Assembly: GCA_046350855.1 (NCBI GenBank)
Contig: JAXLZM010000001.1
Span: 153,420 to 217,419 of the forward strand
Reading direction: 5' to 3'
Length of the DNA: 64,000 nt
Origin: Candidatus Anderseniibacteriota bacterium
Lineage (GTDB): Bacteria; Patescibacteriota; JAUYIX01
The notes under the pieces were generated by a model. It did no database searches. It saw only the letters and a list, made by a program, of their open reading frames with translations, and was not told where the DNA came from. Positions 1-64,000 of the stretch are shown piece by piece. A program made the translations under genes and the position numbers. Numbering within the stretch: position 1 is the first letter of the stretch; the number at the start of each line of letters is the position of its first letter.

Positions 1-264
1 GCCCCCAAGGCACGGGTCAAAGCCACGACTTTTTCGAGGAGCGGGGTTTGCAGTCGTTTGAGTTCGTGAGTGATCGCTGTGCTCTCGGCCATAAACAAAA
101 TCCAATCGATATACTGGGCCCGATCCGGCGTGGCATCGATGGTCCCGGGGACCAAACTGTCGGCCGGTTGGTGCTTAAAGCGGCGACGTTCGTTTTGCTG
201 TTCGGCCAAGAGAGGTGGATCCTGCTGGTCAGGTTTACCGGCGATTTTGGGTGCGTCTGGCATG
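1..264 (-). CDS. Partial hypothetical protein (5' part only; runs off window start)
   Basis: Own translation of the minus strand from ATG at 264..262 gives 88 stop-free codons (MPDAPKIAGKPDQQDPPLLAEQQNERRRF...). It lies 17 bp downstream of the lepB stop and is absent from the ORF track because its stop is outside the window. Confidence 0.4.
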
Positions 265-280
265 GAGAGCTAGCGTGAGA

Positions 281-925
281 TTAGTAAGTTGGTTTTTTGA
301 TAGTCTGGGCCCGATCAAAGGGAAACGCTCTAAACCAGGCGCGGCCCACGATATCGGAGCGCTTGATGGGCCCCCAGGAGCGTGAGTCGCTCGAGGCATC
401 ACGGTTATCCCCCAGAACATAATACTCATCCGGTCCGAGCACAACCTCGATATTGGCGGCCAGGATCGAGAGCGGGGTCTGCATCAGATAGCTGGACTCG
501 TTTAAAACGATGTGTTCGCCATCGTGCACCGTAATTTTTCCGTCCTTAATAGTGACCGTCTCGCCCGGCAAACCGATTAAACGCTTGATAAAAAACTGGC
601 TGCGATCTTTAGGATAGTGAAAAATCACGACTTCGCCTCGCTCCGGCTCTCTAAACCTAAAGGAGATCTCATCGACTACTAGGTAATCGTTATCCAAAAA
701 GTTGGGGTCCATACTGTCGCCGTCGACTTCAAAGGGTTGAAACACAAAGACACGAATGGGCACAATAATGACCAACGCAACGAGGACAACTTTGGCGACT
801 TCTAGGGCAAAACGTCCGGCCGCCCCAAAAAAGCGGCCGACTGGGCCAGCTTGACTCAAACGCGGCCGACCACGCGCACCGACGCTGCGGGGCGGTACAC
901 TATAGTCTCCCTGATTCTTTGGCAT
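281..925 (-). CDS. lepB: Signal peptidase I
   Basis: S26 family motifs GDSMDP and GDNRDASSDSRSWGP, with an N-terminal TM segment. Confidence 0.85.
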   Translation of the reverse strand: MPKNQGDYSVPPRSVGARGRPRLSQAGPVGRFFGAAGRFALEVAKVVLVALVIIVPIRVFVFQPFEVDGDSMDPNFLDNDYLVVDEISFRFREPERGEVVIFHYPKDRSQFFIKRLIGLPGETVTIKDGKITVHDGEHIVLNESSYLMQTPLSILAANIEVVLGPDEYYVLGDNRDASSDSRSWGPIKRSDIVGRAWFRAFPFDRAQTIKKPTY

Positions 926-1034
926 AGGCAGAACCGTATAGTACCAGCGTGGGACGCGGTTGTGAACTGCGGGTGATAGTGCCGACGCACGCGGTTGACT
1001 CCTGTCTCCAAAATCAGTATAGTACTGCTCACGA

Positions 1035-2480
1035 ATGACGAGCTATCCGAGCCTCCACGCGCTCCGTAAAAAGGACGCGAAGTCTGCCGTCGCGCAAGCA
1101 ACCGCCTCGACTAAAAAGTCCCTGGCGAGCAATCCTCTCGTGGTCAAAAAGCTCAAGCGGACCAAGAGTAAGCGCACCGTACTCAAGGGTGTCTTGGTTG
1201 CGGCTGCCGTCTTGTTTGTCTCGAGCACGGTCTTTGCCGCTCGTATGCTCACCGTCGGTAACGGCATCTTTGGCGGCAACTCGAGCGACGGTTTTTTTGC
1301 GCAGCTGCGGGCGCTTTTTGGCGATAGCCAACCGCTCATCGGCGAGTCAGAGGATCGGGTCAATATTTTGCTACTCGGGATCGGGGGTGAGGGCCACGAC
1401 GGTCCCAACTTGAGCGACACGATCATCGTGGCTTCGCTCAAGCCCAGCACGGGTGAGGCGGCTATGCTCTCGATCCCGCGCGATTTGTTCGTCCAAATTG
1501 AGGGCTACGGCCAAAACAAAATCAACTCAGCCTATGCGTTTGGGGAGGAACTAGGCTACCCCGGCGGTGGCGCGCAGCTCGCGACTAAAACGATCGAGCA
1601 AGTTACTGGCCTCAAGATTCCCTATTACGCCGTAGTAGATTTTAAGGGCTTTGAGAAAATCGTGGATGATTTGGGTGGCTTAGACGTCACGATCCCACGC
1701 GCTTTTTACGACAACTTACATAAGATCCAGTACGAGGCCGGCCCGACTCACTTTGATGGCAGTAAAGCACTCTATTTTGTGCGGGCTCGCTACGTGGATG
1801 GCCCCGAGGGCGGCGACTTTGCTCGGGCCGGCCGCACCCAACTCATCGCCAAAGCGCTCCAACAAAAAGCCTTGGCACTCAACCCAGTGGCGGACATCGG
1901 TACCATCACCAGCATTTTGCAAAATCTGGGTGATCACGTCCGCACCAATCTCCAACCGCCAGAGCTGCGACGTGTCTATGAGCTGGTGCACGTCCTCTCT
2001 CTCGAGCAAATTCACAATAAAGTGATCGATGAGTCCGAGACTAACTTGGTCTATGGCTCAAGTGTACCCATGGGTGGGCTCAACATCTCGGTGCTCTTGC
2101 CTAACGACGCCACCTTTGGAGCGATCCAGCAGTACGCCGCTAGCGTGTTCGAAAAAGAGCCACCCAAACCCGAGAACGCCACACTGGAAGTCCAAAACGG
2201 GACAGAGACCACCGGGGTGGCGGCAAGTTTTAGTGAGATGGTCACGCTCGATACGCCGGTCATCGCCACGAGTAATGCGGAGCGCTCGGATTACGACGAA
2301 ACCTTTATCGTGGACAACACCGGCGGCACGGTTCCCAATGCGCTCAAGCAGTTACAGGACAAATTACATGCCCTGCATATCGATGCGCGGGTTTTGACGG
2401 CCGCAAGTTACAAAAATGAGTCCGACGCGGATCTGCTGCTAGTACTCGGTCAAGATTTTATCGACGCAACCGCCGAGTAG
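1035..2480 (+). CDS. LytR-CpsA-Psr (LCP) family cell-envelope phosphotransferase
   Basis: N-terminal TM anchor; LCP core NILLLGIGGEGHDGPNLSDTIIVASL...MLSIPRDLFVQIEGYG. Confidence 0.8.
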   Translation: MTSYPSLHALRKKDAKSAVAQATASTKKSLASNPLVVKKLKRTKSKRTVLKGVLVAAAVLFVSSTVFAARMLTVGNGIFGGNSSDGFFAQLRALFGDSQPLIGESEDRVNILLLGIGGEGHDGPNLSDTIIVASLKPSTGEAAMLSIPRDLFVQIEGYGQNKINSAYAFGEELGYPGGGAQLATKTIEQVTGLKIPYYAVVDFKGFEKIVDDLGGLDVTIPRAFYDNLHKIQYEAGPTHFDGSKALYFVRARYVDGPEGGDFARAGRTQLIAKALQQKALALNPVADIGTITSILQNLGDHVRTNLQPPELRRVYELVHVLSLEQIHNKVIDESETNLVYGSSVPMGGLNISVLLPNDATFGAIQQYAASVFEKEPPKPENATLEVQNGTETTGVAASFSEMVTLDTPVIATSNAERSDYDETFIVDNTGGTVPNALKQLQDKLHALHIDARVLTAASYKNESDADLLLVLGQDFIDATAE

Positions 2481-2545
2481 CACTCCTAATCGCGCGGTGG
2501 TGCCGGGCTTGCAAAAGTGGGCAAAATAGGGCAAACTGACCCGTC

Positions 2546-3106
2546 ATGCCAGTGCGTACTAAAAAAATTGTGCTTGTGGGTCTTGGCAACCCCGGCAAAA
2601 AGTATGAGTTCACCCGACACAATCTCGGTTTTAGAGTCTTAGAGCGCGTGCGGGGCGAACTCAGTCTACCAGCGTGGTCACTCCAAAAAGCGTTGGCTGC
2701 AGAGATCAGTGACGGCCGCGTGGATGGCGCCCAAGTAATTTTAGTGCGACCGCAGACTTTTATGAATGAGTCGGGTAAGTCGATCAAAGCCGTGCTCAAA
2801 AAATTTGGCGCGCGCCTGACCAACCTGTGGGTCGTGCACGACGACAAAGACCTGCCGCTTGGTCAGCTCAAGAGCAAGGCCGGGAGTTCCTCGGCCGGAC
2901 ACCGGGGCGTGGACTCATTGATCAGCGAGCTTGGGAGCAACAATTTTAAGCGCTACCGCATGGGGATTTGGGCGGATTCGGCCGAGGGTATCGAGACCGA
3001 CAAGTTTGTCATCACCAAGTTTTTGCCGGAGGAGGAACCGACCGTGCGCAACTTTATCGACAAAACCACCGAGCAACTCATTAGCGATCTCGGCCTCAAG
3101 CGTTAA
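2546..3106 (+). CDS. pth: Peptidyl-tRNA hydrolase
   Basis: LVGLGNPGKKYEFTRHNLGF N-terminus; length 186 aa. Confidence 0.9.
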   Translation: MPVRTKKIVLVGLGNPGKKYEFTRHNLGFRVLERVRGELSLPAWSLQKALAAEISDGRVDGAQVILVRPQTFMNESGKSIKAVLKKFGARLTNLWVVHDDKDLPLGQLKSKAGSSSAGHRGVDSLISELGSNNFKRYRMGIWADSAEGIETDKFVITKFLPEEEPTVRNFIDKTTEQLISDLGLKR

Positions 3107-3127
3107 AGAGCTACAGAATTGTAAGCG

Positions 3128-3162
3128 AAAAAAGAAAAGCGCGCCGACCGCAGTCAGCGCGC
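3128..3162 (-). terminator. Putative intrinsic terminator for the minus-strand small gene ending at 3182
   Basis: Perfect GCGCGC/GCGCGC stem (3139-3144 / 3157-3162) followed on the minus strand by TTTTCTTTTTT. Confidence 0.5.
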
Positions 3163-3311
3163 ACCTGGGAAATTGGATGAATCAATACAAGAAGAAGTAG
3201 TCCAGGACCTCGTCCAACTTCTTGTCGCGGGTGGAACGGAAATCGGCCCGTTTGCCCCCGCTCTGTACGTTCTGTGGAACGATCACGGGTGGCTGTTCAC
3301 GCTCCTGCGTG

Positions 3312-3575
3312 TCACTGGAGACGGGACTCTGCGATTGCTTTTCCATCGGTTGCTCCTGTGTAGAGGCCACTGCCTTTACAGTGTGGACACAGTTCGTACT
3401 GGCCTTTGAGGCGGAGATACGCAGTTTGGTTTGGTCCGACCTTGACTGGATCGAGACGCTCCACATAACAACTCCCCTTGCAGGTTGTGCAAGGCGGACT
3501 TTTCTCGAATTCACTCATGTGCATCCTCCCCAAAGTCCCACTGTTGGGCTGCATATAACCAGCGGTTATATGCAC
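3312..3575 (-). CDS. Small zinc-ribbon protein (CxxC...CxxC)
   Basis: PPCTTCKGSCY...YELCPHCKGSGLY four-Cys motif. The overlapping ORF 3182..3514 in another frame ends next to the terminator, so the gene may be a frameshifted 3182..3575 unit. Confidence 0.4.
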   Translation of the reverse strand: MHITAGYMQPNSGTLGRMHMSEFEKSPPCTTCKGSCYVERLDPVKVGPNQTAYLRLKGQYELCPHCKGSGLYTGATDGKAIAESRLQ

Positions 3576-3971
3576 TTAGCTGGTTGGAGGTAAAGGAGGA
3601 AACCCGCCAACCGGACTCAACAGCAGGACACTGGGGAAGATCTCGCTTTTAAATGTACCTCCTAGATGTGCCTTACGCGTGACAAACAAATGTCAGCTCT
3701 CATCGATCGGCCAAAGGGGCCTCTCGACCAGAGGAGCACACCACCGTAGCAAAAAACCAAGCGTGTGTCAACGATGGCTCAGTTAAGCCGACTTACCCCT
3801 AGCATGGCTGAACCACGCCACGTTTTTTTGGCTTTTTGCAGCCAAAAGCTACCTTGACTGAGAGACTATTTTATGCTAGCTTGGTTGGTCCAGTTCTAGC
3901 TCGCTCTCTCCCAACCTATTCCCCTATTCACCGCCCTACTGACTTGCCGGAGCACCGGCAGAAAGGTCGCC

Positions 3972-4715
3972 ATGAAGACGTTTGCCCATCTAATGCTGGC
4001 CCTAATCATCGGCTGCACCTGTACCTGGACGGCCAAGGCCGACAGCACGCTCGAGAAGGCCGCGCGCTCGACGCGCAAGTTCGTCCAGGAGCGACACGAG
4101 GAGCACAAGGAGCTCCTCAAGTCTCCACGACTGATCACGGTTCCTCAGGGACCGGAGTGCTACGACTATCCCCTGATCTACTTTCCGGAGGGCAGTCAGC
4201 GCACCAAGCGCGCCTACTACATCACGCGTCACTACCAGGCTTGGTCCCCCGGCTACGGGTATCGCCACTCGCGACACTACAGCGACTTCACCTTCCGCTT
4301 ACCACATTTTATCGTCCTGCTGGATGGCCGGCCGTACTGCGAGGTGGAGCGGAGTTTCGACTGCCAGTTCATCCTTGGTGACAGCTACTACAGCAGCGGA
4401 GCGTTTCGCCGCGACTACATCGTCGAGCGCTCGCACCAGATCTGGGATCAGGCCGCAGGTGCCAGTGAGCCCGAGTGGACCATCCTGCCCGGAGCGGTAC
4501 GACGCGACGTTCGGCCAAACTTACTGTTTGGTCCGGTCGACGCCTTGACGACGGCTTCCAAGCGCGCCGTCTGCCACAAGCACAACAACAGCGAAAAGTG
4601 CGTGGTGACTTTTGGTCCACTGACCGGAGGGATGCTCCGAGAAGTCGGAACCGTGACCGGTCCCGATGGACAGGAGCATACGGCCTATTGCCCTGAGGGG
4701 AATCGCTGCGAGTGA
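3972..4715 (+). CDS. Secreted Cys-rich protein (signal peptide; YC-x-C motifs)
   Basis: N-terminal signal peptide MKTFAHLMLALIIGCTCTWTAKA; motifs RPYCEVERSFDC and TAYCPEGNRCE. Confidence 0.6.
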   Translation: MKTFAHLMLALIIGCTCTWTAKADSTLEKAARSTRKFVQERHEEHKELLKSPRLITVPQGPECYDYPLIYFPEGSQRTKRAYYITRHYQAWSPGYGYRHSRHYSDFTFRLPHFIVLLDGRPYCEVERSFDCQFILGDSYYSSGAFRRDYIVERSHQIWDQAAGASEPEWTILPGAVRRDVRPNLLFGPVDALTTASKRAVCHKHNNSEKCVVTFGPLTGGMLREVGTVTGPDGQEHTAYCPEGNRCE

Positions 4716-4870
4716 TCCATGTATCACTCGTCGACGCTCCAGCTGACTACGGTCGGCTGGAGCTTTTCTTTATCTTGACAAAGACCAAGAATACGTGCAT
4801 CCTGTTCAGTCCCGAAAATTTCGAACGTTCATCTCGATACAATCGATATAACCGACTACCAGGAGGTGCT

Positions 4871-5524
4871 ATGTCCCGACGCAGCAGAGCGATGGTGTTC
4901 TGCCTGATTGCACAACTCAGCAACATGATTGGTCAAGCGGGCGAAAATCCCCTCAAGTCGTTGGAGATCAAGTACGAGCGTCACAAGCTCAGGGAGAACC
5001 GCGAAGAAGGCGCCGAACACGACATCGACTGTACTATCCGCAAGCGTGCGGAGGGTGCCTACTGCGTAGTCCATGAGACCACGGATCCTACGCGCTGCCC
5101 GACCCTCGCGCACGGCAACTGGAAAGGTGACGCCTGGACCACGTGCGTGCCGACGATCGATGACAAAGGGTTTGCCTACTGCGCCGAGCATGACCTCTAC
5201 ACGTGCTACCTGCTGCGATACTGGAGTCCCGAGTCGGACAGTGATTCGGCGATCGACCATGCGCCGGCAGAATGCAAAAAGGTCAACAGGGATGGCCGAC
5301 CCTACTGCGCTAAGCACGACACTTTTGCGTGTTTTACGCCGCGATTGGTTTGTCGGTTGCATCCGGGCAAACTGTGCGGCGTAGTGCGGGCTGGCTCACG
5401 AGAGAGCCCAGGAATGGTCCTCGTTGAGGACGGTGAAGAGTCCAAGCAAATCCCCGTATTGAGCTTGCTTGCGCCTAACGCTGCTACCCGCCACACCGCG
5501 TATATCTGGGTTGAACCACGGTAA
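4871..5524 (+). CDS. Cys-rich repeat protein with three (A/P)YC-x-x-HD/HE motifs; paralog-like to the upstream gene
   Basis: AGGAGG RBS 5 nt before ATG at 4871; repeats GAYCVVHETTDPTRC, FAYCAEHDLYTCY, RPYCAKHDTFACF. Confidence 0.6.
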   Translation: MSRRSRAMVFCLIAQLSNMIGQAGENPLKSLEIKYERHKLRENREEGAEHDIDCTIRKRAEGAYCVVHETTDPTRCPTLAHGNWKGDAWTTCVPTIDDKGFAYCAEHDLYTCYLLRYWSPESDSDSAIDHAPAECKKVNRDGRPYCAKHDTFACFTPRLVCRLHPGKLCGVVRAGSRESPGMVLVEDGEESKQIPVLSLLAPNAATRHTAYIWVEPR

Positions 5525-5586
5525 CCCTGTGGACGGTTGGACCAAATCTAAAACCCCGACGAGAAAACATCTCGCCGGGGTTCTTT

Positions 5587-6030
5587 TTAACCTTGATCCA
5601 TCTCGCGCTGTGGGACGTCCACCTCCGTAGTGCGACTCGGCGCGTCCAGGAGAACCGGAATCAGCTTTGGGTCCATCTCGTCATGCCGGAGGTTGCTCGT
5701 GATATTGGTAATGCCCGGCTCAAACAGCCTCCGCATCACGAGCTCCAAGACAGCAAAGTACTCGCTGTCCGTACGCTTGAAGTCGCGAGCGGCAGCAACG
5801 ATCTCGTTGAACATGTCTTCGGCAGCATGTTCGGTGCCGCGAGCATCTTCTATCGGACCTAGCCAGCTCACGTTGGTACGCGGGATCAGCACATCCAGAA
5901 TGTCCCGCGCGAGAAAAAAGCCCAACCGTCGATCGTATGCATCATTCTCGAGACGATGGACGCGGTCCACTACTTTTTCGACAAAGCGTTGCCGCTCGTA
6001 CTCGCGGCGTTCAATCGCAAGCATTCCCAT
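5587..6030 (-). CDS. Hypothetical protein
   Basis: 147-aa ORF with no recognised motif. Confidence 0.4.
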   Translation of the reverse strand: MGMLAIERREYERQRFVEKVVDRVHRLENDAYDRRLGFFLARDILDVLIPRTNVSWLGPIEDARGTEHAAEDMFNEIVAAARDFKRTDSEYFAVLELVMRRLFEPGITNITSNLRHDEMDPKLIPVLLDAPSRTTEVDVPQREMDQG

Positions 6031-6146
6031 AATTCGGGTCCTTTCTTCTAGAGAGAACTGGCTTTTCTCTAACGTGTTCTGCCAGGCACGTCAATGTTCA
6101 GCCAGTTGACGATGCACTAAATCCGAGGTATAGTGGTGGCAGTGTA

Positions 6147-9100
6147 ATGGAGCCTACGCATGTTTCTGCACTTGAGGCTCTAGTTTCTTCCGCCTACAAA
6201 AAAGCAACAAAGAAGCCCCAACGCCCCGCCGGAAAAGCCCTGCGCCTGGACGTGGGTGGCGTTACGGAAGCCGCTAGATCCTATCTCATCGCAGGGACCC
6301 CAAGTTTACGTCGGGGGCCCGTTTTGATCGTGACCAGCGATAACGAGCACGCCCAAATCTGGGAGAACGAGTTGCGTTTTTGGCTCAAGCGGTTGAACAC
6401 CGATACAAAGAGTGGCGATGGCGCTCAAGCCACGGCCGACCCCTTAGTCATCCGTTATGACGAACTCCCCGAGTCCGAGCAGCTCTCACAAGTACCAAGT
6501 TTACGTCGCTACAAAAATCTAGGGGTAAGTGGCCGTATGCTTGCCAACGAGTGGGCTTTTTTATCGTGCCGGTGCGTGGATTTGTCGAGCGACTCCCGGC
6601 GGTCGAGCGCTTTAAGGCCATGACCGTGCGGCTCTCGGTTGGTGACACGGCCAGCCAGTCTAAGGTCTTGCATGATCTTGAGGAGATTGGATACGAGCCA
6701 GCCGATGTCGCAACTACGGTTGGTACCTTTGCCCGGCGGGGTGAACTGTTGGAAGTCTACTCACCCCATGAGACGCATCCGGTACGGATTACGTTTGCGG
6801 GTTCGACCGTAGAGTCGATCGTGCATTTTGATATCGAAACTAAGAAACCGTTGGCTGAGACCAGCCAAGCTGCATCCGGTTCAACCACTGGCGTACAACA
6901 AATGCGCGCGGTACCGCTCAAGTTGCTGATGAGCCAGGGGCGGTTGATAAAATACTTGGGCGATCCGAGCAAATGGTCGGTCGTGATCGATGACCCAGAC
7001 GACCTCAAAGCCTCGATCGATCCGCTCGGTCTCAAAAATGAGCAGGAGTGGCGAGGACTGACTAAAGAGTTGGCCACGGCCGGCATGATTACCTTCCACG
7101 CTTTTTTGGAAGAGAAAACGGCCGACACGCACTTATTTAACTTTACGGTTCCTCCTTTGTTTAGAGGGCACTTGCCGAGTTTGCGTGAAGAGATCAAAGA
7201 GTTCCATCGTAAAAAATACGCTATCCGTGTGCTGACCGGTGATGCGGCCAAAATCCGCGCGTCATTAGATAGCTCGGTTAACTATGTCGACGTCGAGATG
7301 GTCTCCGGCAGTTTGCGGGAGAACTTAGCCGGCTTTAGAGATGGCACCGGTAAGTTGCTGGTCCTGACCGACCGAGAGATTTACGGACCAGAGTCGGTTC
7401 AGCCGGCAAAAATGCGCAAGGCTAAGCGTTTTGATCAGGCCTTTATTGGAGAACTCGAGCCGGGGCATTACGTGGTGCACGTCGATCACGGTATCGGGCG
7501 CTTTTTGGGAATGGTGCACAATTTGCTGTCCGGGATCGAGAAGGAATATTTTGTACTGCAGTACGCTGAGGGCGATCGGTTGTACGTGCCGGTCGAGGCG
7601 GCCGAGAAGTTGTCCCGTTATATAGGAGCGGCTAATCCGGTGATTCACCGCTTGTCCGAGACCTCTTGGATGCAAATCCGAGCGCAGCTTAAAGAGTCGA
7701 CCGAGAAGTTGGCTAAGGAGTTGCTGCAGTTGTATGCGGAGCGGCAGGTACGAGGTGGCATGCAGTTTAAGCCCGAACAAGCCATGGAGCGCGAGTTTGC
7801 TAAGACGTTTCCGTATGAGGAGACGCCGGATCAATTACGGGCTTGGCACGAGATTCAGTTGGATATGCAACGGCCGCGACCAATGGACCGACTCTTGGTC
7901 GGGTGATGTGGGCTTTGGCAAAACCGAGGTGGCTATGCGCACGTTGTTTAAGGCCGCGGTCAACGGCAAGCAAGCCGCGATCCTGGCTCCGACCACGATT
8001 TTGGCGGACCAGCACTACAAGAATATTACGAAACGCTTTTCGAGTTTCCCGTTTAGCGTGGGAGCACTGTCGCGCTTTCAAAGTCCCAAGGAGCAGCGCG
8101 AGACGATTGCCAAGCTGCGGGCTCGGCACGATCGATGTGGTCGTGGGCACGCACCGGCTACTCTCCAAGGATATTGAGTTTAAGGATCTAGGGAGTGGTG
8201 GTGGTGGACGAGGAGCAGCGCTTTGGGGTGGAACACAAAGAGCGCCTCAAAAAATTACGCTCTAATGTACACGTGCTTGTCACTTGTCAGCTACCCCGAT
8301 CCCGCGGACGTTGCAGTTCTCCCTGTCTGGTATCCGCGATATCTCAACAATCGAGACTCCCCCGCCCGGACGCTACCCGATCGAGACCAAAGTGGCCGTG
8401 TATGACGATCGCGAGATCAAAGCGGCCCTTGAGTTTGAACTCAAACGCGGTGGCCAGGCCTATATTTTGCACAATCGCGTGGAGACGATTGGTACCTTTG
8501 CCAAAAAAATTGCCAGCTTGGTGCCCAAGGCGCGGGTACGCGTGGGTCACGGCCAGCTCCCCGAGACCGAACTCGCCAGCGTCATGGAGGATTTTTACAA
8601 TCGTAAATACGACGTGCTTGTGGCCTCGACCATTATCGAGAACGGTCTTGATATCCCGAGCGTCAACACGATCATCGTGGACCAATCAACAAACTTTGGC
8701 TTGTCACAGTTGTACCAGTTGCGTGGTCGCATCGGTCGCGGCAACCAACGCGCCTACGCCTACCTCTTTTATAACCGCCAGGATCTTAAAGGTCCCGCTC
8801 GCTCTCGCTTGTTAGCGCTGCTCGAGGCTACCGAGCTTGGTTCAGGCTTCCAGATTGCATTGCGTGACTTGGAGTTGCGTGGTGCCGGTAACTTGCTGGG
8901 CGGCGAGCAGTCTGGTCAGATCAAGTCGGTCGGTCTCAATATGTATCTGCGCTTACTCCATCGCGCGGTTCAGGAGATTAAGACGGGTGTTAAGGAGACC
9001 CCGATTTTGGATGTGACCATTGATGTTCCTCTGCCGGCGTATTTCCCGGTTACCTATGTGCCGGATGAACGCGAACGCCTCTCGCTCTACCAGTTTTTGG

Positions 9101-9495
9101 CGAGCGTCACGGATCCTAAAAAGCTGGCCCAAGAAAAAGCGCAGCTCGGCAAGGAGCACGGCAAGCTGCCCGCACAAGCGACTAACTTCTTTAACCTGCT
9201 GGAATGGAAGCTGCTCGCCGCTAAAGCGCATGTACTCTCAATTACGACCAGTGGCGTGCGCTCGGGCGATGTCGCAGAGGGCTTGCTCACACTGGAGTTT
9301 GTCAGCGAGCCGCCTTATGGCCGCATCAATCGGGTTCTGACGGATGTAAGCCCGGCTTGGCAACTCAAGGACAACCTTATGCGCATTACGATCGGCACGC
9401 TCGGAGGCGATGATCCGCGCAGCTGGACCGCTAAGCTCGAGCAGACCTTACGTATTTTGTCAGAGCCGGTGGCGGACGAAAAACAAAAGGCCTAA
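6147..9495 (+). pseudogene. mfd: Transcription-repair coupling factor Mfd, interrupted by at least five frameshifts
   Basis: Mfd segments in order across four frames: N-terminal module (6147..6623), RID/translocase N-part (6551..7906), Walker [11 protein letters not shown] (7913..), [11 protein letters not shown] (in 7843..8265), VVVDEEQRFGVEHKE (in 8195..8815), SATPIPRTL...TRCD C-part (8284..9495). Breaks at about 6555 (T6 run), 7900, 8125, 8195 and 8280. Confidence 0.8.
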
Positions 9496-9523
9496 AAAAG
9501 AAGCCCCTCGTAAGACAAGGGGC
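9496..9523 (-). terminator. Intrinsic terminator (minus strand) overlapping the stop of 9523..9930
   Basis: AGCCCCT/AGGGGCT 7-bp stem followed on the minus strand by TCTTTTTT. Confidence 0.55.
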
Positions 9524-9930
9524 TAGCGCGTAGCAAGAAGTGTGGGTTCGAGCTGGTTGATCAATACCATCGCCGAGGAGTGGTACTGTTTTTCTCGTAC
9601 GATACTCAGGAGCTGATCCAGCCGTGCGCGTCGAGCAGCCATCTGAGCCGAGGGCGCCGGGGACGGATACGAGAGCTCCAGGATCCCTTTGCACTTGTAC
9701 AGCTGCAGGTAGTACTGATCATTGATGGATTGTTCAGCAGTTAGGTTCAGGGACTCCTGTCGCAAGCACAGGTACTCGAGGGCCGCTTGCAGGAGCTGGT
9801 TGTCAAACGAGACGTTGTCCATGCGAGTCTGGATCCAAGCCATCTCTCGATTGATCCCATACAGCTGCTGACGCATCCGTACCTCGAGTAGGCAGATGCC
9901 GATGATAACACTCACAAAGAGCCATCCCAT
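9523..9930 (-). CDS. Membrane-anchored coiled-coil protein (possibly FtsB/DivIC-like)
   Basis: N-terminal TM WLFVSVIIGICLL followed by a heptad-like region. Confidence 0.45.
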   Translation of the reverse strand: MGWLFVSVIIGICLLEVRMRQQLYGINREMAWIQTRMDNVSFDNQLLQAALEYLCLRQESLNLTAEQSINDQYYLQLYKCKGILELSYPSPAPSAQMAARRARLDQLLSIVREKQYHSSAMVLINQLEPTLLATR

Positions 9931-10087
9931 TCCGTTGACCTCCCGTTTGTTCCGTGAGGCGAGTCTGCTCCAGAGCAGTAGTCAGGTCAAGTTGCTCTCT
10001 CAAGTAAAACGCGCTATAGCAAGTTAAATTCACACCACCGCCGCTTTTTCTTATCTTTTCTTAAGCTGACTTTGGTAAGACGGATAC

Positions 10088-10981
10088 ATGCTGAGCCGTT
10101 CTGCCATTCTCAAAAAATCGGGGATCAAGGTTATTTGCCGTGATCAGAGAGACTTTCCACCTCAATTACGCTTGATCGCTGAGCCACCTGCCCTCCTCTA
10201 TATACAAGGAGATCCTAGTGTACTGCTACGCCCCTCGGTCTCGGTCGTCGGTTCGCGGCAAGCAAGTGAGTACGGCAAGCGACAAACCAGACAATTTACT
10301 GACTACTTAGCTAAACGAGGTGTCGTAATCGTCTCTGGCTTGGCCTACGGAATCGACCTGACCGCACATCAGACGGCGATCAGCTCCGGCCCTTCCGTCG
10401 CAGTGATTGCAGGCGGACTCGATGTCGCCCTGATGTCTTGGCAGGAGGAGTTGGCTAAAAAGATTATTAGAGCAGGTGGAGCTATCGTCTCTGAGTACGC
10501 CCCGGGTGAACCAGCTCTCAAATATCATTTTCCCGAGCGTAATCGCATTATCGCCGGACTCTCCCCCGTGACACTTGTGAGCGAAGCTCGTGAACACAGT
10601 GGTGCCTTGATCACCGCTCGCCTTGCGGTCGAATCCGGTCGGACCCTCATGTGTATTCCGCACGATCTTGAGCGGTCAACCGCGCAGGGCTCAAACCGTC
10701 TATTGCGGGATGGCGCAAACGTGGCTATCGCACCACAGGATGTGCTGCAGGAGCTTACACGTCATTTATCAGAGCAAGAGGCTCTAGAGCTCTCAAAAGC
10801 AGATCCTTCGCCAGCAGCGGGGATTTTAAAAGCGCTCAAAAAACCGCACTCGGTTGAGGATCTCGTCACAGAGATGCAGCGTTCTGCCGGTGCCCTATTG
10901 ACCGAATTAACCGAGCTGGAATTATCCGGCAAAATTAAGCGCCTGACGGACGGTCGGTTTGCGCGAGTGGAGAGTGAGTGA
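10088..10981 (+). CDS. dprA: DNA-processing protein DprA/Smf
   Basis: Rossmann-like core VVGSRQASEYGKRQTRQF...IVSGLAYGIDLTAHQ. Confidence 0.85.
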   Translation: MLSRSAILKKSGIKVICRDQRDFPPQLRLIAEPPALLYIQGDPSVLLRPSVSVVGSRQASEYGKRQTRQFTDYLAKRGVVIVSGLAYGIDLTAHQTAISSGPSVAVIAGGLDVALMSWQEELAKKIIRAGGAIVSEYAPGEPALKYHFPERNRIIAGLSPVTLVSEAREHSGALITARLAVESGRTLMCIPHDLERSTAQGSNRLLRDGANVAIAPQDVLQELTRHLSEQEALELSKADPSPAAGILKALKKPHSVEDLVTEMQRSAGALLTELTELELSGKIKRLTDGRFARVESE

Positions 10982-11003
10982 CGGGGTGGCAAAGTTGACA
11001 GTA

Positions 11004-13277
11004 ATGCTCGCACACCGTAAGGTCTCAACCATTGTGTCGTCACTCGTAATCGTCGAGTCACCAACAAAAGCAAAAACGATCGGCAAATTTTTGGGCCGCG
11101 GCTACACCGTTAAGTCCAGTTTTGGCCACGTGCGTGACTTGCCTAAGAGCAAGATGGGTATTGATATTGAACATGGATTTGAGCCCGACTACGTGATTCC
11201 GGTCCGCGCTAAAAAAGTGATCACGGACCTGCGCGCACAGGCCAAAAAAGCCGACACGATCTATCTGGCAACCGATGAAGACCGCGAAGGAGAAGCGATC
11301 GGTTGGCATTTGATGACCGCGCTCAAGTTGGCTAAAGATAAGACCAAGCGCATCGTGTTTCATGAGATCACCAAGCGCGCCATCGACGAGGCTCTCAAAA
11401 ATCCTCGCGATTTGGACGCACACTTGATCGACGCCCAGCAAGCCCGACGGGTACTAGATCGCCTGGTAGGATACGAATTGTCGCCATTTTTGTGGAAAAA
11501 AATTAAGTACGGCCTCTCGGCCGGCCGCGTACAGTCAGCCGCGGTGCGCTTAATCGTTGACCGGGAGCGCGAGATCGAGAAGTTCAAAGCGGATGAGTAC
11601 TGGACCATCGAGGCCGAACTCGAGAAAAAAGGTGTCAAACCTACCGTTGCGGCACACTTGGTTAAACGTGCTGGCAAAACTCTCGAAAAACTCGCTATCA
11701 AAAATAAAGCTACTGCCGACGAAGTCACCGCCGCACTTAAGGGCGCGTCGTTTGAGGTCAGCGAGATTTCACAAAAAGAAAAATCGATGTCCCCGTCCGC
11801 GCCATTTACGACTTCGACCTTGCAACAGGATGCTTCGCGTCGCCTGGGCTACTCGGCCAAGCAAACCATGATGCTCGCGCAGCAGCTCTATGAGGGTATC
11901 GAGCTGGGTACTGAGGGTTCGGTCGGTTTGATTAGCTACATGCGTACCGACTCGGTTAACTTGGCAGAACAAGCCCTGGCAGAAGCCAAAGAAGTTATTG
12001 GTAACGAGTTTGGTAGTGAGTTTACGGCGGCCGCACCACGCCGTTACAAAACCAAATCAAAGAGCGCTCAAGAAGCACACGAAGCCATCCGCCCAACCAG
12101 CTTTACTCGTACTCCGGAGAGCATTAAGCAATATCTTGAGCCTCGCCAGCACAAATTGTATGACCTGATTTGGCGTCGTGCGCTTGCCTCACAGATGCCG
12201 GATGCGCGCTTTAACTCGACCACCTTAGATATTACCGCTGGTGAGTTTGTGTTTAGAGCTAATGGCTTAGTTATTACCTTTGCGGGTTTTCAAAAAGCAC
12301 TCGGGCCCGCCGCCAGCTCCAAAGAGACTGAACTACCCAAACTCGCTAAAGGTGACAAGCTCGTACTCGTTGGCACGGATGCACTCAAGGGGGTGCAGCA
12401 CTTTACGCAGCCACCCGCGCGCTACAGCGACGCCACCCTCGTCAAAGCTATGGAAGAGTTTGGTATCGGTCGTCCATCTACCTACGCTCCAACGATCTCG
12501 ACCATCCAAGACCGCGGCTACGTCGAAAAAGTCGAGAAGCGCTTTAAGCCCACCGAGATTGGTCGCCTGGTTGATGATGTGCTCGTTAAGCACTTTCCCA
12601 AGATTGTGGACCTGACCTTTACCTCGCAGATGGAAGAAGACTTGGACTTGATCGCCGAGGGTAAAAAAGAGTGGGTTCCTATTATTAAAGCGTTTTACGA
12701 TCCATTCCACGCTAATCTCAAAGCCAAGGATAAGGCCGTTACCAAAGAAGAACTCACGACCGAGAAGTCTGACGAAAAGTGCGAAAAATGCGGCAAGCCC
12801 ATGGTGATCAAGATGGGTCGTTTTGGAAAGTTCTTAGCCTGCACTGGTTATCCCGACTGCAAGACCACTCGCCCACTCAAAGCCGAGCGCGAGGCCCAAG
12901 CCAAAATGGAGCAAGAACTCTCTGGCGAAAAATGCCCTGAGTGTGGTTCAGCCATGGTGATTAAACGCGGACGCTTTGGGACTTTTTTGGGCTGCAGCAC
13001 CTATCCCAAGTGCAAAGGCATCAAGCGTATCGAGAAAAAAACGGGTGCCAAGTGCCCTGAGTGTGGTAAAGGCGAGATCATCGAGAAGCGCAGCCGCAAA
13101 GGTCGCACCTTTTACGCTTGCAACAAATACCCTGAGTGTGAGTTTGCCCTCTGGAACAAACCGACCGGTAAAACGTGTCCAAAGTGTAAAAGCTTGGTGG
13201 TCTACGCCGCCAAGGGCCAAGTGCGCTGCTCTAGCAAGGAGTGCGACTACAAGGCCGAGACCGAGCAGCCGGCCTAA
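11004..13277 (+). CDS. topA: DNA topoisomerase I with multiple C-terminal C4 zinc ribbons
   Basis: TOPRIM LVIVESPTKAKTIGKFLG; catalytic region; four CxxC..CxxC zinc ribbons at the C-terminus. ORF-track start 10959; the ATG at 11004 avoids overlap with dprA. Confidence 0.9.
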   Translation: MLAHRKVSTIVSSLVIVESPTKAKTIGKFLGRGYTVKSSFGHVRDLPKSKMGIDIEHGFEPDYVIPVRAKKVITDLRAQAKKADTIYLATDEDREGEAIGWHLMTALKLAKDKTKRIVFHEITKRAIDEALKNPRDLDAHLIDAQQARRVLDRLVGYELSPFLWKKIKYGLSAGRVQSAAVRLIVDREREIEKFKADEYWTIEAELEKKGVKPTVAAHLVKRAGKTLEKLAIKNKATADEVTAALKGASFEVSEISQKEKSMSPSAPFTTSTLQQDASRRLGYSAKQTMMLAQQLYEGIELGTEGSVGLISYMRTDSVNLAEQALAEAKEVIGNEFGSEFTAAAPRRYKTKSKSAQEAHEAIRPTSFTRTPESIKQYLEPRQHKLYDLIWRRALASQMPDARFNSTTLDITAGEFVFRANGLVITFAGFQKALGPAASSKETELPKLAKGDKLVLVGTDALKGVQHFTQPPARYSDATLVKAMEEFGIGRPSTYAPTISTIQDRGYVEKVEKRFKPTEIGRLVDDVLVKHFPKIVDLTFTSQMEEDLDLIAEGKKEWVPIIKAFYDPFHANLKAKDKAVTKEELTTEKSDEKCEKCGKPMVIKMGRFGKFLACTGYPDCKTTRPLKAEREAQAKMEQELSGEKCPECGSAMVIKRGRFGTFLGCSTYPKCKGIKRIEKKTGAKCPECGKGEIIEKRSRKGRTFYACNKYPECEFALWNKPTGKTCPKCKSLVVYAAKGQVRCSSKECDYKAETEQPA

Positions 13278-13333
13278 CCGCGTGCGACGGCGTAATAGAC
13301 AGTCGGGTAACCCCGGAGTAGGATCCGAGTAGG

Positions 13334-15514
13334 TTGTATATGACGCCATTTACTACAACCACACTCGAAAAACGTTCGACCATCACGATCGAAGACGTTG
13401 TGCGCATGGCACGCGAGCGCAACCCCGGGGCGGATCTTCCACTGATCCGCCAGGCCTACGAGTTTGCCGAGGCGGCCCATCGCGGCCAAACCCGTGAGAC
13501 GGGTGAGCCGTATATTATCCATCCGGTGCATGTGGCCTACACCATCGCGCAGTTGCGTCTCGGCACTACCGCCATTATGGCCGCGCTACTCCACGACGTG
13601 CGCGAGGACACCTCTCCGGCCTACTCCGAGCAAATCGCTCGGCGCTTTGGCGAGGCAACTAACTTTTTAGTACAGGGCGTCACTAAACTTTCTAAGGTTC
13701 GTAAACTGCGGGAGAACACCGGTTCGATCGAAGACCTACGCACGATCTTTTTGGCCATGAGTCGCGATATCCGCGTGATCATTATTAAGCTGGCCGATCG
13801 TTTACATAATTTACAAACCCTCTCGGGCCTCGACACCGAGCGACGTCTGCGCATCTCTCGCCAAACCTTGGACATCTACTCACCGATCGCTGATCGCCTC
13901 GGTATGGGTGACATCAAGGGCCAACTCGAGGATTTAGCTTTTGATTACGCTTTGCCCGAGCAGGCCACCCTGGTGCGCTCCCTCGTCAAAGACGCCTACA
14001 CAGAGCGGGCGCGCTACTGCGAGACGTTACGTCAGGCCGTCACCCAAGAGCTGCGACGCAATGCTATCCCGGTTATCGACGTACACGGTCGAGCCAAACG
14101 ACTTTACAGTCTCTACCTCAAGTTGCAGCGCTACAACAACGATATCAACCAGATTTACGACTTGGTGGCCGTGCGTGTGGTGGTACCCACTATCGAAGAT
14201 TGCTACAAAGCGCTCGGGGTTGTGCATCGGCGCTGGCGACCCCTGGTCGGTAAGATCAAGGATTACGTGGCAACGCCCAAAGCAAACGGCTATCAATCCC
14301 TCCACACCACCGTCATCACTGACGAGGGCAAGTTTGTCGAGGTGCAGATCCGGACGAACAGCATGCACGAGCGGGCCGAGCGGGGAATCGCCGCCTCCTG
14401 GTCCTATGCGGAGGCCAAGCGACAAGATCCGGGTGCTCTCGCCGCAGCTTTAGCGGACGAGCACGATATTACCTGGGTCAAGCAACTCGCCCATTGGCAG
14501 CAAGACATCGACACACCCGAGGAGTTTTTCCAGACGCTGCGCTCTGACTTTTTTAAAAACCGCATTTTTTGCCTCACCCCCAAGGGCGAGGTCATTAATC
14601 TCCCGGAGGGCGGCACCCCGATCGATTTTGCCTATTGCATTAGGCGTTCTCTCGGTAACCGGGCCGTGGATGCGCGCGTCAACGGGGTACGCCGGCCACT
14701 GGATTATGCCCTCGGTAACGGTGATGTGGTCTACATCGAACTCGGTCCCGAGTCGCATACGCCAAAACGCGAGTGGCTCGACTTTGTTAAAACCAACAAC
14801 GCGCGTCACGGAATCAAACAGTGGTACGCGCACCTTAGCGCCGAGCACGCTGTTACGACCGGCCGCACCCTCCTTGCTAAAGAGTTACACGAGCTCCTGG
14901 GTCGTTCGATCGAGAGCCTTCAAGCCCAGGAGGTCCGCGAGTATCTCAGTCAGCACGGCTACCGCACCATGGATGAACTCTACGCCGCCGTGGGTAAAGG
15001 CGAGCGCAACCCGCGTCAGGTCGTTAAACGTATCTTTGCCGAAGACCGCATCGACCTGACCGTACCGGTCAAGCGCCAGCTTAACGTCAAAATTGAGGGA
15101 CAGCTTCACCCCCAAGCGGTACGTGCGCGCTGCTGCCGCCCGATCGAGGGCGACGCGATCGTAGGTGTGCGCCACGGCGCGCGCGTCCTGGTGCATCGCA
15201 CCGAGTGTCATACCCTGCACGGTATCCCGCTCCTGCAACGCCTCAAGGCCGCCTGGATCTTAGATGCAGCGCGCACGTACCGAGTCTGGATCGAGGTCCA
15301 GGTGACCACCTATACGGGCATGTTACGTGACATCGCAGATGTCTGTGCCCAGGGCGCTATTCCGATCCATGACATCGTTGTGCGGCGCCGCCCCACAGAA
15401 ATCAGTTCGGTCAGTATTTTAGCGGAGATCAAAGACGCGGATCAGCTCAGTATGCTGATCCGTAAGTTGCACTCACTCCCTAAGGTTACGGTCGTCCACC
15501 GGCGACACTCCTAG
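13334..15514 (+). CDS. rel: Bifunctional (p)ppGpp synthetase/hydrolase (RelA/SpoT family)
   Basis: HD motif HDVREDT, synthetase domain, TGS/ACT C-terminus; 726 aa. Confidence 0.9.
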   Translation: MYMTPFTTTTLEKRSTITIEDVVRMARERNPGADLPLIRQAYEFAEAAHRGQTRETGEPYIIHPVHVAYTIAQLRLGTTAIMAALLHDVREDTSPAYSEQIARRFGEATNFLVQGVTKLSKVRKLRENTGSIEDLRTIFLAMSRDIRVIIIKLADRLHNLQTLSGLDTERRLRISRQTLDIYSPIADRLGMGDIKGQLEDLAFDYALPEQATLVRSLVKDAYTERARYCETLRQAVTQELRRNAIPVIDVHGRAKRLYSLYLKLQRYNNDINQIYDLVAVRVVVPTIEDCYKALGVVHRRWRPLVGKIKDYVATPKANGYQSLHTTVITDEGKFVEVQIRTNSMHERAERGIAASWSYAEAKRQDPGALAAALADEHDITWVKQLAHWQQDIDTPEEFFQTLRSDFFKNRIFCLTPKGEVINLPEGGTPIDFAYCIRRSLGNRAVDARVNGVRRPLDYALGNGDVVYIELGPESHTPKREWLDFVKTNNARHGIKQWYAHLSAEHAVTTGRTLLAKELHELLGRSIESLQAQEVREYLSQHGYRTMDELYAAVGKGERNPRQVVKRIFAEDRIDLTVPVKRQLNVKIEGQLHPQAVRARCCRPIEGDAIVGVRHGARVLVHRTECHTLHGIPLLQRLKAAWILDAARTYRVWIEVQVTTYTGMLRDIADVCAQGAIPIHDIVVRRRPTEISSVSILAEIKDADQLSMLIRKLHSLPKVTVVHRRHS

Positions 15515-15529
15515 CTAGTGCCAAAACTC

Positions 15530-16459
15530 CTAGACCGTAAAGGCCGAGCGCGGCGATTTTTGGGGCTGCTCTTCGCTAGACTCGACGGGCGTGCCCGTAA
15601 TTTTGTTGACCAAACGATCCCGCTCCTCGGCCGAGAAAAATCCAATCGTAATGCGGCCGATTTTGACACCATCCACCTTGACTTGCGCCCCCAGATGACG
15701 ACTTAACGTCCGAGACAGACGCGCGCTGACCGGATCCTGAATGCGACTGCCACTATTGGCCGTGCGGGGTGCTTTAGTTTGCAAAACTTCACGCACGCGT
15801 TTTTCGAGCTGGCGCACCGAGAGGTGCTGAGACTCGATCTCCGCAATCAGTGCCACTTGGTCGACTGGGCTCACCGCTAGCAAGACCTTGGCGTGACCCT
15901 CACTGATGCGCTCGGCTAGGAGCGCCTGCTGGGCTTCGCTCGAGAGATCCAATAGTCGGATACAATTGGCTACCGAAGAGCTCGGCCGCCCCACTCGTTC
16001 TCCCACCTGACGTTGTGTCAACTTAAAGTCCCGCAAGAGTTTGCGCAGGGCCTTGGCTTCTTCGAGCGGGTTGAGGTCTTGCCGTTGAATGTTCTCGATC
16101 AACGCTAGCTCAAGTTTTTCTTGGTCGTCGGTCTGACGGACTACAACCGGAACGGCCTGTAGACCGGCTAGTTCGGCCGCACGCAGACGACGTTCACCCG
16201 CCACTAAAATGTAGTTACCAGTGGGTGTGCGCGGTGGACTAACCACGAGCGGCTCTAAAATACCGTGCTGCTTGATCGAGGCGGCCAAAGACTCCAGCTC
16301 AGGCAATTTAAATTGTTTGCGCGGTTGGTGCGGGTTGGGCACGATCGAGCGCAGAGGTAACTCGCGTGTGTCACTGCCCTGCCGCGGATCAGGCCGCGCA
16401 GGTTTTGTCGCCTTTGTTGGGATCAGGGCCTCAAGGCCTCGTCCTAGACCAAATGCCAT
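15530..16459 (-). CDS. parB: Chromosome partitioning protein ParB
   Basis: ParB box GERRLRAAELAG and an HTH. Confidence 0.9.
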   Translation of the reverse strand: MAFGLGRGLEALIPTKATKPARPDPRQGSDTRELPLRSIVPNPHQPRKQFKLPELESLAASIKQHGILEPLVVSPPRTPTGNYILVAGERRLRAAELAGLQAVPVVVRQTDDQEKLELALIENIQRQDLNPLEEAKALRKLLRDFKLTQRQVGERVGRPSSSVANCIRLLDLSSEAQQALLAERISEGHAKVLLAVSPVDQVALIAEIESQHLSVRQLEKRVREVLQTKAPRTANSGSRIQDPVSARLSRTLSRHLGAQVKVDGVKIGRITIGFFSAEERDRLVNKITGTPVESSEEQPQKSPRSAFTV

Positions 16460-16517
16460 ATCGACTAGTGTACGAGAGGGGCCCTACCTTGTCGAGATCG
16501 ATAGACTACGGGCCGTG

Positions 16518-17363
16518 CTAGCTGCTGTGCGTAGTCGTTTGTTCAGCCGGCTGAACCTGCGTCTGCTGATGAGCCTCGTGTGTTTGTTGGCTCGCGGCAC
16601 TGGCCCAGGCGGCGCGTACCTCCTCAGCTAAGGCTCGGTAGGCACGCGCACCTTTGGACCAGGGTTCGTACGCCAGGATGGATTTGCCGTAGGAGGGAGC
16701 CTCCGAGAGTCGAACGTTGCGCGGGATCTCGGTGGTAAAGACGCGGCCCGGAAAAAACTTGCGAATCTCACGCGCCACGTCTACAGCGAGCTTAGTGCGT
16801 TTGTCATGCAGCGTGATGACCGCCCCGAGGATGGCGAGACTTGGTTTGATGTTACTGCGGACGAGTTCGATGGTATGGAGGAGCTGACTCAACCCCTCGA
16901 GCGCGTAGTACTCACTCTGGACCGGGATCATGACTTCGTCGGCGGCGGTCAGGGCGTTGATCGTAACGAGACCAAGGCTGGGCGGTGCGTCGAGCAGAAC
17001 CACATCGTAGTGGAGCTGGGCTTGGCTCAGGGCTTGCTGCAGGCGGAACTCCCGCTGCGTGGCCTCGACTAGTTCGACGTTGGCGCCGGCCAGGGCTGGG
17101 GTGGCGGGACAGAGGTGCAGGTTTTGCTGCGGGGTGGCCACCACGATTGACTCAAGCGGGGTTTGGCCGAGCATGAGTTCGTAGGTTCCGGCTTTGGCTT
17201 GCTCGGGACGGAGACCCAAGCCGCTGGTGGCATTGCCCTGCGGGTCAACATCAACCAACAAAACACGTAGCCCACCGGCCGCGAGGTAGGCACCCAAATT
17301 TATGGCGGTAGTGGTTTTGCCAACTCCGCCTTTTTGGTTAACGATGGCGACGATACGGGCCAT
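16518..17363 (-). CDS. parA: Chromosome partitioning ATPase ParA/Soj
   Basis: Deviant Walker A KGGVGKTT. Confidence 0.9.
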   Translation of the reverse strand: MARIVAIVNQKGGVGKTTTAINLGAYLAAGGLRVLLVDVDPQGNATSGLGLRPEQAKAGTYELMLGQTPLESIVVATPQQNLHLCPATPALAGANVELVEATQREFRLQQALSQAQLHYDVVLLDAPPSLGLVTINALTAADEVMIPVQSEYYALEGLSQLLHTIELVRSNIKPSLAILGAVITLHDKRTKLAVDVAREIRKFFPGRVFTTEIPRNVRLSEAPSYGKSILAYEPWSKGARAYRALAEEVRAAWASAASQQTHEAHQQTQVQPAEQTTTHSS

Positions 17364-17437
17364 GGCACCATGGTACCACAGGTTCAGCCCGGTTTAAGTT
17401 GACGCTCGGGCGCGGGACGGGCACAATCGCCCCACGT

Positions 17438-17521
17438 GCCGAAGTGGCGGAATGGCAGACGCACGCGACTCAAAATCGCGCGGAGCAATCCATGAGGGTT
17501 CGACTCCCTCCTTCGGCACCA
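17438..17521 (+). tRNA. tRNA-Leu (anticodon CAA), CCA encoded
   Basis: 7-bp acceptor GCCGAAG/CTTCGGC; anticodon loop CUCAAAA; long variable arm; T-loop GGTTCGACTCC; 3' ACCA. Confidence 0.85.
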
Positions 17522-17562
17522 TCAAGCTGCATACAACTAAAGAGCGCTCCTCTCAACGGGAT

Positions 17563-17590
17563 TGACATAAGCGCTGATTTGTGCTATCTT
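17563..17590 (+). promoter_or_regulatory. Sigma70-like promoter (TTGACA-16-TATCTT) for the receiver-domain gene
   Basis: TTGACA at 17563-17568 and TATCTT at 17585-17590. Confidence 0.45.
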
Positions 17591-17647
17591 TTTTGGTTGC
17601 TCTTTCTGTGTTCCCTTTCAACCGAGTTTACCCAACGAGGAGCCGTA

Positions 17648-18010
17648 ATGACTGTAAACGTCCTGATCGCAGAGAACGATCCGCTCATCCGCAAACCACT
17701 TACACGGTGGCTCAAGAACGTCCCCAGTCTTAACGTCACGTACGTGTGGACCGTCAAAGGTCTACTCAATGCACTTGCTGTGGAGCCTTACGACATCGTG
17801 GTGCTCGACAACACACTCGACGACGGCAAGACCATCGAAGAGATCGACGTGATCATGGCCGCTGCCGGCGCCGCAACCATTCTCTCGTTTAGCAGCGATG
17901 TGTTCCCGCCGGAGCAGGAGCGCAAGCTCACGAAGCTCGGGATCGAGATCAGGGACAAGGAGGTCAGAGCTTTGGCCGACCGTATCAAGGAACTCGCCCA
18001 GGAGTGCTAA
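17648..18010 (+). CDS. Stand-alone response-regulator receiver (CheY-like REC) protein
   Basis: AGGAG RBS; acidic pocket AEND and phospho-acceptor VVLD; no output domain. Confidence 0.7.
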   Translation: MTVNVLIAENDPLIRKPLTRWLKNVPSLNVTYVWTVKGLLNALAVEPYDIVVLDNTLDDGKTIEEIDVIMAAAGAATILSFSSDVFPPEQERKLTKLGIEIRDKEVRALADRIKELAQEC

Positions 18011-18016
18011 CGATGA

Positions 18017-18049
18017 CCCTAGATGAACACATCTAGGGTTTCTTTTTTT
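18017..18049 (+). terminator. Intrinsic terminator
   Basis: CCCTAGATG-AACA-CATCTAGGG hairpin followed by TTTCTTTTTTT. Confidence 0.75.
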
Positions 18050-18053
18050 AATG

Positions 18054-19301
18054 CTAGCTGGTTAGGCCTGGCAGGGGCAGGCTTTTTGCAAAAGCTTTGA
18101 CCTCCGCACGAATTTTTTTGAGTGCGGTTGGGTCGGCGGGCTGTGTCAGTGCGGCACTGATCCATACCGCAATAGTCTGCATGTGCGTGGTGGTAGCTCC
18201 TCGACTCGTAATTGCAGGTGTGCCGAGGCGGAGGCCAGAAGGGTCCAAGGCAGAGCGTTTTTCGCCGGGCACGGTGTTTTTATTAGCGGTGATGCCCACG
18301 GCGCTCAGGGCAGCCTCCGCCTCGGCACCACTCATTTTTTTGTTGGTGAGATCCAGTAGGATCAGGTGCGTGTCGGTTCCACCTGTCACGAGGTCGAACC
18401 CTTTGGCCGCAAGGGCCTTGGCAAGCACCTGGGCATTGTCCAAAACTTGCTGTGCATACTTTTTAAAAGCGGGCTGCGCGGCCTCGTGTAAGGCGATAGC
18501 GATCCCGGCGATGGTGTTCTCGTGCGGCCCGCCCTGCAAGCCTGGAAAAACGCTGCGGTCGATGGCTTTGGCCACGGCCGTGCGACAGAGAATTATCGCC
18601 CCACGCGGGCCGCGCAAGGTTTTGTGCGTCGTGCTCGTAACAACGTCGGCATGGGGCACCGGATTGGGATGTGCTCCCCCTGCCACTAAGCCCGCCACGT
18701 GCGACATATCAACCATGTGGTACGCACCAACTGATTGAGCAATCGCCTGCATCTTTTTGTAGTCGATGATCCGCGGATAAGCGGTCGCACCTGAGATCAG
18801 CAGCTTGGGGTTTACTTTTTTGGCGAGGTCGGCTACTTGGTCGTAGTCAAGCAAGCCGGTCTTGGGATCAACTCCGTACTGATGCGCCGCAAACAGTTTG
18901 CCGGAGGCATTCACTGTATGACCGTGGGTAAGGTGTCCCCCTTCTGCGAGCGACATACCGAGCAACGTGTCGCCTGGTTTGAGCAACCCTACATACACCG
19001 CCAAATTTGCGGGTGAACCAGAATACGGCTGCACGTTTGCATGTTCGGCCCCGAACAATTTTTTAGCGCGATCGATGGCGAGTTGCTCGATCTGATCGAT
19101 CACCTCATTGCCGGCATAGTAGCGCTTGCCGGGATACCCCTCGGCATATTTGGCCGACAAAATAGAACCCACCGCTGACAAAACCGCTTTACTCGGATAG
19201 TTTTCTGAGGCAATCAGTTCGATTCCCTCACGCTGACGCTGCTCTTCAGCGGTGATGAGCTTTTCGATGGCCGGATCCGTTGTTCTGCCAACAGTAGACA
19301 T
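18054..19301 (-). CDS. glyA: Serine hydroxymethyltransferase
   Basis: SHMT signature VTTTTHKTLRGPRGA; likely start at the internal Met (MSTVGRTT...); ORF-track start is 19352. Confidence 0.9.
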   Translation of the reverse strand: MSTVGRTTDPAIEKLITAEEQRQREGIELIASENYPSKAVLSAVGSILSAKYAEGYPGKRYYAGNEVIDQIEQLAIDRAKKLFGAEHANVQPYSGSPANLAVYVGLLKPGDTLLGMSLAEGGHLTHGHTVNASGKLFAAHQYGVDPKTGLLDYDQVADLAKKVNPKLLISGATAYPRIIDYKKMQAIAQSVGAYHMVDMSHVAGLVAGGAHPNPVPHADVVTSTTHKTLRGPRGAIILCRTAVAKAIDRSVFPGLQGGPHENTIAGIAIALHEAAQPAFKKYAQQVLDNAQVLAKALAAKGFDLVTGGTDTHLILLDLTNKKMSGAEAEAALSAVGITANKNTVPGEKRSALDPSGLRLGTPAITSRGATTTHMQTIAVWISAALTQPADPTALKKIRAEVKAFAKSLPLPGLTS

Positions 19302-19392
19302 GTCGGCAGTATTACCCACGGGGCGCGAGTGGGCAAGCGTGGCCAGACCCAAAGACCAAGCTCATTTGCGTTGCGAGTTGGGCCTACCTTAG

Positions 19393-20538
19393 TTAATTAC
19401 GGAACAAAAAGTAAAAGAGGCTGGCTACTGCCGCAAGCACAAATGCCCCACTAAAGCCTGCCAGAGGAAACACAATGAGCAGCACGAGCATGGTCACGAT
19501 CTTGCCCAAGATCAGACTGGCTTCAAACGAGACGACCTCAAGCATGACGTGACTATTTTTAGCGTCCTGGTAGACGCGCGAGTACATCGGGACGTAGAGC
19601 AAACTCTTGCCGGTGCGGTAGACCGTGTCGATGCCGAGGGCGGCCAGCGGCCAGATCAAAAGCGGGCGACCGATCCACGAGAGCACGTTGAGGACGCCAC
19701 CCCAGAGGTACACGGTGCGGCGACTGCGATCATCGCTCCAGCGTGCGGCCACGGTGGTGGCCAGGACGGTCACGGTCGTGGCGATGGCCACCAGCGCTCC
19801 CAAATCGAGAGCACTCTTAACCAGCAAAAACAAAAAGAGCGGCCAAATGGTCAGGGCGATGAGTTCTTCCCCAAACCCCAGACCCATCACGAGGCGCCGC
19901 AAGCGCTTACGCGCAAAAATGTAGCGCATCTGAGTTAGCCAACTGTGTTGGCTCGGGGTGAACCGCTCAGGCGTGGAGAGCATGGGGAACACCGAGATGA
20001 GTATCAGCACGATCGCCACCGTATAGAGCACGGCAAAGTTGGTATAGGTAATGAGGGCGCCCCCGATCAGCGGTCCCACCGCCGCGGTGAGACTAGAGAT
20101 AACGTACGTGGCGCCAATCTCCCGCCCGGCCTCACGGCTGCGCGAGTAGCGGGCAAAGTTGGCGTGGTAGGCCGGCCACCAAAAGGTTTTTTGTAGGGCA
20201 TACAAGATGATCGAGAGGTACAAGAATTCTGGGGCGGCCGGGATCGCAATCAGCGACAAAAAGTAAGCGATCGTAAAAATAATCCCGAGCGACATGGTGT
20301 GCTCAAAACCAAAAGCCTTGGCGACCCGGCCGCCAAACGGAATCAGCAAAAAGTACAAAACGTACACCCCTAGATAGAACAAAATAATCTGCACCACCGT
20401 CAGGTGCTGCGTGTAGAGATAGATTGGTTCAAAAATGTTGATGGCGGCCTGGGCCAGCTCGTGCAGCGAGACCGTGGTCAAAAACTCTTTGATCTCGCGA
20501 CGCGGGCTGATGGTATAGCGTTTGAGCTCCTTTAACAT
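19393..20538 (-). CDS. MFS-type transporter
   Basis: About 12 predicted TM helices; 381 aa. Confidence 0.7.
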   Translation of the reverse strand: MLKELKRYTISPRREIKEFLTTVSLHELAQAAINIFEPIYLYTQHLTVVQIILFYLGVYVLYFLLIPFGGRVAKAFGFEHTMSLGIIFTIAYFLSLIAIPAAPEFLYLSIILYALQKTFWWPAYHANFARYSRSREAGREIGATYVISSLTAAVGPLIGGALITYTNFAVLYTVAIVLILISVFPMLSTPERFTPSQHSWLTQMRYIFARKRLRRLVMGLGFGEELIALTIWPLFLFLLVKSALDLGALVAIATTVTVLATTVAARWSDDRSRRTVYLWGGVLNVLSWIGRPLLIWPLAALGIDTVYRTGKSLLYVPMYSRVYQDAKNSHVMLEVVSFEASLILGKIVTMLVLLIVFPLAGFSGAFVLAAVASLFYFLFRN

Positions 20539-20555
20539 AGTGACGCCTAGTTACC

Positions 20556-23123
20556 TCAGATCAGCAGGTTGATGATTTTGCCCGGGACAAAAATAACTTT
20601 GCGCGGTTTGTGACCCGCTAGAGCACGCTTGACCGCAGCTACCTTGAGCGCCGCTGCTTGAACCTCGGCCTGGCTGGCAGTGGGCCGCTCAGTAAGGCGC
20701 CCTCTAAATTTGCCGTTGACTTGCACCACGAGCGTGACGGTCTCGCTCGTAAGCTGGGTTTGGTCGGCGGTCGGCCAGGGTTCGGCCTGGATCGTTAGGA
20801 CTTTGCCTTTGCTAGACGTACCTGGGAGGCGTGACCAGAGTTCTTCCGTAAGATGAGGCGCAAAGGGCGCCAACAAAACGAGCAAACGCTGGTAGGCCGT
20901 AGTTGGTACCACCTTGAGAGCGGTCAAGGTATTGGTGAACTGCATTAGAGCACTAATGGCCGTGTTAAAGCGCAGCCCTTCGATATGCTTGGTGACCACG
21001 CGGGTGGTGATGTGCAGCTGTTTGGTCGTTGGTGCGTCGGGCTTTGCCTTGGGTTCAACCTTGTCTTGCAGACGCCAGACCCGCTCCAAAAAACGCACCA
21101 GACCGGCAATCCCCTCGGTGCTCCAACTCTTTTGCTGCTCGAGTGGGCCCAAAAACATCTCAAACAGACGCAGGGCATCGGCTCCGTTGTGCTTGATCAC
21201 GTCGTCAGGGTTAATTACGTTACCCTTAGATTTAGACATTTTAGTGCCGTCGGGAGCCAAGATGATCCCCTGGTTACGGAGGCGGGTGAACGGTTCGTCA
21301 AAGGAGAGGTGCCCCGCGTTCTTGAGTGCTTTGATCCAAAAACGGGCATAGAGCAGGTGGAGAACGGCGTGTTCGGCCCCACCGATATACAAGTCGACCG
21401 GCAGCCACTTGAGCGAATCCTTGGTCCAGGCCGCTTGGTCGTTGTGCGGATCGGGAAAGCGCAAAAAGTACCAGCTCGAGCCGGCCCACTGTGGCATGGT
21501 GTTGGTCTCACGTTTGGCGGGTTTGCCGCAGGTCGGGCAGGTCGTCTTGACCCACTCGTCGATCGCAGCGAGCGGCGACTCCCCAGTTCCAGTCGGTTGA
21601 TATTTCTCGACCTCGGGCAATTTGACCGGGAGTTGGTCCTCGGGGACCGCGACAGCGCCGTGGTCGGGGCAATGGATGATGGGGATTGGTTCACCCCAAT
21701 AACGTTGCCGGGAGAACACCCAGTCGCGTAACTTATAGTGCGTCGTGACGCGGCCCTTTTTTTGCTTGGTCAGGGACGCCGCGATTTTTTTGCGGGCCTC
21801 GTCGCTGCCGAGACCGGTAAATTCGCCTGAGTTTACTAATCGTCCATCGGCAACAAAGGCACGCTGACCGCCGTCAAGTTTTTTGTCGAGCTTACTATCA
21901 AGCGACTTGGTTTGGGGGCTACCGGCTGCATCTGGCTCTACCACGACGTTAATCGGCAGCTTGTACGTGGTTGCAAACTCAAAGTCACGGTCGTCGTGGG
22001 CGGGCACGGCCATGACCGCGCCGGTTCCATAGCCGGCCAGTACATAGTCGGCTACCCAAATCGGAACTTTAGCGCTGTTGATAGGGTTGATCGCGTACGC
22101 ACCGGTAAAGACGCCGGTTTTTTTCTTGGCGGTGGTACGGTCGCGCTCAGGGCGCTTGATGGCTTTGTCGATGTAGCTCAAAACTGCGGGGCGGTGTTCA
22201 CCCGTGGCGACCGCACGTGCGAGTCCGTGCTCTGGAGCGAGCACTATATAGGTGACACCAAAAAGCGTATCGGCCCGAGTGGTAAAGACGCTGACGCTCT
22301 TACTGCTCTCGAGCGCGAACTCAACCTCAACCCCCTCGCTCTTGCCGATCCAGTTGCGCTGCTGTTCGGTAATCTTGTGGGGCCAATCGAGACCATCGAG
22401 ATCGGCCAGTAGTCGATCAGCGTATTTGGTAATCCGCAGCAACCACTGACGCAGATTTTTTTTGACCACGGGCGTACCGCAGCGATCACAACAGCCGTTG
22501 ACGACTTCTTCGTTGGCGAGACCCGTTTTGTCTTTGGGACACCAATTGATGGCGACCTCGGCCTCGTAGGCCAAGCCCTGTTTGAACAGCTGCACAAAAA
22601 TCCATTGAGTCCATTTGTAGTAGGTCGGATCCGATGTAGTCACCTCGCGCGACCAATCATACGAGAACCCCAGCCGCTGCATCTGCCGTCTAAAGTTGTC
22701 GATATTTTTCTTGGTCGTTATGCGCGGATGCACCCCGGTCTTAAGAGCATAGTTCTCGGCCGGTAACCCAAAACTGTCCCAGCCCATCGGATGCAAAACC
22801 GTGTACCCCTGAGCGCGATAATACCGGGCCAAAATATCCGAGGCCGTATAGCTCTCAACGTGTCCCACATGCAAGCCATCTCCGGATGGATACGGAAACA
22901 TATCGAGCACGTACATTTTTTTGGCGCCTTTTTTTGGCGCTTTGTCTGGCCGAACAAAAATCTTTGCGTCCGCCCAGATTTTTTGCCACTTGGGCTCGAT
23001 CGTAGAGGGGTCGTACCGCTCAGAGTCGGGCCTGGGTTCAGCCAAAAGCGTGGGCTTAGGAGAAGCCGTTTTTTTGCTTGCTTTTTTAGTGCTCTTGGGC
23101 GTTTTCGTGCGTTTCGGTGGCAT
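20556..23123 (-). CDS. leuS: Leucyl-tRNA synthetase with Lys-rich N-terminal extension
   Basis: HVGH (HIGH) and KMSKS motifs; 855 aa; about 35-aa KKASKK-rich N-terminal tail. Confidence 0.95.
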   Translation of the reverse strand: MPPKRTKTPKSTKKASKKTASPKPTLLAEPRPDSERYDPSTIEPKWQKIWADAKIFVRPDKAPKKGAKKMYVLDMFPYPSGDGLHVGHVESYTASDILARYYRAQGYTVLHPMGWDSFGLPAENYALKTGVHPRITTKKNIDNFRRQMQRLGFSYDWSREVTTSDPTYYKWTQWIFVQLFKQGLAYEAEVAINWCPKDKTGLANEEVVNGCCDRCGTPVVKKNLRQWLLRITKYADRLLADLDGLDWPHKITEQQRNWIGKSEGVEVEFALESSKSVSVFTTRADTLFGVTYIVLAPEHGLARAVATGEHRPAVLSYIDKAIKRPERDRTTAKKKTGVFTGAYAINPINSAKVPIWVADYVLAGYGTGAVMAVPAHDDRDFEFATTYKLPINVVVEPDAAGSPQTKSLDSKLDKKLDGGQRAFVADGRLVNSGEFTGLGSDEARKKIAASLTKQKKGRVTTHYKLRDWVFSRQRYWGEPIPIIHCPDHGAVAVPEDQLPVKLPEVEKYQPTGTGESPLAAIDEWVKTTCPTCGKPAKRETNTMPQWAGSSWYFLRFPDPHNDQAAWTKDSLKWLPVDLYIGGAEHAVLHLLYARFWIKALKNAGHLSFDEPFTRLRNQGIILAPDGTKMSKSKGNVINPDDVIKHNGADALRLFEMFLGPLEQQKSWSTEGIAGLVRFLERVWRLQDKVEPKAKPDAPTTKQLHITTRVVTKHIEGLRFNTAISALMQFTNTLTALKVVPTTAYQRLLVLLAPFAPHLTEELWSRLPGTSSKGKVLTIQAEPWPTADQTQLTSETVTLVVQVNGKFRGRLTERPTASQAEVQAAALKVAAVKRALAGHKPRKVIFVPGKIINLLI

Positions 23124-23910
23124 CGGGTAGGCTAAACAATTGTCGCGCGTTTTTGGTGGTCGCGCGAGCTAGTTCAGCGTACGAGATACCACGTAGATTG
23201 GCAATAAACTGGCCCACCGTGACCACCTCGGCCGGCTCGTTGCGCTTGCCACGGCGCGGAACGGGCGTGAGATAGGGCGAATCGGTCTCAAGTAGCAGCC
23301 GATCGAGTGGGCAGGCCTTAGCGGCCTCGCGTAGCTGCTCGGTGCGTTTCTCAAAGGTCACGATCCCGCCAAACGCGACGTACATCCCGCGCTTGAGTAT
23401 TTCTTCCATCTCCCGTGGTCCGCCCGTAAAACTATGTACGACTCCGGTATGTTTTGGCCCTGCCTCATCCAGCAGGCTGAACAACTCTGTATATAAGTCT
23501 CGACAGTGCAAAATGATCGGCACTTTGTTTTTTTGGGCGAGCTTGAGCAGTGCCCGCACCGTTGGCGCTTGTTTTTCGGCAGAACCATTTTTACTATCCA
23601 ATCCAAATTCCCCGAGTGCAACCACGAGTGGATCTTTAAGGAATTGATCCAACTCTTGAACAGCTTTAGTGAGAGCAGTTTCGTCCAGCGTAATCGCAAC
23701 CTGTGGGTGGATACCGACGGCGGCAAAAACTCCTGACACCTCGTGCGCCAATTCGACCGCAGTTCGACTGTCCTCCAGACTACTGGCTGGATTTACGATC
23801 GAGACAAGGCCTGCATCTTGAGCACGCTGCCAAACCGCTGTGCGATCTTCTTTAAAAGCGGCATCGTCTAGGTGACAGTGTGAGTCAATGATCTCGGAAA
23901 GTTGCGCCAT
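23086..23910 (-). CDS. tatD: TatD-family metal-dependent DNase/hydrolase
   Basis: DSHCHLD and ILHCRD motifs. Confidence 0.85.
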   Translation of the reverse strand: MAQLSEIIDSHCHLDDAAFKEDRTAVWQRAQDAGLVSIVNPASSLEDSRTAVELAHEVSGVFAAVGIHPQVAITLDETALTKAVQELDQFLKDPLVVALGEFGLDSKNGSAEKQAPTVRALLKLAQKNKVPIILHCRDLYTELFSLLDEAGPKHTGVVHSFTGGPREMEEILKRGMYVAFGGIVTFEKRTEQLREAAKACPLDRLLLETDSPYLTPVPRRGKRNEPAEVVTVGQFIANLRGISYAELARATTKNARQLFSLPDATETHENAQEH

Positions 23911-23915
23911 TATTT

Positions 23916-25454
23916 TTATTTTTTCTCAGCTTCGATCTTTGCAAAGAGATTATCCGGCCGCGTCACGGCAGAACCCGGATGCAACGGTTGGGCCCGCTGC
24001 TCTACTAAGGTGCCGGCGGGCAACTCAAAAATCCCAGTAATCCGCTCCGCAGTCGCAGGGATAATCGGCTGCACCTGCAAGCCCACGATCTTGACCGCCT
24101 CGAGCAAGGTGCGCAAAACACTTGCCAACTTTTTGGAATCGGACTTAGCAAGCACCCACGGTTTGGACTTGTCGACAAATTGGTTGGCCCAGGCCACAAA
24201 GCGGTTGAGCGCACTGATCGCATCATGGAAACGCAGCTCCTCGATCGCAGCATCAAACTCTTTGATAAATTTCTCGGCCTCGGGGACATAGACCGGGTCC
24301 GGCTTAGCATCCGGCACCTTTCCGTCGGCAAATTTTTGCGTCATGGTAGTGACGCGTGCAACCAAGTTACCGATCCCGTTGGCAAGCTCGGAGTTGTAGC
24401 GTTCAACCAGACGTGACTCGCTATACTCACCATCCTGCGCAAACGGAATTTCGGCCAGCAAAAAATAGCGGAACGCCTCGAGGCCGTAGCGCTTGATCAC
24501 GGCAAATGGATCGACCACGTTGCCGAGGGACTTACTCATCTTTTTACCCTCGTTGCCGATAAAGCCGTGACTAAAGAGCCGATGCGGCAGGGCCAAGCGA
24601 GCCGACTTGAGCATGGCCGGCCAGAGCGCGGCATGGAACCGCAAAATATCCTTACCGATAATCTGCACGTCCGCGGGCCAGAGTCGCTCAAAGGTCGGCG
24701 TGTCCTGCAAAAAGCCACAGCCCGTCAAATAGTTGGTCAACGCATCAAACCAAACGTACATCACGTGTGACGGGTCGCCCGGCACTTCGATCCCCCAGGC
24801 CAACTTCTCCTTAGGCCGGCTGATGCTCACGTCCTCTAATCCTCGCTTACTTACAAGTGCATAAATCTCATTAAACCGCCCCTCCGGCTGAACAAACTGT
24901 TTGTGTTCATCCAGGTGCTGCTTGAGCCAGGCGGTATAGCGCGAGAGGGCAAAAAAATAGTTTTCTTCTTCGACGACCTCGGGCTTTGTGCCGTGAATGC
25001 AGCAGGTGCCGGCCTTGCCGGTCGGGTCGCCGTCTTTGCGGATCTCGCTCGGGGTCAAAAATGCCTCGCACCCGACACAGTAGAGGCCTTTGTACTTCTT
25101 TTTATAGATGTCACCCGCGGCGTCGGCGCGCTTCCAGATTTCTTGCGCAACTTTTTTGTGAGTCTCGTCGCTCGTCCGAACAAATTGATCTGCACTAATC
25201 TCAAGCGCACCCATCAAGTCCTTAAAGGACTGAGAGATTTCATCGGTAAATTCTTGGGGTTGCTTGCCAGCTTTTTGGGCGGCGCGGGCGATTTTGGTGC
25301 CATGTTCATCCGTGCCGGTGATAAAACGTACCTCGCTCCCCTTGAGACGGTGGTAGCGCGCCAACACATCCGCCGCCAAAAACTCAAAAGCATGGCCGAT
25401 ATGCGGCTTTGCGTTTACGTATGCAATTGCGGTTGTGACGGTAAACTTCGACAT
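23916..25454 (-). CDS. metG: Methionyl-tRNA synthetase
   Basis: AYVNAKPHIGHA (HIGH) and KMSKSLGN motifs; Cys4 knuckle. Confidence 0.9.
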   Translation of the reverse strand: MSKFTVTTAIAYVNAKPHIGHAFEFLAADVLARYHRLKGSEVRFITGTDEHGTKIARAAQKAGKQPQEFTDEISQSFKDLMGALEISADQFVRTSDETHKKVAQEIWKRADAAGDIYKKKYKGLYCVGCEAFLTPSEIRKDGDPTGKAGTCCIHGTKPEVVEEENYFFALSRYTAWLKQHLDEHKQFVQPEGRFNEIYALVSKRGLEDVSISRPKEKLAWGIEVPGDPSHVMYVWFDALTNYLTGCGFLQDTPTFERLWPADVQIIGKDILRFHAALWPAMLKSARLALPHRLFSHGFIGNEGKKMSKSLGNVVDPFAVIKRYGLEAFRYFLLAEIPFAQDGEYSESRLVERYNSELANGIGNLVARVTTMTQKFADGKVPDAKPDPVYVPEAEKFIKEFDAAIEELRFHDAISALNRFVAWANQFVDKSKPWVLAKSDSKKLASVLRTLLEAVKIVGLQVQPIIPATAERITGIFELPAGTLVEQRAQPLHPGSAVTRPDNLFAKIEAEKK

Positions 25455-25471
25455 GGTGGGGCCGCTAGCGG

Positions 25472-26164
25472 CTAGGCGTTATGGTGCGGTACAAAACCAA
25501 TCGGGGCAAGCACGAGGACAAACTCACCAAGACGCGGGAGTTGCTCGGGCGTGCGGGCTGCAATGGCCTTGCACGTGTCTACAATAGACTGCTCGTGCAA
25601 CTTGGTGAGTTCGCGGCCGACGCAGAGATAGCGGTCGGGCATTTGTTCTGCCAGAGAGGCCAGTGCTTTATCGATCCGATGCGGGGACTCATAAAAAATC
25701 ACCGAGCTCTGGATGCCAGTGAGGGTCTTAAAAAATGTTTCGCGGCCTTTTTTGTGCGGGACAAACCCTTTGTAGACGAACTCATCCATTGGGAAGCCCG
25801 AGATACTCGCCGCCGCGATTGCCGCGGACGCACCAGGAATTGCGATGACGACAAATCCGGCTGCGCGCACAGCCGCTACGATTACGCCCCCGGGATCATT
25901 AATGCCGGGTGTCCCCGCCTCGCTGATCAAAGCCACATCCTTACCCGCTTCGAGGGCCTCGAGCACCGGAGTGGTTGCAAACTTTTTGCCGGGTTCAAAC
26001 ACCGGGATCAACCGCACCCGAATCCCCAGAGGATCGAGCAATTTTTTGCTGGCGAGTGGCTTTTCGCTCACGATCAAATCGACCGCGGTTAACGTCTCCG
26101 CAGCCCGCGCGGACAGATCTCCGCGGTTGCCAATCGGTGTTCCAACAACATATAACGTAGCCAT
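25472..26164 (-). CDS. rsmI: 16S rRNA 2'-O-methyltransferase RsmI (tetrapyrrole-methylase fold)
   Basis: LYVVGTPIGNRGDLS N-terminus at the internal Met. The ORF-track start 26377 would overlap the neighbouring gene by 175 bp. Confidence 0.8.
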   Translation of the reverse strand: MATLYVVGTPIGNRGDLSARAAETLTAVDLIVSEKPLASKKLLDPLGIRVRLIPVFEPGKKFATTPVLEALEAGKDVALISEAGTPGINDPGGVIVAAVRAAGFVVIAIPGASAAIAAASISGFPMDEFVYKGFVPHKKGRETFFKTLTGIQSSVIFYESPHRIDKALASLAEQMPDRYLCVGRELTKLHEQSIVDTCKAIAARTPEQLPRLGEFVLVLAPIGFVPHHNA

Positions 26165-26202
26165 TACTACATACTGCACAAAAAAAGAACCCCCGACCAG
26201 TG

Positions 26203-26799
26203 TTATCTGGTGGGGGTGATCTTGGCGGCGTAGCCGGGGAGAACGTGGTCCTCCTCCGCCTCTGTCTCGGGCGGATGCCGGACATAGCACCGCAGCTTGT
26301 GCATCGCCTCGGAGTAGGCTGCTTGAACGACCTTGATGGGCTTGCCGAACTTGCCGGCAACGAGCTGGAGGGGCCAATCATGACCGTCCACCATGCCGAG
26401 GTGAAAGCGCAAGACGCCGGACTCAAAGTTGGTGAGCCCGATTTCTTTGAGCTCGCGGTCTGAGAGACCCGGACGCTTCTCGCGGAGACGTTCGACGATT
26501 GCGCGGGCTCGAAGCACTTCGTGCGTCATACCCTGCATTCCGATGTAGACGTCTAGGGTATCGCCCGCAAAGACTTCGCAGAGGATGCCGAGCTCTTCGG
26601 CATCGAGCTGCCAGAGCTTTTCGACTAACGCTTCGCGCGTGGGTACAGGCCGCTTGACAAACGAGCTAGGCACGTCTTCACGGACATTGCTTGACTCCGT
26701 TGAGATCCGAATCGCTTCCAGCAGCGTGTCGATGTTGAGCTCTGGTCGTTCGACCAGGACACTGCCGATGATTTCTGGAGGAACCGTGTAGAGTGACAT
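26203..26799 (-). CDS. Hypothetical protein
   Basis: 198-aa ORF with no recognised motif. Confidence 0.45.
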   Translation of the reverse strand: MSLYTVPPEIIGSVLVERPELNIDTLLEAIRISTESSNVREDVPSSFVKRPVPTREALVEKLWQLDAEELGILCEVFAGDTLDVYIGMQGMTHEVLRARAIVERLREKRPGLSDRELKEIGLTNFESGVLRFHLGMVDGHDWPLQLVAGKFGKPIKVVQAAYSEAMHKLRCYVRHPPETEAEEDHVLPGYAAKITPTR

Positions 26800-26970
26800 C
26801 CGTTCACCTCCCCTCTTGTAAAGCTACGATCCAGCACTGCTGGCTCTCTTTTAGCACAAAAAAGCCTCTCTGTCAACTAGAACGAAATGCCTCAAAAATC
26901 GAGCATGAAAAGAACATTGGTATCCAACCGGTTAATTGAAATTTACCTTAGCTGGCGATAAAATATCTCT

Positions 26971-27792
26971 ATGCCAGCTCGTTGGACTTTAGCTGAAGAA
27001 AAGAAACTGTATAGGGGGTTACATTTCTTATACGTCAAGAAAAATAAGACCATTGGTGAGATAGCGCATATCTTGAATTTAGATCCGACTTCCGTATATG
27101 ACCGTCTTGTGCGACTAAATATCCCGAGATCACGCGCGTCAAAAACAAGATACAATAATCAACGTACTGACGTCGGGATACCAACAACGTATTCACCCGA
27201 GCTTGCAGAATTTATCGGCATTCTCTTAGGAGATGGGCACCTAACATCAACTCAGGTCACCGTTACGTTGGGTAAAAAAGAAAAAAGATACGCAGAGTAT
27301 GTTGCAGACTTAATTAAATCGATATTTAGAATATACCCTGCGATAATTAAAAATCTGGATGGGGATCTGACCGTATACTTTGGATCAACAGCTGTGGTGA
27401 GGTGGTTTCTCGAAATGGGGTTGGTCCACAACAAAGTGCGCTCTCAGGTGGACGTACCGGCGTGGTGTTTTTCTAAGCGCACGTTCATTCGCTCGGTATT
27501 GCGCGGCTTGATTGATACCGATGGTTCGGTGTATACCTTACGTCACGGCGTACAAATATCATTCTGTAATCGATCGTACCCACTCCTAAAATCTGCGCGT
27601 TTGATGATGCAGCAATTAGGTTTAAGACCATCCAAGATTAGTTGTTACAAGGTATATCTGACACGTCAAAAAGATCTGGGCAACTATCTAAGACAGGTCG
27701 GGTTCAGTAACAGAAAACATTTGAAGCGTCTCCTCGTTTTTTCTCAGTTGCATGGGCAGGTACTGGAAGCGGCCAAACCGGACAGACTGTAA
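26971..27792 (+). mobile_element. Free-standing double-motif LAGLIDADG homing-endonuclease gene with N-terminal HTH
   Basis: Motifs LAEFIGILLGDGHL and LRGLIDTDGSV; HTH GEIAHILNLDPTSVYDRLVRL; ORF markedly AT-rich compared with its flanks; 3' end overlaps tRNA-Tyr. Confidence 0.8.
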
Positions 27793-27841
27793 ATCTGTTG
27801 GCTTCACGCCTTCGGGGGTTCGAATCCCTCCCTGCCCACCA
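27754..27841 (+). tRNA. tRNA-Tyr (anticodon GUA), long variable arm, CCA encoded
   Basis: Acceptor GGGCAGG/CCTGCCC; anticodon stem ACAGA/TCTGT with loop CUGUAAA; T-loop GGTTCGAATCC; 3' ACCA. Confidence 0.85.
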
Positions 27842-27844
27842 GTG

Positions 27845-28219
27845 TTATACCCAAACGCGCGCTTTATTTTTGATTTCTTTTTCGCGAAAAGCCTCTTCTA
27901 GATCGAGGTCGTACTTGTTGGCGATCGCGCAGAGATAAATCAAAATGTCGGCCAGCTCTTCTTTGACCGAGCCGACCTTAGAAGTGGGATCGATCTTAAT
28001 GGTCTTCTCCATTTTGCGCACGGCTTTAAAGAGCTCGCCAATTTCTTCTCCGAGCAAGAGACACTTTTGGAGCGCGGTCTCATTGCTGAATCCGCGTTGA
28101 CGCTCGAGTTCACTGACGTAGCGTTGCACCTCAGCCAGAGTTGGATTGGACGGTAGTTCAAGCACCATCGCTTTGGCTTTCTTTAAGTAACTGGACAAAG
28201 CGCTGCTTAAGTTTGGCAA
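27845..28219 (-). CDS. MazG-like nucleotide pyrophosphohydrolase
   Basis: EEIGELFKAVRK...EELADILIYL MazG/NTP-PPase helices. Confidence 0.7.
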   Translation of the reverse strand: MPNLSSALSSYLKKAKAMVLELPSNPTLAEVQRYVSELERQRGFSNETALQKCLLLGEEIGELFKAVRKMEKTIKIDPTSKVGSVKEELADILIYLCAIANKYDLDLEEAFREKEIKNKARVWV

Positions 28220-28715
28220 GCTTGGGGTTAATCACCGCTTGGCAGTAGGGCTGCTCTTTATTTTTGCGGTAGTAATCACGGTGATAGTCCTCAGCCTCGT
28301 AAAAGGTCTCGAACGGCTTGATCTCGGTGGTCACTTTGACCCCGCTCTTTTTGAGTTCGGCCACAAACTGCTCGGACTCTTGTTGCTGCTCTGGGGTCGT
28401 CACAAAAATGGCCGAGCGATACTGGGTACCCACGTCATTGCCTTGGCGGTTGAGAGTAGAGGGGTCATGCGTGGCAAAAAAGACCGTCAACAAATCGCGG
28501 TACGCGATCTCGCGCGGATCAAATTCGATGCGGGTCGCCTCGGCATGACCGGTTCTGCCAGAACACACCTGCTCGTAGGTTGGATTAGGGACCGTGCCAC
28601 CCGTGTAGCCGGGCATAACCTTGAGCACGCCTCTCAGCGATTGGAAAATCGCCTCGGTGCACCAAAAACAGCCTCCTGCAAAGATGGCAATTTCTCGGGC
28701 GCGCGTGACTGGCAT
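28158..28715 (-). CDS. msrA: Peptide methionine sulfoxide reductase A
   Basis: GGCFWC active-site motif. Confidence 0.9.
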   Translation of the reverse strand: MPVTRAREIAIFAGGCFWCTEAIFQSLRGVLKVMPGYTGGTVPNPTYEQVCSGRTGHAEATRIEFDPREIAYRDLLTVFFATHDPSTLNRQGNDVGTQYRSAIFVTTPEQQQESEQFVAELKKSGVKVTTEIKPFETFYEAEDYHRDYYRKNKEQPYCQAVINPKLAKLKQRFVQLLKESQSDGA

Positions 28716-29992
28716 TACCGAATACTAACAGTTCGATAGTGTCGTTTACCAACCCGAATCGTGAATTTTTTGGGTGGGATTTTGTCGGTCAACGAGACCG
28801 TTTTCCAGCCGTTCTCCGTCTTGAGGTGGATAGCTTTTTGCTTGAGGAGTCGTCCTGCTGCTGCCGCTGAGGCAGAACCAGGCAGATCGAGCGCCTTGAT
28901 CACGGCGATCCACGAGCTGACGTCTTTACGCGTAAGCATCACCTCTGGAATCTTAAGCTCGTCCGTCTTTTTGCGTACGACCGCTGTATTAAAATATTCC
29001 TCAGCTCTGTCCGCGTCTTTGACGCTGTTGAGGTCAGCCACGATGATACGTGCAAGGGCACGCTTGAGGTGCATGGGGTTGAGTTCACCCGACTTGAGGG
29101 CACGCGCTAATGGATTCCATTGCGCATCGCGGATGTCCGTCAACAATGTAAAGTACTGCTCGAGCAGCGCATCCGGGATCCGCATCAGCTTGCCGAACAT
29201 CTCTTCTGGCTCTGCCTCGAGCGCAATATAGTTATCTTGCGACTTGGACATTTTGAGGCCCTGACCGCTTGTACCGATGAGGATGTCGGTGGTGAGGGCA
29301 GCCTCGGGCGCGTGCCCATTAAGCTCCATCACTCGGGCCGAGTCATAAAAATTGAGCAGCTGATCGTCGCCGCCGATCTCGAGCTCGGTTTTGAGCTCGA
29401 TCGAGTCGATCCCGGTTAGACTGGCGTAGAGGAGTTCCACGCGAGTGACCGACTCACGCTTACGAAAATCCTCCCGCTGCATAGCGCTCGAGACCGTGAG
29501 GCCCCGAATCATTTTAAGAAAGTTGGCCAGCGAGAGCTTGTCGAGCCATTCGCTATTACGCCGCACGCTAGCCTGTTTGAGATCGATAAGGCGACCGGCC
29601 TGTTGCTTGTAGGTTTTGAGGTTACGCTCGATCTCTTGCTCGGTCAGCATTGGACGCTCGGCCACGCGACCGGCCGGATCACCAATCCGCGCGGTAAAAT
29701 CGCCGATGACCAGCGTGACCTGGTGCCCCATTTTTTGGAGCCGCCTACATAGCACCAACGGAATGGCATGACCCAGGTGCAACTCACGGCCGGTCGCGTC
29801 GATCCCAAATTTAACGCGTAGTCCACGTCGAGCTTTTTTAGCCCGCTCGAGGTAACGCAATAGTCGATCCTCGCCGGCGATATGTTTGGCCCGCTCTTTA
29901 AGTAAGACAAGTTGTTGGGCCGGAGTCATTGCTGTGAGGTCGGGATGCTCCAACAAATCCTGTTCGAGGGCACGTAAATCGATCTGGGACAT
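28715..29992 (-). CDS. tyrS: Tyrosyl-tRNA synthetase (class I, with S4-like C-terminus)
   Basis: GIDATGRELHLGH and KMSKS motifs; C-terminal S4 domain. Start placed at MSQIDLRAL (29992); the ORF track extends to 30172. Confidence 0.8.
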   Translation of the reverse strand: MSQIDLRALEQDLLEHPDLTAMTPAQQLVLLKERAKHIAGEDRLLRYLERAKKARRGLRVKFGIDATGRELHLGHAIPLVLCRRLQKMGHQVTLVIGDFTARIGDPAGRVAERPMLTEQEIERNLKTYKQQAGRLIDLKQASVRRNSEWLDKLSLANFLKMIRGLTVSSAMQREDFRKRESVTRVELLYASLTGIDSIELKTELEIGGDDQLLNFYDSARVMELNGHAPEAALTTDILIGTSGQGLKMSKSQDNYIALEAEPEEMFGKLMRIPDALLEQYFTLLTDIRDAQWNPLARALKSGELNPMHLKRALARIIVADLNSVKDADRAEEYFNTAVVRKKTDELKIPEVMLTRKDVSSWIAVIKALDLPGSASAAAAGRLLKQKAIHLKTENGWKTVSLTDKIPPKKFTIRVGKRHYRTVSIR

Positions 29993-30081
29993 GCGCGTAC
30001 GATAGCAAATGGACAGATAGCTGTCAGCCGCACTCGAGCACTGAGATTGCGTACCTGGCGCTGCAGGGGTAGAGTCGCGGT

Positions 30082-30516
30082 ATGTTTTTTGGGGTGCATT
30101 TATTGACGGGCGCGGCGATCGGTGCGGTCGTACCAGACCTCCCGGCCGCAACCGGCCTGGGCCTGCTCTCACATTACGCCATCGACCATCTCCCCCACTG
30201 GAACTACCTCCCCAAGCACCGCAGCAAGTGGGAAGATAGCTGGAAAATGGCCCTCGAGCCGCTCATTAGTATTCCGGTTTTTTTGGGGCTGGCCTGGTGG
30301 GCCCACTGGGACGCTCATATTTTAGTCCCGGCTTTTGCCGCGATTATCCCCGACTTGCTCGAGTCCGCCCAGTATTTTTTGCGCTCGCGGGTACTCAACT
30401 GGCACTCGCGTTGGCACCACTTTGGTCACTGGCACGCCCGCTTTACAGCCAGCCTACCTATCTTGATTAGCCTGCTCCTACTCGTCGGTTGGTTGCTGCC
30501 CTGGGGCCACCGCTAG
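30082..30516 (+). CDS. His/Trp-rich integral membrane protein
   Basis: Four TM segments; HxxxxH-rich. Confidence 0.45.
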   Translation: MFFGVHLLTGAAIGAVVPDLPAATGLGLLSHYAIDHLPHWNYLPKHRSKWEDSWKMALEPLISIPVFLGLAWWAHWDAHILVPAFAAIIPDLLESAQYFLRSRVLNWHSRWHHFGHWHARFTASLPILISLLLLVGWLLPWGHR

Positions 30517-31604
30517 CGTTTGGCTCGGCTGAACCGTGCCGTGCCCAAGTGTCCGTGGTCAAACACGTCTCGTCCAAACTCAACCAGCGCAATGGTGAGC
30601 GGAACCGCCAAGAGCAACCCGATCACGCCGGCCAACTTAGCCCCAACCAGGAGCACCAGTACGATCACGACCGGGTTGAGCCCGATCGTCCGATGCAACA
30701 AGCGGGGTACGATCAAGTGTTGTTCAACCTGGTTAATGACGACGTAGAGCACCACCACTAAAATCGCTTTGACGGGACTGTCGGCAATGGCAAAAAAAGC
30801 CGCGGGTACCGTCGAGACGATCGGTCCTATAAACGGGATGAACTCCAAAATCCCCGCGAGCAAGGCCAAGACCAGAGCGTACTGAACTCCAATCAGGGTT
30901 AGGCCGATATAGACTAGGATGCCCACAAAGAGCGCTAGGACCAAGTAGCTGCGTAGCCAAGAGCCCAGCTTGAGCTGGATGCGCTGGATCAGATCGGTCG
31001 TGTACTCGCGATGCTTAGTCGGCACGATAAAATGGAAAAACTTTTTGATACCTTTTTCTTCGGCGGTTAGATAAAAGGTCAAGACTGCAATCGAGATCAC
31101 CGTAAAAATGCCACCAAAAAAGCTCGAGACGGTCGAGAAAATTCCGCCGGTCGTGTTACTGAGAGTCGTTCCGACGGAGCTAAAAAAGTCCCGGATGCTG
31201 TCGGTCAACTGCAAGTTACTGGCCGTATTTTTGAGCTCTTGCAAAAGGTTAATCCGTTCATCACTAAAGAGTTGCGGCACTTGGTGCGCCAAAGCGCTGA
31301 TCTGTTCTGCAATGGGCGGAATCAAGAGCGTGACGATCCCGGCAATCGCCCCAACGAGGAGCAAAAAGATCGCCAAGACACTGATGGCCCGTGGGATGCG
31401 ACGCTTTTGCAACCAGTCGACGATTGGGTCAATCGCCGAGGCTAAAATTAGCGAGAACAAAACGATCACGACGATATCCCGGATCAGCCACAAAAAACCG
31501 ACGATCAACAAAATCGCGACGGTCTTGACGATCGTGCCAGTCGTAATGTTGATCGTCTGGGGTTGCTGCGTGCTCGTAGCCACGCGCTTAGTGTAACGCG
31601 GCAC
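30513..31604 (-). CDS. AI-2E family (PerM-like) transporter
   Basis: 8-TM topology and AI-2E family length. Confidence 0.75.
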   Translation of the reverse strand: MPRYTKRVATSTQQPQTINITTGTIVKTVAILLIVGFLWLIRDIVVIVLFSLILASAIDPIVDWLQKRRIPRAISVLAIFLLLVGAIAGIVTLLIPPIAEQISALAHQVPQLFSDERINLLQELKNTASNLQLTDSIRDFFSSVGTTLSNTTGGIFSTVSSFFGGIFTVISIAVLTFYLTAEEKGIKKFFHFIVPTKHREYTTDLIQRIQLKLGSWLRSYLVLALFVGILVYIGLTLIGVQYALVLALLAGILEFIPFIGPIVSTVPAAFFAIADSPVKAILVVVLYVVINQVEQHLIVPRLLHRTIGLNPVVIVLVLLVGAKLAGVIGLLLAVPLTIALVEFGRDVFDHGHLGTARFSRAKR

Positions 31605-32912
31605 CTATGCCCTCGCAAAGGTCCGTAATAACCGTGTAAACGGCTTTTTATCCTTAAACGGCCCAATGACCGCCAACGTCAGCTTGCTCGGATCCATCAC
31701 CTCACGTGCGACCTCGCGGATTTCCTCACGCGTCACCGCGTTGATCTTGTCATGGATTTGTTTAAGCGACTCGATTTTGGGCCTAAAGAGTGCTTGCTGC
31801 GCGATGAGTTGCGCATAATTATCCGACTCCTCCAGCTCGAGCGCCAGCTGCCCAGTCAAGTAGGACTTGGCGCGTTTGAGTTCTTCTGCAGTAACAAGTT
31901 GCCGCTTGATCCGTTTGAACTCCTTGAGGATCGCCTCGATCGCGTGTAGGGCTTTAGCAGGATCGGTCCCGGCCCGGGCAAAAAAGGCGCCAAAATCCTC
32001 GTAGGTCGTGACCCCGGTGCGCACAGTGTAGGCCAACCCCATCTGCTCGCGAATAATTTCAAACAAGCGCGCACTCATCCCTGAGCCGAGTACACCGTGC
32101 AGTACTTCAAGCGCAGTCAGTTTGGGATGGGTGTATGAGTAAGCCGGAAAGCCTAAACAGAGCTGGGCTTGCTGGGTCGGCTTGGTCATTACAGCCACCT
32201 GTGGCTCTTTATAGTTGATACTGCAGGTATAAAACGGTAAGCGGCGCTGGGGTTTGAGCGAGCTAAAATATTTTTTAGTCATGGCAAACGCTTTTGCCGG
32301 TTGCACATTACCCGCCACAACTACCACCATATTTTTGGGGTGGTAGAACATGCGGGCGTAGCGTTTGAGTTCTGCCGAAGTCGTACCGAGAATAGAGTGT
32401 TTGAACCCAATAATCTCGCGCCCGAGCGCATTTTGGCCAAACAAGACCGACTCAAAGAGGTCGCTCATGTACAGCATTGGGTTGTCGAGATACATACGCA
32501 TCTCCTCGAGAATCACGGTGCGCTCGCGCTTGACCTGGGTCGGGACAAACTTGGAATGTAGGAGCATGTCGGCCAAGACGTCAAAGCTCTTGGGCAGATG
32601 CTCAGCCGCGGTTTTGACGTAGTAGCCGGTATGGTCCTTACTGGTAAAAGCATTGTACTCCGCGCCCAGACTGTCGAGCTCGCGCGTGATCTCTTTGGCG
32701 TCAGGCCGCTTGAGCGTGCCCTTAAAAAACATGTGCTCCAAAAAGTGCGAGATCCCGGCGATACGGTCGGTCTCGTAGCGCGAACCGACTTGGTACATGA
32801 TCAAAACGGTGACGGCACTAGTCCCCGCCTCGGGTACTGCAAAAAATCGGACACCGTTGGGGAGAGTATGAGAGACGACTTTGGGTTCTGACATAGAGGT
32901 CGATTGTAACAC
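31605..32912 (-). CDS. M16-family zinc peptidase
   Basis: Inverted zinc motif HFLEHMFFKGT. Confidence 0.85.
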   Translation of the reverse strand: MLQSTSMSEPKVVSHTLPNGVRFFAVPEAGTSAVTVLIMYQVGSRYETDRIAGISHFLEHMFFKGTLKRPDAKEITRELDSLGAEYNAFTSKDHTGYYVKTAAEHLPKSFDVLADMLLHSKFVPTQVKRERTVILEEMRMYLDNPMLYMSDLFESVLFGQNALGREIIGFKHSILGTTSAELKRYARMFYHPKNMVVVVAGNVQPAKAFAMTKKYFSSLKPQRRLPFYTCSINYKEPQVAVMTKPTQQAQLCLGFPAYSYTHPKLTALEVLHGVLGSGMSARLFEIIREQMGLAYTVRTGVTTYEDFGAFFARAGTDPAKALHAIEAILKEFKRIKRQLVTAEELKRAKSYLTGQLALELEESDNYAQLIAQQALFRPKIESLKQIHDKINAVTREEIREVAREVMDPSKLTLAVIGPFKDKKPFTRLLRTFARA

Positions 32913-32914
32913 GG

Positions 32915-33943
32915 TTAGAGTGCCCGCTCGACTTGTTTTGCGATTTTTTCAAAAAGCTCTTGGTTGATTTTGAGGAGATTGGCACGACGCACCTGGCCGT
33001 CCGGCGTTTTAAATTTATCGTGGAGCGCCAAATCGGCCAACAGCACACCCATCAGCCGCTCGAGCAGGGCAATCCAAAACATACGCTCGAGATTTGGTGT
33101 GGCAGCAAAATGTGGGCTGTGTTGACGATAGTGGTTCAACCAGTCACCAATTAATTCAAAAGCGTTGTCAGCTGTATCGGTCGAACCGTCCATCCGAATC
33201 AGACAGCCCCAAATGGCAAACACCGCGTCATACAGAGGCGGTCGCCAGGTCCAGTAGATGTTGGACATGAGCACAAATTGTTCACCCACCGGATAAACAT
33301 CATTGGCCGTGAGATGCCCATGACAAAAAACAAGCTCGATAGCTCTATAGGCTTTTTTAGCTAAGCGCGTAAAGTGCTCAAGCTGTCCCGCATATTCTTT
33401 TGGATCATTACCCTCTTTTGATTCGCGAATTGTACGCCAGCGCTCAAGCCGTTCTGTTCCAAACGCAACGACATCGCCGCTGGGCTTTGCAACCCAGGGC
33501 TTACGGATTGATGTGCGATACTCCTCATAAAATTGAGCAAATCGCGTGAGCTCTGCTTTGCTCGGCCACGGCATTTTTAAGATTGGTGCGGCGTCGATGT
33601 ACTCCATAATATGGTACCCGTAGCCACGCTCCGGCTCCCAGGGTTCGTGGGCATACAAGCGCGGGACGCGGACACGAGGATTTTTGTTTTGCCGGCTGAA
33701 CTGCCTAAACATCTCTACCTCGTCGACTCCAATTTTGAGACCTTGGAGTTTGAGTACGGCCGGCTTGCTTTGCCAAGTGCCAAGGAGGATTACACTCCCT
33801 AGTTTATGCGTATCAAAAATAACCCCGCGAAACAGCTCGCGCTTTACTACAAAACCGGTTTTGCCCAGTACTTTTTTGAGAACCTCTTTTTCGCGCTGAG
33901 CAAAGTCACCCGGAGTAAAGAAATTTTCAATGACCGGAGCCAT
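32915..33943 (-). CDS. APH/choline-kinase-like phosphotransferase
   Basis: FCHGHLTANDVY (HGDL-type catalytic loop). Confidence 0.55.
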   Translation of the reverse strand: MAPVIENFFTPGDFAQREKEVLKKVLGKTGFVVKRELFRGVIFDTHKLGSVILLGTWQSKPAVLKLQGLKIGVDEVEMFRQFSRQNKNPRVRVPRLYAHEPWEPERGYGYHIMEYIDAAPILKMPWPSKAELTRFAQFYEEYRTSIRKPWVAKPSGDVVAFGTERLERWRTIRESKEGNDPKEYAGQLEHFTRLAKKAYRAIELVFCHGHLTANDVYPVGEQFVLMSNIYWTWRPPLYDAVFAIWGCLIRMDGSTDTADNAFELIGDWLNHYRQHSPHFAATPNLERMFWIALLERLMGVLLADLALHDKFKTPDGQVRRANLLKINQELFEKIAKQVERAL

Positions 33944-33949
33944 TGGTCG

Positions 33950-35284
33950 TTACTGCGTGAGTAGTTTGCGCAGCTTACCCGCGAGCTCAGTTAGTTTGAC
34001 GCGCGTTTGCTTAGCCGTATCACGCTCGCGCCAGGTCACGGTCTCGTCTTTGAGGGTGTCAAAGTCGATTGTGATACCGACAGGCGTACCAATCTCGTCC
34101 TGGTAGTAGTAGCGCTTGCCAATGTTGCCGCGGTCGTCCCAGGTGACATGAAACTCTTTGCGCAGGCTCTCAAACACGTCGCGCGCTTTTTTGACGAGTT
34201 CGGGTTTGTTGCGCAGCAACGGAAAGACCGCCGCTTTATACGGTGCTACCGCGGGCTTGAGTGCCAAGTAGGCACGTTCACCCTCTTTTTTATAGGCCGA
34301 ACACAAGATCGCTAAAAAGGTCCGGTCGACACCCCAGGTCGGCTCGATGCAGTGCGGTAGATAGCGCTCGTTAGTCTCGGGATCGATGTAGCGGATATCC
34401 TGCCCCGACTTGTCCATGTGATTTGTGAGGTCAAAGTCGCCCCGGTAGGCCAACCCGTAGAGCTCCTTGCGCCCAAAGGGAAACTCAAACTCAAAATCGA
34501 TCGTTTTTTTGGAGTAGTGGGCACGCTCTTTGTCTGGCACGTCAAGTTGATGGACTTTTTTAGGATCGATACCGACAAACTCAATCCAGGCCAGCATCTC
34601 CGTGCGCCAGTGTTCAAAGACGGTTTGCCACTCTGTGTCGGATTTGGGTGGCTTAATAAAATACTCGATCTCCATCTGGGTGAACTCGCGGGTCCTAAAA
34701 ATAAAGTTGCCGGGTGTGATCTCGTTACGGAAAGCCTTACCGATCTGCGCGATCCCAAAGGGCAGTTTGACGCGACTCGAGTCCACAACCTGCTTAAAGT
34801 TGACAAACATTCCCTGCGCGGTCTCGGGTCGCAGGTAGGCCACATTAGCTTGCTCCTCGGACGGTCCGATAAACGTCTTGAACATCAAATTAAAGTGTCG
34901 TGGTTCGGTGTAGGTCCCCTTTTTGCCACAGTAGGCGCAGGCTTTTTTGAGATCGATTTGGTCGGCCCGGTAGCGTTCGTGGCAGTTTTTGCACTCGACT
35001 AGCTGGTCGGCAAAGCCCGCCAGGTGCCCGGAGGCTTGCCAAACTTTGGGGTTCATAATGATGGAACTCTCGAGACCAACCACGTCCTCGCGATCGCGCA
35101 CAAACCGCTTCCACCACAGCTCCTTGACGTTGCGCCGCAGCTCGATCCCGAGTGGACCGTAGTCCCAGGCGTTGGCCAGACCGCCATAAATCTCAGAGCC
35201 GGGATAGACAAAGCCGCGTCGCTTGGCGAGCGAGACGATCGTGTCGATACTGAGACTGTTAGCTCCGGTCGGCTTGTCGGGCAT
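33950..35284 (-). CDS. glyQS: Glycyl-tRNA synthetase (alpha2 dimeric type)
   Basis: Class II motifs; anticodon-binding C-terminus; 444 aa. Confidence 0.9.
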   Translation of the reverse strand: MPDKPTGANSLSIDTIVSLAKRRGFVYPGSEIYGGLANAWDYGPLGIELRRNVKELWWKRFVRDREDVVGLESSIIMNPKVWQASGHLAGFADQLVECKNCHERYRADQIDLKKACAYCGKKGTYTEPRHFNLMFKTFIGPSEEQANVAYLRPETAQGMFVNFKQVVDSSRVKLPFGIAQIGKAFRNEITPGNFIFRTREFTQMEIEYFIKPPKSDTEWQTVFEHWRTEMLAWIEFVGIDPKKVHQLDVPDKERAHYSKKTIDFEFEFPFGRKELYGLAYRGDFDLTNHMDKSGQDIRYIDPETNERYLPHCIEPTWGVDRTFLAILCSAYKKEGERAYLALKPAVAPYKAAVFPLLRNKPELVKKARDVFESLRKEFHVTWDDRGNIGKRYYYQDEIGTPVGITIDFDTLKDETVTWRERDTAKQTRVKLTELAGKLRKLLTQ

Positions 35285-35334
35285 AGCACTGAGCGTAACG
35301 GTTCAACCGCGCTCCTGCAAGGAGCTGAGGCAGG

Positions 35335-37113
35335 CTACTTAATCTTGGCTGACTGCACGTCGGGCACGGCCTCCTCGCGCTCTTCGTTGGTCCAGGTGTC
35401 GTGCGCGGTAAAGCTTTGGTTGGTGACGAGCAGCTTTTTGGTCTTGGACTCGTTGGCTTGCGGGATAATCTTGATCTGGAAGGTCGCACTGATCACAGGC
35501 GTGAGTTTGCCCACGTTGGCCGGGACTTTGCCGATGTTCCAGAGAATTTGGCCAGTGTTTTGGTTAAAGGTGAGGTCCTCGCCGGCCGAGACATGGCCCG
35601 AGCCTGCCACAAACTCTGCTCCCGGCGGAACCGTCCCGACCAGGCGGGCGCCCGAGAGCTCGTTGTACAAGTTGGTCAGGGTCCAAGTGACCTCGTAGAT
35701 GGTTTGCTGATTGACCGCGGGAGGATTGGCGCCCGAGACGATCTTAGCGCTGGCCCCTGGCGTAATCCCGGCGCGGTATTTGACCGTGATTGGATTGCCC
35801 TCGGTGCCAGCATTACCGATCTTGATGCGTGGGGTCGAGGTGGTTGAGAACTGTTTGTCCGCGGCATCGTCAACTTGGATTTCGAAAAAGGGTCGCACCT
35901 GGAAAGACACCTCGGCTTTTTGACGGGCGCCGAGAGTGCGGAGTTCTGGCACGGCCGTGCCGTCCCAGTGCAGTACGTTACCGGATTGCAAAGCACCTCC
36001 ATCGTTGATCACGAGCGTGCTCGGGTCCCAGGCACCGTCCGTAAAGTTCACCTCGAGAACCAAGTTAGATAACCCAGTCGAACCGGTATTCTCAAAGGCT
36101 ACCGTGTACTCAAGGCTCTCACTCCCGTCTACCGCGGCATCTTTTTGCTCGTTATTGAGCGTTTGCGTGACGGTTACAGCTGGCTGAGTCAGCTTGATAG
36201 CTTTTTCTACTTCGGTTTGCTTTAAGAAGTTGCCGTCCTGGTCGAGTACACCCGCCTCAAACACAAAGCGCTTGATCTCACCAGCTCCCCCGCCGAGCAC
36301 CCCTTCGATTTTAAAGGTGCGTTTTTCTCCCACGCCCAGGCTCTTGATGTCCCAGATGCGTTCTTCTGCATCCGCGATTGGGTCGCTGCTGGTAAAGTCA
36401 AAGCCACCAGGGTAGGTGGCACGGATCTGCAAGCCCGTCAGGGGCGCTGACTCGTTGTTCTCAAGCGTGGCACTCAGATTGATTTTGTTGTTGGGGAGTG
36501 CTGTGGCGGGCGCGTCAACAGCAAAGGCAAAGCCGGCCGTCTCGATTTTAGTGGTAAAGGTCGCCTCGACCTGCAAGATGTCGGTCGAACCCGGCATCGT
36601 AAACTGCAGACGCGCGATCAAGACCTGGTCGGATTTGACCCCACCCACCAGTCGACCATTGATCAAGACCTCCTTGCCGTCGCCCGGCTTGAGCGTGCCA
36701 AAAGAGAACTCCGTGCCAGGAGTGTTGTCGGCTTTGGGATCAGCACTGGTAAAGCTAAAACCCTCCGGGTAGATCACGAGGAGGCGGGCGTTCTCGAGCG
36801 GGTCGCTGGAGTTGTTGGCGAACGTAACCGTGTAGGTCACGTCGCTGCCTAGGGTGATTTGTTCTGGCCCGTCTACTGAGAGCTGCACCTGCGAGAGGAT
36901 GCCGCCGCCGCCATTGCGCTGGACGAGCAGGACGATAAAGACGATGAGGAGTACGACCCCGAGACCGATGCTGATAAACCACCAGCGGCGGCGGGACAAA
37001 ATGTCGAGGACGGTGGGCTTACTGCCTACGCGCGGGTAGGTTTTGGGACCGAGGGGTGTCTCGTCTGGCGCGTACTCACGCTTTTCTTTGTTAGCAAAGG
37101 GAAATAGTTTCAC
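35335..37113 (-). CDS. Membrane-anchored surface protein with four DUF11/CARDB-like repeat domains
   Basis: N-terminal TM; repeated Y-x-V-T-F-x-N-x-G/S modules. Confidence 0.7.
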   Translation of the reverse strand: MKLFPFANKEKREYAPDETPLGPKTYPRVGSKPTVLDILSRRRWWFISIGLGVVLLIVFIVLLVQRNGGGGILSQVQLSVDGPEQITLGSDVTYTVTFANNSSDPLENARLLVIYPEGFSFTSADPKADNTPGTEFSFGTLKPGDGKEVLINGRLVGGVKSDQVLIARLQFTMPGSTDILQVEATFTTKIETAGFAFAVDAPATALPNNKINLSATLENNESAPLTGLQIRATYPGGFDFTSSDPIADAEERIWDIKSLGVGEKRTFKIEGVLGGGAGEIKRFVFEAGVLDQDGNFLKQTEVEKAIKLTQPAVTVTQTLNNEQKDAAVDGSESLEYTVAFENTGSTGLSNLVLEVNFTDGAWDPSTLVINDGGALQSGNVLHWDGTAVPELRTLGARQKAEVSFQVRPFFEIQVDDAADKQFSTTSTPRIKIGNAGTEGNPITVKYRAGITPGASAKIVSGANPPAVNQQTIYEVTWTLTNLYNELSGARLVGTVPPGAEFVAGSGHVSAGEDLTFNQNTGQILWNIGKVPANVGKLTPVISATFQIKIIPQANESKTKKLLVTNQSFTAHDTWTNEEREEAVPDVQSAKIK

Positions 37114-37122
37114 GACACTACG

Positions 37123-37884
37123 TTATAGTTGGCTACTCTTAAGGGTGCGCTCGCTGGTCCACTCCACAAACGCTACGATCGGCCGAGTGAGTTCGCTACC
37201 AGCGGCTCCTTTTGAGAGTGTCTCTAGTGTATCAAGTTTTGCCCCGAGCAGCTTGCGCATGGTTCGTAGCGCCTCTTGGCGTAGAACAAACACGCCCGGC
37301 CCCGGCATTCCGCAGGTTGTATGGGCCACACCGCCACGAGCAGCACTTAGGTAGAACTCGGGTTCAGCCTGGAGCGGCTTACCGCAGGCGACGCACTGGG
37401 TCAGTTCGATACTGTACCCAAGCATGTGCAGAGCCTTGAGCATAAAGGCGGCCGAGAGGAGCTGGCGGTTGGTGGTGCGCAGCGGCTCGGCCTGGCTACC
37501 GGTCAGTTTGAACCGCGTGAGTGTCGCAATAATGAGCTCGTAAAAACGACTATCGCGCTGGTTGTCATCGAGGAGACTGGCCGTGATCTCGAGGATGTTA
37601 AAGAGATCTTTGAGTTCTGCTAGGTCAGCGGTGGGCGAGATAAACAGCTGTTGGGTCTCGGCCTGCGTAACGAGCGGGAGGCTGCGGCGTTCGACTAAAA
37701 AAAGATGGGACTCGCGGCCGGGCTCGAGGTGGGCAGCCATGCGGCTAGTGGTTCGACGCACGCCTTTGGCAACCACGCGCTGCTTGCCCATGGTGCGCGA
37801 AAAAATGGTGATGAGGCGGTCGGCCTCGCCGATGTCGCGGCGATTGAGCACGAGAGCGTCAACGGCAAAAGTGGCCATATCCAC
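37123..37884 (-). CDS. recO: DNA repair protein RecO
   Basis: OB-fold N-terminus; C4 zinc CVACGKP...HTTC. Confidence 0.8.
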   Translation of the reverse strand: MDMATFAVDALVLNRRDIGEADRLITIFSRTMGKQRVVAKGVRRTTSRMAAHLEPGRESHLFLVERRSLPLVTQAETQQLFISPTADLAELKDLFNILEITASLLDDNQRDSRFYELIIATLTRFKLTGSQAEPLRTTNRQLLSAAFMLKALHMLGYSIELTQCVACGKPLQAEPEFYLSAARGGVAHTTCGMPGPGVFVLRQEALRTMRKLLGAKLDTLETLSKGAAGSELTRPIVAFVEWTSERTLKSSQL

Positions 37885-37975
37885 AGTCTACACGGTTTAC
37901 CTGGCTATTTTTTTATCTTCTCTTAATGACCTTTTTTCTACGATAGTTTCAGCTATACTCGCCTAAACTAATTCC

Positions 37976-38434
37976 ATGTCCCCAATGACACCAAAAGTGA
38001 CGCTCGAGAGCGTCGGAGAAACACTTAAGAACATTGACCTCAGGATCGGTGCGCTCGATACAAAGATTGAGGCAGGTTTTTCTGAAATCAGAACCGACAT
38101 TTCCGGCCTCAAGACCGATGTTTCCGGCATCAAAATGGACATTTCCGGCCTTAAATTCGATGTTGCCGGCATCAAGGCACGAATGGCAACCAAAAAGGAT
38201 ATTGAAGAACTTGCCGCAATGACCGCCCGAGGTTTTGAGGATGTCGAAAACCGCCTGGTCGTGCGGCTCGACAAGATAGAGGTAAAGATTGGCAGTCTGG
38301 ATCAAAAGCTCGATACCATCAATGACGAAGTGCATGAACTTCGTGAAGAACTCAAACAAGCCGCGACAAAGAAGGAGCTCTGGGCGATAGAGCAGCGCAT
38401 TGTCGTCCTGGAGCGGAAAGTCGGGATCGCGTAG
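37976..38434 (+). CDS. Coiled-coil protein containing 8-residue tandem repeats (D-I/V-S-G-L/I-K-x-D)
   Basis: Heptad/octad periodicity; repeats ISGLKTDVSGIKMDISGLKFDVAGIKA. Confidence 0.55.
   Translation: MSPMTPKVTLESVGETLKNIDLRIGALDTKIEAGFSEIRTDISGLKTDVSGIKMDISGLKFDVAGIKARMATKKDIEELAAMTARGFEDVENRLVVRLDKIEVKIGSLDQKLDTINDEVHELREELKQAATKKELWAIEQRIVVLERKVGIA
38090..38185. repeat. Four tandem 24-bp coding repeats (consensus about ATTTCCGGCCTCAAGACCGATGTT)
   Basis: Direct repeats visible in the sequence; they produce mirrored spurious ORFs on the opposite strand. Confidence 0.7.
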
Positions 38435-38864
38435 GAGGCTTGTGACGCCTAAAGCACAACCAGAACGAGTGCGCGCAATAATCCTTGATACCGGCAGGTT
38501 GCTCACGATCAAGCGGCAAAGAAACGGTCAGACGTATTGGGTATTTCCTGGCGGAGGTGTGGAAGCAAAAGAGACTCACACACAAGCGCTTGAGCGCGAG
38601 GTTTTAGAAGAAACCGGGCTCAAATGTCGGGTGCAAGAGTTCATAACAAAAAACATTTATCACTCCAGCACCGGTCCTCAGCTCGTTTCCTTTTATCATG
38701 CGCGTGTGACGGGCGGCCAGATCGGAACCGGCACGGGTCCAGAATACACCGAGCCAAATCCTCTTGCCGGCACCTATACCGCAGAATGGCTCGTCGTCAG
38801 TGAACTTAAAAAGTATGATCTCCGGCCAAAAGAGGTCCGGGACATGATCATCGCGGAAAAATAG
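38400..38864 (+). CDS. NUDIX hydrolase
   Basis: Nudix box GGGVEAKETHTQALEREVLEETGL. The real start may be the GTG near 38442. Confidence 0.75.
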   Translation: MSSWSGKSGSRRRLVTPKAQPERVRAIILDTGRLLTIKRQRNGQTYWVFPGGGVEAKETHTQALEREVLEETGLKCRVQEFITKNIYHSSTGPQLVSFYHARVTGGQIGTGTGPEYTEPNPLAGTYTAEWLVVSELKKYDLRPKEVRDMIIAEK

Positions 38865-38865
38865 C

Positions 38866-41800
38866 TTAAGCGCGTTTGATACTGATCTCGGCTTTGTGAG
38901 ATTCAAATTCAAACTGCATGACGCGGCCCGATTCAGCCTTGCTTGTGACAACTTTTGTCGCGAGAGTCTCGGCTGCGAGCATGTTGCCAAAACGCTTGAG
39001 TCCCGTAGTCATTAGTTCGTCCGAACTCACAACGCCAAGCGTGATCCGATCACTAATATCGTAGCCGGCTTCCTTGCGTAGATCCTGCACGGCGCGAATG
39101 AGTTCACGGACCAAGCCTTCTTGCTCGAGCTCGGGCGTTAACTTTGTGTCGAGACCTACCAGGACATCTCGCTCGCCCGCAATAGCCAAACCTTTTTTGC
39201 CTTGGTAGGTAATCAGCACCTCATCCGATGAGAGCTTAGTCTCGCCCACCAGAACACCACTCGTGCTCGTCTTAAATGCGCCGCTCGCAAGATGCTTTGC
39301 GAGCTCTTTTACTTTTGCGCCATACTTTTTGCCGGCCACGGCAAAGTTGAGTTTGACCTGCGCCGTCCCAAGCTCCGTGGGATCTTTGACATACTCCAAC
39401 GCCTTGACGTTGATTTCGTCTTTGACCAATTCCTCACTGGTTGAACTGAGCGTTACTTTACCCGGCAGCGCAACCACAAGCCGTGCGAGCGGTTGGCGCA
39501 CACGGACCTTGGCATCCTGCCGCGCGGCGCGCGCGAGCGAGGCAAGTTGCTGTGCCAAACGCATCTCTGTGAGCAATTTTTTATCCGCTGCGTTTATTTT
39601 GCCGGCTTTTGGCCATTCCGCCAGATGAACCGACTCGGCTCCGGTCAGGTTGCGGTAGAGTTCCTCAGCCACAAATGGCGTGAGCGGCGCAAGCAACTGC
39701 GAGAGTCGGACCAACACATAATAGAGCGTTGCCTCTGCGGCTTTTTTGTCGTCGTCGTTCTCGGACTTCCAATAGCGACGACGGCCGCGGCGCACGTACC
39801 AGTTTGAGAGACCTTCGACAAACTGTTCGACGCGGGCAACCGCTGGCGTGACATCAAAGTCCTCCAGCCGATCCTTCACGACGGCGAGGGTGTCGTTGAG
39901 TTCTGCCAAGATCCAGCGATCAAGAACATGTTTTGATTTAGGTGCGATCAATTTGCCGGCCTTAGCCAAACCCGGTTCAAACTTGTCGATATTGGCGTAC
40001 GTCACAAAAAAGCTATAGGTATTCCAGAGCGGGCGGAGTAAGGCCCCCGTCGCATCGGTCACGACCGACTCTCCAAAACGCTTGGGCAACCACGGATCGG
40101 TCCGGAACATGCTCCAACGCACCGCATCCGCGCCAAATTTTTCAAATAGCGGCAGCGGCTCGATGACATTGCCCTCGGACTTGCTCATTTTGCGACCATG
40201 TTCATCCAAAATATGGTTGGTGCAGATCACATTTTTAAAGCTGCTCTTGCCGGTCACCATCACCGACGTTGCCAGCAGCACATAAAACCAGCCGCGGGTC
40301 TGGTCGATCGCCTCACAAATAAAATCAGCTGGGTACTGCGACTTATAGATCGCGCGCGACTCGGGCTTGTGCGGATAGCCCCACTGGCCCCAGGGCATAT
40401 TGCCGGCATTAAACCAGCAGTCCAACACGTCCGGCTCGCGCACCGCCTCGTCGTCACACTCGGCGCACTTAAGCTTAACCGTATCGATAAAGGGTTTGTG
40501 CAAATCGATTTTGTCGTCCGGCGGCAGCTCGGTCGTGGTGAGTCGGCGCAGCTCCTCAAGATTTTCGACCACGGTCAGGTGTTCTTTTTTGCAAATCCAA
40601 ACCGGCAAGGGCGAACCCCAATAGCGCGCCCGCGAGACGGCCCAATCCACGTTGTCCTCGAGCCACTTTCCAAAGCGCCCGTCCTTAATGTGTTCCGGCT
40701 GCCAATTAATTTTTTGGTTAGCCTTGATCATCTTGTCTTTAAAGGCCGTCGTCCGGATGAACCAACTCGACTGCGCGTTGTAAATTAGGGGTGTCTTACA
40801 GCGCCAACAAAATGGATAGCTGTGGGTGTACGGCAACGCTTTGAACAACGTCCCCTGCTCCTTGAGGTCACGCACGACTTCTTTGTCGACTTCTTTAAAG
40901 TTTTTGCCCGACCACTTGGTCACCTCTTTTTTGAGTGAACCATCCCAGTCGACATGCTGGATCAAGGGCAATTTGTATTTTTTGATCACTTTGTAGTCGT
41001 CTTCGCCGTAGGCGGCCATATGGACCAAGCCCGAACCGTCTTCCGTCGTGACAAACTCTTCCGCAACTACGTAAAAGGCTTTTTCTTTGGGCTTAAAAAA
41101 GTTGTAGGGCGGCTCGTAGGACTTGCCCTCGAGCGCGTGTCCATCAAACTCATCTTCGATCTCATAGGTCCCTTCACCTAACACTTTGTCGGCCAGCGCC
41201 TTAGCCACGATTAAGCGCTCATCGACTCCCGGACGAGCATTCTTCTTTGGTCGCACGCGCACGTACTTAATCTCCGGCCCAACCGCGACCGCCACGTTGG
41301 CGATCAAGGTCCACGGCGTGGTGGTCCAGATGACCAAAGACGTATTGGCTTCATCCTGCAAAGCAAATTTTACAAAGACGGACGTATCGGTGACCTCTTG
41401 ATAGCCTTGCGCCACCTCGTGACTCGAGAGACCCGTCCCGCAACGCGAACAATACGGCAGGACCTTAAAATCCTTATAGAGCAACCCCTTGGCGTGCGCC
41501 TGCTTGATCACCCACCAGTCGGTCTGAATGTAGTCGTTGGTCAAGGTCGCATACGCATCGCTCGTATCCAAAAAACGGCCGATGCGCTTGATCGATTTTT
41601 CCCACTCGCGCACGTAGCGAAAAACCGTATCGCGGCAGTACATGATGTACTTAGCCATGCCGTAGTTATGAATGTCACGTTTGCCGTCGAGACCGAGCTC
41701 TTTCTCGGCCTGCAACTCAACGGGCAATCCATGGGTGTCCCACCCGGCCTTACGCAACACCCGGTAGCCCTGCATGGTCTTAAAGCGCGGCCACACATCT

Positions 41801-42006
41801 TTGAGCGCGGACTGCAGCATATGCCCGATGTGCGGTTTACCATTGGTCCCGGGCGGACCGTCGTAGGCTACCCAGGTACCCTTGGGTCGCGCACCCGCTG
41901 GCCGCTCGAGGGATTTTTCAAAAATCTGCTCGCGCTGCCAAAAATCGAGCACCGCGTGCTCAAGTTTTGCAAAGTTTTGCTTAGGTTCAACCGGCTTAAA
42001 AGGCAT
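38866..42006 (-). CDS. ileS: Isoleucyl-tRNA synthetase
   Basis: HIGH and KMSKS motifs; CP1 editing domain; C-terminal zinc region; 1046 aa. Confidence 0.95.
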   Translation of the reverse strand: MPFKPVEPKQNFAKLEHAVLDFWQREQIFEKSLERPAGARPKGTWVAYDGPPGTNGKPHIGHMLQSALKDVWPRFKTMQGYRVLRKAGWDTHGLPVELQAEKELGLDGKRDIHNYGMAKYIMYCRDTVFRYVREWEKSIKRIGRFLDTSDAYATLTNDYIQTDWWVIKQAHAKGLLYKDFKVLPYCSRCGTGLSSHEVAQGYQEVTDTSVFVKFALQDEANTSLVIWTTTPWTLIANVAVAVGPEIKYVRVRPKKNARPGVDERLIVAKALADKVLGEGTYEIEDEFDGHALEGKSYEPPYNFFKPKEKAFYVVAEEFVTTEDGSGLVHMAAYGEDDYKVIKKYKLPLIQHVDWDGSLKKEVTKWSGKNFKEVDKEVVRDLKEQGTLFKALPYTHSYPFCWRCKTPLIYNAQSSWFIRTTAFKDKMIKANQKINWQPEHIKDGRFGKWLEDNVDWAVSRARYWGSPLPVWICKKEHLTVVENLEELRRLTTTELPPDDKIDLHKPFIDTVKLKCAECDDEAVREPDVLDCWFNAGNMPWGQWGYPHKPESRAIYKSQYPADFICEAIDQTRGWFYVLLATSVMVTGKSSFKNVICTNHILDEHGRKMSKSEGNVIEPLPLFEKFGADAVRWSMFRTDPWLPKRFGESVVTDATGALLRPLWNTYSFFVTYANIDKFEPGLAKAGKLIAPKSKHVLDRWILAELNDTLAVVKDRLEDFDVTPAVARVEQFVEGLSNWYVRRGRRRYWKSENDDDKKAAEATLYYVLVRLSQLLAPLTPFVAEELYRNLTGAESVHLAEWPKAGKINAADKKLLTEMRLAQQLASLARAARQDAKVRVRQPLARLVVALPGKVTLSSTSEELVKDEINVKALEYVKDPTELGTAQVKLNFAVAGKKYGAKVKELAKHLASGAFKTSTSGVLVGETKLSSDEVLITYQGKKGLAIAGERDVLVGLDTKLTPELEQEGLVRELIRAVQDLRKEAGYDISDRITLGVVSSDELMTTGLKRFGNMLAAETLATKVVTSKAESGRVMQFEFESHKAEISIKRA

Positions 42007-42298
42007 CGATGGGCGTGTTTTACGTACCTGGCGATAGTAGCAAGCGCTCTAGCACGGCACAATTCATCCCCACGGCGCTTTGCCCGGATGAACCACTATA
42101 CCGCCTGAACACCCCGCCGCGTGGTCCGCTGGTGACTTTTTTGTGCAGACTGGTAGCGGCAGTGCAAGTGACGCAGGCTAAAATTACCGTAGGTTAATTT
42201 GTTAAGCACACATCCCCATGGGTGGTACCGGCAAACCAGCACCAAAACCTTGGTAACACAACCGGCCCCGGCCATACTGGCCGGGGCCGTTTTTGTTC
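42007..42298 (+). promoter_or_regulatory. Candidate attenuator/riboswitch-like leader: T-box-like motif UGGGUGGUACCG (42219-42230) followed by a perfect intrinsic terminator (42262-42298)
   Basis: 11-bp GC stem CCGGCCCCGGC/GCCGGGGCCGG with an AUACU loop followed by UUUUUGUU; the conserved T-box core matches 11 of 13 positions. It is on the strand opposite ileS, upstream of the DUF4190 gene. Confidence 0.35.
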
Positions 42299-42373
42299 GT
42301 CCACAGCCCTAAAGATGCAAAATCTGTGAAAAATCCCTATACTCACTCTATTAACCCTTAAGTACTTCCCCAA

Positions 42374-42700
42374 ATGGCACAAAACAGCGTCAAAAAAACC
42401 GGCATGAATGGCATGGCCATCGCGTCGTTTATCCTGAGCCTCGTCGGCTTGGGCGTGATCGGTATCATCCTGGGCTTTGTCGCCCTCAATCAAATTAAAA
42501 AAGAGGGTGGTGAGGGTCGCGGCTTTGCGATCGCCGGTATCATCATCGGCTTTATCGGTGTGGCGCTGATCATCATCTGGTTGATCTTCTTCTTTTGGGT
42601 CTTTAATACCGCCACCAACATCATTCAATCCCCGCTTTACAACGGCGAGGTACAAAACGCTTTGGACAGTCTGAACAACGTTCAGTTCAACTTCCAGTAA
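42374..42700 (+). CDS. DUF4190-like small membrane protein
   Basis: Two TM helices; Gly/Ile-rich. Confidence 0.6.
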   Translation: MAQNSVKKTGMNGMAIASFILSLVGLGVIGIILGFVALNQIKKEGGEGRGFAIAGIIIGFIGVALIIIWLIFFFWVFNTATNIIQSPLYNGEVQNALDSLNNVQFNFQ

Positions 42701-42778
42701 GCAGGTCGCGCTGGGTATCCCAGCCGAACTCTAACGCATAAAGAAAGCGGCCCGTTCCAGTTGGAACGGGCCGTTGCG

Positions 42779-43291
42779 TTAGCCGCTGGCCGGAGTGGCA
42801 TCCAGGAGCTGGATCGGCACTGCCTCTTCGATCTTTTTCTTGGCCTCGAGTACGGCATGCTTTGCTAAGACAGCGAGCTCCTCGTCACAAAGACGCGGGA
42901 TCAGGTTCCACAGGGTGGCGTGCCCGTCCTTAAAGGCTTCCACACGCTCGACGATGAGCGCATGTGTGTGATGCCGGGCGATGACGGTCTCGGGATCGAA
43001 CGCGGTCAAGAGCAGTACGGGGTGGTAGCGATTGAAATCGAGTGCCTCTTGGACGCCGCGCTCGGTGTAGCAGACCGCCAGGGCGTGTTCGTTGCGGAAA
43101 AAACAGATCGAGAGCAAGCGCGATCGAAAGTACACGATCTGCTTGTGCGCCTTGATGTGGCGGCTGGCGGTAAACTCCAGAAACTTGGAAAAGAACAGAG
43201 CAAGGTCCTTGTCAAACTCACCTTGCGCGGGCTGGTCCGTGACAAAGACAAAGCTTGGTAGAACGGGGTTGGTGTTGGGGTTTGCTTCCAA
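42779..43291 (-). CDS. Hypothetical protein
   Basis: 170-aa ORF with no recognised motif. Confidence 0.4.
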   Translation of the reverse strand: MEANPNTNPVLPSFVFVTDQPAQGEFDKDLALFFSKFLEFTASRHIKAHKQIVYFRSRLLSICFFRNEHALAVCYTERGVQEALDFNRYHPVLLLTAFDPETVIARHHTHALIVERVEAFKDGHATLWNLIPRLCDEELAVLAKHAVLEAKKKIEEAVPIQLLDATPASG

Positions 43292-43359
43292 CGATAATTC
43301 CTCCCTCGGAGTAATAGGGACCGCGGGTAGAATGCCTTTTTTTAGCTACTCTGTCAACC

Positions 43360-45162
43360 CTACATCTCGTGGGGCGCGTGGATCCCAAGCAAGGCCAAGC
43401 CGTTTTGGAGGACTTGGGCGGTGGCCTGACAGAGTGCTAGACGGGCTGTGCGCTGCTCCTCGGTCGCTTTAAGCACTGGCACCTTTTGATAAAACAGGTT
43501 GAACCGGCTGGCTAGTTCAAATAGTTCTGTGGCGAGCAAATGCGGCATACGACGCTGGGCCGCCTCGGCCACGACCTCGGGGTAGCGCACTAAGCGACGA
43601 GCGAGCAGTTGTTCGACAGGGTCATTGGTAACGGCGTCCTTTGCGGTAGCTGGGCCGGGCGGTTGGGCTGACTGCGCCTTACGCACAATACTCTTAATCC
43701 GGGCGTGGGTGTACTGGAGGTAGGGCGCAGAGTTACCCTCGAGCGAGAGCATCCGATCAAAATCAAAGTCGATGGTGTGCAAACGGTTCTGCGAGAGATC
43801 GTTATACTTAACCGCACCGATACCAACTTGGCGCGCGATTACGTCTTTGTTTTTGAGGGCAGGGTTTTTGCTGGCAATGACTTTTTGAGCGCGCTCGATT
43901 GCCTCTTCTAAAATTTCTAACATGTCTGCCACGCGGCCCGCGCGCGTGCTCATTTTTTTGCCCTGCATGCGATAGAGCCCATGACCAATGTGCTCAAGGC
44001 TGTTGGCCCACGTAAATCCGAGCAAATGCAACACCGTAAAGACTTGCCTAAAGTGGAGCTCTTGCTCTAGTCCAACCTCATAGAGCATGGCGCTAAACTG
44101 GTATTTTTTTTGACGAGCAATCGCGGCCGCTAACTCACGCGTGGCATAGAGACTGGCCTCGTCGGTTTTTTGTACAAGGAGTGGCGGTAATTTTTGTGAC
44201 TCAAGGTCAACGATCGTCGCACCTTGGCTCTTTTTGAGCAGACCTTTTTTAGCAAGTAGCTCCATAACCGTCTTGAGATCGCCACGGTACTGGGCTTCGC
44301 CCTCGTCGATACGATCAAAGGGCGTCTCGAGTAAAGCGTAGATTTTTTTGGCGTGCGCCAGCGAGACGTCTACAAAACGTTGCCACAAGCCCAGCGCTTC
44401 TCTGTCACCTTGTTCTAGTTTACGGAACCAAGCACGCGCTTCTTGGGCCAGGGAATCGTCTTTGGCGAGTTCATCATGAAATCTAACATAGACACGCATG
44501 AGTTCTGTAATAGGGCTCTTCTTGAGCGCTGTCTCGTCCCCCCACTTTTTAAATCCCGCGATCAATTTGCCAAACTGGGTGCCCCAGTCACCCAAATAAT
44601 TGAGGCGGACCGTTGTGTACCCGACCGCTTCAAGCAAGCTCGCGATGGCCGCACCGTTAACGGTCGAACGTAGATGCCCAATGCTAAAGGGCTTGCCAAT
44701 GTTGACGCCCGAGTACTCGACCACGATCGTTTGGTTTTTTGCCTTGCCTGTGGCATCGGTCAAAGGTCGTGTACCAAACTTGTCGCCGCGTTGGTTAATA
44801 TGGGCGACCAGATGAGTCAAAAAAGGTTGAGAGAGCGAGAAGTTAATAAACGGACCCGTAGCTTCGATCTTCTCAAAGAGCGCGACGGCTGTACCTTTGT
44901 AGCCGCAGGCATCGACCGACATCTTTTTTACGACAGCACGGATGACCGGGACTAGTTCTGCCGCAATGTCAGCGGGCTTTTTTTTGAGCTGCTTAGCCAA
45001 CATAAAGGCAACGGGACTGGCGTAATCAGCGTGGGCTTCGAGGGGGTGTTCAACCGGAATGGCCACAGGAGCAGGGCCCTCGCTCGCAAGCGGCGCTTTG
45101 TACTGCTTGAGCGCCTCATCGAGGATTTGGGCAATGGCTTGTTTGAGATCGATTTGTGCCAT
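43360..45162 (-). CDS. argS: Arginyl-tRNA synthetase
   Basis: Class I core and DALR anticodon-binding domain; 600 aa. Confidence 0.9.
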   Translation of the reverse strand: MAQIDLKQAIAQILDEALKQYKAPLASEGPAPVAIPVEHPLEAHADYASPVAFMLAKQLKKKPADIAAELVPVIRAVVKKMSVDACGYKGTAVALFEKIEATGPFINFSLSQPFLTHLVAHINQRGDKFGTRPLTDATGKAKNQTIVVEYSGVNIGKPFSIGHLRSTVNGAAIASLLEAVGYTTVRLNYLGDWGTQFGKLIAGFKKWGDETALKKSPITELMRVYVRFHDELAKDDSLAQEARAWFRKLEQGDREALGLWQRFVDVSLAHAKKIYALLETPFDRIDEGEAQYRGDLKTVMELLAKKGLLKKSQGATIVDLESQKLPPLLVQKTDEASLYATRELAAAIARQKKYQFSAMLYEVGLEQELHFRQVFTVLHLLGFTWANSLEHIGHGLYRMQGKKMSTRAGRVADMLEILEEAIERAQKVIASKNPALKNKDVIARQVGIGAVKYNDLSQNRLHTIDFDFDRMLSLEGNSAPYLQYTHARIKSIVRKAQSAQPPGPATAKDAVTNDPVEQLLARRLVRYPEVVAEAAQRRMPHLLATELFELASRFNLFYQKVPVLKATEEQRTARLALCQATAQVLQNGLALLGIHAPHEM

Positions 45163-45647
45163 ATACGGTACGTCCTATACTAGCCGACGGAACCCAAATG
45201 TCGATATACGCCACCAACAAACGCGCACGAGCGGACTATCAGCTGCACGATACCTTTGTAGCGGGCATTAAGTTGAGCGGAGCCGAGGTTAAGTCCGTCA
45301 AAAAAGGCGGCATGCGACTCCTGGGCGCCTACGTCACGCTCCACAACGGACAGGCCAGTTTGGTCAACGCGCACATCGCCGCCTACAAGCCCGCGGGTCC
45401 GCAACCTGACTATGACCCGACTCGCAGCCGTCCCCTCCTGCTCAAACGCTCGGAGCTGCGCACTATCGTCGGCCAGCTGAACCAAAAAGGATTGACCCTA
45501 GTGCCCTTGCGTGCTATAGGTGTGCGGAACTTGATCAAGATTGAGTTCGCGGTTGGGCGCGGCAAGCGTCAGTACGAAAAACGCGACGTCCTGCGTAAGC
45601 GCGAAGCGGATCGCACCATTAATCGGGCCCTACGACGACGCCGCTAA
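45156..45647 (+). CDS. smpB: SsrA-binding protein SmpB
   Basis: SmpB fold with C-terminal basic tail KREADRTINRALRRRR. Confidence 0.9.
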   Translation: MPYTVRPILADGTQMSIYATNKRARADYQLHDTFVAGIKLSGAEVKSVKKGGMRLLGAYVTLHNGQASLVNAHIAAYKPAGPQPDYDPTRSRPLLLKRSELRTIVGQLNQKGLTLVPLRAIGVRNLIKIEFAVGRGKRQYEKRDVLRKREADRTINRALRRRR

Positions 45648-45667
45648 GGCCATGTGGATTAGTCTCT

Positions 45668-45699
45668 TTGACAACTAAACCCTCAGCACGCTATCTAAT
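45668..45699 (+). promoter_or_regulatory. Putative sigma70-like promoter for ssrA (TTGACA-18-TATCTAAT)
   Basis: TTGACA at 45668-45673 and TATCTA at 45692-45697. Confidence 0.35.
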
Positions 45700-45780
45700 T
45701 GAACTGCAAAAGTTCAGCCTTGGTCTGGTATCCCCAAGGGAGGAGCGAAGTCGCCTTACGCGTCTTTTCGCACCTCCCTT

Positions 45781-46176
45781 GGGGATGATCGGCTTCGAGA
45801 GCGATCGTGTGTTGTTCGGGCGTGTACGAGTGGGATGTGCCACTCGCAAATCAATCGCATCACTCAACAAATGCTAAGTCATTTGTAAGCAAAGCGAGCG
45901 ACTACGTTCGTAGCCTCTCCGCTCTGCCAGCCGTTGCCTAACTGTAGGTAACAGCCATCTCCCGTAGGCTCCCCCGTGGTTTACGATCAGAGGTGTTATC
46001 TTTGCGGGGTTGGTGTACAGCAGGTTTCTGGCTGAACATCGAGACTTTGTGAAACTCGCGTCGCCATTTTTTGCCGCACTTTGAGCGGTGACGTCAGATA
46101 CCAAGCGCGGAGAGTACACGTGGACGACCAACATGCTGTTAGCTCCACGCGGGTTCGATTCCCGCCATCTCCACCC
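45781..46176 (+). ncRNA. ssrA: tmRNA (SsrA), standard one-piece form
   Basis: 5' GGGGAUGAUCGGCUUCGAGAGCGAU matches the tmRNA 5' consensus. 3' ACGCGGGUUCGAUUCCCGCCAUCUCCACC is a tRNA-like T-arm and acceptor. A G3:U70 pair is present. Putative tag ORF ends ...ALPAVA-UAA near 45945. Confidence 0.85.
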
Positions 46177-46446
46177 CAATCTGACTTTTCCGACTATCCG
46201 ATAAGTTTTCTCGTACTCCGTTGGCGGCCCGCAGGGCCGCCAACGGTTTACGTTTGGGCGGAAAAATATCGGAACGTCGTATCCTGGTGCATCTCTACCG
46301 TACCGCTCGAACGTATTTTCTCAAAATCGTTTGAGGCCGGTGATAGCGAGAACGTAGTCAGATCCGCGGCGCGGCAGGACTGGGGGTCAAGGGGGAAGGA
46401 CTGCCGCGCCGCGGATCGGTTGCAATTTAGGTACTTTTCATAAAGT

Positions 46447-46842
46447 ATGTTCGAGCAGCGCAGTAAATGCGCACCAAGTTTAATCGCTTACAACAACAAG
46501 ATAATGTTGCACCAAATGAAGTTGCGTCCTGGCCCGTTCAAAAAAATTGTCGGAGGTCAGAAAATTATAGAGTCAAGGTTATTCGATGAAAAACGTCAAA
46601 AAATCAGGGTTGGTGATAAAATTGAATTTACATCCAATGATAACTCGGATAAAAAAGTTACTACAAAAGTAGTCGCGCTCTTTTTGTTCAAGTCTTTTGA
46701 TGATCTTTTTTCTGAATTAGATCCTCAACTGTTCGGAGGTTCATCAAAAGATGCATTACTCAATGAAATAGAACAATTCTATTCTCCGGCTGAACAAGAA
46801 AAATACGGCGTTGTTGGTATAAAAATACAAGTTGATAAATAG
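46447..46842 (+). CDS. Stand-alone ASCH (PUA-like) domain protein; strongly AT-rich gene
   Basis: ASCH-like core KLRPGPFKKIVGGQKIIESRLFDEKR...GDKIEF; GC far below flanking DNA; alternative start at 46504. Confidence 0.65.
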   Translation: MFEQRSKCAPSLIAYNNKIMLHQMKLRPGPFKKIVGGQKIIESRLFDEKRQKIRVGDKIEFTSNDNSDKKVTTKVVALFLFKSFDDLFSELDPQLFGGSSKDALLNEIEQFYSPAEQEKYGVVGIKIQVDK

Positions 46843-46845
46843 AAA

Positions 46846-46876
46846 AAGCCCAACCGGATTACCAGCTGGGCTTGAA
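46846..46876 (-). terminator. Hairpin terminator between convergent genes
   Basis: AAGCCCA/TGGGCTT stem followed on the minus strand by TTTTTC. Confidence 0.45.
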
Positions 46877-46878
46877 GA

Positions 46879-48228
46879 CTATTGGCTAAGGCCAAATTCG
46901 AGCACAACAACCCCGAGCTTCTCCTTTGTTTGGGGATAAATCTGTTTGAGCAGAGAAAGAACATCCTGTTGAGAACGTGCGTCTGGCACAATACGCTCCC
47001 AGGGCTCTACGATGAGCATCTCTTCGAAAGTTGGGTAACGTCGAATATCAGTGACCTTCACAAAAAAGTTACTCGTGTGGGTCACAAGTTGAATACGTTC
47101 TCCAACCTGAATTCGGTTGATCGTATCGTAACCAACTCGGACCTCAAGGTTCTTCTTACCTGAACGAATCAAATTAAAGAACCTTTCCTTAACTCGCATG
47201 TTTCTCATGGTGGTTTCTCCAATATCCATGCTCCACTGTTGGGTAATGACCTGCGGATGATAGGCTGCGGGCATTGCCGCATCCAACCTCCAGCCCAGAC
47301 GTTGCAATGAAGCCACTTCTTCAACAGTAGGGTTAATGTGAATGTACAACTTGTGACCGTAGGGCACCAGCTGATGGGGTACGTCGATGAGCAAGGCCTC
47401 GAACACCATGATGTTGGTAGCAATAAAAGGCATAACTTTGATAGGACTGCCCTTCTTTGGAGTAGCACCGGCAACACCAGTCACGTTTCCGTCACTGTCG
47501 CTAGCAACAAATATGAGCTTGTACTTGGTGTTGATGTCGAAGCTCTCGCGCCGACTATAGCCGTCGAACAGGGCTTGAACCCACTCGGTCGTGATGCCTT
47601 CGAATGAGCCCTGCAGCTTTTGAAGCAGTAGTTTACTAACCTGTCCCTTCACTAACTCGTTCGTTTCGTCTAGTGCCAAGACGGAGACATGAGGGCGGTC
47701 CAAGGACAGTAGCTCGTTGAGTCCATAGAGCGGCTTGTAAAGCATTGTCTCCGTAATACCGCTCTTGTAATGACTTTCGGATCTTCCTGCCCGAATAAAG
47801 GCCTTGCGAAGGAAAAACTGCAGAGCTGCAACATTCTGTTCCGCGACAGTGCAGTAAAGCTGTCGGGCTTCATGCTGCCTTGCATATTCTTCCGCATGCT
47901 CCAGCAATCTGCTACCGACACCGAGCTTACCCTGAAATTCTTGTGCAACAATTAGGGGACTGATCTTATACGTAGACTGCCTCTTCCCTACAACATGGAT
48001 CATGCCCGCAGCTTTTTCTCCAACCTCCGCAATGAACATTCTCTGTTCAAAAGAAAAAAAGCCAAGATGGTCCGTGCCACCTGTTATATGGGCCTGAAAG
48101 ATGCGTTTTGCATGAGCTCTATGGTCACCTCCATAATATGGTTCGAGTGCGTTTTGCATCAATTTTTCAACCCACTCAAAATCTCCAGTACGTGCTTCCC
48201 GAATTATGATGCCTTCGTTGCCAGCCAT
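46879..48228 (-). CDS. GNAT acetyltransferase(x2)-ASCH fusion protein
   Basis: Strong RBS AAGGAGA before the Met at 48228 (ORF track starts at 48282). GNAT motif A QGKLGVGSRLLEHAE; second GNAT-like middle domain; C-terminal ASCH-like domain (FFNLIRSGKKNLEVRVGYDTINRIQVGERIQL). Confidence 0.7.
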   Translation of the reverse strand: MAGNEGIIIREARTGDFEWVEKLMQNALEPYYGGDHRAHAKRIFQAHITGGTDHLGFFSFEQRMFIAEVGEKAAGMIHVVGKRQSTYKISPLIVAQEFQGKLGVGSRLLEHAEEYARQHEARQLYCTVAEQNVAALQFFLRKAFIRAGRSESHYKSGITETMLYKPLYGLNELLSLDRPHVSVLALDETNELVKGQVSKLLLQKLQGSFEGITTEWVQALFDGYSRRESFDINTKYKLIFVASDSDGNVTGVAGATPKKGSPIKVMPFIATNIMVFEALLIDVPHQLVPYGHKLYIHINPTVEEVASLQRLGWRLDAAMPAAYHPQVITQQWSMDIGETTMRNMRVKERFFNLIRSGKKNLEVRVGYDTINRIQVGERIQLVTHTSNFFVKVTDIRRYPTFEEMLIVEPWERIVPDARSQQDVLSLLKQIYPQTKEKLGVVVLEFGLSQ

Positions 48229-48528
48229 CTTGATCTCCTTGCTGAACCACTGCCGCAAGTGAATGCGGCATGCGTAGTCCAAGGTGTTTGTTGTTAACGA
48301 ACCATCCCATCACACACGTTCCAAGCCGTTTCTGGAACGTTCCTCTATAACATTCTTGGAACTCGACGTCAATCAAGGTGCAGCTATTAAAAAACTAGTC
48401 CGATCCTCAGATCTCCCCTGCTAAAGGGTTTTCTTTTGTACAGTTGTGTTCTGCCAAAGAGCCTGTAATACTAGTCGACTAGGCATCTTGGAGTGCACCT
48501 TGTCATCGATCGTTTACGGAGGTGAAAC

Positions 48529-49032
48529 ATGAAACGCATACGTGGATTTGTCTGCGGGGTGACGCGGACGGATGAGCAACACATCCTCTACGGCCCGCAC
48601 CGCGACAATCCTCAAACCTACCAGGCCCTGGAGTGCAACGGGCTACGCGCCTACCGTGAAGAATTCCAGGCCCTCAAGACCTGTCACGACGCCTTTTTAA
48701 ACCCTAACCCGTTTGGCCATATCAAGTGCTCGCGGCTTGGGTATCTCGACCTCTGTTTGGCAGAGACCGAGGAGGACCTAGCAAGCTTTAAGCACCAGTG
48801 CTACTTGGTCGCAGTCATGTTTCCGGTTCCGCTTGGTGCTGACCCCGGGCAGTATGAACTCTTTGGACCACCCAGGGTAAACGGCGGCGGATTTGAGGGA
48901 CGCCAGAGTTGTCGGGAAAACGGCTGGCAAACCTTTGAGTCCTTTGTGGTGGCCAACCACATCCGCACTGAGCTCATCCGCCAGACCTGCTGTCCAACGA
49001 CACTGGCCATCCTTAAGTTACATTTTCGCTGA
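48529..49032 (+). CDS. Hypothetical Cys-containing protein
   Basis: GGAGGTG RBS; 167 aa; no recognised motif. Confidence 0.55.
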   Translation: MKRIRGFVCGVTRTDEQHILYGPHRDNPQTYQALECNGLRAYREEFQALKTCHDAFLNPNPFGHIKCSRLGYLDLCLAETEEDLASFKHQCYLVAVMFPVPLGADPGQYELFGPPRVNGGGFEGRQSCRENGWQTFESFVVANHIRTELIRQTCCPTTLAILKLHFR

Positions 49033-49034
49033 CC

Positions 49035-49066
49035 CCTTGGTTCTACCTAGGGGTCCTTTTGTTACC
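49035..49066 (+). terminator. Intrinsic terminator
   Basis: GACCCCT/AGGGGTC stem followed by CTTTTGTT. Confidence 0.55.
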
Positions 49067-49071
49067 ACTTT

Positions 49072-50439
49072 ATGAGGGTCAGGGCCTGTGGTAGTCTCTT
49101 GCTACCTATGCGCACTACTTCCCGTAAGCAGGCTTCTCGTGCAGGTAGCACCATCGCCCTGGTCCTCTCGGCTATCGCCCTGACGGCCTCACTATGTATG
49201 GTTCAGACTAATGCGGTGACGGCGCTGGGGGTGATCCAGTTTGGACACGGTTGGTACAAGGCGGGGGGTCAAACGGGTGCGGATGTGATCGGGGGTGACA
49301 TCGGCGACGAGTCGATCCCCGACGTGGCGCTACGACCCAATGGACAACCCTGCGCAGCTTTTATGAGTGCGAGTGGCTCCGGCGCCGCAGATATTTTGGT
49401 CGGGTGCTTTAACGGCTCGATTTGGACGGGACCGGATAACGGCAATGGCTATAGCAACATTAGCAACTCCCCCTTTGCTAGTGAGAACCCCGACATCGCC
49501 ATCGCCCCAGATGGTACGCTCTATGTGGCTTGGCTGGAGAGCACTAAAGCAGGCCCAATTCCCGATCGAGAGGTTCGGTTGGTCTTTTTTGACGGAACGA
49601 ACTGGAGCGGTTTTACCGGTCCCTATGACGTCGTGAGTCAAGGCTTAAGCGCCGGTACCTCAATAACTTTGGCGATAAACCCAATCGATGGTCATCCGGC
49701 CGTGGCCTGGAACTCAAAATATCAAGAGAGCGTGCTGTACCGGGAGTGGAACGGTCTCACCTGGAAAGGCCGAACCGGCAGCTACGACAAGATCAACGGT
49801 ACCCAGGATAAAACGGTTAACGCGCTAGAGCTCTCGCTCGCCATGGGCAGCAACCAGGCGCCGAGCGTGCTCTGGACCAACTACGATGGTGGCGGCTACG
49901 GCGAGATTCTGTTTCGCCGTTGGGATGGCAGCAAGTGGCGCGGCTACGTCTCGACTAACTCCGATAACTTGAGTTTGACGCCGCTTAAGAGCGAACATCA
50001 AGCACGCTTAGCACTCTTTAACGACGGCCGACCTGCGGTCACCTGGGAGGATGCCACGGTCAATGAGCAGGTGCGCTATCTCGAGTGGAGTGGCGCGATG
50101 TGGCGCGGACATGGGGGTGCCACGGCGGACACGGTACAGAGTGGCAGTAATGGCGCCTCGCCGACACTGGCAATCAACCCGGTAACCAATGCCCCCGTGA
50201 TTAGCTATCTGTTTTTTAGCGGGAGTGCTAACCAGATGTACGTTACCCAGTGGAACGGCGGCTGGGTTGGGCTAGCCAGCACACCACAAACGCAAGTCGA
50301 TCTTAAGGACGCCTCGCTCAACAACGCCCACTACCAGCAAGCCGCCCTGGATGCCACCGGCCACGTGCACCTGGTCTGGTACTACACTCAGCAAATCCCG
50401 GTGGCGAGTCTCAACGTGGCTTACACGCGTTGGAAATAG
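49072..50439 (+). CDS. Secreted protein with six repeats of about 52 aa carrying [FW]-[ND]-G-x-x-W-x-G (putative 6-bladed beta-propeller)
   Basis: Signal peptide from the Met at 49108 (MRTTSRKQASRAGSTIALVLSAIALTASLCMVQTNA). Repeats CFNGSIWTG, FFDGTNWSG, EWNGLTWKG, RWDGSKWRG, EWSGAMWRG, QWNGGWVG. Confidence 0.65.
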   Translation: MRVRACGSLLLPMRTTSRKQASRAGSTIALVLSAIALTASLCMVQTNAVTALGVIQFGHGWYKAGGQTGADVIGGDIGDESIPDVALRPNGQPCAAFMSASGSGAADILVGCFNGSIWTGPDNGNGYSNISNSPFASENPDIAIAPDGTLYVAWLESTKAGPIPDREVRLVFFDGTNWSGFTGPYDVVSQGLSAGTSITLAINPIDGHPAVAWNSKYQESVLYREWNGLTWKGRTGSYDKINGTQDKTVNALELSLAMGSNQAPSVLWTNYDGGGYGEILFRRWDGSKWRGYVSTNSDNLSLTPLKSEHQARLALFNDGRPAVTWEDATVNEQVRYLEWSGAMWRGHGGATADTVQSGSNGASPTLAINPVTNAPVISYLFFSGSANQMYVTQWNGGWVGLASTPQTQVDLKDASLNNAHYQQAALDATGHVHLVWYYTQQIPVASLNVAYTRWK

Positions 50440-50458
50440 TGCGCGAGAGCGTTCGTCT

Positions 50459-51259
50459 TTAGGGGAGCGGTTCACCCAAAGTAACCCGGGCCTGGTAGGC
50501 GTTTTTGAGTTCGTCCCCGTAAAAGACTTGGTAGCCTTTGCGTTTGTAGCCCAACACTGTAATTGGAGCAAAGGGTTTACAACCGGAGGGAGTTGGTCCG
50601 GAGCAGACTTGCTGGTCGTTTTCGGCTAACAGCGCCGCCCAGCGAATCACGATCGGATCAGTGCTTGCATCACAGGTCGAGTTGTCGAGGGTCGCAAAAA
50701 TTTGCCAGGGCATTCCGGCGCTAACCTTGACCGAGTTGCAGGTCTGGTCACCCTGTGTGACGGTAACCTCACTCGGACCTTGCCAGGAGACGCCCAAGTC
50801 GATCGTGCGATACCAGCGCTCGACCGCCGGGGTCGGTTTGAGGATCACTCGACCATAAATTTTTTCTAAAAAGCGCACCGGGCCAGTGGGATCGTCCGCG
50901 TTGTAGACCGCCCGGGCCGAGACTTCTTTACTGCCGCTCAAAACAGCTTGTTCTTCTGCACTAAACGGGATGGTTTTAACTTGGCACATCCCAAACGGAT
51001 CGCACACCACCATCTGATCCATGCCTAAGCCCGGTGAGAGTTTTTGGATGGTGACCGCATCCGGCTGAACATAGTTTTGTTTAATCAGCATGTCGCTGGA
51101 CTGGGTAGTGACCGGGTTAGTTTGCGAGGCGTTGGAGGACGTTGTAGCACCAGAGCTAACGATTGTACCGGTCTGCGCTCGCCGAGAGAGCCAAAAGCCG
51201 AGTGCGCCTACAATGATCGCGACTCCGACTACAGAGAGCACTAGCCAAAGCTTTTTCAT
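50459..51259 (-). CDS. Membrane-anchored secreted protein, paralog B of the tandem pair
   Basis: Starts at MKKLWLVLSVVGVAIIV (the ORF-track upstream extension to 51562 is unlikely). Shares ERWY, VCDxxGxCQV and GYQV motifs with 51337..52188. Confidence 0.6.
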   Translation of the reverse strand: MKKLWLVLSVVGVAIIVGALGFWLSRRAQTGTIVSSGATTSSNASQTNPVTTQSSDMLIKQNYVQPDAVTIQKLSPGLGMDQMVVCDPFGMCQVKTIPFSAEEQAVLSGSKEVSARAVYNADDPTGPVRFLEKIYGRVILKPTPAVERWYRTIDLGVSWQGPSEVTVTQGDQTCNSVKVSAGMPWQIFATLDNSTCDASTDPIVIRWAALLAENDQQVCSGPTPSGCKPFAPITVLGYKRKGYQVFYGDELKNAYQARVTLGEPLP

Positions 51260-51288
51260 GGAAGTGTGCTCATGATAGCGAAAGTCGT

Positions 51289-51330
51289 CCCAAAAGAAAA
51301 AAGACCGTTCCCCTCCAGAGAAACGGTCTT
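51289..51330 (-). terminator. Strong intrinsic terminator between the tandem paralogs
   Basis: 9-bp stem AAGACCGTT/AACGGTCTT followed on the minus strand by TTTTTTCTTTT. Confidence 0.7.
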
Positions 51331-51336
51331 GTTGTA

Positions 51337-52188
51337 CTACGGCACGGGCGTGCAAAGCGGAACTTTGGTGCTGAGGAGCGATTCTCCCTGCATCACCTGA
51401 TAACCGCTCCGCTCTTCGTGCAAGATGAGCATTGGCGCAGTCGGACCAAGCGTAGCGCTCACGAGACCCGGGGTTCCATCCTGTGCGCTCGTGGTGCACT
51501 CGTTGTCGATGAGTGTCACCGCAAAACGCGAGGTGTAAAAAGCACCCGGGATCGGATCGCACGTGGTGTGATCCAACGTCATCCCCGCCTGCATTGAGAT
51601 CGTGTCATCGACTTGATCATAGATGCACTTTTTGGGCAGGGTGAAGAGTTCTCTGGGTGAGTCCCACGAGTGGCCACCGAGAGCAGTGTTGTACCAACGC
51701 TCCATGGTATCCACTTCTTGACTCAAAACCCTAAAGTACCCCTTGGTCCACATCTGGGCACCAGCCGGAGTATCGATCCAGACTAGCCTAACGGAGTACT
51801 TGGGCGCACCCTGTTGCCCCGTAGCAATAGCAGATTCGGTCGCGTCGTAGGGGCAGTAGACCACCTGGCAACTGCCTAGGTCATCACAGACGAGCATCTG
51901 TTCTCCCGTCAAAAAAACGACGGGCTGCGTCTGGGTAGCCCAGGCTGGCTCGGTCGGTCCGCCGACGTGTACGGTCGCGTACGTCTCACCATCTGAGACG
52001 ACCCGCAGGTTAGCGAGTAGATCGGAGGAGTGCCGATAGACGACACTCTCGCGACCCGTCGGTTTACCGGGGCCGTTGTCCGCAGCTGGGTCGAAGTTGA
52101 ACTCGACCCAGGAGAAGTCGGCCGCCTGCGAGCGACCGAGGCATGTACATGCACAGAGGACGCCGATCAAGACGGCTTGCTTCTTCAT
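51337..52188 (-). CDS. Secreted protein, paralog A of the tandem pair
   Basis: GGGGAGG RBS; signal peptide MKKQAVLIGVLCACTCLGRSQA; motifs shared with paralog B. Confidence 0.65.
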   Translation of the reverse strand: MKKQAVLIGVLCACTCLGRSQAADFSWVEFNFDPAADNGPGKPTGRESVVYRHSSDLLANLRVVSDGETYATVHVGGPTEPAWATQTQPVVFLTGEQMLVCDDLGSCQVVYCPYDATESAIATGQQGAPKYSVRLVWIDTPAGAQMWTKGYFRVLSQEVDTMERWYNTALGGHSWDSPRELFTLPKKCIYDQVDDTISMQAGMTLDHTTCDPIPGAFYTSRFAVTLIDNECTTSAQDGTPGLVSATLGPTAPMLILHEERSGYQVMQGESLLSTKVPLCTPVP

Positions 52189-52298
52189 GAAAGGAACCTC
52201 CCCTAAAAGGATGGCCCGTTTGTACCAGATTTTTTATTACCTGTCAAGTCGGCCAGCACACGTACTTGGCACAAATCCGTTATGTCAGCGTGAATAGT

Positions 52299-54416
52299 TT
52301 ACCCGCGAAAACTAAAGAGGTTGAGGAGGTGCTCACGGAGACTTTGCCGACCGCTGCCGCTCGAGGCAGGGCTGCGGGTCTCGGTTTGCGGAGTGGCTTG
52401 GCCCGTACTTGAGTCGACCACGAGCCAGTCAAAGACCACATCCTCGCTTGGAGCGTTGAGGAGTTCGACCGTAAAGCCATGCGTGGATACACTTGTGACT
52501 TTGTAGGTAGCAAAACTATGCGGAGTGAGTAGGACGTGCGGCGCACTGGCGTAGTTGCTGCTAAAGGTTACACTCGCCTTGGTCTGACCTTTTTTAACCG
52601 TGACGCTGCCGGCCGTGTCGCGCCCGACCGTAAGATGCCCGTTAATGGTCATGGCCCCCGCTACACGCGCATCGCCATCGACTACCAAGCTACCGGCCTG
52701 GATCTGACCTGAGACCTCGAGCGTGTTGGTGCTGATATGGTCGGCAAGTTCTTTGGTAAATGCTTTGAGCTCGGCCTGGTTACTCGCGGCAGAACCACTC
52801 TCCAAACTCAGACCGGGCAGCTCTTCCCCTTGGGTAACTCCGATTTGGCCAGCCTTATCGACGACGAGCGCGCCGCGCTGCGGCTGGAGTAAGACCATAA
52901 CGGTCTGATCAGCGTCAGAGCCCGCTCCGGAGGCCGAGAGGGCGATTCCGATCACGTTGTCAGCCGCCGCAGCGCGGCGCGCCTGACCAGCTTTGCTGGA
53001 TGGACCCACATAGTCCCCCACCTTGACCGGGCCGTTCTCGTCACTAAAGCGCACCGGAACTTGTCCGACTAAAGCTACCAAGGCGTCGTGCACGGTCTGA
53101 TCGGCAGGGTCGTTTTGGTTGGGGTTGTTACCGATAAAGGCCGGATTAGTCGAGACTACGCCGATCGCCAGATCCTCGGGTGCGCTGGACTTGCGCACAG
53201 CGTGTTCGGCCGAAGTATCCAACGTCACCAGGTCGCCTGGCAGGAGATCTGATTCGCTGGTGGTCATGTACTCAGCAAAGTCAGCGCCGGCCCCTGAGTA
53301 GGCTGCGTCCGCAAAGGTGCCACCCGTCGAGCTCACGCGCCAGACCCCGTTGTCGGTGCCATCCACGTCGGTGTTAAAAGCCATAAAGTTAAAGGTGTCG
53401 ACCGTCTCAGAGTTGGTGTTGATCTGCAGCAAGGCCGAGCGCTCACCACCGATCGTGAGCGGCTGCGTCAACGAGTTGTTGGTGGCATAAATGCGCATCG
53501 GACCGCCCGTTTGGTAGCTCGTGTCATTGTCCGCAAACTGCACATCGATGGCATGGTGGGCCGCGCCGGTGCCGCTGTCATCGATAACCAGCGAATTAGC
53601 GTTACCGTTTTGATCGATTGAGAGGGCCTCAGCGTCGGAGCTATTGACCACCACATTGATCGCACTAAAGTCGCCGTTTTGCGTAACAGAGATTGCGCTG
53701 GTATCGCGGTTGTTAAGGACCCGCACACCGTTGCCCAAGGTAGGGCCCGCGCTCAAATTGATATCGATACCGCTGCCGGAGGAACCCGTATGGTCAACAT
53801 CGATCGCATTGCCCTCGTCAGTTTGATCGATCTCGATACCGTTGGCCTCGAGGGCCTGGTTGACCTGTAGAGCAGGACCGGGGTCGGTTACTACGGTTGA
53901 TTTAGAAATCACCACGGACGGCAGCAAGTTGGCGCTGTTATTAAATGTAGTTACGCCATCGTCGCCAAAGGTAGCAAAGGTTGCGCCGCTATTTTGCAGC
54001 ACAAAATCGTTGGTACTGGTCAGATCAAACACCAGACCACCCTGGCCCTGTGCGTTGTCGATCGTCACCCGGGCTGGTGTCACAAAATTGTTGTAGGTGT
54101 CGTCCATATCGATGGTCGAGACGTCGCCGTCCGCACCCTGCGGTCCGGTTGGCCCGATCGGACCCGTCGGTCCAGCCGGTCCTGTCGCTCCCGTCGTACC
54201 AGAAGCACCAGCCGCTCCGGTGGCACCCGTCCCACCCGCTGTTCCAGCCGCACCCGTTGTGCCTGTTGCTCCCGTTCCTCCCGTCGAACCCGTCCCACCC
54301 GTGGTTCCACCAGTAGTACCACCGGTCGTACCGGTCCCACTTTGAGGTGCACAGATGTAGGTCTTACCGTCCGGTCCGGTCAACACGGTCCCCGGTTGTA
54401 CAAAATCCTTACCCAA
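52299..54416 (-). CDS. Collagen-like (Gly-X-Y) repeat fiber protein with phage tail-fiber/appendage-like C-terminal region
   Basis: TTG start; about 75 residues of G-T-G/G-A-T/G-P-T triplets; Ser/Thr/Asn/Gly-rich beta-helix-like body; ADFAEYM...PGDLV segment resembling the Peptidase_G2 IMC autoproteolysis motif (identified from memory). Confidence 0.7.
54115..54350. repeat. Low-complexity 9-bp-periodic GC-rich DNA encoding the collagen-like triplets
   Basis: Repetitive GGT CCn GTC / GGn ACn GGn codon runs; generates spurious ORFs on several frames. Confidence 0.7.
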
Positions 54417-54783
54417 ATAGGCCGAGATGTCCCCGACCTGCGAGAGTTTGAGTGCTTGATCCTCCAGAGCGTCGCGTAAACCTTGTTCACTGGCGTACGC
54501 AATTGGTAGTTATCGTACGCCGCACGCGCCAAAGAGCGCTAACAAGAGCAACCTAGGCCGATAAAAAGATGCATGCGGCGAGAGCAGTGCTCGTGCCGAT
54601 CCTGCCAGGCCGAGAGGGTTTTCGCTGACGAGCTCGGTAGTCTCCCCAGGCTGACCAACTGGAATGTTTTGTCCAGTCGGACGGGTCAGGGGTGGACGGC
54701 CGGGTGAGACGGGCGAACCAGGGATCGGAACGTCGCTAGCTGAGCTCGAGGGGAAGGGTTGGTCGGGCATAGAGAAGTTCTAC

Positions 54784-55797
54784 CTAGTATAGCGCAGCTG
54801 GATTATGCTGCCCATCCGCAGCCTGGCCGGGCTGCATGCCAATGGGACGGGTCACGGTGCCAAAGCGCTGCCGGATCACAAAGGGGTTGCCGCGATAGGG
54901 TTGGTAGCTCGAGCGGTCGGCAAACAGCCTAAAGGTGTTGCTGCCTACGATAAAGCTGTACTGGCCCCGTCGATCGGTGACGGCCGTCTCTAAAACACGG
55001 TTGAACTTAGTATCCAAAATGCGCACGACGGAATGCGGCAAGGGTTCGTTGGTGAGGGTGTCGGAGACGTTCCCCCAGGGACGACCGTAGGGTTTGTAGG
55101 TCAAGCGCTCAAAAAGGACAAAGAGTAGTAGGTGTCCTGCGAGCAGGGCCCAGGATTGCCAGTTCCAGGCAAAGACCGTGCAAATAGCACCCACGATGAT
55201 GCCAGTGTAGGCCAAGACTGAATGGAGGGTGCGCCGAGACTCACGACGCAAGGCTTGCTTGAGGGTGACGCGATCCTCCGGCCCGTCGATCGGTAGGTTG
55301 GCCTCGAGTGGACCTTTGGCGGCGTGCGCTACCACCCCTCCCGTGTAAATCGGTCCCACCGTAGTGTCGAACTTTTCGCCGGCAAGTAGGCGCGTCGGAA
55401 ACTCAAAGCCCGGTTTACTCACAAAAAAGCGGTAACGCCCCGCCGGCAAGAGAGCCAAAAAGCGCCCCTCTGCATCCGTGACGCGGGTGGCGACGATACG
55501 TTGGCGGTCGGCATCGATAATCCGTACGAGTGCGAGATCAATGGGACGCTTGCTCAAGCTCTCAAAAACTTGCCCGTAGCCCTTGCGTCGCCGACGCAGC
55601 AACAGCAATCCAGGCTGCGTAAAAATCTGCTGGAACAGCCGGCCGAGACTGGCCAACGGTACCGCGACAGCCAGGTTGACCGCAGCGACAAAGAGAGCAA
55701 GTGGGTTGAGTACATAGGTAAATAACCAGCCCAACGCAACCGCCGGGATCTCCGGCAAAATCGTGGTGGGACTGAGGAGGTGACAGACGGCGTTCAT
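54784..55797 (-). CDS. Membrane protein with two carboxypeptidase-regulatory-like (CarboxypepD_reg) beta-sandwich domains
   Basis: VRIIDADRQRIVATRVTDAEGRFLALLPAGRYRFFVSKPGF and VRILDTKFNRVLETAVTDRRGQYSFIV modules separated by TM helices. Confidence 0.55.
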   Translation of the reverse strand: MNAVCHLLSPTTILPEIPAVALGWLFTYVLNPLALFVAAVNLAVAVPLASLGRLFQQIFTQPGLLLLRRRRKGYGQVFESLSKRPIDLALVRIIDADRQRIVATRVTDAEGRFLALLPAGRYRFFVSKPGFEFPTRLLAGEKFDTTVGPIYTGGVVAHAAKGPLEANLPIDGPEDRVTLKQALRRESRRTLHSVLAYTGIIVGAICTVFAWNWQSWALLAGHLLLFVLFERLTYKPYGRPWGNVSDTLTNEPLPHSVVRILDTKFNRVLETAVTDRRGQYSFIVGSNTFRLFADRSSYQPYRGNPFVIRQRFGTVTRPIGMQPGQAADGQHNPAALY

Positions 55798-55917
55798 GAG
55801 AGAATGATTTCTATGCCTATTAAAAGCAAAAGCAGTATAAGAGCAATGAGCAGACCAGATCGCTCGCCACGCTTTGAGCGACACATTCCACCGCAACACA
55901 GCACTGGGTCACAGGTC

Positions 55918-56490
55918 TCAACCGACATGGCCGTTTTTTAGAGCGATTTGTGTGATTTTGCCGAGGTGTGCGACACGACGCACTGCCAGTGCGGAGACGA
56001 GCACTCCAATAAAAAAGACGAGGACGCCTGTCACTGCTAAATAAAAAGCGCCATTAATTGGGACCTGGGTTGCTAAACCACCCTGTTCAACCAGCCAAGT
56101 ACGGCCGGTCTCGACAATCAGTAGCGCAATAGCAAACCAAAGGCTGATCATTGCAAAAGCAGTAAGGTACCCCAGTCGGATCAAGTGGACGTGCGAAAAA
56201 AACGGCCGGAGTAGAAAATGAATCAGCATGATGGTAAAGGCACCGCCAAGACTGTAGACCAACCGACCGTAGAGATCGATCACTGGGAGGCTGGGTAAAA
56301 CCGTGTAGCTGACCGTGCGCAGACTGGGATAGTAATGCGGTAGGGCAACTCCTGCTTGTTGGATTAAAATATAGAGGACCGGTGCGGCGGTCACAAAAAC
56401 CGCAATCGAAGAGGTAAAGAGTGAACCTCGGTAGCTCTGTTTTTTGGTCAATTTGCTGGGCAAAGGCGGTGGAACAGGATGGTTACTCAT
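55918..56490 (-). CDS. Integral membrane protein
   Basis: Multi-TM ORF; internal start MSNHP avoids overlap. Confidence 0.45.
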   Translation of the reverse strand: MSNHPVPPPLPSKLTKKQSYRGSLFTSSIAVFVTAAPVLYILIQQAGVALPHYYPSLRTVSYTVLPSLPVIDLYGRLVYSLGGAFTIMLIHFLLRPFFSHVHLIRLGYLTAFAMISLWFAIALLIVETGRTWLVEQGGLATQVPINGAFYLAVTGVLVFFIGVLVSALAVRRVAHLGKITQIALKNGHVG

Positions 56491-56942
56491 GCGCGGCGTG
56501 CCTCCAAGATAAATGAAATCCCCATCGTGATAAACGTGCAAAAAGCGAGAGTGACAAAGAGCGCAGCAAAGAGCTGTCGTCGCCAGGTGGAGGCGTGACG
56601 AAGATGCCCAAAGACGATCAAAACCAAAAGGGGCAAAGCGATACAGATGCCAAGGGCGGTCAGGTGCTCCTTAAAGGCAAATAAGGCGGCACTACTTGGT
56701 GTTTTTTCGAGCGTACTCCGCAAAAACACACTAAAATGGGGGTACAAAAGGGTTCCAAAACCAAAGCTGGCTAGGTATAAAAGCGTCGCCGCAAAGCCGG
56801 CGAGCTGAATGTGTTTCCAATTGTGTGCTGAGACCGCCAGTAAAAAGATCAACCCCATCACAAAGGCAACAAACATACCGAGCGCTGCAATGCCGTGCAG
56901 GGTTCCCGCAAGATCGTACCAGCCATCCGCAAAAGGAATCAT
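56487..56942 (-). CDS. His-containing integral membrane protein
   Basis: ATGA start/stop overlap with the upstream gene; four TM helices with conserved His. Confidence 0.5.
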   Translation of the reverse strand: MIPFADGWYDLAGTLHGIAALGMFVAFVMGLIFLLAVSAHNWKHIQLAGFAATLLYLASFGFGTLLYPHFSVFLRSTLEKTPSSAALFAFKEHLTALGICIALPLLVLIVFGHLRHASTWRRQLFAALFVTLAFCTFITMGISFILEARRA

Positions 56943-57196
56943 GAACGCGCCATGATCGAGATAATGATATGCACCAAAACCAGTAGAATGGTGAGCCAGG
57001 CAAAAAGTTTGTGTGCTGCCGTAAATTGAAACCACCCATAGCTATCTTTTTGGTCGCGTCCGGGTCGTCCCCCGCGCCAGGGCAAGCGGTTGCGTGCCCA
57101 CGGCATCACAAAACAGGTCGTAAAGTTAAGTACGAGCGCAAGGGCCGCTAGCCGACCGCTCCACAGGGTAAGTTCATGGAGGAGCTTGGTACTCAT
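56939..57196 (-). CDS. Small integral membrane protein (two His 14 residues apart in a TM helix)
   Basis: GGAGAA RBS; AAHKLFAWLTILLVLVHII. Confidence 0.5.
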   Translation of the reverse strand: MSTKLLHELTLWSGRLAALALVLNFTTCFVMPWARNRLPWRGGRPGRDQKDSYGWFQFTAAHKLFAWLTILLVLVHIIISIMARS

Positions 57197-57256
57197 GATT
57201 CTCCTCTATATTAGCACACGTTTTTGGCCAGATCGCTAGCGGCCATCAGGGCCATT

Positions 57257-58291
57257 TTACCAGTTGAGGGTGCCGCCGACCTGGTACTCGGTCACGCGGG
57301 TTTCAAAAAAGTTCTTTTCTTTGTTGAGGTCGATTGCCTCGGACATCCAAGGAAACGGATTGGGCGTGTGGTACTGCTCGGGCAACCCTACCCGTGCAAG
57401 GCGACGGTCGGCGATATGCTCGATGTAGCGCTTAAAGCCATCCGCGTTGAGGCCAAAAATCCCCTTTGGAAAGACTTCTTGCGCAAAGGTGTACTCCAGT
57501 TTGACGCCTTTTTTGACCAACTCGATGATGCGGGCCTGGAACTCCGGCGTCCAGAGCTCGGGCTGCTCTTGCTTAATCGTGTTAATCATCTCGATCCCCA
57601 TGTTGAGGTGCATGGACTCGTCACGCATGATGTACTGGATTTGTTCGGCCGAACCTTTCATCTTGTTCTGCCGTTGAAACCCGTAGATCACCGCAAACGA
57701 GCTGTAGAAGAAAATCCCCTCCATGATGAGCGAGAAGACGCACATGTTCTCCAGGAATTTTTGTGCGCCGGCAAAGGAGTGGGTGTTAAAGTTGGGATTA
57801 AAGATCCCCTCGTTGAGGCTCAGGATGAACTCGTCTTTGTTGTAGATAGCATCCACCTCGCGGTACATGTTAAAGATCTTGGCCTCATCGAGACCAAGGC
57901 TCTCCACGATGTACTGGTAGGCGTGGGTGTGGATAGCCTCCTCATAGGCTTGGCGCAGGAGGTACATGCGCACCTCGGGCGAACTAATGTGCCGATAAAA
58001 GGCGAGGGCCACGTTGTTAGCGGCCAGCGAGTCTGCCGTGGTAAAGAACCCCATCACGGTCTCAAAGGCTTTGCGCTCGTCCGGGGTCAAAAAGTCCATG
58101 GACTTCCACTGCTCGATGTCTTGCTGCATCGAGATCTCGGTCGGCAACCAGTGGTTTGCGTTGGCGGCATTGTAGGCCTCCCAGGCAAACTTGTGCTTCA
58201 TGGGATAGAGCTGGATAACGTCCGCGTCGGCTCCGTTAATAATCCTCCTTTTATTGATATCAACTTTACGAGCGGTCCTGGTGATCGGCAT
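57257..58291 (-). CDS. nrdB: Ribonucleotide reductase class I small subunit
   Basis: Ferritin-like diiron ligands (EAIHTHAY, RDESMHLN). Confidence 0.9.
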   Translation of the reverse strand: MPITRTARKVDINKRRIINGADADVIQLYPMKHKFAWEAYNAANANHWLPTEISMQQDIEQWKSMDFLTPDERKAFETVMGFFTTADSLAANNVALAFYRHISSPEVRMYLLRQAYEEAIHTHAYQYIVESLGLDEAKIFNMYREVDAIYNKDEFILSLNEGIFNPNFNTHSFAGAQKFLENMCVFSLIMEGIFFYSSFAVIYGFQRQNKMKGSAEQIQYIMRDESMHLNMGIEMINTIKQEQPELWTPEFQARIIELVKKGVKLEYTFAQEVFPKGIFGLNADGFKRYIEHIADRRLARVGLPEQYHTPNPFPWMSEAIDLNKEKNFFETRVTEYQVGGTLNW

Positions 58292-58318
58292 GGTGAGGAT
58301 ACTTAATTGCGGTAAGTG

Positions 58319-61306
58319 CTACTGACAAGCTTCGCAGTCGGGATCGTTAATTTTACAAAGCTTAGCTTGTGGAACCTGTGCGGCCGCCTCGGCCTTGGCC
58401 AAGCGATTAGCGGCGCTAGTGGGGTTGGGTGCGGCAAAGGCCGGGGCACCGGCATGCGCGGCACCTGGGCCATCGCTGACCGAGTTTGCCCCTCTAAAGG
58501 CCGAACCAACCGCAGGGGTACCCGCAAAGATTGGTGCTTGAGCGGGCCTACTCGGGAGACGATCAGGGACCGTAAGTGTGGGACGATGAGCGGGTTCAAC
58601 TGGTTTAGCGTTTTCGCGCTTGTGGGTCGAGCCAAAGGTCGAGGCGTTGACGGTGGATTTTTCAACCTGGGAGGCCGCCATGGTGCGCAGGTAGTAGGTG
58701 GTTTTGAGTCCAAGCGACCAACCGTACTGGTAGAACTCTGACAGATCGCGACCGGAGCTGCCGTGGAAAAAGATGTTGAGCGACTGGCTCTGATCGATCC
58801 ACTTGCCCCGGCGCGCGGCGGCTAACATCAGCCAACGGGTGCTGATCTCAAAGACTTCTTTGTATTTGTCACGTAGTTCAGCCGGGATCTCTTGAATTTG
58901 CTGGACGCTGCCATCGTTGTACTTGATCTTGCCGAGCATCTCGTAATCCCAGAGGCCCAGTTTTTTGAGGTCCTCGACCAGGTACGGGTTAACCACGGTA
59001 AAGTCACCGGCTTGGTTAGCCTTAACGTAAATATTTTTGTAGATCGGCTCGATGGAGGGGTAGCTGCCGGCAATGTTAGAGATAGTTGCGGTCGGTGCAA
59101 TCGCCAAGCAGTTAGAGTTGCGCATGCCGTACTGCTTGACCGCCTCGCGCACGGGTGCCCAGTCGAGCTGTCCGCCCCGCGGAATATCGATGCGCTCGCC
59201 TCGCTCTTGCTCGAGAAGGTCGAGGGTATCTTGTGGAAACAGGCCACGATCCCATTTAGAACCTCGGTAGCTTTGGTAAGCACCTTTTTCGCGGGCCAAA
59301 TGGGCTGAGGCCAAAATCGCGTAGTATGAGACGACTTCTTGGGCGCGGTCGCTAAACTCGACCCCGGCCTCGGTATCAAAGTTGATGTTGAGCTGGTAGA
59401 GCGCGTCTTGCAGGCCCATTACCCCCAGACCGACTGGGCGGTGGCGCATGTTGGAGGTCTTAGCCTCGATGGTTGGGTAAAAGTTGACGTCGATCACATT
59501 ATCGAGGCAACGCAGTGCGGTCGTGACGGTGTCTGCTATGAGCGCCTCGTCCAATTTACCGTTGACCACGTGCTTGGCGTAGTTGACCGAACCCAAGTTA
59601 CATACGGCGGTCTCCTCTGCTGAGGTGTTGAGCGTAATCTCGGTGCAGAGGTTGGAGTTGTGCACCACTCCGACGTGGTCCTGCGGTGATCGTACGTTAG
59701 AAGGATCCTTAAAGGTGATCCAGGGGTGGCCCGTCTCAAAGAGCATGTTGATCATCTTTTTCCAGAGGTCGCGCGCCTTCATGGTCTTGTAGAGTTGGAT
59801 TTTGCCCTCTTTGACCATGGTCTCGTAGCGCTCATAGGCCTGGTCAAATTTTTTACCGTAGGTGTGGTGGAGCTCAGGCGTCTCGTCGGGAGAGAACAAC
59901 GTCCAGCTACCGTCATCGCGGACACGCTTCATAAAGAGATCCGGGATCCAGTTAGCCGTGTTGAGGTCATGCGTGCGGCGCCGCTCATCGCCAGTGTTCT
60001 TGCGGAGCTCTAAAAAGGACTCAATATCGTAGTGCCAGGTCTCGAGGTAGACACAGGCCGCACCGCGGCGCCGCCCGCTGCGATTGATCGCATGGGTCGC
60101 GTCGTTAGAGATCTTCAAAAAGGGAATCACGCCCTGGCTCTCAACCCCCGTGGCCTTAATAAAGGCACCTGTACCACGAATATTAGTCCAGTCCGTCCCG
60201 ATCCCACCCGACCATTTAGAGAGCTGCGCATTGTCGCTGTACACCTTAAAGATGTCTTTGAGCGAGTCTTGCACGGTGTTGAGGTAGCAACTTGAGAGCT
60301 GCGGGTGAGGGGTCCCAGCATGGAACAGTGTCGGCGTGGACGGTACAAAACGCAGCGTCGAGATGGCGTTGTAAAACTCGACCGCACGTTGCAAGGGCTG
60401 TTTTTCTGGTAAGGCCAAGCCCATGGCCACGCGCATCCACAAAAATTGCGGGGTCTCCAAACATTCCTTGGTGTCGTGGTCACGCACAACATAGCGATCG
60501 TTGAGGGTCTGGGTGCCGAGATACCGTAGCAGTTCGTCCCGCTCAGGCTTGATGTGGTTGACCAGCGACTCTAGATCGTACTCAAGCAAGCGCTCGTCCA
60601 GCCGCCCGATGGCAACCCCACGCTGGATGCTCCGCACAAAGGCCTCACGCAGCTGCTGGTCTAGTTTTTTAAAGTTAATCTGGTCGCGGCCGATGACGTC
60701 TTTATACATCTCGGCCAGGAGTAAGCGACTCGCTACGATCGAGTAGGCCGGATCACGCTCGATCATAGAGCGGGTCACCATTACCAACGAGCGCGCAATA
60801 TCTTTGGAGCTGATCCCGTCATAAATCTCGGCCTGAACCTGTACCGCGATCTCGTGAGCGTTGACGACTTTTTCGAGGCCAGCGATAGCGTAGCTGAGTG
60901 TTTTTTCGAGCTTCTCGATTTTAAAACCCTGCTTACGACCAGAGCGCTTGGTGACCGCTAGTTGGCCTTCTTCGAGCTTTTCGAGGGCCTCGAGCTTCTT
61001 TTCCTCACGCTGTTTGGCGTGTTGATAACGATAGATAATGTAGGATTTGGCAACATCAAAAAAGCCGCGCTGCATGATCCCCTTTTCGACCAGGTCCTGC
61101 ACGTTTTCGACCGAGGGCGCGCCCTCCCGGTTGAGGTACACCGCCTCGAGCTCGCGGACCACTTGGTCGGCCACGGCCAGGGCGTCGTTCTCGTGCTCAT
61201 TACCCGTCACCGCCAAAAAGGCTTTTTTAATCGCAATGACAATTTTAGCCTGGTCAAAATCAACCAGTTCACCATTACGCTTTTTAATTTTTTGGAGGTT
61301 AGACAT
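58319..61306 (-). CDS. nrdA: Ribonucleotide reductase class I large subunit with ATP-cone and long Ala/Pro-rich C-terminal tail ending in a Cys pair
   Basis: ATP-cone N-terminus; catalytic NxCxE region; C-terminal ...CKINDPDCEACQ. Confidence 0.95.
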   Translation of the reverse strand: MSNLQKIKKRNGELVDFDQAKIVIAIKKAFLAVTGNEHENDALAVADQVVRELEAVYLNREGAPSVENVQDLVEKGIMQRGFFDVAKSYIIYRYQHAKQREEKKLEALEKLEEGQLAVTKRSGRKQGFKIEKLEKTLSYAIAGLEKVVNAHEIAVQVQAEIYDGISSKDIARSLVMVTRSMIERDPAYSIVASRLLLAEMYKDVIGRDQINFKKLDQQLREAFVRSIQRGVAIGRLDERLLEYDLESLVNHIKPERDELLRYLGTQTLNDRYVVRDHDTKECLETPQFLWMRVAMGLALPEKQPLQRAVEFYNAISTLRFVPSTPTLFHAGTPHPQLSSCYLNTVQDSLKDIFKVYSDNAQLSKWSGGIGTDWTNIRGTGAFIKATGVESQGVIPFLKISNDATHAINRSGRRRGAACVYLETWHYDIESFLELRKNTGDERRRTHDLNTANWIPDLFMKRVRDDGSWTLFSPDETPELHHTYGKKFDQAYERYETMVKEGKIQLYKTMKARDLWKKMINMLFETGHPWITFKDPSNVRSPQDHVGVVHNSNLCTEITLNTSAEETAVCNLGSVNYAKHVVNGKLDEALIADTVTTALRCLDNVIDVNFYPTIEAKTSNMRHRPVGLGVMGLQDALYQLNINFDTEAGVEFSDRAQEVVSYYAILASAHLAREKGAYQSYRGSKWDRGLFPQDTLDLLEQERGERIDIPRGGQLDWAPVREAVKQYGMRNSNCLAIAPTATISNIAGSYPSIEPIYKNIYVKANQAGDFTVVNPYLVEDLKKLGLWDYEMLGKIKYNDGSVQQIQEIPAELRDKYKEVFEISTRWLMLAAARRGKWIDQSQSLNIFFHGSSGRDLSEFYQYGWSLGLKTTYYLRTMAASQVEKSTVNASTFGSTHKRENAKPVEPAHRPTLTVPDRLPSRPAQAPIFAGTPAVGSAFRGANSVSDGPGAAHAGAPAFAAPNPTSAANRLAKAEAAAQVPQAKLCKINDPDCEACQ

Positions 61307-61745
61307 GGGAAGTTATCTAAATGGACTAAAGTGGCGCGTTGTGAGGGGCCGTTAGCAAACCTACGCACAAAACTGTGAGTGCGCGGTTGTAAAGCTTTGT
61401 TGGGTTCCGTCCCTGAGGTGCTGGGCCCTGATCCTGCACCGAGCTCTGGTTTGTAAAACGGTCTACGAGGATTGTACCAGAAGTTGCTCCGATGCAAGTG
61501 GATTTTTTTCTCAACAGCTGTGCACAAATGCCGGGTGAACCGACGGGTGGCGACTACTGGCGGCGGGCTGGTTCTAAATGGGAGCGGACACTCCGTAACT
61601 CCTGGTCCTCACCGCATACAATGACGGCAATTCCAAATGCGGTTGTGGAGGAGTTCTTTGCGCCCGCTCCCATCAGCGAGCCCGCCGCTATAAGTTGTCC
61701 GTTGGTTCGTCCAGCGCGTGCGCATGCGTGATAAAGTAACCCAAC

Positions 61746-63592
61746 ATGAAGCTCATCTGGCACTACCTTAAGCAATACAAATGGATGGTCTTTGGTGGGC
61801 TGGTGTTGGGCGCGGTCAGCGACGCTCTCTACCTGGCAGATCCGCAGATTTTTTAGGATCCTGGTCGATAAATACGCCCGACACATCGATACGCTCACGC
61901 GCCATGAATTTTAATGGGCATTATCGGTCTCTCAGCCATCGGTATCGGTGTGGCTCTGGTCGCACGCATCACTCAAAACATTCAGGAGTACTACGTCAGT
62001 GTGGTGACGCAGCGCGTGAGCAGCGCCATGTACGCCAAGGGTATCTCGCACGCGCTCGCCATCCCCTACAGCGTGCATGAGGACCGCAGCTCGGGTTCAC
62101 TCTTGGGGTTACTTCAAAAAGCCCGCACGGACGTCCAGGCCTTTGTCACAGGTGGTGAACATCCTGTTCTCGGCCACGGTCAACATCACCTTTGTGATCG
62201 CCTACGCCTACACGCGCAGCGCCCTGCTCGGCACGATCTACCTGCTCATCATCCCGACCATCGGGACGATTACCTTTATCATCAATCGCCGGATCAAAGC
62301 CTCGCAGGCCGCCATCGTGCGGCAGCTCAGCGAGCTCGCGGGCTCCACCACCGAGACCCTCCGCAACGTCGAACTCGCCTTGAAGAGCCTCGGCCTCGAA
62401 GAACAGAGATGGACCGCCTCAACCACGACAACAACGCCATCCTCGACCTTGAGATCAAAAAGGCCCGCTTGATCCGCACACTCAGTTTTTCCAGGGCACG
62501 ATCCTCAACACCATCCGCGCCTCCCTCGTCCTCCTGATGCTCTGGCTGGTCTACGTGCTTTTAGCCTTACCGTCGGCGAGCTCTTTTAGCTTTTTTGCCT
62601 ACACCTTTTATATCTTTGGCCCGCTCTCGCAGCTCAATCCCGTCTTTAGTCAATACCAGCAAGCTAAGGCCAGCGCAGATGAGGTGGGTAAATTGCTCAA
62701 AATTCCGGCAGAACCGAAACCGACGCAAGCCCACCACCTCGAGCGCGTTAAAGAGATCATTTTTGACCGGGTGAACTTTACCTACCGCTCCGGCAGCCAG
62801 CCCGCCGTAAAGAACATTTCACTCTCGGTCAAAGCGGGCGAGACCATCGCCTTTGTCGGGCCGTCGGGTTCTGGCAAAAGTACCCTGATCAAATTGCTGG
62901 TGCGGTTGTATCAACCCAAGGGCGGCAAGATCTTGGTCAACGGAGTTTCTGCGGACCAACTCGATGTGGATGACTTTAAAGGGGAGATTGGCCTGGTGAC
63001 CCAAGAGACGCAGCTCTTTGCCGGCACGATCCGCGACAACTTACGCTTTGTAAACCTCAAAGCGACCCAAAAGCAAATGCATGCGGCGCTACGGCAGGCC
63101 CCTCCCTCCTCGATCTCTTAGAGCGGGGCGACAAGGAGACTCGATACTAAAATCGGCGAGGGCGGGCTCAAACTCTCTGGCGGAGAACGCCAGCGTCTGT
63201 CGATCGCGCGTGCGCTGTTACGCAATCCATCCCTGCTGATTTTTGACGAAGCTACCAGCAGCCTCGACTCCATCACCGAGCACGCCATCACGCGCACCAT
63301 CCGGGAGCTCGAAACCAGCAAGCAAGGCGGTATGGGCGACGTGATTACGATCCTTGTCGCGCATCGCCTCTCGACCATCGCGCATGCCCAACGCATTTAC
63401 GTGTTAGAGCGCGGTGCAATTATTGAGTCTGGCTCACACCAGGACCTTCTCAAAAAAGCCGGCCTCTATGCCGCCCTCTGGCGCGAGCAAGCAGGCCTCG
63501 GTAGACGTGGGCTCCAAAGCTTAAGCAGGCGGTTCAGCCCTTGTGGACAAACCCTTTACAAGCCCCAGATCGGCGTATACTTAGAGCTGTGA
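61746..63592 (+). pseudogene. Type I ABC exporter (fused TMD-NBD, MsbA-like), disrupted by at least five frameshifts
   Basis: Order-preserving fragments in three frames: MKLIWHYLKQYKWMVFGG (61746-61856), TMD helices, Walker A GPSGSGKST (about 62860), signature LSGGERQRLSIARALL (about 63175), H-loop VAHRLSTI (about 63355). Confidence 0.7.
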
Positions 63593-63896
63593 GAGTAAAG
63601 GTGGATCTTTAAAAGGACTAGCTCAGGCGTTCTTGCAAAGATCGTCCAATCGGACCGGGATTCTTCTTTAAGCCGGCAACAGTTTAGGAATCCGAACACT
63701 TCCTGCCTGACAAGCATGGATTTTACCCCGCGCCCCGAGCCACGCTCGCTCTCACCCCATTTGTCCTCTTGTCGTCCGGGTCTGTCAGTCATACTTCCTT
63801 CCAAACACACTCTCTGCCCAAGGGAAGAACATCACAGGCCAGCTCGTGCTCTCACGACTGGCCTCTGTTTTTTATTGGCCCTCCTTAATTTTTTCT

Positions 63897-63938
63897 ATTA
63901 AAAAAGTGACGGAGACCCAGGTTTAACCGAGTCTCCGC
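63897..63938 (-). terminator. Intrinsic terminator for a minus-strand gene whose body lies beyond the window end
   Basis: CGGAGAC/GTCTCCG stem followed on the minus strand by TCACTTTTTTAAT; a minus-strand ORF ending ...ADYEVFA-TAA at about 63949 continues past 64000. Confidence 0.45.
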
Positions 63939-64000
63939 AAAAAACTACTTACGCGAACACTTCGTAATCCGCGTGCGTTAGGCTTTTTTGTTTTTGTAGG

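Follow-up and report, generated by a model that had tools for sequence, protein, structure and literature searches.

In Escherichia coli and Bacillus subtilis, the transcription-repair coupling factor Mfd (TIGR00580) combines a UvrB-homology module, the CarD/TRCF RID, a RecG-like SF2 motor and a C-terminal TRCF domain, in this order. The mfd gene described here, from a metagenome-assembled genome (MAG) of a Candidatus Andersenbacteria bacterium, encodes a protein with the same order of modules when its indels are removed, and this repaired protein has in common with the known proteins the motor motifs GFGKT, DEEQ, SAT and QLRGRIGRG and the TRG-type motif 'LRGAGNLLGGEQSG'. The locus as deposited differs from them in having no single uninterrupted ORF, with no fragment reaching the family cut-off.

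Predicted proteins cut short by indels are a recognised problem of consensus sequences from long-read MAGs (PMC9262707). Split genes of long-read or mixed-strain MAGs, the subject of IDEEL-type tests and of frame correction (PMC9262707; proovframe, 10.1101/2021.08.23.457338), resemble this mfd in that single-base indels split a conserved gene, one homopolymer is under-called and the pieces are annotated as separate proteins. Unlike errors spread genome-wide, however, the indels here lie in one 3.3-kb gene and are mostly insertions outside homopolymers. The locus also resembles the young pseudogenes of host-restricted or reduced bacterial genomes, with which it shares multiple frameshifts, a non-essential repair gene as the target and an intact ortholog in relatives; it differs from them in that neither raised non-synonymous change nor stop codons are seen, and in that its indels are biased towards insertions and clustered. 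Bacterial pseudogenes are usually deletion-biased. The breakage of mfd is an ordinary kind of event on either reading.

The gene lies within a 64-kb stretch of DNA, which was analysed at its full length and is referred to here as the window. From the ORF list and translation of the three forward frames, mfd was resolved into six coding segments, whose frames (position modulo 3) are 0, 2, 0, 1, 2 and 1:

6147..9495, + strand, complete mfd (transcription-repair coupling factor) locus with five frame changes
6147 to ~6556, + strand, segment 1, frame 0
~6551-7903, + strand, segment 2, frame 2
7902-8123, + strand, segment 3, frame 0, from Walker A to '...IAKLRA'
8125-8193, + strand, segment 4, frame 1, unannotated, 23 residues
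8195-8278, + strand, segment 5, frame 2, unannotated, VVVVDEEQRFGVEHKERLKKLRSNVHVL, with helicase motif II
8284-9492, + strand, segment 6, frame 1

After training on the remaining long ORFs of the window, an HMM of codon usage switched frame within mfd at 6550, 7867, 8117, 8193 and 8291, and revealed no unexplained same-strand frame switch outside mfd over the whole 64 kb. The preliminary description of this DNA had reported at least five frameshifts in mfd, with breaks at about 6555, 7900, 8125, 8195 and 8280; the ORF list, the translation and the HMM agree with these positions, and the five frame changes found correspond to at least six indel events, the minimum being five single-base insertions and one single-base deletion. 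It had also spoken of four reading frames, which has to be corrected to six segments in the three existing forward frames, four being the number of annotated CDS. Its statement that four breaks fall within 400 bp over the region of helicase motifs I-II is borne out, since all breaks but the first, with five of the six events, are located inside 7900-8290 (~390 bp). Walker A (GFGKT), motif II (DEEQ) and motif III (SAT) lie in this stretch, and breaks 2-5 fall between and beside these catalytic motifs of the helicase.

The MAG record annotates mfd as four separate proteins:

6147..6623, + strand, fragment 1, 158 aa, MFO0704519.1 'hypothetical protein U0517_00890', true Mfd to ~6556 only
6566..7906, + strand, fragment 2, 446 aa, MFO0704520.1 'CarD family transcriptional regulator'
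7935..8177, + strand, fragment 3, 80 aa, 'hypothetical protein U0517_00900'
8284..9495, + strand, fragment 4, 403 aa, MFO0704522.1 'helicase-related protein'

Fragment 2 contains the UvrB-interaction region, D3 and the RNAP-interacting domain, and fragment 4 runs from motif III onward through Helicase_C and the TRG motif to the TRCF C-terminal domain. When compared with the NCBIfam equivalog TIGR00580 mfd (cut-off 800 bits), fragments 2, 3 and 4 scored 231, 72 and 413 bits, respectively, all of them under the cut-off, and fragment 1 gave no match to this model. Removal of the indels resulted in a protein of 1114/1115 aa, with no internal stop codon in the repaired frame, that scored 894.1 bits. 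The Pfam domains of the repaired protein were as follows:

residues 161-241, UvrB_inter
residues 437-493, CarD_TRCF_RID
residues 560-722, DEAD
residues 764-865, Helicase_C
residues 961-1035, TRCF

This is the canonical arrangement, in agreement with the earlier observation that all Mfd modules are present in the right order. Alignment with 16 homologs revealed that the catalytic motifs GFGKT, DEEQ, SAT, QLRGRIGRG and LRGAGNLLGGEQSGQ are all kept.

Each of the 12 close homologs, with identities of 66-86%, is an ordinary Mfd encoded by one ORF; ten of them are full length (1069-1117 aa), and two are partial at contig ends. The repaired protein is 86% identical to one of the intact homologs (P0001) over 100% of its length, and this identity is even along the gene. 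In the homologs, the neighbourhood of mfd (His-tRNA ligase, signal peptidase, LytR, Pth, ..., mfd, dprA, topA, relA, parB, parA) follows the order seen in the window. A comparison with mfd of related genomes had been proposed as a check in the preliminary description, and its outcome is that 12 of 12 close relatives carry an intact gene in the same gene order. Protein-guided scans of GTDB genomes and JGI metagenomes recovered relatives at 86%, 81% and 70% only, with no conspecific mfd sequence among them, and an exact 42-nt mfd pattern had no match in these two collections. Likewise, exact look-ups of the 403-aa, 135-aa, 147-aa and guessed 290-aa partial products in the contig index recorded none, and when the 74 aa from break 2 to break 3 were used as a protein query, only the MAG's own 80-aa CDS was matched. 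A 240-aa sub-region of the protein as query gave only distant short proteins, in a search whose hits were apparently limited to about 1.75 times the query length. Nothing usable on mfd pseudogenes was found in the literature.

The level of constraint on the protein was determined at the 510 sites that are invariant in the 10 full-length relatives. The repaired protein presents three unique changes at these sites, in comparison with 2-24 unique changes for the relatives when each was left out in turn and tested likewise. Of these three changes, P136W is also present in an intact allele from a near-identical strain (described below), and S712T stems from the arbitrary choice of repair at break 5, leaving at most one lineage-specific change, P421A. 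The repaired protein shows no signs of relaxed selection, which points to purifying selection up to the present.

The individual breaks were analysed by aligning the repaired protein to the 16 homologs and by comparing its codons with those of the two closest intact genes (L001 and L003):

6557..6562, + strand, break 1, T6 run, net -1
7900..7904, + strand, break 2, CGGGT, net +1
8123..8124, + strand, break 3, gcTCggc, net +1
8190..8195, + strand, break 4, ctAGGGAGtg, net +1
8276..8289, + strand, break 5, perfect 7-bp tandem CTTGTCA CTTGTCA, net +2

At break 2, where frame 2 ends in a TGA stop at 7904-7906, deletion of any of the five bases results in the same 14-residue peptide, the alternative codons gtc/gtg and ggt/ggg being synonymous. 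Deletion of either T or C at break 3 restores Ala (gcc or gct) followed by GTIDVVVG. At break 4, deletion of A, of any G or of the second A leads to FKDLGVVVVDEEQ, and deletion of G8195 leads to ...GMVVVDEEQ. Every relative encodes L-S-L-S in 12 nt at the position of the tandem of break 5, which is best explained, on the basis of this alignment, by two putative single-base insertions 7 bp apart, one in each Leu codon (ctt/ctg or ctg/ttg).

A common feature of the five +1 insertions is that, in all five, either of two adjacent different bases can be deleted with the same amino acid as the result. This is the pattern that would be expected if both alleles of a synonymous SNP had been written into the consensus. 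Such a position has a null probability of 0.46 per random insertion, which gives ~0.02 for five out of five. For the clustering of five events out of six in 390 bp, P is ~0.005 if positions in the gene are taken as uniform. These statistics were chosen after the data had been seen and are individually modest, but they agree in direction.

Evidence from a near-identical strain was obtained from the Logan assembly of SRR26348421, in which a contig of 14,169 bp (L005) aligned to window positions 1-7062 with 99.77% identity and 15 SNPs. The single gap in this alignment is at break 1, where the contig has T7 and the window T6. The Logan mfd is open for 305 aa up to the contig end and reads ANEWAFFIVPVRGF at break 1, identical to the repair; this conspecific comparison covers break 1 only. 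Since the contig differs by 15 SNPs and comes from a slightly different strain, a genuine polymorphism between T7 and T6 is conceivable. Inside mfd (6649-6971) there are seven of these SNPs, in comparison with eight in the remaining 6.1 kb; five of the seven are synonymous, and the two non-synonymous ones lead to replacements at variable columns. Six SNPs form a dense patch:

6649..6691, + strand, patch of 6 SNPs over 43 bp, window versus Logan strain, 5 of them synonymous

This patch marks strain heterogeneity or recombination inside mfd. A second contig of the same assembly (L004) aligned to 10031-14811 with 99.4% identity, nine SNPs and two indels, both of them non-coding. The Logan assembly leaves a gap, ending at 7062 within mfd and resuming in the next recovered contig from 10031. 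In addition, no Logan member was found in the four mfd fragment clusters or in that of the 135-aa ORF downstream of mfd; the DprA, LytR, Pth and 247-aa ORF clusters each have one. The density of SNPs in mfd, the gap and the missing cluster members suggest that, in this neighbourhood, the mfd region is the spot that varies between strains and is hard to assemble.

Outside mfd, about 40 further ORFs of the window were scanned, and wherever Pfam gave a match, in about 30 ORFs, the profile was covered essentially in full, as in SHMT (3-399/399), TatD (1-253/253) and MsrA (2-153/153). Full coverage was also observed for IleRS, LeuRS, MetRS, ArgRS, a Tyr/Trp-tRNA ligase, the RNR large subunit, an RsmI-like methylase, RecO, an M16 peptidase and an AI-2E transporter. 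No coding indels were detected in DprA, TopA and RelA in comparison with the independent contig, and ~55 kb of coding sequence beyond mfd are without frameshift. The Pfam coverage and the HMM over the 64 kb agree with the preliminary description in that the neighbouring genes are intact. The same applies to its exclusion of uniform random sequencing error: the window contains about 156 homopolymers of at least 6 nt, including 35 of at least 7 nt, and the T6 run of mfd alone lies at a frame break. Because the window is clean beyond mfd, any error process must be strictly local. Pfam scans detected no uvrA, uvrB or uvrC within the 64-kb window.

Altogether, these data suggest that mfd is probably an ordinary, functional-looking gene, whose six indels would be consensus errors of the MAG in a strain-heterogeneous segment. 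Reads of two or more haplotypes, differing densely within mfd, may have been collapsed in the assembly. At several synonymous SNP positions both alleles would then have been kept side by side during consensus building or polishing, adding one base each time, and the T7 run would have been miscounted as T6 at break 1; gene callers would subsequently have cut mfd into four CDS. The preliminary description had left two alternatives side by side, genuine pseudogenisation and a locally mis-assembled or strain-heterogeneous segment. The second is favoured by the T7 run and open frame of the Logan strain, the SNP patch together with the contig end in mfd, the lack of signs of relaxed selection, the insertions at synonymous positions, the insertion bias and the tight clustering; the first is less favoured. 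In short-read assemblies, indel consensus errors are rare, which would count against an artefact if the MAG is of this kind. Also against it, indels limited to one gene and to non-coding DNA are equally expected from selection on real mutations. Homopolymer error of a general kind was discarded as the only cause, since ~155 other homopolymers of at least 6 nt coincide with no frame break and just one of the six events is a homopolymer deletion.

Loss of the gene in this strain, as a genuine and very recent pseudogene in which one indel inactivated mfd and later indels were tolerated while sister strains kept it intact, is possible but rather unlikely. The frameshifts stand in the deposited record, with the gene as four CDS, and indels in one gene among ~50 intact neighbours are what neutral decay after a first hit would leave. 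The other indels between the window and the Logan strain are non-coding only, with a non-coding indel:SNP ratio of 2:2, as fits real indels filtered by selection; furthermore, mfd is dispensable in laboratory-studied bacteria, and genomes of the candidate phyla radiation (CPR) are reduced. On the other hand, the six indels are accompanied by at most one lineage-specific change at the 510 invariant sites and by no stop. Given that the strain comparison reflects purifying selection, the inactivation would have to be much younger than the ~0.2-0.7% divergence between the strains, so that six independent events would have had little time to occur. The excess of insertions (five, with one deletion) is opposite to the usual deletion bias, all events but one fall within 390 bp, most of them outside homopolymers, and two identical insertions are just 7 bp apart. 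Finally, the closest independent sequence, the Logan contig, is intact at break 1, the sole break that it covers. If the indels are real, the clustered and insertion-biased events might come from a single error-prone synthesis tract.

A chimeric join inside mfd of contigs from different strains or species is very unlikely. Strain heterogeneity is evident within the gene, in line with such a join, but a join would not produce single-base shifts at five places, and the gene shows an even level of identity to P0001 throughout. Chimeric mis-assembly was rejected on the grounds that collinearity with L001 and L003 is unbroken across mfd and its flanks. It is more improbable still that programmed ribosomal frameshifting or transcriptional slippage at each break keeps mfd expressed. 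There is a superficial likeness of break 2 to a +1 site (GGG UGA U, with Gly kept on the change from GGG to GGU), and polymerase slippage is conceivable on the T6 run of break 1; against this, break 3 (GCU C GGC) offers no re-pairing, and five events in one mRNA would leave a negligible amount of full-length product. Since all 12 close orthologs, and at break 1 the Logan allele, lack the shift sites, programmed frameshifting was rejected.

In practice, the four database proteins should be joined into one Mfd. The locus is in this respect a quality flag, as one Mfd recorded as four unrelated-looking proteins pollutes protein databases, and the split annotation could prompt the false claim of a CPR lineage without transcription-coupled repair. 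Extra bases at synonymous SNP positions in a strain-variable patch could serve as a signature of MAG consensus errors. If the six indels are consensus errors, the organism itself would make a normal Mfd of 1114 aa, in which the RID would bind stalled RNA polymerase, the RecG-like motor would translocate on DNA and the UvrB-homology module would recruit UvrA. Should the six indels prove genuine, which is rather unlikely, a single Andersenbacteria strain would very recently have become devoid of Mfd while its ~99.8%-identical sisters keep it. Transcription-coupled repair would then be lost in the window strain, and one CPR population would be naturally polymorphic for this repair pathway and for Mfd-dependent mutagenesis.

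The sequence of mfd in the window was compared with that of the near-identical Logan strain (assembled from SRR26348421). The two strains are 99.8% identical, and six SNPs, five of them synonymous, fall within 43 bp of the gene (6649-6691), a patch that resembles a short stretch of recombined or mosaic sequence. In addition, Mfd residue 136 (codon tgg, 6552-6554) is Trp in the window as well as in Logan's intact allele, at a position where Pro is invariant in 10 relatives; this codon lies immediately upstream of the T run.

Features of the window outside mfd were as follows.

9523-9930, minus strand: small ORF of 135 aa between mfd and dprA, no Pfam hit
17438-17521: tRNA-Leu(caa)
26971-27841: free-standing LAGLIDADG_3 homing-endonuclease-like ORF, 273 aa
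45781-46176: tmRNA gene, tag peptide AKSFVSKASDYVRSLSALPAVA
55918-56541 and 56487-57035, minus strand: two adjacent ORFs, no Pfam hits

At the site of the 135-aa ORF the two closest relatives with intact mfd carry other ORFs each time (151 aa in L001; 77 and 258 aa in L003), and a counterpart was not found in the Logan sample. On these grounds, the mfd-dprA spacer appears to be a strain-variable spot. Further downstream, the window lacks 20 bp present in Logan contig L004 immediately 3′ of the topA stop codon (13275), and a few bases past this gap has G2 vs G3 (13288); both differences are non-coding.

The tRNA-Leu(caa) gene is 100% identical to that of L001 across 87 bp, against only about 70-75% for the flanking genes. 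The LAGLIDADG_3 ORF lies in a low-GC stretch (0.447 in 27001-28000 vs about 0.55), and its 3′ end overlaps tRNA-Tyr(gta) (27754-27841); the relative L003 has a LAGLIDADG_3 ORF too, there adjoining parA. Lower GC was likewise observed around the tmRNA gene (0.46-0.49 in 46001-48000).

The two adjacent minus-strand ORFs fall within a stretch with a strong excess of A over T on the plus strand (55001-57035, AT skew 0.17-0.30). On the minus strand at 50459-52188, two ORFs predicted by the longest-ORF rule, of 367 and 283 aa and both lacking Pfam hits, share a 226-nt overlap. Since the codon HMM sets their boundary at the upstream stop (51337-51357), this overlap looks like an over-extended start and not a frameshift.

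Follow-up and report, generated by a model that had tools for sequence, protein, structure and literature searches.

The window, by which we mean the whole 64,000-nt stretch of DNA analysed, contains a free-standing gene for a 273-aa HTH-LAGLIDADG protein that runs into an intact tRNA-Tyr(GUA) gene on the same strand (Table 1). The 39-nt overlap between the two, noted in the preliminary description, was confirmed. The tRNA sequence supplies the last 13 codons of the ORF, and its TAA stop codon (27790-27792) corresponds to U35 and A36, the second and third anticodon bases, and A37 of the tRNA-Tyr anticodon loop. The overlap is no chance oddity, because the ORF ends inside its own tRNA-Tyr in 55 of 67 family members; 29 of the 67 share the anticodon-derived stop. 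Upstream of the ORF lie 171 nt of non-coding DNA (26800-26970; about 170 bp had been described). The gene is more AT-rich than its surroundings, as had also been reported, with a GC content of 0.40-0.46 over 26800-27850 versus 0.52-0.60 in the flanks.

Table 1. Features of the tRNA-Tyr locus, numbered from the first nucleotide of the window
Feature	Position	Strand	Evidence
HTH-LAGLIDADG homing endonuclease gene, 273 aa	26971..27792	+	ORF call, Pfam, AF2, Foldseek, family conservation
HTH	residues 7-48 = 26989-27114	+	three AF2 helices
Single-chain LAGLIDADG core	residues 76-260 = 27196-27750	+	
Catalytic Asp88 codon, motif 1 (LLGDG)	27232..27234	+	D in 193/194 family members
Catalytic Asp184 codon, motif 2 (IDTDG)	27520..27522	+	D in 194/194 family members
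Sigma-70-type promoter	26936..26964	+	-35 TTGAAA 26936-41, 17-nt spacer, -10 TAAAAT 26959-64; scan, 10/12 matches
Degenerate tRNA-Tyr 5'-like fragment 'A*', GGTATCCAACCGGTTAATTGAAA	26919..26941	+	family modal position; includes the -35 box
tRNA-Tyr(GUA), class II, encoded CCA, intact	27754..27841	+	ARAGORN; Rfam tRNA, 48.6 bits
ORF/tRNA-Tyr overlap, 39 nt	27754..27792	+	ORF and ARAGORN coordinates

Residence in an intron or intein, which the preliminary description had also denied, was ruled out: no Rfam intron family scores at E<=1 across 24000-31000, the ORF stands alone, has a promoter and a start codon to itself, and nothing interrupts the tRNA. The genes neighbouring the unit (an ORFan, MazG-like, MsrA and class I W/Y aaRS genes) include no integrase. 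A tRNA-Thr gene, the usual upstream neighbour in many lineages, is missing upstream of the window gene, where the neighbour is a 198-aa ORFan. A search for relatives of the genome with this 198-aa protein returned only the query itself, and the databases hold no close relatives of the genome.

Both LAGLIDADG motifs that had been claimed for the ORF were located in a single chain, the first (LAEFIGILLGDGHL, residues 78-91) including LLGDG at residues 85-89 and the second (RGLIDTDGSV, residues 178-187) including IDTDG at residues 181-185. Pfam returned a LAGLIDADG_3 match with E=3.7e-12 and a weak LAGLIDADG_2 match spanning motif 1. The AF2 model of the protein (overall pLDDT 90.2) gave as best Foldseek matches the TliVMA intein endonuclease domain, I-Tsp061I (E=1.7e-9, TM 0.72) and I-DmoI, many chains of which were matched, and has the pseudo-dimeric alpha-beta-beta-alpha-beta-beta-alpha fold. 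The protein thus combines a LAGLIDADG fold, both catalytic Asp residues and an N-terminal HTH. The HTH had been described as resembling sigma-70 region 4; its fold is borne out by the three helices of the AF2 model, but the sigma-70 type is not, the domain being only weakly typed (Pfam HTH_28, E=0.057). Across the family alignment, strong purifying selection acts along the whole length of the protein and many residues are invariant. The catalytic residues are conserved as tabulated, the sole exception at Asp88 being a 5'-truncated copy, and K155 is present in all 194 members. In a search of 5.8 billion proteins, the nearest relative other than the protein itself was 59% identical.

In the window, the ATG starts 6 nt after the -10 box of the promoter, and family-wide this box lies at -12 to -7 from the ATG (T in 49/71, A in 54/71 and T in 53/71 loci). 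The family-wide alignment revealed no Shine-Dalgarno-like G run upstream of the ATG, and a promoter scan of the window found no promoter-like site between the ORF interior and tRNA-Tyr. The mRNA would appear to be leaderless, and the ORF and tRNA-Tyr are probably co-transcribed on it.

The preliminary description had raised the prospect of a partial tRNA-Tyr duplicate upstream of the ORF. A 5'-like fragment of tRNA-Tyr does precede many family members, but the fragment in the window is too degenerate to reach significance by itself. The family motif AGAGTGGTCAATTGCA is present with at most four mismatches in 38 of 72 upstream regions versus 9 of 1440 control windows, with a modal start at -46, and upstream regions align to tRNA-Tyr from positions ~1-12 through 22-26 in 31 of 76 loci, above the 95th percentile of the controls. 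This conserved motif spans phyla, keeps a fixed distance from the -10 box and is longer than a -35 box needs. The window copy matches it at 10 of 16 positions at -46; there is no match with three or fewer mismatches anywhere within the window. Against tRNA-Tyr(6-22) of another family locus, L054, the window fragment scores 15/17 matches, which is borderline taken alone. A generic repeat search yielded no significant tRNA duplicate in the window, and a 10-nt direct repeat at 26860 and 27887 is at chance level.

That the fragment was copied from the resident tRNA was rejected, as its alignments to the tRNA of the same locus fall short of significance (median z 0.3). Its identity is 0.42 to the own tRNA and 0.48 to the tRNAs of other loci, and in one locus (L033) it is 25/25 identical to the tRNA-Tyr of another lineage. 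On this sequence evidence, the fragment is the 5' part of a tRNA-Tyr of a different, widely shared type. We read it as the fossil of a displaced tRNA 5' part, now lying in the promoter. It may also serve as an operator, and the GGTAGAGTGGTCAATTGCA motif may be a candidate autoregulation target for the HTH protein.

The layout of promoter, ORF and tRNA bears on whether the gene could be an inactive relic, that is, an intact ORF that does not cut DNA and is kept since its position between promoter and an essential tRNA prevents clean deletion. Imprecise deletions would be costly in such a layout, and precise repeat-mediated excision is unlikely given an identity of only ~42% between the upstream fragment and the 5' part of the resident tRNA. 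A relic should nevertheless acquire stop codons and lose its active site, yet the window copy retains all 33 tabulated near-invariant positions, including D88, D184 and K155, and true relics in the family (L238, L072 and L075) look different. We consider this explanation highly improbable.

Relatives of the ORF protein are encoded in at least 460 species genomes and form 469 50%-identity clusters at E<=1e-30. Wherever there is room in the 76 family loci L001-L076, tRNA-Tyr(GTA) starts within -14 to +39 nt of the ORF end; at the one apparent exception, L063, tRNA-Tyr is present but was missed by ARAGORN. Gene and abutting or overlapping tRNA-Tyr are on the same strand in all close relatives checked. 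About 95% of family copies are intact, and the decayed ones in L072, L075 and L076 still adjoin tRNA-Tyr. Annotation sources sometimes name family members WhiA. A sister clade has proteins of 330-370 aa; of its 72 loci with room, 71 have the gene directly 5' of tRNA-Ser (anticodons gct 40, cga 18, tga 10, gga 3), while the remaining tRNA-Ser genes and all tRNA-Leu genes in these loci are unoccupied. Membership in class II is not a sufficient common denominator of the occupied tRNAs, as tRNA-Leu is occupied in none of six cases. A phage vector was not found: among the 2.9 million viral contigs of IMG/VR there is no close relative, the best match being 32% identical and confined to the LAGLIDADG core.

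Empty sites were sought in an unbiased sample of 11 informative contigs of identical synteny, anchored on ribosomal protein S2 and chosen regardless of the endonuclease; these come from Yanofskybacteria-like genomes, which are not relatives of this Andersenbacteria genome. Five of the 11 loci are empty, reading tRNA-Thr, 3-33 nt, tRNA-Tyr, with tRNA-Tyr intact and served by its own promoter; the empty junctions of L235 and L242 measure 3 and 5 nt. Three hold an intact endonuclease gene (two of these being the same sequence), one holds an internally deleted remnant in which the promoter, the N-terminal codons and the C-terminal end are left, and in two, L234 and L240, the slot between tRNA-Thr and tRNA-Tyr is taken by an unrelated Zn-finger/resolvase-like nuclease. 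The slot states are interleaved among genomes whose S2 proteins are 80-89% identical. Such presence/absence polymorphism at one defined site is the mark of a mobile element.

Evidence of transfer comes from a pair of loci, L236 and the Yanofskybacteria locus L004, whose flanks have diverged (rpsB 70%, tsf 73%, tRNA-Thr 63% and tRNA-Trp 61% identical). Between them the endonuclease gene is 92% identical (246/264 residues in the protein), and tRNA-Tyr shows no difference at any aligned base. An element far more similar than its flanks is expected from horizontal transfer, and, judging by these alignments, the endonuclease gene and its tRNA-Tyr have moved between lineages. Host and gene distances are only partly congruent over the family (Mantel r 0.24-0.69), nearest neighbours agreeing in 14 of 62 cases. 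That the gene travels with just the 5' part of the tRNA is unsupported (Mantel r 0.20 for the 5' part versus 0.22 for the 3' part).

The preliminary description had viewed the gene as a plausible recent acquisition, an AT-rich gene that would have reached this genome shortly before sampling from a lower-GC donor. Its GC content of 0.437 versus 0.550 in the flanks (GC3 0.449 versus 0.640), the missing upstream tRNA-Thr with an ORFan in place of the usual neighbour, and the transferability of the family seen in L004 and L236 are in keeping with such an event. However, gene GC is below that of the flanks in 74 of 79 loci and tracks host GC with r=0.88, and the window value is close to the ~0.46 predicted by the family regression (slope 0.74, intercept 0.049). 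AT-richness is a family-wide trait and therefore does not date the insertion. With a best relative only 59% identical, no donor can be identified, the genome has no close relatives in databases, and the heavy decay of the upstream tRNA-like fragment in the window points to age. A recent arrival in this genome is therefore not supported and seems unlikely to us.

For a selfish gene, the degree of conservation is unusual: family members average 0.49 pairwise identity, more than S2 (0.40) or EF-Ts (0.45) from the same genomes. In a lineage that reads UGA as Trp, the family copy uses TGA at invariant Trp positions. Together with the ~95% of intact copies and the host-tracking GC, this argues for long residence and mostly vertical descent. 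The same observations could be expected of a domesticated host factor that is under host-level selection and does not home. Such a factor would regulate the tRNA-Tyr (and tRNA-Ser) transcription unit or maintain it as a nuclease; it might be an autorepressor acting on the tRNA-like promoter motif. Full-length purifying selection with many invariant residues, conservation that exceeds S2 and EF-Ts for matched genome pairs, composition and codons fitted to the host, a cross-phyla motif held at a fixed distance from the -10 box and exceeding what a -35 box needs, and the lack of copies on phage contigs all speak for it. A host factor is hard to reconcile, however, with five of 11 unbiased loci that lack the gene but where tRNA-Tyr is intact and has a promoter to itself, with a deletion remnant and replacement by an unrelated nuclease in the same slot, with a patch of 92-100% identity (gene plus tRNA-Tyr) inside flanks that are 61-73% identical, or with both catalytic Asp residues kept, unlike in domesticated WhiA. 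We hold domestication to be improbable.

We conclude that the gene is likely a member of a large Patescibacteria family of mobile, free-standing, single-chain LAGLIDADG homing-endonuclease genes whose fixed place is directly 5' of tRNA-Tyr. Mobility is concluded from the variation of slot states in the unbiased sample and the L004/L236 transfer, site specificity from the constant adjacency to tRNA-Tyr. The earlier view of a selfish free-standing endonuclease tied to a tRNA gene is thereby upheld: some relatives lack the gene, as shown by empty sites, a remnant and a replacement, and the catalytic Asp residues are retained.

Beyond the placement of the gene and the population pattern, we infer the mechanism of homing, cleavage activity and target site included. 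The sigma-70 promoter would start a leaderless mRNA at the ATG, and the transcript would continue through tRNA-Tyr, which RNase P would cut off; in copies like that of the window, this cut would leave the mRNA with no stop codon. The enzyme would cleave endonuclease-free tRNA-Tyr loci, within the tRNA-Tyr gene or at its 5' edge, and double-strand-break repair from the occupied allele would copy promoter, endonuclease gene and linked tRNA-Tyr into the cut chromosome. Conserved tRNA genes would provide the homology arms: tRNA-Tyr itself and, in many lineages, the upstream tRNA-Thr. Parked outside the mature tRNA yet inside its transcription unit, the gene would need neither intron nor intein. 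The intact adjoining tRNA-Tyr would contain any target lying wholly within the tRNA, so the immunity of occupied alleles is not explained by this model.

A broader version can be offered only tentatively, and we regard it as possible but doubtful. In this version, promoter, leaderless endonuclease gene and own tRNA allele would form a cassette, giving the endonuclease a distinct means of persisting without an intron or intein. Throughout Patescibacteria, the cassette would take the place of the resident gene for an essential class II tRNA, tRNA-Tyr or, for the sister clade, tRNA-Ser. The tRNA 5' fragment upstream would act as a homology arm, an operator or both, the ORF stop inside the tRNA would let RNase P generate a non-stop mRNA that throttles expression, and nuclease families would compete for the slot.

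The usual view is that a homing endonuclease can live within a conserved gene only with the help of an intron or intein; most known examples of free-standing ones come from phages. The likely homing family described here is free-standing on bacterial chromosomes, has a nucleotide-level address, the 5' edge of tRNA-Tyr (tRNA-Ser in the sister family), and covers much of the Candidate Phyla Radiation (CPR). Our literature search found no account of tRNA-adjacent LAGLIDADG genes in CPR. Stages of apparent invasion, decay, loss and replacement are all visible, as is co-transfer of an essential tRNA gene, making this a natural system for studying how selfish nucleases persist over the long term in streamlined genomes. 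The family may also mark gene flow between uncultured lineages, and it offers several hundred diverse meganuclease relatives, for each of which the neighbouring tRNA hints at the likely target. For annotation, it matters that the ORFs overlap tRNA genes and are sometimes labelled WhiA.

WhiA itself resembles the window protein in joining a LAGLIDADG scaffold to an HTH, and WhiA structures are among the Foldseek matches. In WhiA the catalytic acids are gone and the HTH is C-terminal, whereas the window family keeps the Asp residues, has an N-terminal HTH and is missing from 5 of 11 related loci; a WhiA-like domesticated regulator was rejected on these grounds. Integrase-borne islands and prophages likewise sit at tRNA genes with a partial tRNA copy at one end. 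Such elements duplicate the 3' part of the tRNA through a tyrosine integrase, while the window family has a copy of the 5' part, no integrase and, as cargo, a single ~0.8-kb nuclease gene, so that a tRNA-targeting integrative element was also rejected.

The closest structural matches are archaeal single-chain and intein LAGLIDADG enzymes (sequence E about 0.03). The archaeal I-Tsp061I and I-DmoI and the intein-borne TliVMA and PI-SceI share the fold and the two LAGLIDADG helices, each bearing a catalytic acid. Their homes are rRNA introns or inteins, where splicing restores the host gene; the window gene, in contrast, is free-standing, encodes an additional N-terminal HTH and lies just outside the mature tRNA, so its host gene is undisrupted. 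LAGLIDADG genes of the same superfamily occur in the same host group within rRNA insertion sequences and introns, where they are sporadic and homing-like at highly conserved RNA genes (PMC11270868). Those genes lie inside 16S and 23S genes, whereas the window family lies at the 5' flank of tRNA-Tyr or tRNA-Ser with no ribozyme; the word tRNA does not occur in the main text of that report. Phage T4 SegB and other free-standing homing endonucleases of phage tRNA clusters are likewise free-standing among tRNA genes, and the inherited SegB endonuclease drags the neighbouring tRNA gene or genes along by co-conversion (PMC2988022, PMC13096335). The likeness extends to tRNA-Tyr, in which two genomes agree fully although their other tRNAs share 61-63% identity. 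SegB, however, is a GIY-YIG enzyme that resides on a phage and acts in co-infection, whereas the window gene encodes a single-chain LAGLIDADG protein with an HTH and belongs to bacterial chromosomes; unlike SegB, its family is absent from 2.9 million viral contigs, is fixed beside one specific tRNA and has an ORF that reads into that tRNA.

The window derives from a Candidatus Andersenbacteria MAG, within Patescibacteria/CPR. The LAGLIDADG ORF, which lacks its own stop codon, runs 39 nt into tRNA-Tyr, where a TAA of the anticodon loop terminates it (see table). The GC content is 0.40-0.46 across the ORF-tRNA unit versus 0.52-0.60 in the surroundings, and no Rfam intron family scored in the ORF region. 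The factual statements of the preliminary description (a LAGLIDADG ORF, AT-richness, the overlap, an intact tRNA-Tyr, no intron) hold. The divergent upstream neighbour has no homologues beyond itself among 5.8 billion proteins. MazG-like and MsrA genes separate tRNA-Tyr from a Trp/Tyr-type synthetase gene; the closeness of synthetase genes to tRNA-Tyr may be a coincidence.

Positions of features in the window and in other loci (L-numbers, loci on other contigs; slot, space between tRNA-Thr and tRNA-Tyr)
Feature	Location	Position	Strand	Remarks
LAGLIDADG ORF	window	26971..27792	+	273 aa; Pfam LAGLIDADG_3, E=3.7e-12
First five codons	window	26971-26985	+	Tyr-clade start M-A-x-(R/K)-W
ORF stop, TAA	window	27790-27792	+	U35-A36-A37 of tRNA-Tyr
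tRNA-Tyr(GUA), intact	window	27754..27841	+	class II; ARAGORN and Rfam
Sigma-70-type promoter	window	26936-26964	+	TTGAAA, 17 nt, TAAAAT; ends 6 nt before ATG
Degenerate tRNA-Tyr 5'-like fragment	window	26919-26941	+	10/16 to motif core, modal position
Divergent neighbour	window	26203-26799	-	198 aa; weak Sigma70_r4 match, E=0.066
Class I Trp/Tyr-type aminoacyl-tRNA synthetase gene	window	28715-30172	-	~0.9 kb downstream of tRNA-Tyr
Methionyl-tRNA synthetase gene	window	23916-25454	-	1.5 kb upstream of ORF-tRNA unit
tmRNA gene	window	45781-46175
Empty slot	L235, L239, L241, L242, L243			tRNA-Thr to tRNA-Tyr gap 3-33 nt
Intact LAGLIDADG gene in slot	L236, L237, L244			L236 and L237 identical in sequence
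Remnant in slot	L238			353-nt gap
Unrelated nuclease in slot	L234	8187-8969		242-260 aa (with L240), Cys-rich
Unrelated nuclease in slot	L240	8111-8839		Cys-rich
tRNA-Tyr, G55 type	L004	4778-4863
tRNA-Tyr, G55 type	L236	8922-9005
tRNA-Tyr, G55 type	L244	8713-8797
tRNA-Tyr, G55 type	L239	8053-8139
tRNA-Tyr, G55 type	L241	7938-8022
tRNA with anticodon UCA	L022	5206-5283
tRNA with anticodon UCA	L025	5191-5264
tRNA with anticodon UCA	L027	5611-5685
Second LAGLIDADG-like ORF	L014	7440-7958	-	28-33% identity to family
tRNA-Leu(CAA)	L014	7983-8067	-	25 nt from ORF
ORF	L078	3671-4795
tRNA-like gene	L078	about 4812-4929		Rfam 28.4 bits, just under threshold
ORF	L077	3851-4657
Two tRNA-Ser genes	L077	4693-4885	opposite to ORF

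An AlphaFold2 model of the window protein, with 24 homologues as input, had a pLDDT of 90.2 and comprises an N-terminal HTH of three helices (residues 7-48), joined by a linker to a single-chain two-domain LAGLIDADG core (residues 76-260). The nearest solved structures are the TliVMA intein endonuclease domain, I-Tsp061I (TM 0.72), and I-DmoI, with PI-SceI and WhiA ranking lower. Pfam gave weak HTH matches at residues 20-49, from which the earlier typing of the HTH as sigma-70 region 4 is not possible. Across 194 aligned family members, the catalytic acids, whose conservation the preliminary description had proposed to check, are kept (D88 in 193, D184 in all 194) and K155 is invariant; the window copy carries the consensus residue at 33 of 33 tabulated near-invariant positions. 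Judged from the model and the alignment, the window protein looks like an active nuclease rather than a WhiA-like derivative.

In the protein database, full-length relatives with 50-59% identity number at least 267, nearly all of them 258-273 aa in length, and a scan taking one genome per species revealed at least 460 species that encode a relative, nearly all of them Patescibacteria from many named lineages. Clustering at 50% identity yielded 469 clusters at E<=1e-30 overall, most with the length of a sister clade that adjoins tRNA-Ser (Ser clade), and about 20 for the clade adjoining tRNA-Tyr (Tyr clade). Close relatives were not found among 2.9 million viral contigs. In Tyr-clade loci L001-L076, a same-strand tRNA-Tyr(GTA) starts no more than 39 nt before and no more than 14 nt after the ORF stop wherever there is room; in the only apparent exception, L063, tRNA-Tyr is present but was missed by ARAGORN. 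The ORF ends inside tRNA-Tyr in 55 of 67 loci, 29 of which use the same anticodon-derived stop, and its reading frame relative to the tRNA differs among loci. A same-strand tRNA-Thr(UGU) lies 3-172 nt upstream in 19/76 loci, tRNA-Thr(GGU) lies just downstream of tRNA-Tyr in 11/76, and both are found in 10; in those loci, the gene thus sits within a conserved tRNA cluster of the thrU-tyrU-thrT type.

To find empty sites, as proposed in the preliminary description, contigs were picked by the ribosomal protein S2 of Tyr-clade locus L004, regardless of endonuclease content; 12 were read and 11 (L234-L244, Yanofskybacteria-like genomes) were informative. Their common gene order is rpsB, tsf, a TPR gene, tRNA-Thr(UGU), slot, tRNA-Tyr. 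Empty slots were indeed found (5/11), and the four slot states are intermingled across genomes that share 80-89% identity in S2 protein. In the L238 remnant, the LAGLIDADG core is deleted; 45 N-terminal codons and the C-terminal end are still there, as are the -10 box and the upstream motif. The L234/L240 protein resembles phage resolvase/endonuclease families in its C-terminal half (PHROG 9019, E=4e-17), where a PD-(D/E)xK-like motif, YTPDF...EIK, is present; it probably represents another free-standing homing endonuclease, one that competes for the slot. L240 and L238 have in common the ~15 nt that directly precede tRNA-Tyr; in L238, these nucleotides close the LAGLIDADG ORF, which suggests to us that the second nuclease took the place of a LAGLIDADG gene.

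Between L004 and L236, DNA identity is 70% for rpsB, 73% for tsf, 63% for tRNA-Thr, and 61% for tRNA-Trp, versus 85% for the tRNA-Thr-to-ATG spacer and 92% for the endonuclease gene (246/264 residues in the protein); tRNA-Tyr is identical at all aligned positions. This is a clear lateral transfer patch: the cassette and its tRNA-Tyr moved recently. Presence/absence polymorphism, decay, replacement, and lateral transfer thus trace out a homing element's life cycle, and an indispensable host function of the gene is strongly argued against. The proposal of a selfish endonuclease with a tRNA gene as its site is upheld. Many tRNA-Tyr genes of the L004/L236 clade have the T-loop GGTGCAA(A/G)TCC, with G for the near-universal U55; the canonical T-loop, GGTTCGAATCC, is found in L235, L242, and the window.

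The GC content of the gene follows that of the host (r=0.88, slope 0.74) and is below that of the flanks in 74 of 79 loci, with a mean gap of 6.5 points. Since the offset is family-wide, AT-richness is a family trait and no evidence of recent arrival in the window genome; the recent acquisition proposed from composition was not upheld. In six low-GC loci, TGA stands at invariant Trp positions of the endonuclease gene, and the same is seen in their S2 genes. Distances between the genes correlate with those between host proteins (Mantel r 0.24, 0.45, 0.69). GC tracking, UGA usage, and correlated distances point to long residence. Gene-host congruence is poor; nearest neighbours of gene and host protein agree in 6/24, 3/21, and 5/17 cases, and some pairs are clearly discordant, such as L004 and L070 (S2 72% identical, endonuclease 44%).

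The six UGA loci (L010, L015, L021, L022, L025, L027) belong to a low-GC Patescibacteria lineage. Their endonuclease, S2, and EF-Ts genes together contain 31 in-frame TGA codons, 21 of which align with columns where other loci have Trp, and a tRNA with anticodon UCA, very similar to tRNA-Trp(CCA), occupies the usual tRNA-Trp place (e.g., in L022, L025, and L027). In this lineage, UGA seems to be decoded as Trp, in contrast to Gly in code 25; a literature search yielded no clear prior report of this.

Across 71 loci, a -10 box lies at -12 to -7 from the ATG and a Shine-Dalgarno sequence is absent, from which we infer a leaderless mRNA. The window tRNA-Tyr is probably co-transcribed with the ORF, since no promoter-like site is seen just upstream of it. 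A motif, GGTAGAGTGGTCAATTGCA, is present upstream of the -10 box in many loci, and its TTGCAA is the -35 box. The 16-mer core, with up to 4 mismatches, occurs in 38/72 upstream regions versus 9/1440 control windows (modal start -46). In 31/76 loci, the motif aligns to tRNA-Tyr from positions ~1-12 through 22-26, above the 95th percentile of controls. The L033 fragment is identical (25/25) to tRNA-Tyr(1-25) of another lineage and differs from L033's own tRNA-Tyr; alignment to the loci's own tRNAs led us to reject a copy of the resident tRNA as the source. We interpret the fragments as fossil remains of a tRNA 5' part that was displaced; they would now work within the promoter, and possibly as an operator. 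An upstream partial tRNA-Tyr, suggested earlier, is thus found in many family loci, but the window copy is degenerate.

Ser-clade proteins, gathered by a metagenome scan, are more distantly related (36-40% identity), have 330-370 aa, and possess an extended XRE-like HTH region; both catalytic Asp are kept in 5/5 aligned members. Of 72 loci with enough flanking sequence, 71 have the gene directly 5' of tRNA-Ser (gct in 40, cga in 18, tga in 10, gga in 3). As 30 other tRNA-Ser genes in these loci are unoccupied and tRNA-Leu is occupied in 0/6, class II tRNA structure as the sole determinant of the site is ruled out. A fragment resembling tRNA-Ser(1-~19) is located at or just before the start codon, above the control threshold in 24/47 loci, and the start codon falls at its tRNA positions 7-9. 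Ser-clade starts (e.g., L174, L186, L191) read ATG GCT GAA, similar to GTG GCT GAG of tRNA-Ser 7-15, while Tyr-clade ORFs have an invariant Trp5. Because the first codons resemble the tRNA D-arm, the protein N-terminus may be tRNA-derived in both clades.

Relatives outside Patescibacteria also adjoin tRNA genes. In a Hadarchaeota contig (L078), a tRNA-like gene, possibly with an intron, follows the ORF; in a Chloroflexia contig (L077), two tRNA-Ser genes do so. Tyr-clade locus L014 has a second, distant ORF downstream of a same-strand tRNA-Leu, a layout unlike that of either clade.

Our analysis demonstrates a nuclease-competent fold, a fixed tRNA-Tyr address, slots in empty, occupied, decayed, and replaced states, and tRNA-Tyr co-transfer. 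In the mechanism that we propose, a leaderless transcript from the promoter at 26936-26964 would continue through tRNA-Tyr, and RNase P would free the tRNA, so that in window-like copies the mRNA would lose its stop codon; endonuclease level could then be limited via tmRNA, a gene for which is present in the window. Endonuclease-free tRNA-Tyr loci would be cleaved within, or at the 5' edge of, the tRNA gene and repaired from the occupied allele, with conserved tRNA genes as homology arms and tRNA-Tyr co-converted. The occupied allele may be spared by a resistant linked tRNA allele, if the site is wholly inside the tRNA, or by a site spanning the upstream junction.

The closest structural relatives of the window protein are archaeal intron- and intein-borne LAGLIDADG enzymes. 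Its closest functional analogue is phage T4 SegB, a GIY-YIG enzyme, likewise free-standing, whose gene lies in a tRNA cluster and which drives inheritance of the tRNA genes nearby (PMC2988022, PMC13096335). LAGLIDADG genes inside rRNA introns are known from CPR bacteria (PMC11270868; the word tRNA is absent from its main text), and literature searches found no description of tRNA-flanking ones. Set against these known systems, the family stands out in that its free-standing LAGLIDADG genes are chromosomal, keep to the 5' edge of tRNA-Tyr or tRNA-Ser with nucleotide-level site fidelity, are nested in the transcription unit of the tRNA, often end inside the tRNA, and probably compete with another nuclease for the slot.

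Follow-up and report, generated by a model that had tools for sequence, protein, structure and literature searches.

A two-gene acetyltransferase-ASCH cassette in a variable slot at the ssrA 3′ end of an Andersenbacteria genome

The 3′ end of the tmRNA gene (ssrA) in this genome, that of an uncultured CPR bacterium designated Candidatus Andersenbacteria, is the left boundary of a 4.3-kb genome-plasticity slot (positions 46176-50458 of the 64,000-nucleotide stretch analyzed here, hereinafter the window) that holds different cargo in each related genome. At least three pieces make up this mosaic slot, namely a spacer (46176-46503), a two-gene acetyltransferase/ASCH cassette (46504-48305) and two lineage-restricted genes of host-like composition; of these, only the 1.8-kb cassette is clearly foreign. 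The region is best read as an ssrA integration hotspot that has decayed and carries mosaic cargo. The complete explanation, in which the cassette was acquired horizontally, entered at ssrA and adds and removes an acyl group, is considered moderately probable.

Limits, composition and contents of the slot

The smpB-ssrA pair is genuine, with smpB (45156-45647; Pfam SmpB, E 1e-41) located upstream of the tmRNA gene and encoding a protein that is 73-82% identical to those of three relatives (L001, L002 and L039). Homology detected by blastn stops exactly at 46175 in all three, and four genomes diverge precisely from the final base of the tmRNA CCA end onward. The synteny comparison thus confirmed that homology with the relatives ends at the tmRNA, where each of them carries unrelated genes: a 154-aa low-GC gene, a pyrF-containing fusion and pyrD in L039; a 411-aa multi-HTH protein with an excisionase-like HTH_17 domain in L001; and a run of small ORFs with 45% GC in L002. 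The cassette is absent from the slot in 3/3 of these closest relatives, to which the comparison of the slot is confined and among which L002 breaks off short of the slot's far side; the slot flanks are 65-75% identical in DNA among the known relatives.

The original prediction assigned to a single island of atypical composition everything from 46180 to 54800, including a collagen-like fiber operon. The collagen-like G-X-Y stretch is indeed present in a 705-aa protein (Pfam and repeat check), and the fiber genes are conserved neighbors of the slot rather than parts of an island. In L039, the fiber operon together with the genes for the CarboxypepD_reg and membrane proteins (50459-56541 in the window) follows ssrA with gene order and orientation unchanged, in collinear blastn blocks (protein identities of 33%, 45.5%, 66% and 45%), and in L001, the 3′ end of a homolog of the 266-aa gene is preserved beyond the insert, at the contig end. 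Because two relatives keep the fiber genes just past their own inserts, these genes belong to the backbone.

The claim of atypical composition likewise shrinks, to about 46.45-48.3 kb. The GC content in 500-nt windows reaches its minimum of 0.388 at 46500-46999 and is back at 0.51-0.57 by 48250-48999; the segment 48.5-55.5 kb, at 0.55-0.61, is at or above the window mean, and 48.5-54.8 kb is host-typical. In per-gene scoring of GC3, which left out the 283-aa fiber paralog, the genes for the 167-aa, 455-aa, collagen-like and CarboxypepD_reg proteins are host-typical (z +0.3 to +0.6), as compared to z -0.45 for the 266-aa paralog (scored as a 367-aa ORF) and a somewhat low z -1.3 for the 207-aa membrane gene. 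Nor does a compositional break start at the tmRNA end, because a GC-rich spacer of host-like GC content that is predicted to fold into strong structures (46176-46446) intervenes. What stands of the predicted island is variable, partly foreign DNA that lacks an integrase of its own; its extent and most of the composition claim do not.

The spacer contains a terminator-like hairpin with a 13-bp stem (11 G-C pairs) and a T-rich tail, followed by a nested palindromic element with outer 42-nt arms that are 71% complementary and an inner stem (46361-46417) with perfect 17-bp pairing. The DNA fold of this element has z = -6.1, a search of Rfam yielded no family match, and its left arm matches L001 at positions 4927-4958 (30/32 nt) in the opposite orientation. 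At the other end of the slot, both predicted genes proved to be real. The orphan 167-aa ORF has no match in Pfam, and the W-x-G protein (443/455 aa) at the slot's right edge contains about six repeats with a period of ~55 aa and has only 4 homologs, the best of which (45% identity) is encoded in an unrelated neighborhood of another Andersenbacteria MAG.

Table 1. Features of the ssrA-proximal region (coordinates in the window)
Feature	Position	Strand	Basis
tmRNA (ssrA)	45781..46175	+	ARAGORN; Rfam RF00023, 89.4 bits
Intrinsic-terminator-like hairpin after ssrA	46218..46246	+	Terminator scan, inverted repeat, fold
Nested palindromic spacer element	46285..46476	.	Inverted repeats, fold
Small standalone ASCH protein, 112 aa	46504..46842	+	Pfam ASCH
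Hairpin terminator common to both convergent cassette genes	46846..46873	.	Terminator scan
Tandem-GNAT + ASCH fusion protein, 449 aa	46879..48228	-	Pfam
Conserved 5′ leader of GNAT fusion mRNA	48229..48305	-	RNAalifold covariation, blastn homology
167-aa protein, slot cargo	48529..49032	+	ORF, host-typical composition
443-aa predicted exported W-x-G repeat protein, slot cargo	49108..50439	+	Repeat motifs; independent Logan contig gene call
Conserved backbone: 266/283-aa paralogs, collagen-like 705-aa, CarboxypepD_reg, membrane protein	50459..56541	-	Synteny with L039
266-aa fiber gene	50459-51259	-	Homolog in L001
CarboxypepD_reg protein gene	54784-55899	-	Collinear in L039

The cassette and its distribution among CPR bacteria

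The cassette is a fixed unit that consists of a tandem-GNAT-ASCH gene, a convergent small ASCH gene, a terminator common to both and a structured 5′ leader. The standalone ASCH gene had been recognized correctly as real and AT-rich (Pfam E 2e-6); its start, previously placed at 46447, is most likely at 46504 (M20), as judged from the cassette DNA homology, which begins at 46510, and from an alignment of nine partner genes. The encoded protein contains the GxKxxExR (‘GKER’) motif and matches phrog_19935 (E 3e-22) as well as its nearest solved structures, the Pyrococcus ASCH proteins 2Z0T and 1S04 (E 5e-9 and 2e-8, respectively). The predicted GNAT-GNAT-ASCH fusion was corroborated by Pfam, a structure model and Foldseek, which identify two GNAT folds and an ASCH domain (AF2 model pLDDT 89.7; best Foldseek match, the tandem GNAT 2WPW). 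A start of this gene at TTG 48282 was rejected in favor of ATG 48228. In the ASCH motif of the fusion, K359, E362 and R364 are invariant in a 43-sequence alignment, and judging by this motif, the fused domain is catalytically intact.

The leader is the right limit of the cassette, with blastn homology stopping at 48300-48304. It contains a covarying hairpin (48242-48282, minus strand) with its 3′ end just upstream of the Shine-Dalgarno sequence. RNAalifold predicts 16 pairs, with compensatory changes in 12; 87.5% of the cells are paired vs 69% in shuffles (0/500) and 26-49% in slid controls. The hairpin has no match in Rfam, and the leader covariance model, run over 338 kb, detects matches only in front of the GNAT fusion gene.

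The GNAT fusion protein is 100% identical to an NCBI Andersenbacteria MAG protein and has over 900 homologs, the best 120 of which are 63-78% identical and include proteins of Wildermuth-, Jackson-, Morani- and Pacebacteria. For comparison, ArgRS is just 70% identical even to that of the genome's closest relative, and SmpB is ~46% identical to those of other Parcubacteria. Judging by the available source names, the family appears to be confined to CPR bacteria. At the DNA level, the cassette shows homology to six distant CPR loci that is confined to 46510-48304, at no more than 65-69% identity. Synonymous sites are accordingly saturated, and strong constraint, not recent transfer, may explain why the proteins are so similar.

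The convergent gene pair is present in 9/9 distinct CPR neighborhoods compared (window included), in each case with an equivalent hairpin in the intergenic gap of 36-66 nt, and every copy, across many CPR classes, resides in a different neighborhood. In L112, the cassette is inserted between scpB and scpA, and in L105, it lies 118 nt 3′ of tRNA-Glu. Large serine recombinases are encoded within 8 kb of the cassette in three of the nine neighborhoods, namely L099 (together with ParB genes, a ParB-methyltransferase fusion and an IS transposase), L101/L102, and L103 (together with restriction-modification, Fic, PLD and GIY-YIG genes), and a tRNA gene abuts the recombinase in L101 and L103. No mobility genes were found near the cassette in five others (L095, L105, L108, L110 and L112).

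Composition offers further hints at the origin of the cassette. The small ASCH gene (GC 0.345 and GC3 0.29 for the 112-aa gene; GC3 0.33, z = -3.6, in the per-gene scoring) is the most extreme among 52 ORFs, which is a weak sign of foreign origin because the family is AT-rich in all nine hosts compared. The GNAT gene (GC3 0.53, z = -1.2 in the per-gene scoring) exceeds the host by 3-11 GC points in 7/8 other hosts and equals it in L112; here, it is 7 points below the host, with GC3 under the host value in this genome only, which suggests a donor of lower GC.

Proposed entry through ssrA and the alternatives

Islands and prophages integrated into tRNA and tmRNA genes, with ssrA as attB, were reportedly described by Williams in 2002-2003. 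As in such islands, the partly foreign variable DNA in the window starts exactly at the ssrA 3′ end and its cargo differs by genome. Moreover, a more distant member of the Parcubacteria (L005) carries, at the same ssrA core, an intact-looking island in which a 535-aa serine recombinase gene overlaps the tmRNA 3′ end and an exact 13-nt att-like direct repeat of the core (CCCGCCATCTCCA) is found 7.96 kb downstream, at a sharp rise in GC from 0.31 to 0.52. Unlike those islands, the variable part here is just 4.3 kb and mosaic, and lacks an integrase, an attR repeat and an island-wide compositional signature; also, the L005 recombinase is of the large serine type, as opposed to the usual tyrosine integrase, and shares only 20-25% identity with the recombinases linked to the cassette. 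In the window, the core (46161-46173) occurs in a single copy; as originally predicted, the ssrA 3′ end is not repeated (searched with a 24-mer allowing 3 mismatches, with 10-mer seeds and with the 13-mer core), integrase and transposase genes are absent (Pfam; tblastn with six recombinases), and no recombinase remnant or att repeat was detected there. None of the cassette copies was found to reside in an ssrA island that still contains its recombinase. Entry through ssrA is, we infer by analogy, the most likely route: the cassette would have arrived as cargo of an integrative element whose large serine recombinase targeted the conserved ssrA 3′ core, and the recombinase and the distal att copy would have been lost afterwards.

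Among the alternatives, the one that fares best, albeit still unlikely, is a swap of the slot by homologous recombination in the conserved flanks (ssrA and the fiber operon), without site-specific integration. Both flanks are conserved among the relatives, the absence of att repeats and of an integrase from the window fits this scenario, as does a mosaic cargo with two genes of host-like composition, and the relocation and inversion of the 30/32-nt element in the L001 slot suggest shuffling within the lineage. Nevertheless, the divergence point in the four genomes is so precise that a site-specific crossover in the ssrA core fits better than a random endpoint, the recombinase island of L005 at this core is real, and the identity of the flanks is low for homologous recombination, even if closer strains may exist.

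Somewhat more doubtful is an origin without any horizontal transfer, in which ancestral slot content was differentially lost or rearranged and the ASCH pair is a vertically inherited, constrained housekeeping module of CPR with an intrinsic composition. This reading accommodates the AT-richness of the small ASCH gene in 9/9 hosts, the saturation of synonymous sites, the lack of mobility genes in five neighborhoods and in the window, which also has no att site, and the general fluidity of CPR gene order. However, it is difficult to reconcile with a neighborhood that differs in every genome and in one splits scpB from scpA, with the nearby recombinases in 3/9 cases, with the absence of the pair from the slots of the closest relatives, with the GC3 of the GNAT gene below the host value solely in this genome, and with the lack of any match above 78% identity although the databases contain relatives with 82% SmpB identity.

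An assembly or binning artefact, that is, a chimeric ssrA-cassette junction joining contigs of different CPR populations, is very improbable. The genome was assembled from a metagenome, palindromic DNA such as that around the junction can cause assembly breaks or mis-joins, and the independent Logan contig, starting at 46447, does not span the junction, but the spacer is host-like in GC and shares the 30/32-nt element with L001, and the right junction, through host-like genes into the fiber operon, is continuous in the NCBI and Logan contigs. A single 8.6-kb island that was inserted at ssrA, fiber operon included, and then degraded is equally hard to credit given the gene order shared with L039, the L001 homolog and the host-typical GC3 and GC content of the fiber genes, even though the whole set of genes is bracketed by ssrA and more distant housekeeping genes, surface-fiber genes are often strain-variable, and those here evolve fast (33-45% identity to L039 vs 66-82% for neighbors).

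Proposed function of the cassette

From the chemistry of its domains, the cassette is proposed to be an N4-acylcytidine writer/eraser or a toxin-antidote pair. In its logic, that of a two-gene unit with a group-transfer enzyme and a possible remover of the same group that is able to move without a linked recombinase, it resembles reversible-modification toxin-antidote pairs such as DarT/DarG and systems with GNAT toxins such as TacT/AtaT. It differs from these in having no sequence relationship to them, a partner that is not a DNA-binding antitoxin, convergent genes and a hypothetical toxicity. Convergent transcription, which is atypical of toxin-antitoxin pairs, and a PADLOC search with a marginal match only (E 7e-4) count against the proposed function.

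The known ASCH ac4C amidohydrolases include E. coli YqfB, which hydrolyzes ac4C (PMC6972931), T. thermophilus TthASCH and human EOLA1 and TRIP4; 19/19 tested ASCH proteins removed ac4C from tRNA, for which the Lys and Glu of the motif are essential (bioRxiv 10.64898/2026.02.27.708502). The small ASCH protein resembles these enzymes in size (~110 aa), predicted fold and the GxKxxExR octapeptide with apparently intact Lys and Glu, whereas ASCH in the cassette is, unlike in the characterized enzymes, both paired with and fused to an acyltransferase. A close precedent is (PIN)-GNAT-EVE with an adjacent standalone ASCH gene, a combination predicted to act in conflicts or as a toxin-antitoxin pair (Bell, Wolf & Koonin, 2020, PMC7641849; Iyer et al., 2013, as cited in PMC7641849). 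Both combine GNAT with a C-terminal PUA-like modified-base-binding domain and an adjoining small ASCH gene, often occur near restriction-modification or defense genes or in mobile elements, and have roles that are predicted. The cassette differs in that ASCH takes the place of EVE as the fused domain, that the GNAT fold is present twice and a PIN or AAA_17 partner is missing, that the genes converge instead of forming one operon, that it is seemingly CPR-confined and that the GNAT gene has a conserved structured leader. Under the proposed scheme, the GNAT part would N-acylate a cytosine or cytidine-like target in RNA or a nucleoside, the two ASCH domains, fused and standalone, which both retain the GxKxxExR motif, would take the acyl group off again, and the leader hairpin would set the expression of the writer.

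The stretch downstream of ssrA

The tmRNA gene (ssrA), on which ARAGORN and Rfam agree, is complete and lies directly after smpB, which is itself preceded by the genes for ArgRS and IleRS. In the original prediction, the following 8.6 kb were considered to be a single genomic island of atypical composition, and all of the open reading frames (ORFs) listed for it are indeed present, namely the small ASCH gene, the GNAT-GNAT-ASCH fusion, the 167-aa ORF (which matches no family), the W-x-G protein and the collagen-like group. An ORF at 46081-46443, which overlaps the tmRNA and the adjacent hairpin spacer, was rejected as a gene. The coordinates of the features discussed here are collected in the table.

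Features of the ssrA locus and of the compared loci (positions in the window unless a contig is named)
Feature	Coordinates	Strand	Remarks
smpB			Directly upstream of tmRNA
tmRNA (ssrA)	45781-46175	+	Complete gene
tmRNA 3' end	46170-46178	+	...TCCACC then C
Nested palindrome	46285-46476		About 190 nt; follows the ssrA terminator and precedes the cassette; outer 42-nt arms 71% complementary
Inner stem of palindrome	46361-46417		Perfect 17-bp pairing
GNAT-ASCH cassette	46504-48305		Small ASCH gene (112 aa, start 46504, +) convergent with fusion gene (449 aa, start ATG 48228, -)
5' leader of GNAT fusion	48229-48305	-	Hairpin at 48242-48282
W-x-G protein (443/455 aa)			Hydrophobic N-terminus; six W-x-G motifs about 55 residues apart
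Variable slot	46176-50458		4.3 kb
Two paralogues (266 and 283 aa)	50459-52188	-	Downstream of collagen-like gene; 33% identical
Collagen-like protein (705 aa)		-	Ends the minus-strand group; G-X-Y stretch
LAGLIDADG_3 ORF	26971-27792	+	3' end overlaps tRNA-Tyr (27754-27841)
Cassette between scpB and scpA	L112 7212-10563		Other CPR locus
ssrA-integrated island (intact-looking)	L005 2209-10564		Parcubacteria MAG

Scans based on SmpB recovered three relatives, namely L039, an 868-kb metagenome contig (SmpB and ArgRS 82% and 70% identical, respectively), L001, a MAG contig (SmpB 82%), and L002, a Parcubacteria MAG (SmpB 73%). In all three, DNA homology with the window covers ileS, argS, smpB and ssrA and ends exactly with the final tmRNA base (46175); the four sequences have ...GGTTCGATTCCCGCCATCTCCACC in common and part at the next base, which is exactly the terminal base of the tmRNA where the relatives encode ...TCCACCA. 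The window gene itself lacks this final A, so that its terminal CCA is incompletely encoded.

Beyond this point, each relative carries unrelated genes in the place of 46176-50458. The cargo consists of a low-GC 154-aa gene, an OMP-decarboxylase (pyrF) fusion protein and pyrD in L039, of a 411-aa multi-HTH protein (sigma-70 region 4 and an excisionase-type HTH_17) and a 112-aa ORF in L001, and of a run of small ORFs of about 45% GC, including paralogous zinc-ribbon-like peptides, in L002; tblastn searches of the window with the pyr genes of L039 and the slot proteins of L001 and L039 yielded no match. Past the insert, the gene order of the window resumes in L039 with a homologue of the 266/283-aa genes followed by the collagen-like, CarboxypepD_reg and membrane protein genes, all in unchanged orientation, and in L001 with a homologue of the 266-aa gene, after which the contig ends. 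Given this resumption, the fibre operon is very probably conserved, though fast-evolving, backbone, with the variable slot confined to 46176-50458. Of the proposed 8.6-kb island, only the first 4.3 kb is missing from the relatives, whereas 50459-54800 is conserved, and the fibre operon, collinear in L039, has to be dropped from the island.

L039 has a single gene (274 aa) in the place of the two fibre paralogues. The products of these genes and the collagen-like protein are 33-45% identical to their L039 counterparts, compared with 66-82% for neighbouring genes, which suggests that they are rapidly evolving surface proteins. Within the slot, the 443-aa W-x-G protein has four homologues only, the best of which (45% identical) belongs to another Andersenbacteria MAG and lies in an unrelated neighbourhood; like the 167-aa gene, it has a host-like composition and looks like a lineage-restricted accessory gene rather than a recent import.

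Base composition and the search for traces of integration

Against a mean GC content of about 55% in the window, the drop in GC (500-nt windows) is confined to about 46250-48500, with a minimum of 0.388 at 46500-46999, recovery to 0.51-0.57 by 48250-48999, and values of 0.55-0.61 across 48.5-55.5 kb. When GC3 was scored for 52 ORFs (mean 0.62, sd 0.079), the small ASCH gene was the extreme of the entire set (0.33, z = -3.6) and the GNAT fusion was slightly low (0.53, z = -1.2). The genes for the 167-aa, 455-aa, 705-aa collagen-like and CarboxypepD_reg proteins have host-typical values (z +0.3 to +0.6), and z is -0.45 for the 266-aa fibre paralogue, which entered the scoring as a 367-aa ORF (the 283-aa paralogue was left out of the scoring). 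The compositional anomaly accordingly shrinks from the 8.6 kb originally assigned to it to about 1.8 kb (46.45-48.3 kb). A second low-GC patch in the window (GC 0.437, GC3 z = -2.2) coincides with an ORF that encodes a LAGLIDADG_3 homing-endonuclease domain (E 4e-12).

Neither does the compositional break fall right at the tmRNA 3' end, as had been claimed, because the next 270 nt are a spacer of high GC content and strong secondary structure (RNA fold z = -5.9), which holds a terminator hairpin and a nested palindrome and matches no Rfam family. The left arm of this palindrome matches L001 4927-4958 in opposite orientation (30/32 nt), and the palindrome could be a MITE-like element or a recombination scar, although only two copies are known.

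The AT-richness of the small ASCH gene has to be read in the light of its relatives. In 9/9 genomes, with host GC of 0.35-0.55, this gene lies 5-20 GC points under its partner, and its GC3 is as low as 0.13 among the copies in the window and the other CPR loci (L095-L112); since the low GC persists whatever the host, it is a family trait that accompanies the gene and says little about any particular donor. The GNAT gene is the more informative of the two: it exceeds its host by 3-11 GC points in 7/8 other hosts, equals it in L112, and lies 7 points under the host in the window genome only, which suggests a donor of 40-47% GC and incomplete amelioration, although the cassette copies are just 65-69% identical at the nucleotide level, so that synonymous sites are saturated and compositional readings call for caution.

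The searches for the machinery of integration bear out the earlier observation that no integrase or transposase is present: no integrase, recombinase or transposase domain was found by Pfam in 46-57 kb, and tblastn with six recombinases and transposases against the window gave nothing better than E = 0.09. With ParB as the tblastn query, the sole match in the window was a parB-like gene of the chromosome, at around 16 kb. The reported lack of a direct repeat of the ssrA 3' end likewise held at every stringency tried, given that the terminal 24-mer is single-copy even when 3 mismatches are allowed, 10-mer seeds are absent from the slot on either strand, and the 13-mer core occurs once in the window (two copies in L005, the positive control). 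General scans for direct and inverted repeats over 45.7-60 kb and 46.18-48.56 kb gave chance-level short matches at the cassette edges, e.g., 13 nt at 11/13. The stretch at issue thus begins at the tmRNA 3' end and its content (46176-50458 only) is missing from the same locus in relatives, and searches for a terminal integrase, a distal attR repeat and an island-wide shift in composition were negative.

ssrA is a well-known insertion hotspot, and its use by an integrating element is apparent in L005, a more distant Parcubacteria MAG (SmpB 46% identical). Here, the gene of a large serine recombinase (535 aa, with the domains Resolvase, Recombinase and Zn_ribbon_recom) overlaps the 3' end of the tmRNA gene. 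The 13-mer CCCGCCATCTCCA, taken from this end, has a single further exact copy 7.96 kb downstream, where GC steps from about 0.31 to 0.52; with the chance of an exact 13-mer within about 9 kb estimated at near 1e-4, this is an intact-looking ssrA-integrated island. In L004, the tmRNA is followed by genes for a HepT toxin and a Fic protein. The window ssrA contains the same CCCGCCATCTCCA, once, which makes a decayed integration hotspot a reasonable reading of the slot. The hotspot postulated at the ssrA 3' end is thus borne out by the recombinase island at the same core in L005, whereas the window has neither recombinase nor att repeat. Hence the original observation is partly confirmed and its interpretation partly supported: the locus really contains a mosaic slot of 4.3 kb, placed at an ssrA hotspot that is genuine, in which the GNAT-ASCH cassette is the sole clearly mobile component. 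ssrA-linked plasticity holds in the reduced genomes of CPR too, the enzyme in L005 being a large serine recombinase.

The GNAT-ASCH cassette in other CPR genomes

Homologues of the GNAT fusion number more than 900, and the top 120 are full-length and 63-78% identical, a range taken to exceed the identity of ArgRS (70%) with that of the closest known relative; named sources include Wildermuth-, Jackson-, Morani- and Pacebacteria, Paceibacterota and the "Parcubacteria group". In 8/8 further contexts, a convergent ASCH gene (107-113 aa) is found 36-66 nt past the gene of about 447 aa, with a hairpin terminator between them, so that a standalone ASCH gene adjoins the fusion, convergently rather than co-directionally, in all nine distinct neighbourhoods including that in the window. 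Comparison of the window with six cassette loci detected DNA homology at 46510-48304 and nothing outside, which delimits a 1.8-kb unit and places the start of the small ASCH gene at M20 (46504) instead of 46447, as previously annotated, and that of the fusion at ATG 48228.

The contexts of the cassette are diverse. In L095 it lies near rpsO and pnp; in L105 it is flanked by rml genes and by tRNA-Glu/murE, with 118 nt separating it from the 3' end of the tRNA; and in L112 it sits between scpB and scpA, which normally are neighbours. This last case, which has no recombinase in its vicinity, provides direct evidence for insertion of the two genes as a unit. In 3/9 neighbourhoods, large serine recombinases are encoded within 8 kb of the cassette: L099, which also has ParB genes, a ParB-methyltransferase fusion and an IS transposase; L103, with a restriction-modification gene and Fic, PLD and GIY-YIG genes; and L101/L102, with a DUF4365-HEAT gene. 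A tRNA gene abuts the recombinase in L101 and L103; the remaining neighbourhoods consist of housekeeping genes. Scans for att repeats around the cassette-bearing islands L101, L103 and L105 gave nothing convincing. Taken together, horizontal acquisition of the cassette is probable. Its entry through a serine-recombinase element at ssrA is a possibility that we consider somewhat below even, and the link between recombinase type and cassette is indirect, as the recombinases near the cassette share only 20-25% identity with that of L005. Pairwise identities of the GNAT and ASCH genes over 36 locus pairs are uncorrelated (r = 0.09), the range being too narrow to inform.

A scan of IMG/VR with the GNAT fusion gave no match; in INPHARED, the ASCH part alone matches, in Streptomyces phages, and the small ASCH protein matches the phage protein family phrog_19935 (E 3e-22). 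In PADLOC-DB 2.0, no convincing match was obtained, the only hit being PDC-M11A (E 7e-4), which covers 67 GNAT-domain residues, and the small ASCH, 167-aa and 443-aa proteins were without match.

Leader RNA, domains and putative function of the cassette

All nine loci share a conserved stretch of 75-80 nt upstream of the GNAT start, which folds into a two-helix hairpin that ends directly before the Shine-Dalgarno sequence. The hairpin is supported by covariation across the nine CPR loci, with compensatory changes in 12 of its 16 pairs; 87.5% of the cells are paired, compared to 69% in shuffles (0/500), and pairing falls to 26-49% when partners are slid by 1-3 columns. The leader has no match among Rfam families, and a covariance model run on 338 kb of related sequence matched only in front of the GNAT fusion gene. 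This hairpin is a candidate new cis-regulatory RNA.

The GNAT-GNAT-ASCH architecture originally proposed for the fusion is correct. In the AF2 model, which is confident (pLDDT 89.7), GNAT folds span residues 1-177 and 182-335 and ASCH 338-449, and Foldseek retrieves the tandem-GNAT protein 2WPW on top, along with many single GNATs (TM(target) 0.7-0.86). The GNAT domain matches PF00583 (E 3e-13), and both GNAT regions are rich in invariant residues in an alignment of 43 sequences. ASCH (PF04266) is matched with 29 and 33 bits against a curated cutoff of 21.2, and the PDB ASCH proteins 2Z0T, 1S04 and 1XNE are also matched. The GxKxxExR motif is represented by the octapeptide GQKIIESR in the small ASCH protein, the motif being kept in 9/9 partner genes, and by GKKNLEVR in the fusion, where K359, E362 and R364 are invariant in the 43 sequences.

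The ASCH protein YqfB is an N4-acetylcytidine (ac4C) amidohydrolase (PMC6972931), and in a 2026 preprint, 19/19 tested ASCH proteins strip ac4C from tRNA, with the Lys and Glu of the GxKxxExR motif being essential for the removal (bioRxiv 10.64898/2026.02.27.708502). Comparative genomics has brought to light GNAT-EVE fusions, almost invariably encoded next to an ASCH gene, that are predicted toxin-antitoxin or conflict systems (PMC7641849). In these (PIN)-GNAT-EVE systems, EVE is fused to GNAT, whereas the C-terminal domain of the cassette protein is ASCH; a standalone ASCH gene is adjacent in both, but convergent in the cassette. Unlike toxin-antitoxin pairs of the TacT/AtaT type, with a co-transcribed small DNA-binding antitoxin whose gene overlaps that of the toxin or lies next to it on the upstream side, the cassette has as partner a convergent ASCH protein and a common terminator. 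The island idea itself is known biology, and the cassette belongs to a class that is computationally predicted and uncharacterised.

From domain chemistry together with the published work on ASCH, the cassette might tentatively be viewed as a writer/eraser pair for acyl transfer to, and acyl removal from, a cytidine-like target. CPR hosts rely on nucleotide scavenging from their own hosts. In a more speculative and rather unlikely version of this scheme, the cassette would be a self-contained module moving between CPR, in which the tandem-GNAT-ASCH protein writes N4-acyl-cytidine in tRNA or another RNA (or poisons a pool of nucleotides or aminoacyl-tRNA), the mark is removed by the small ASCH protein, and the leader hairpin, as a new cis-regulatory RNA, sets the balance. 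If true, the cassette would provide the first example of a GNAT-ASCH scaffold serving as an acyl-cytidine writer, and its toxin-antidote or addiction-type logic, itself new, would account for the spread of the pair without a recombinase of its own.

The cassette, the one truly foreign piece of the locus, matters as a very widespread, uncharacterised unit (more than 900 homologues) that is strongly conserved in CPR and has its own structured RNA leader. With ASCH proteins newly reported as ac4C erasers, this mobile combination of an acyltransferase and two ASCH domains offers a concrete case, open to testing, of a possible system for reversible RNA acylation or of the toxin-antidote kind.

What the first reader, a model, noticed from the sequence alone, without database searches (positions are those of the whole stretch)
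50459..54416. Minus-strand operon: collagen-like tail-fiber-like protein followed by two tandem paralogous secreted proteins
A 705-aa protein opens with about 25 uninterrupted Gly-X-Y triplets ([32 protein letters not shown]...[11 protein letters not shown]). It continues with a long Ser/Thr/Asn/Gly-rich beta-helix-like body and contains ADFAEYM...PGDLVTLD...AIGVVS, which resembles the autoproteolytic IMC motif of phage pre-neck appendage / tail-spike proteins (Peptidase_G2-like; recalled from memory, unverified). It has no signal peptide. Directly downstream are two paralogous genes with signal or anchor peptides and shared motifs (ERWY..., VCDxxGxCQV, GYQV..GE.L), separated by a strong terminator. 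The cluster looks like a phage-derived fiber co-opted for a cell-surface structure, or a prophage remnant, with dedicated partner proteins. For a reduced-genome bacterium it is a plausible host-attachment apparatus.
Basis: partly seen in the sequence, partly recalled or inferred. Interest (0 to 1): 0.7.

Follow-up and report, generated by a model that had tools for sequence, protein, structure and literature searches.

The report
Membrane-anchored collagen-like surface fibre cluster
A tiny-genome (Candidatus Andersenbacteria) bacterium carries a chromosomal gene cluster for a collagen-stalked fibre built from phage tail-spike parts, flanked by membrane proteins and two adhesin-fold proteins; it is probably a cell-surface appendage, not a prophage remnant.

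Summary
The 705-aa ORF (52299-54416, minus strand) has 21 in-register Gly-X-Y triplets and a repeat body with an 11-14 residue period. Its DFAEY motif is identical to the first residues of the cleaved C-terminal fragment of phage phi29 gp12. Scanned alone, the C-terminal part passes the Pfam Peptidase_G2 threshold, and its model matches the gp12 autochaperone fold. A weak H-type-lectin-like domain follows.

The two downstream genes are true paralogs (33% identity, E 6e-24), separated by a 13-bp-stem terminator. They belong to a family with only 12 representatives among 1.84 billion proteins. Their predicted fold resembles Gram-positive pilin and adhesin domains.

The cluster is chromosomal. 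No phage gene was seen among the window ORFs scanned, and no close relative in IMG/VR. Synteny recurs in other Candidate Phyla Radiation (CPR) loci: two membrane proteins, a CarboxypepD_reg membrane protein, the fibre, then secreted proteins. So the unit extends to about 57035.

"No signal peptide" is misleading. All full-length homologs have a cytoplasmic tail plus a transmembrane anchor. Its remnants lie just upstream (54417-54770), broken by clustered frameshifts like those in two other genes of the window.

Best reading: a membrane-anchored trimeric surface fibre matured by autocleavage. A role in host attachment is inference. I rate it a new variant of a known kind.

The parts
56487..57035 (-). 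Polytopic membrane protein (182 aa, no Pfam family); first gene of the syntenic block.
   Evidence: No Pfam hit. A 43%-identical homolog sits in the same order upstream of the fibre in L013.
55918..56541 (-). Membrane protein (207 aa, no Pfam family); second gene of the syntenic block.
   Evidence: No Pfam hit. A 44%-identical homolog sits in the same position in L013.
54784..55899 (-). Membrane protein with two CarboxypepD_reg (Ig-like) domains separated by a transmembrane hairpin. It is the conserved upstream neighbour of the fibre.
   Evidence: PF13620, 60.4 bits. Homologs lie directly upstream of fibre homologs in L009, L012 and L013 (51-65% identity). As the C-terminal part of larger proteins they also precede more distant fibres in L019, L020, L023, L032 and L061. 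In L010 the upstream gene carries a weak precomputed CarboxypepD_reg hit.
54786..54814 (-). Promoter-like site (TGGGCA-17-TATACT) just upstream of ATG 54770.
   Evidence: Consensus scan only.
54417..54770 (-). Disrupted 5' part of the fibre gene. It holds remnants of a cytoplasmic tail (RHEHxSRRxH), a transmembrane anchor and a YDNYQLR linker. It is currently read as a separate 86-aa ORF (54510-54770) that ends at an in-frame TAA.
   Evidence: Three-frame translation. tblastn with the P0001 N-terminus matches the fibre frame upstream of the TTG start (53% identity, E 4e-23). It also matches a shifted frame with an internal stop (39% identity, E 1e-6). Intact anchors are present in P0001, L010, L012 and L013. 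NCBI annotates the 86-aa ORF separately.
52299..54416 (-). Fibre ORF as called (705 aa, TTG start).
   Evidence: Homologs at 34-38% identity over about 600 aa occur in L008, L009/P0001, L010, L012 and L013.
54120..54308 (-). Collagen-like stalk: 21 in-register Gly-X-Y triplets (aa 37-99), rich in Thr and Ala, with 5 Pro.
   Evidence: Direct count. Pfam Collagen is sub-threshold. PDB collagen, PHROG and Scl hits cover only this part.
53283..54119 (-). Body (aa 100-378). It has an N-terminal module (DDTYNNF...[14 protein letters not shown]) followed by about 10 short beta-strand repeats, one every 11-14 aa. A beta-solenoid or triple-beta-helix is likely.
   Evidence: Repeat pattern and composition. 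AlphaFold2 predicts periodic strands, but at low confidence. The N-terminal module is duplicated in longer homologs.
53268..53285 (-). A-D-F-A-E-Y (aa 378-383): predicted autocleavage site between A378 and D379, with D379 and E382 as the candidate catalytic pair.
   Evidence: D, A and E are invariant in 6 homologs. The phi29 gp12 C-terminal fragment 3gqh_A begins DFAEYFES and aligns here.
52887..53360 (-). Peptidase_G2-type intramolecular chaperone domain (about aa 352-510).
   Evidence: PF11962, 32.2 bits against a cut-off of 25, at aa 352-431. Foldseek: 3suc E 1.7e-5; 3gqh_A target TM-score 0.60. Model pLDDT is 60-85 in this region.
52413..52625 (-). C-terminal beta-sandwich domain resembling an H-type lectin (aa 598-668).
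   Evidence: PF09458 at 15.1 bits, below its cut-off of 24. Foldseek matches Helix agglutinins 4q56, 2cgy and 2ce6 with target TM-score about 0.5 and probability 1.0. pLDDT is 67-89. The domain is also present in P0004.
52302..52337 (-). Conserved extreme C-terminal peptide [12 protein letters not shown], which follows a Ser/Thr/Pro-rich linker.
   Evidence: Compare L012 (RSWLDRLFSFNG) and L010 (RTWLDHLF). A helix is predicted here, at low confidence.
51337..52188 (-). Paralog A: a secreted protein with a signal peptide. Its core (aa 89-283) is a beta-sandwich with the fold of pilin and MSCRAMM adhesin domains.
   Evidence: RBS AGGGGAGG lies upstream of the start.
51301..51330 (-). Intrinsic terminator between paralogs A and B.
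   Evidence: 13-bp stem plus T-run. Folding energy -18.3 kcal/mol, z-score -2.35.
50459..51259 (-). Paralog B: same family as A, with an N-terminal transmembrane anchor instead of a cleavable signal peptide.
49072..50439 (+). Convergent gene for a 455-aa secreted repeat protein. It is a possible distant homolog of the ~400-aa protein that follows the fibre in L010, L012 and L013. Its membership in the module is tentative.
   Evidence: hhalign probability 71%, E 3.6e-5 over 290 columns. No Pfam hit.

Best explanation
This is a chromosomal envelope gene cluster of a CPR bacterium (Candidatus Andersenbacteria). It encodes a trimeric surface fibre assembled the way phage tail spikes are.

**Proposed mechanism**
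1. The full protein has a short cytoplasmic tail and one transmembrane anchor, oriented N-in and C-out. This step is inferred from homologs; in this assembly that part is broken by frameshifts.
2. Outside the membrane come a 21-triplet collagen-like stalk (roughly 18 nm if it forms a triple helix, calculated from the usual rise per residue), a short-repeat beta-solenoid body, and a C-terminal cassette. The cassette is a phi29-gp12-type intramolecular chaperone (Peptidase_G2) plus an H-lectin-like domain.
3. The C-terminal cassette trimerises first. It nucleates folding of the body and the collagen stalk from the C-terminal end towards the N-terminal end.
4. The chain then cuts itself between A378 and D379, using D379 and E382 of the DFAEY motif. 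This leaves a membrane-anchored stalk and head and releases the cassette.

**Partners.** The CarboxypepD_reg membrane protein and the two small membrane proteins upstream are co-inherited with the fibre. So are the adhesin-fold paralogs downstream, one secreted and one membrane-anchored. They probably form or decorate the same surface structure. The most likely role is adhesion to a host cell or a surface.

**Shown:** domain identities, motif identity, paralogy, synteny and the chromosomal context.

**Inferred:** trimerisation, cleavage, topology, any interaction between the partners, and the adhesion function.
For: **Domains and motif**
- PF11962 scores above its threshold on the C-terminal fragment and on homologs P0001 and P0002.
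- The DFAEY motif is identical to the start of the cleaved phi29 gp12 fragment 3gqh_A.
- The D, A and E positions are invariant across 6 homologs.
- Fold matches to 3suc and 3gqh, and to H-type lectins.
- 21 in-register Gly-X-Y triplets.
- Short-period strand repeats in the body.

**Membrane anchor**
- An N-terminal cytoplasmic motif plus transmembrane anchor is present in P0001, L010, L012 and L013.
- Remnants of it lie upstream of the window ORF.

**Synteny**
- CarboxypepD_reg membrane gene then fibre in L009, L010, L012 and L013. The same pairing recurs in more distant loci L019, L020, L023, L032 and L061.
- Fibre then paralog-family gene in L008, L010 and L012.
- The 182-aa and 207-aa membrane-protein genes are in the same order in L013.

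**Cellular rather than viral**
- Housekeeping genes surround the cluster.
- The organism name comes from the NCBI record.
- Related loci carry CPR names: Andersenbacteria, Parcubacteria group and Peribacteria MAGs.
- IMG/VR holds only two loci, with G2-domain-only similarity.

**Cassette modularity**
- The G2 plus lectin-like cassette is shared by proteins whose N-terminal bodies are unrelated, such as P0004. That fits a chaperone role better than a receptor-binding tip.

**Paralogs**
Against: - The fibre model is poor overall (mean pLDDT 49.7). The body fold and the trimeric state are therefore not established.
- The Pfam G2 match covers only profile positions 20-99 of 228.
- Autocleavage has not been observed. 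phi29 gp12 matures in the cytoplasm, whereas this ectodomain would have to mature outside the cell.
- If cleavage removes the lectin-like domain, the mature fibre has no recognisable binding domain.
- In this assembly the anchor-coding region is broken. The gene as sequenced would give an unanchored, non-exported protein, so it may be decaying in this genome.
- A physical or functional link between the fibre and the paralogs rests only on gene neighbourhood in 4 loci.
- A strong terminator separates paralogs A and B.
- By the positive-inside rule, applied by my own reading of the sequence, the CarboxypepD_reg domains may face the cytoplasm. That leaves the role of this protein unclear.
Confidence: 0.65

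Rival explanations
1. It is a prophage or tailocin remnant: a phage tail-fibre or tail-spike gene with its accessory genes, left behind in the chromosome.
For: - The Peptidase_G2 autochaperone is best known from phage phi29 gp12.
- PHROG tail-fibre families hit the protein.
- The tmRNA gene, a common integration site by general knowledge, lies about 4 kb away.
Against: - The PHROG hits cover only the collagen-like segment.
- The neighbours scanned are aminoacyl-tRNA synthetases, ribonucleotide reductase, a GNAT protein and membrane proteins. No capsid, portal, terminase or integrase was seen. Not every ORF of the window was scanned.
- There is no repeat of the ssrA 3' end, and GC content does not deviate.
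- Homologs carry an N-terminal transmembrane anchor, which a virion fibre would not have.
- The same membrane-protein neighbours recur in several CPR genomes whose wider flanks differ.
- IMG/VR has no close relative.
Confidence: 0.07
2. In this genome the fibre gene is a decaying pseudogene. The membrane anchor has been lost through frameshifts and a stop, so no functional surface fibre is made here.
For: - An in-frame TAA and frame changes lie between ATG 54770 and TTG 54416.
- The TTG start has no convincing ribosome-binding site.
- NCBI annotates the 86-aa ORF as a separate gene.
- Mfd and an ABC transporter in the same window are also fragmented. This could reflect ongoing gene decay in a reduced genome.
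Against: - The remaining 705 codons are intact, and the domains are conserved at 34-38% identity to homologs.
- Four compensating +1 and -1 shifts within about 170 bp restore a complete anchor and return to the original frame (my reconstruction). This pattern, repeated in Mfd and the ABC gene, looks more like local consensus errors than independent mutations.
- The partner genes are all intact.
- An independent assembly (L007) shows no indels over 7.5 kb, but it does not reach this region.
Confidence: 0.2
3. It is an uncleaved lectin-tipped adhesin. The G2-like domain serves only as a trimerisation module, and the C-terminal H-lectin-like domain stays at the distal tip to bind host glycans.
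For: - An H-lectin-like fold lies at the C-terminus.
- The extreme C-terminal peptide is conserved.
- In an N-anchored fibre the C-terminus is the distal end, which is where a binding domain would be expected.
Against: - The DFAEY cleavage and catalytic motif is strictly conserved and identical to that of phi29 gp12.
- The G2 plus lectin-like cassette is conserved across proteins whose bodies differ (P0004). That is the pattern expected of a chaperone rather than a fast-evolving receptor-binding tip.
- The lectin assignment is below the Pfam threshold.
Confidence: 0.15

Closest known systems
Bacteriophage phi29 pre-neck appendage (tail spike) gp12; MEROPS family G2 / Pfam PF11962
   Same: - A C-terminal intramolecular chaperone domain with the same DFAEY motif at the point where gp12 is cut.
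- A matching fold for that domain (3gqh_A, target TM-score 0.60; 3suc, E 1.7e-5).
- A repetitive beta-rich body N-terminal to it.
   Different: - This protein is cellular, not a virion protein.
- Its homologs have an N-terminal membrane anchor.
- It has a collagen-like stalk.
- It carries an extra linker of about 90 aa and a lectin-like domain after the chaperone.
- The body shows no detectable sequence similarity to the gp12 beta-helix.
- Maturation would have to happen outside the cytoplasm.
Bacterial collagen-like surface proteins (Bacillus BclA, Streptococcus Scl1/Scl2, Legionella Lcl)
   Same: - A Gly-X-Y stalk rich in Thr that projects a globular part from the cell surface.
- A C-terminal trimerisation domain nucleates the triple helix (the BclA principle, from general knowledge).
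- Weak NCBIfam and PDB hits over the collagen part only.
   Different: - Scores are far below the family cut-offs (26.6 against 325 bits).
- There is no LPXTG sorting signal and no C1q-like head.
- Anchoring is by an N-terminal transmembrane helix.
- The C-terminal domain is a self-cleaving phage-type chaperone.
MYRF and endosialidase-type (Peptidase_S74) membrane-tethered self-cleaving trimers
   Same: The logic is shared. A cellular, membrane-bound protein uses a phage tail-spike triple-beta-helix plus an intramolecular chaperone to trimerise and cut itself (PMC3742443, PMC8326128).
   Different: - The chaperone family is different: G2 with an Asp/Glu motif here, against S74 with a Ser/Lys dyad.
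- Pfam S74 was not hit.
- The orientation and the fate of the fragments differ.
Gram-positive pilins and MSCRAMM adhesins (EbpB, BcpA, LrpA, ACE)
   Different: - Sequence identity is 5-9%.
- There is no LPXTG motif; the C-terminus ends in LGxPLP.
- It is a single domain with conserved cysteines.
- No Pfam, NCBIfam or significant PHROG hit.
- The family has only 12 representatives among 1.84 billion proteins.

Membership tests
Peptidase_G2 / phi29 gp12-type intramolecular chaperone (PF11962, MEROPS G2) | A profile match above the curated threshold. | tested here: met
   The C-terminal 366 aa scored 32.2 bits against a cut-off of 25 (E 9e-8), though only over profile positions 20-99 of 228. The full-length protein gave no hit. 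Homologs P0001 (35.0 bits) and P0002 (25.5 bits) also pass.
Peptidase_G2 / phi29 gp12-type intramolecular chaperone (PF11962, MEROPS G2) | An Asp...Glu motif (D-x-x-E) at the cleavage site. | tested here: met
   DFAEY lies at aa 379-383. The cleaved gp12 fragment 3gqh_A starts DFAEYFES and aligns to it. D, A and E are invariant in 6 homologs. That D and E are the catalytic residues is from my memory of Xiang et al. 2009; the paper is not held in the library.
Peptidase_G2 / phi29 gp12-type intramolecular chaperone (PF11962, MEROPS G2) | The fold of the autochaperone domain. | tested here: met
   Foldseek: 3gqh_A target TM-score 0.60 over 177 columns; 3suc E 1.7e-5. Local pLDDT is 60-85.
Peptidase_G2 / phi29 gp12-type intramolecular chaperone (PF11962, MEROPS G2) | Trimer-dependent autocleavage and release of the C-terminal fragment. 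| not testable with these tools
   This needs protein biochemistry.
Collagen triple-helix repeat (PF01391) | A long uninterrupted (Gly-X-Y)n run. | tested here: met
   21 in-register triplets at aa 37-99. The Pfam score is 18.8 bits, below the 27.2 cut-off. Pro is scarce (5 of 63 residues), as in other bacterial and phage collagen-like proteins.
Phage tail fibre or tail spike (virion protein) | Encoded within a phage structural module. | tested here: not met
   No phage genes were found among the neighbours scanned. IMG/VR holds only two loci, with G2-only similarity. PHROG hits are limited to the collagen part.
H-type lectin (PF09458) | A profile match above the threshold, and the fold. | tested here: inconclusive
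   15.1 bits against a cut-off of 24. Foldseek matches 4q56, 2cgy and 2ce6 with target TM-score about 0.5 and probability 1.0. Sugar-binding residues were not examined.
Sortase-assembled pilins / MSCRAMM adhesins (for the paralogs) | A C-terminal LPXTG sorting signal followed by a hydrophobic segment and a charged tail. | tested here: not met
   Both paralogs, and 9 of their 10 relatives in the alignment, end at or just after a terminal [LVA]P dipeptide (consensus LGxPLP) with nothing further; P0015 alone adds 8 residues. None has LPXTG.
Sortase-assembled pilins / MSCRAMM adhesins (for the paralogs) | An Ig-like (CnaA/CnaB-type) domain fold. | tested here: met
LPXTG collagen-like adhesins Scl1/Scl2 and Lcl (NCBIfam) | An equivalog score above the cut-off. 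| tested here: not met
   Scores of 19.9-26.6 bits against cut-offs of 325-500 bits, over the collagen part only.

The most novel reading that the evidence does not exclude
CPR bacteria possess a previously undescribed, lineage-restricted surface-appendage system. Its core is a family of N-terminally membrane-anchored trimeric fibres. These are folded and matured outside the cell by a self-cleaving phage-type (G2) chaperone cassette. A dedicated CarboxypepD_reg membrane protein is always encoded upstream, and lineage-specific adhesin-fold partners follow. The system would be the organelle by which these episymbionts attach to their hosts.
Probability: 0.3. Interest if true: 0.75.

Novelty: new variant of a known kind. 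Interest (0 to 1): 0.58.

Why it matters
How the very small, host-dependent CPR/Patescibacteria cells hold on to their partners is largely unknown outside the Saccharibacteria. This cluster gives a concrete, testable candidate.

- **Fibre.** It is membrane-anchored and collagen-stalked, and its assembly logic is borrowed from phage tail spikes.
- **Co-inherited partners.** They include a defined set of membrane proteins and a new, very small family of adhesin-fold proteins.
- **Wider pattern.** A Peptidase_G2 autochaperone would be working in a cellular, extracytoplasmic setting. This parallels the MYRF (Peptidase_S74) case in eukaryotes.
- **Conserved pairing.** The link between the CarboxypepD_reg membrane protein and G2 fibres holds across divergent loci. 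That suggests a wider system worth defining.

My searches of the open literature found no description of it.

Tried and rejected
**Searches that gave little**
- Pfam on the full-length fibre found only sub-threshold Collagen and H_lectin. The G2 domain appeared only when the C-terminal part was scanned alone.
- NCBIfam, PHROGs and the PDB sequence search with the whole protein returned only collagen-driven hits.
- The word-indexed protein search retrieved only 5 and then 7 relatives. It missed L010, L012 and L013, probably because low-complexity words filled the 8000-candidate limit.
- The viral fold library gave nothing convincing for paralog A (target TM-scores up to about 0.3).

**Ideas tested and dropped**
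- Prophage or ssrA-island origin. There is no repeat of the tmRNA 3' end. Only one 17-nt chance repeat lies in 45.7-58.5 kb. GC content does not deviate.
- Sortase pilin. There is no LPXTG motif.
- General indel noise in the assembly. An independent 7.5-kb assembly (L007) shows 15 mismatches and no gaps, so the frameshifts are local clusters.

**Tools and resources that were unavailable**
- The exact-sequence look-up did not find the fibre product, because NCBI uses another start.
- The paralog alignment could not seed a genome scan, as it has no sufficiently conserved stretch.
- The afdb50 fold library was unavailable.
- The phi29 gp12 structure paper (PMC2692858) is not held. Catalytic-residue details are therefore from memory.

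Full report
**1. The observation**

- fibre 52299-54416 (705 aa, TTG start)
- paralog A 51337-52188 (283 aa)
- paralog B 50459-51259 (266 aa, from the ATG at MKKLW)

The collagen-like stretch has 21 in-register Gly-X-Y triplets (aa 37-99), with a few more Gly-rich triplets upstream out of register. So "about 25" is slightly generous.

The body (aa 100-340) is 59% S, T, N, G, D or A. It carries about ten [AG][LIV]x[LIV] strand motifs, one every 11-14 residues.

A and B align at 33% identity over 199 residues, E 6e-24. Between them lies a 13-bp-stem terminator with a T-run (51330-51301; -18.3 kcal/mol).

**2. The fibre's domains**

A Pfam scan of the whole protein gave only sub-threshold Collagen and H_lectin. 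PHROG "tail fibre" hits, the PDB collagens and the Scl/Lcl models all cover only the collagen part.

Scanned alone, the C-terminal 366 residues hit Peptidase_G2 (PF11962) at 32.2 bits against a cut-off of 25, at aa 352-431. The best homologs carry the same domain.

A profile of the family matches PDB 3gqh_A, the cleaved C-terminal fragment of phi29 gp12. Residue 1 of that chain (DFAEYFES...) aligns with the family's DFAEY. In the window protein this is D379-Y383. D, A and E are invariant among six homologs.

The AlphaFold2 model is poor overall (mean pLDDT 49.7). It is usable in two regions: the G2 region (pLDDT 60-85) and a C-terminal domain at aa 598-668 (pLDDT 67-89).

Foldseek against the PDB returns:
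- pre-mature gp12 (3suc, E 1.7e-5)
- the gp12 C-terminal fragment (target TM-score 0.60)
- Helix H-type lectins for the last domain (target TM-score about 0.5)

The lectin-like assignment stays tentative.

**3. The missing N-terminus**

Full-length homologs (P0001, L010, L012, L013) begin with three elements:
- a conserved cytoplasmic motif (RHE[HN]xSRRxH)
- one transmembrane helix
- a YENY/YDNW-LRxG linker, which precedes the [17 protein letters not shown] segment with which the window ORF starts

In the window, the 354 bases upstream of the TTG start encode these elements in pieces:
- The ATG at 54770 opens an 86-aa ORF in the same frame as the fibre, ending at a TAA.
- Beyond that stop, the same frame already aligns with P0001 (53% identity, E 4e-23).
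- RHEHCSRRMHLFIGLG...[11 protein letters not shown] lies in a shifted frame with an internal stop (E 1e-6).

Four compensating one-base shifts would restore a complete anchor (my reconstruction; hydropathy).

Two other genes in the window, Mfd and an ABC transporter, show the same clustered frame changes. An independent short contig (L007) has no indels against the window over 7.5 kb, but it stops before this region.

I therefore regard the break as most likely a local consensus artefact. Real decay is the alternative. NCBI annotates the 86-aa piece as a separate hypothetical protein.

**4. The paralogs**

They have no Pfam or NCBIfam family and no significant PHROG match.

An exhaustive profile search of 1.84 billion representative proteins found only 12 members. 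Members share:
- an N-terminal signal or anchor peptide
- conserved cysteines (CDxxGxC, and C188 and C210 in paralog A numbering)
- a terminal LGxPLP

**5. Context and synteny**

The NCBI record names the organism a Candidatus Andersenbacteria MAG. The window carries IleRS, ArgRS, LeuRS, MetRS, topoisomerase I, RelA, ribonucleotide reductase and tmRNA. No phage genes were seen among the ORFs scanned. There is no att-like repeat of the ssrA end.

Fibre relatives in the genome scan came from CPR MAGs: Andersenbacteria (L012), Parcubacteria group (L013) and Peribacteria (L014).

Related loci repeat the gene order:

| Locus | Gene order |
|---|---|
| L013 | 182-aa membrane protein, 207-aa membrane protein, CarboxypepD_reg membrane protein, fibre |
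| L012 | CarboxypepD_reg membrane protein, fibre, then a paralog-family gene further downstream |
| L010 | gene with a weak CarboxypepD_reg hit, fibre, 411-aa secreted protein, paralog-family gene (P0013), 203-aa secreted protein; a second paralog-family gene (P0010) about 7 kb further on |
| L009 | CarboxypepD_reg membrane protein, fibre |
| L008 | fibre, paralog-family gene (P0007), then another signal-peptide ORF |

The window's convergent 455-aa gene (49072-50439) is a weak match to the ~400-aa protein that follows the fibre elsewhere (hhalign probability 71%).

More distant loci (L019, L020, L023, L032, L061) keep the pairing of a CarboxypepD_reg membrane protein with an N-anchored G2 fibre. 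Their fibres are 1400-2700 aa, carry DFAE[FY] and have no collagen-like run. In several loci a polytopic membrane protein with TPR repeats follows the fibre (L019, L020, L023, L027, L028, more weakly others). That protein is absent from the window.

IMG/VR contains only two loci, with G2-only similarity.

**6. Interpretation**

The most economical reading is a cellular, membrane-anchored, trimeric surface fibre. Its C-terminal cassette acts as an intramolecular chaperone and is cut off at A378|D379, as in phi29 gp12. The cassette (G2 plus the lectin-like domain) is shared by proteins with unrelated bodies, such as P0004. This favours a chaperone role over a receptor-binding tip.

The upstream membrane proteins and the downstream adhesin-fold proteins are co-inherited and probably belong to the same envelope structure. 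Adhesion to a host or a surface is the likeliest function for a CPR organism, but it is inference.

Rival readings:
- **Prophage remnant:** contradicted by the context, the membrane anchor and the synteny.
- **Pseudogene in this genome:** open until reads are checked.
- **Uncleaved lectin-tipped adhesin:** less likely, given the strict conservation of the motif.

**7. Novelty**

Each building block is known: collagen-like bacterial surface proteins, the G2 autochaperone and Ig-like adhesin folds. Cellular reuse of tail-spike self-cleavage is also known, for MYRF with the S74 family (PMC3742443, PMC8326128).

The new elements are:
- the combination itself: a transmembrane anchor, a collagen stalk, a repeat body and a G2 cassette
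- its fixed membrane-protein partner
- the tiny paralog family

I found no description of it in the literature searched. I rate it a new variant of a known kind, of moderate to good interest. The functional claims remain to be tested.

Noticed in passing
window 6551-9495 (+): The transcription-repair coupling factor Mfd is fragmented. Its helicase motifs ([41 protein letters not shown]) lie in different reading frames within about 600 bp, so there are at least four frame changes.
   Followed up: partly
window 61914-63500 (+): An ABC transporter (membrane domain plus ATPase domain) is split across several reading frames in the same clustered manner.
   Followed up: partly
window 45781-46175 (+): The tmRNA has a long tag peptide, AKSFVSKASDYVRSLSALPAVA. 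The ORF just upstream (45156-45647) may be SmpB; this was not checked. The tmRNA 3' end is not duplicated downstream.
   Followed up: partly
window 27754-27841 and 28715-30172: tRNA-Tyr lies next to a class-I Trp/Tyr-type synthetase (485 aa). A paper (PMC5370408) that mentions Andersenbacteria reports archaeal-type Tyr/Trp identity in some CPR bacteria. The paper's passage on Andersenbacteria was not read.
   Followed up: no
window 35335-37113 (-): A 592-aa protein with DUF11 repeats, and weaker matches to other Ig-like domain families, is another probable surface protein. It sits among aminoacyl-tRNA synthetase genes.
   Followed up: no
window 46879-48282 (-): A fusion of a GNAT acetyltransferase with a C-terminal ASCH domain (467 aa).
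   Followed up: no
L019, L020, L023, L027, L028 (e.g. L020:8415-10751): In more distant loci the N-anchored G2 fibre is followed by a conserved ~780-850-aa polytopic membrane protein. It has 8 or more transmembrane segments and C-terminal TPR repeats, and its membrane part has no Pfam family. It may be an assembly or glycosylation factor. It is absent from the window.
   Followed up: partly
window 52302-52337 (-); L012 and L010 fibre C-termini: The fibre ends in a conserved peptide after a Ser/Thr/Pro-rich linker: [12 protein letters not shown] in the window, RSWLDRLFSFNG in L012 and RTWLDHLF in L010. Its role is unknown; it may be a sorting or docking signal.
   Followed up: no
L012:16728-17535: The paralog-family gene of the Andersenbacteria STL-PAT3 MAG is split over two reading frames, so another MAG shows a frameshift in this module.
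   Followed up: no
L001-L006 (P0003): Marine (TARA) relatives of the G2 domain have a different N-terminus: a helix-turn-helix domain followed by a transmembrane segment. They sit in a chromosomal context beside large proteins, one with a faint bactofilin hit, and an SLH-domain protein.
   Followed up: no
window 52189-52298 (-): The intergenic region between the fibre and paralog A contains TTGACA-17-TACAAA, and a strong ribosome-binding site (AGGGGAGG) lies before paralog A. The paralogs may therefore have their own promoter.
   Followed up: no
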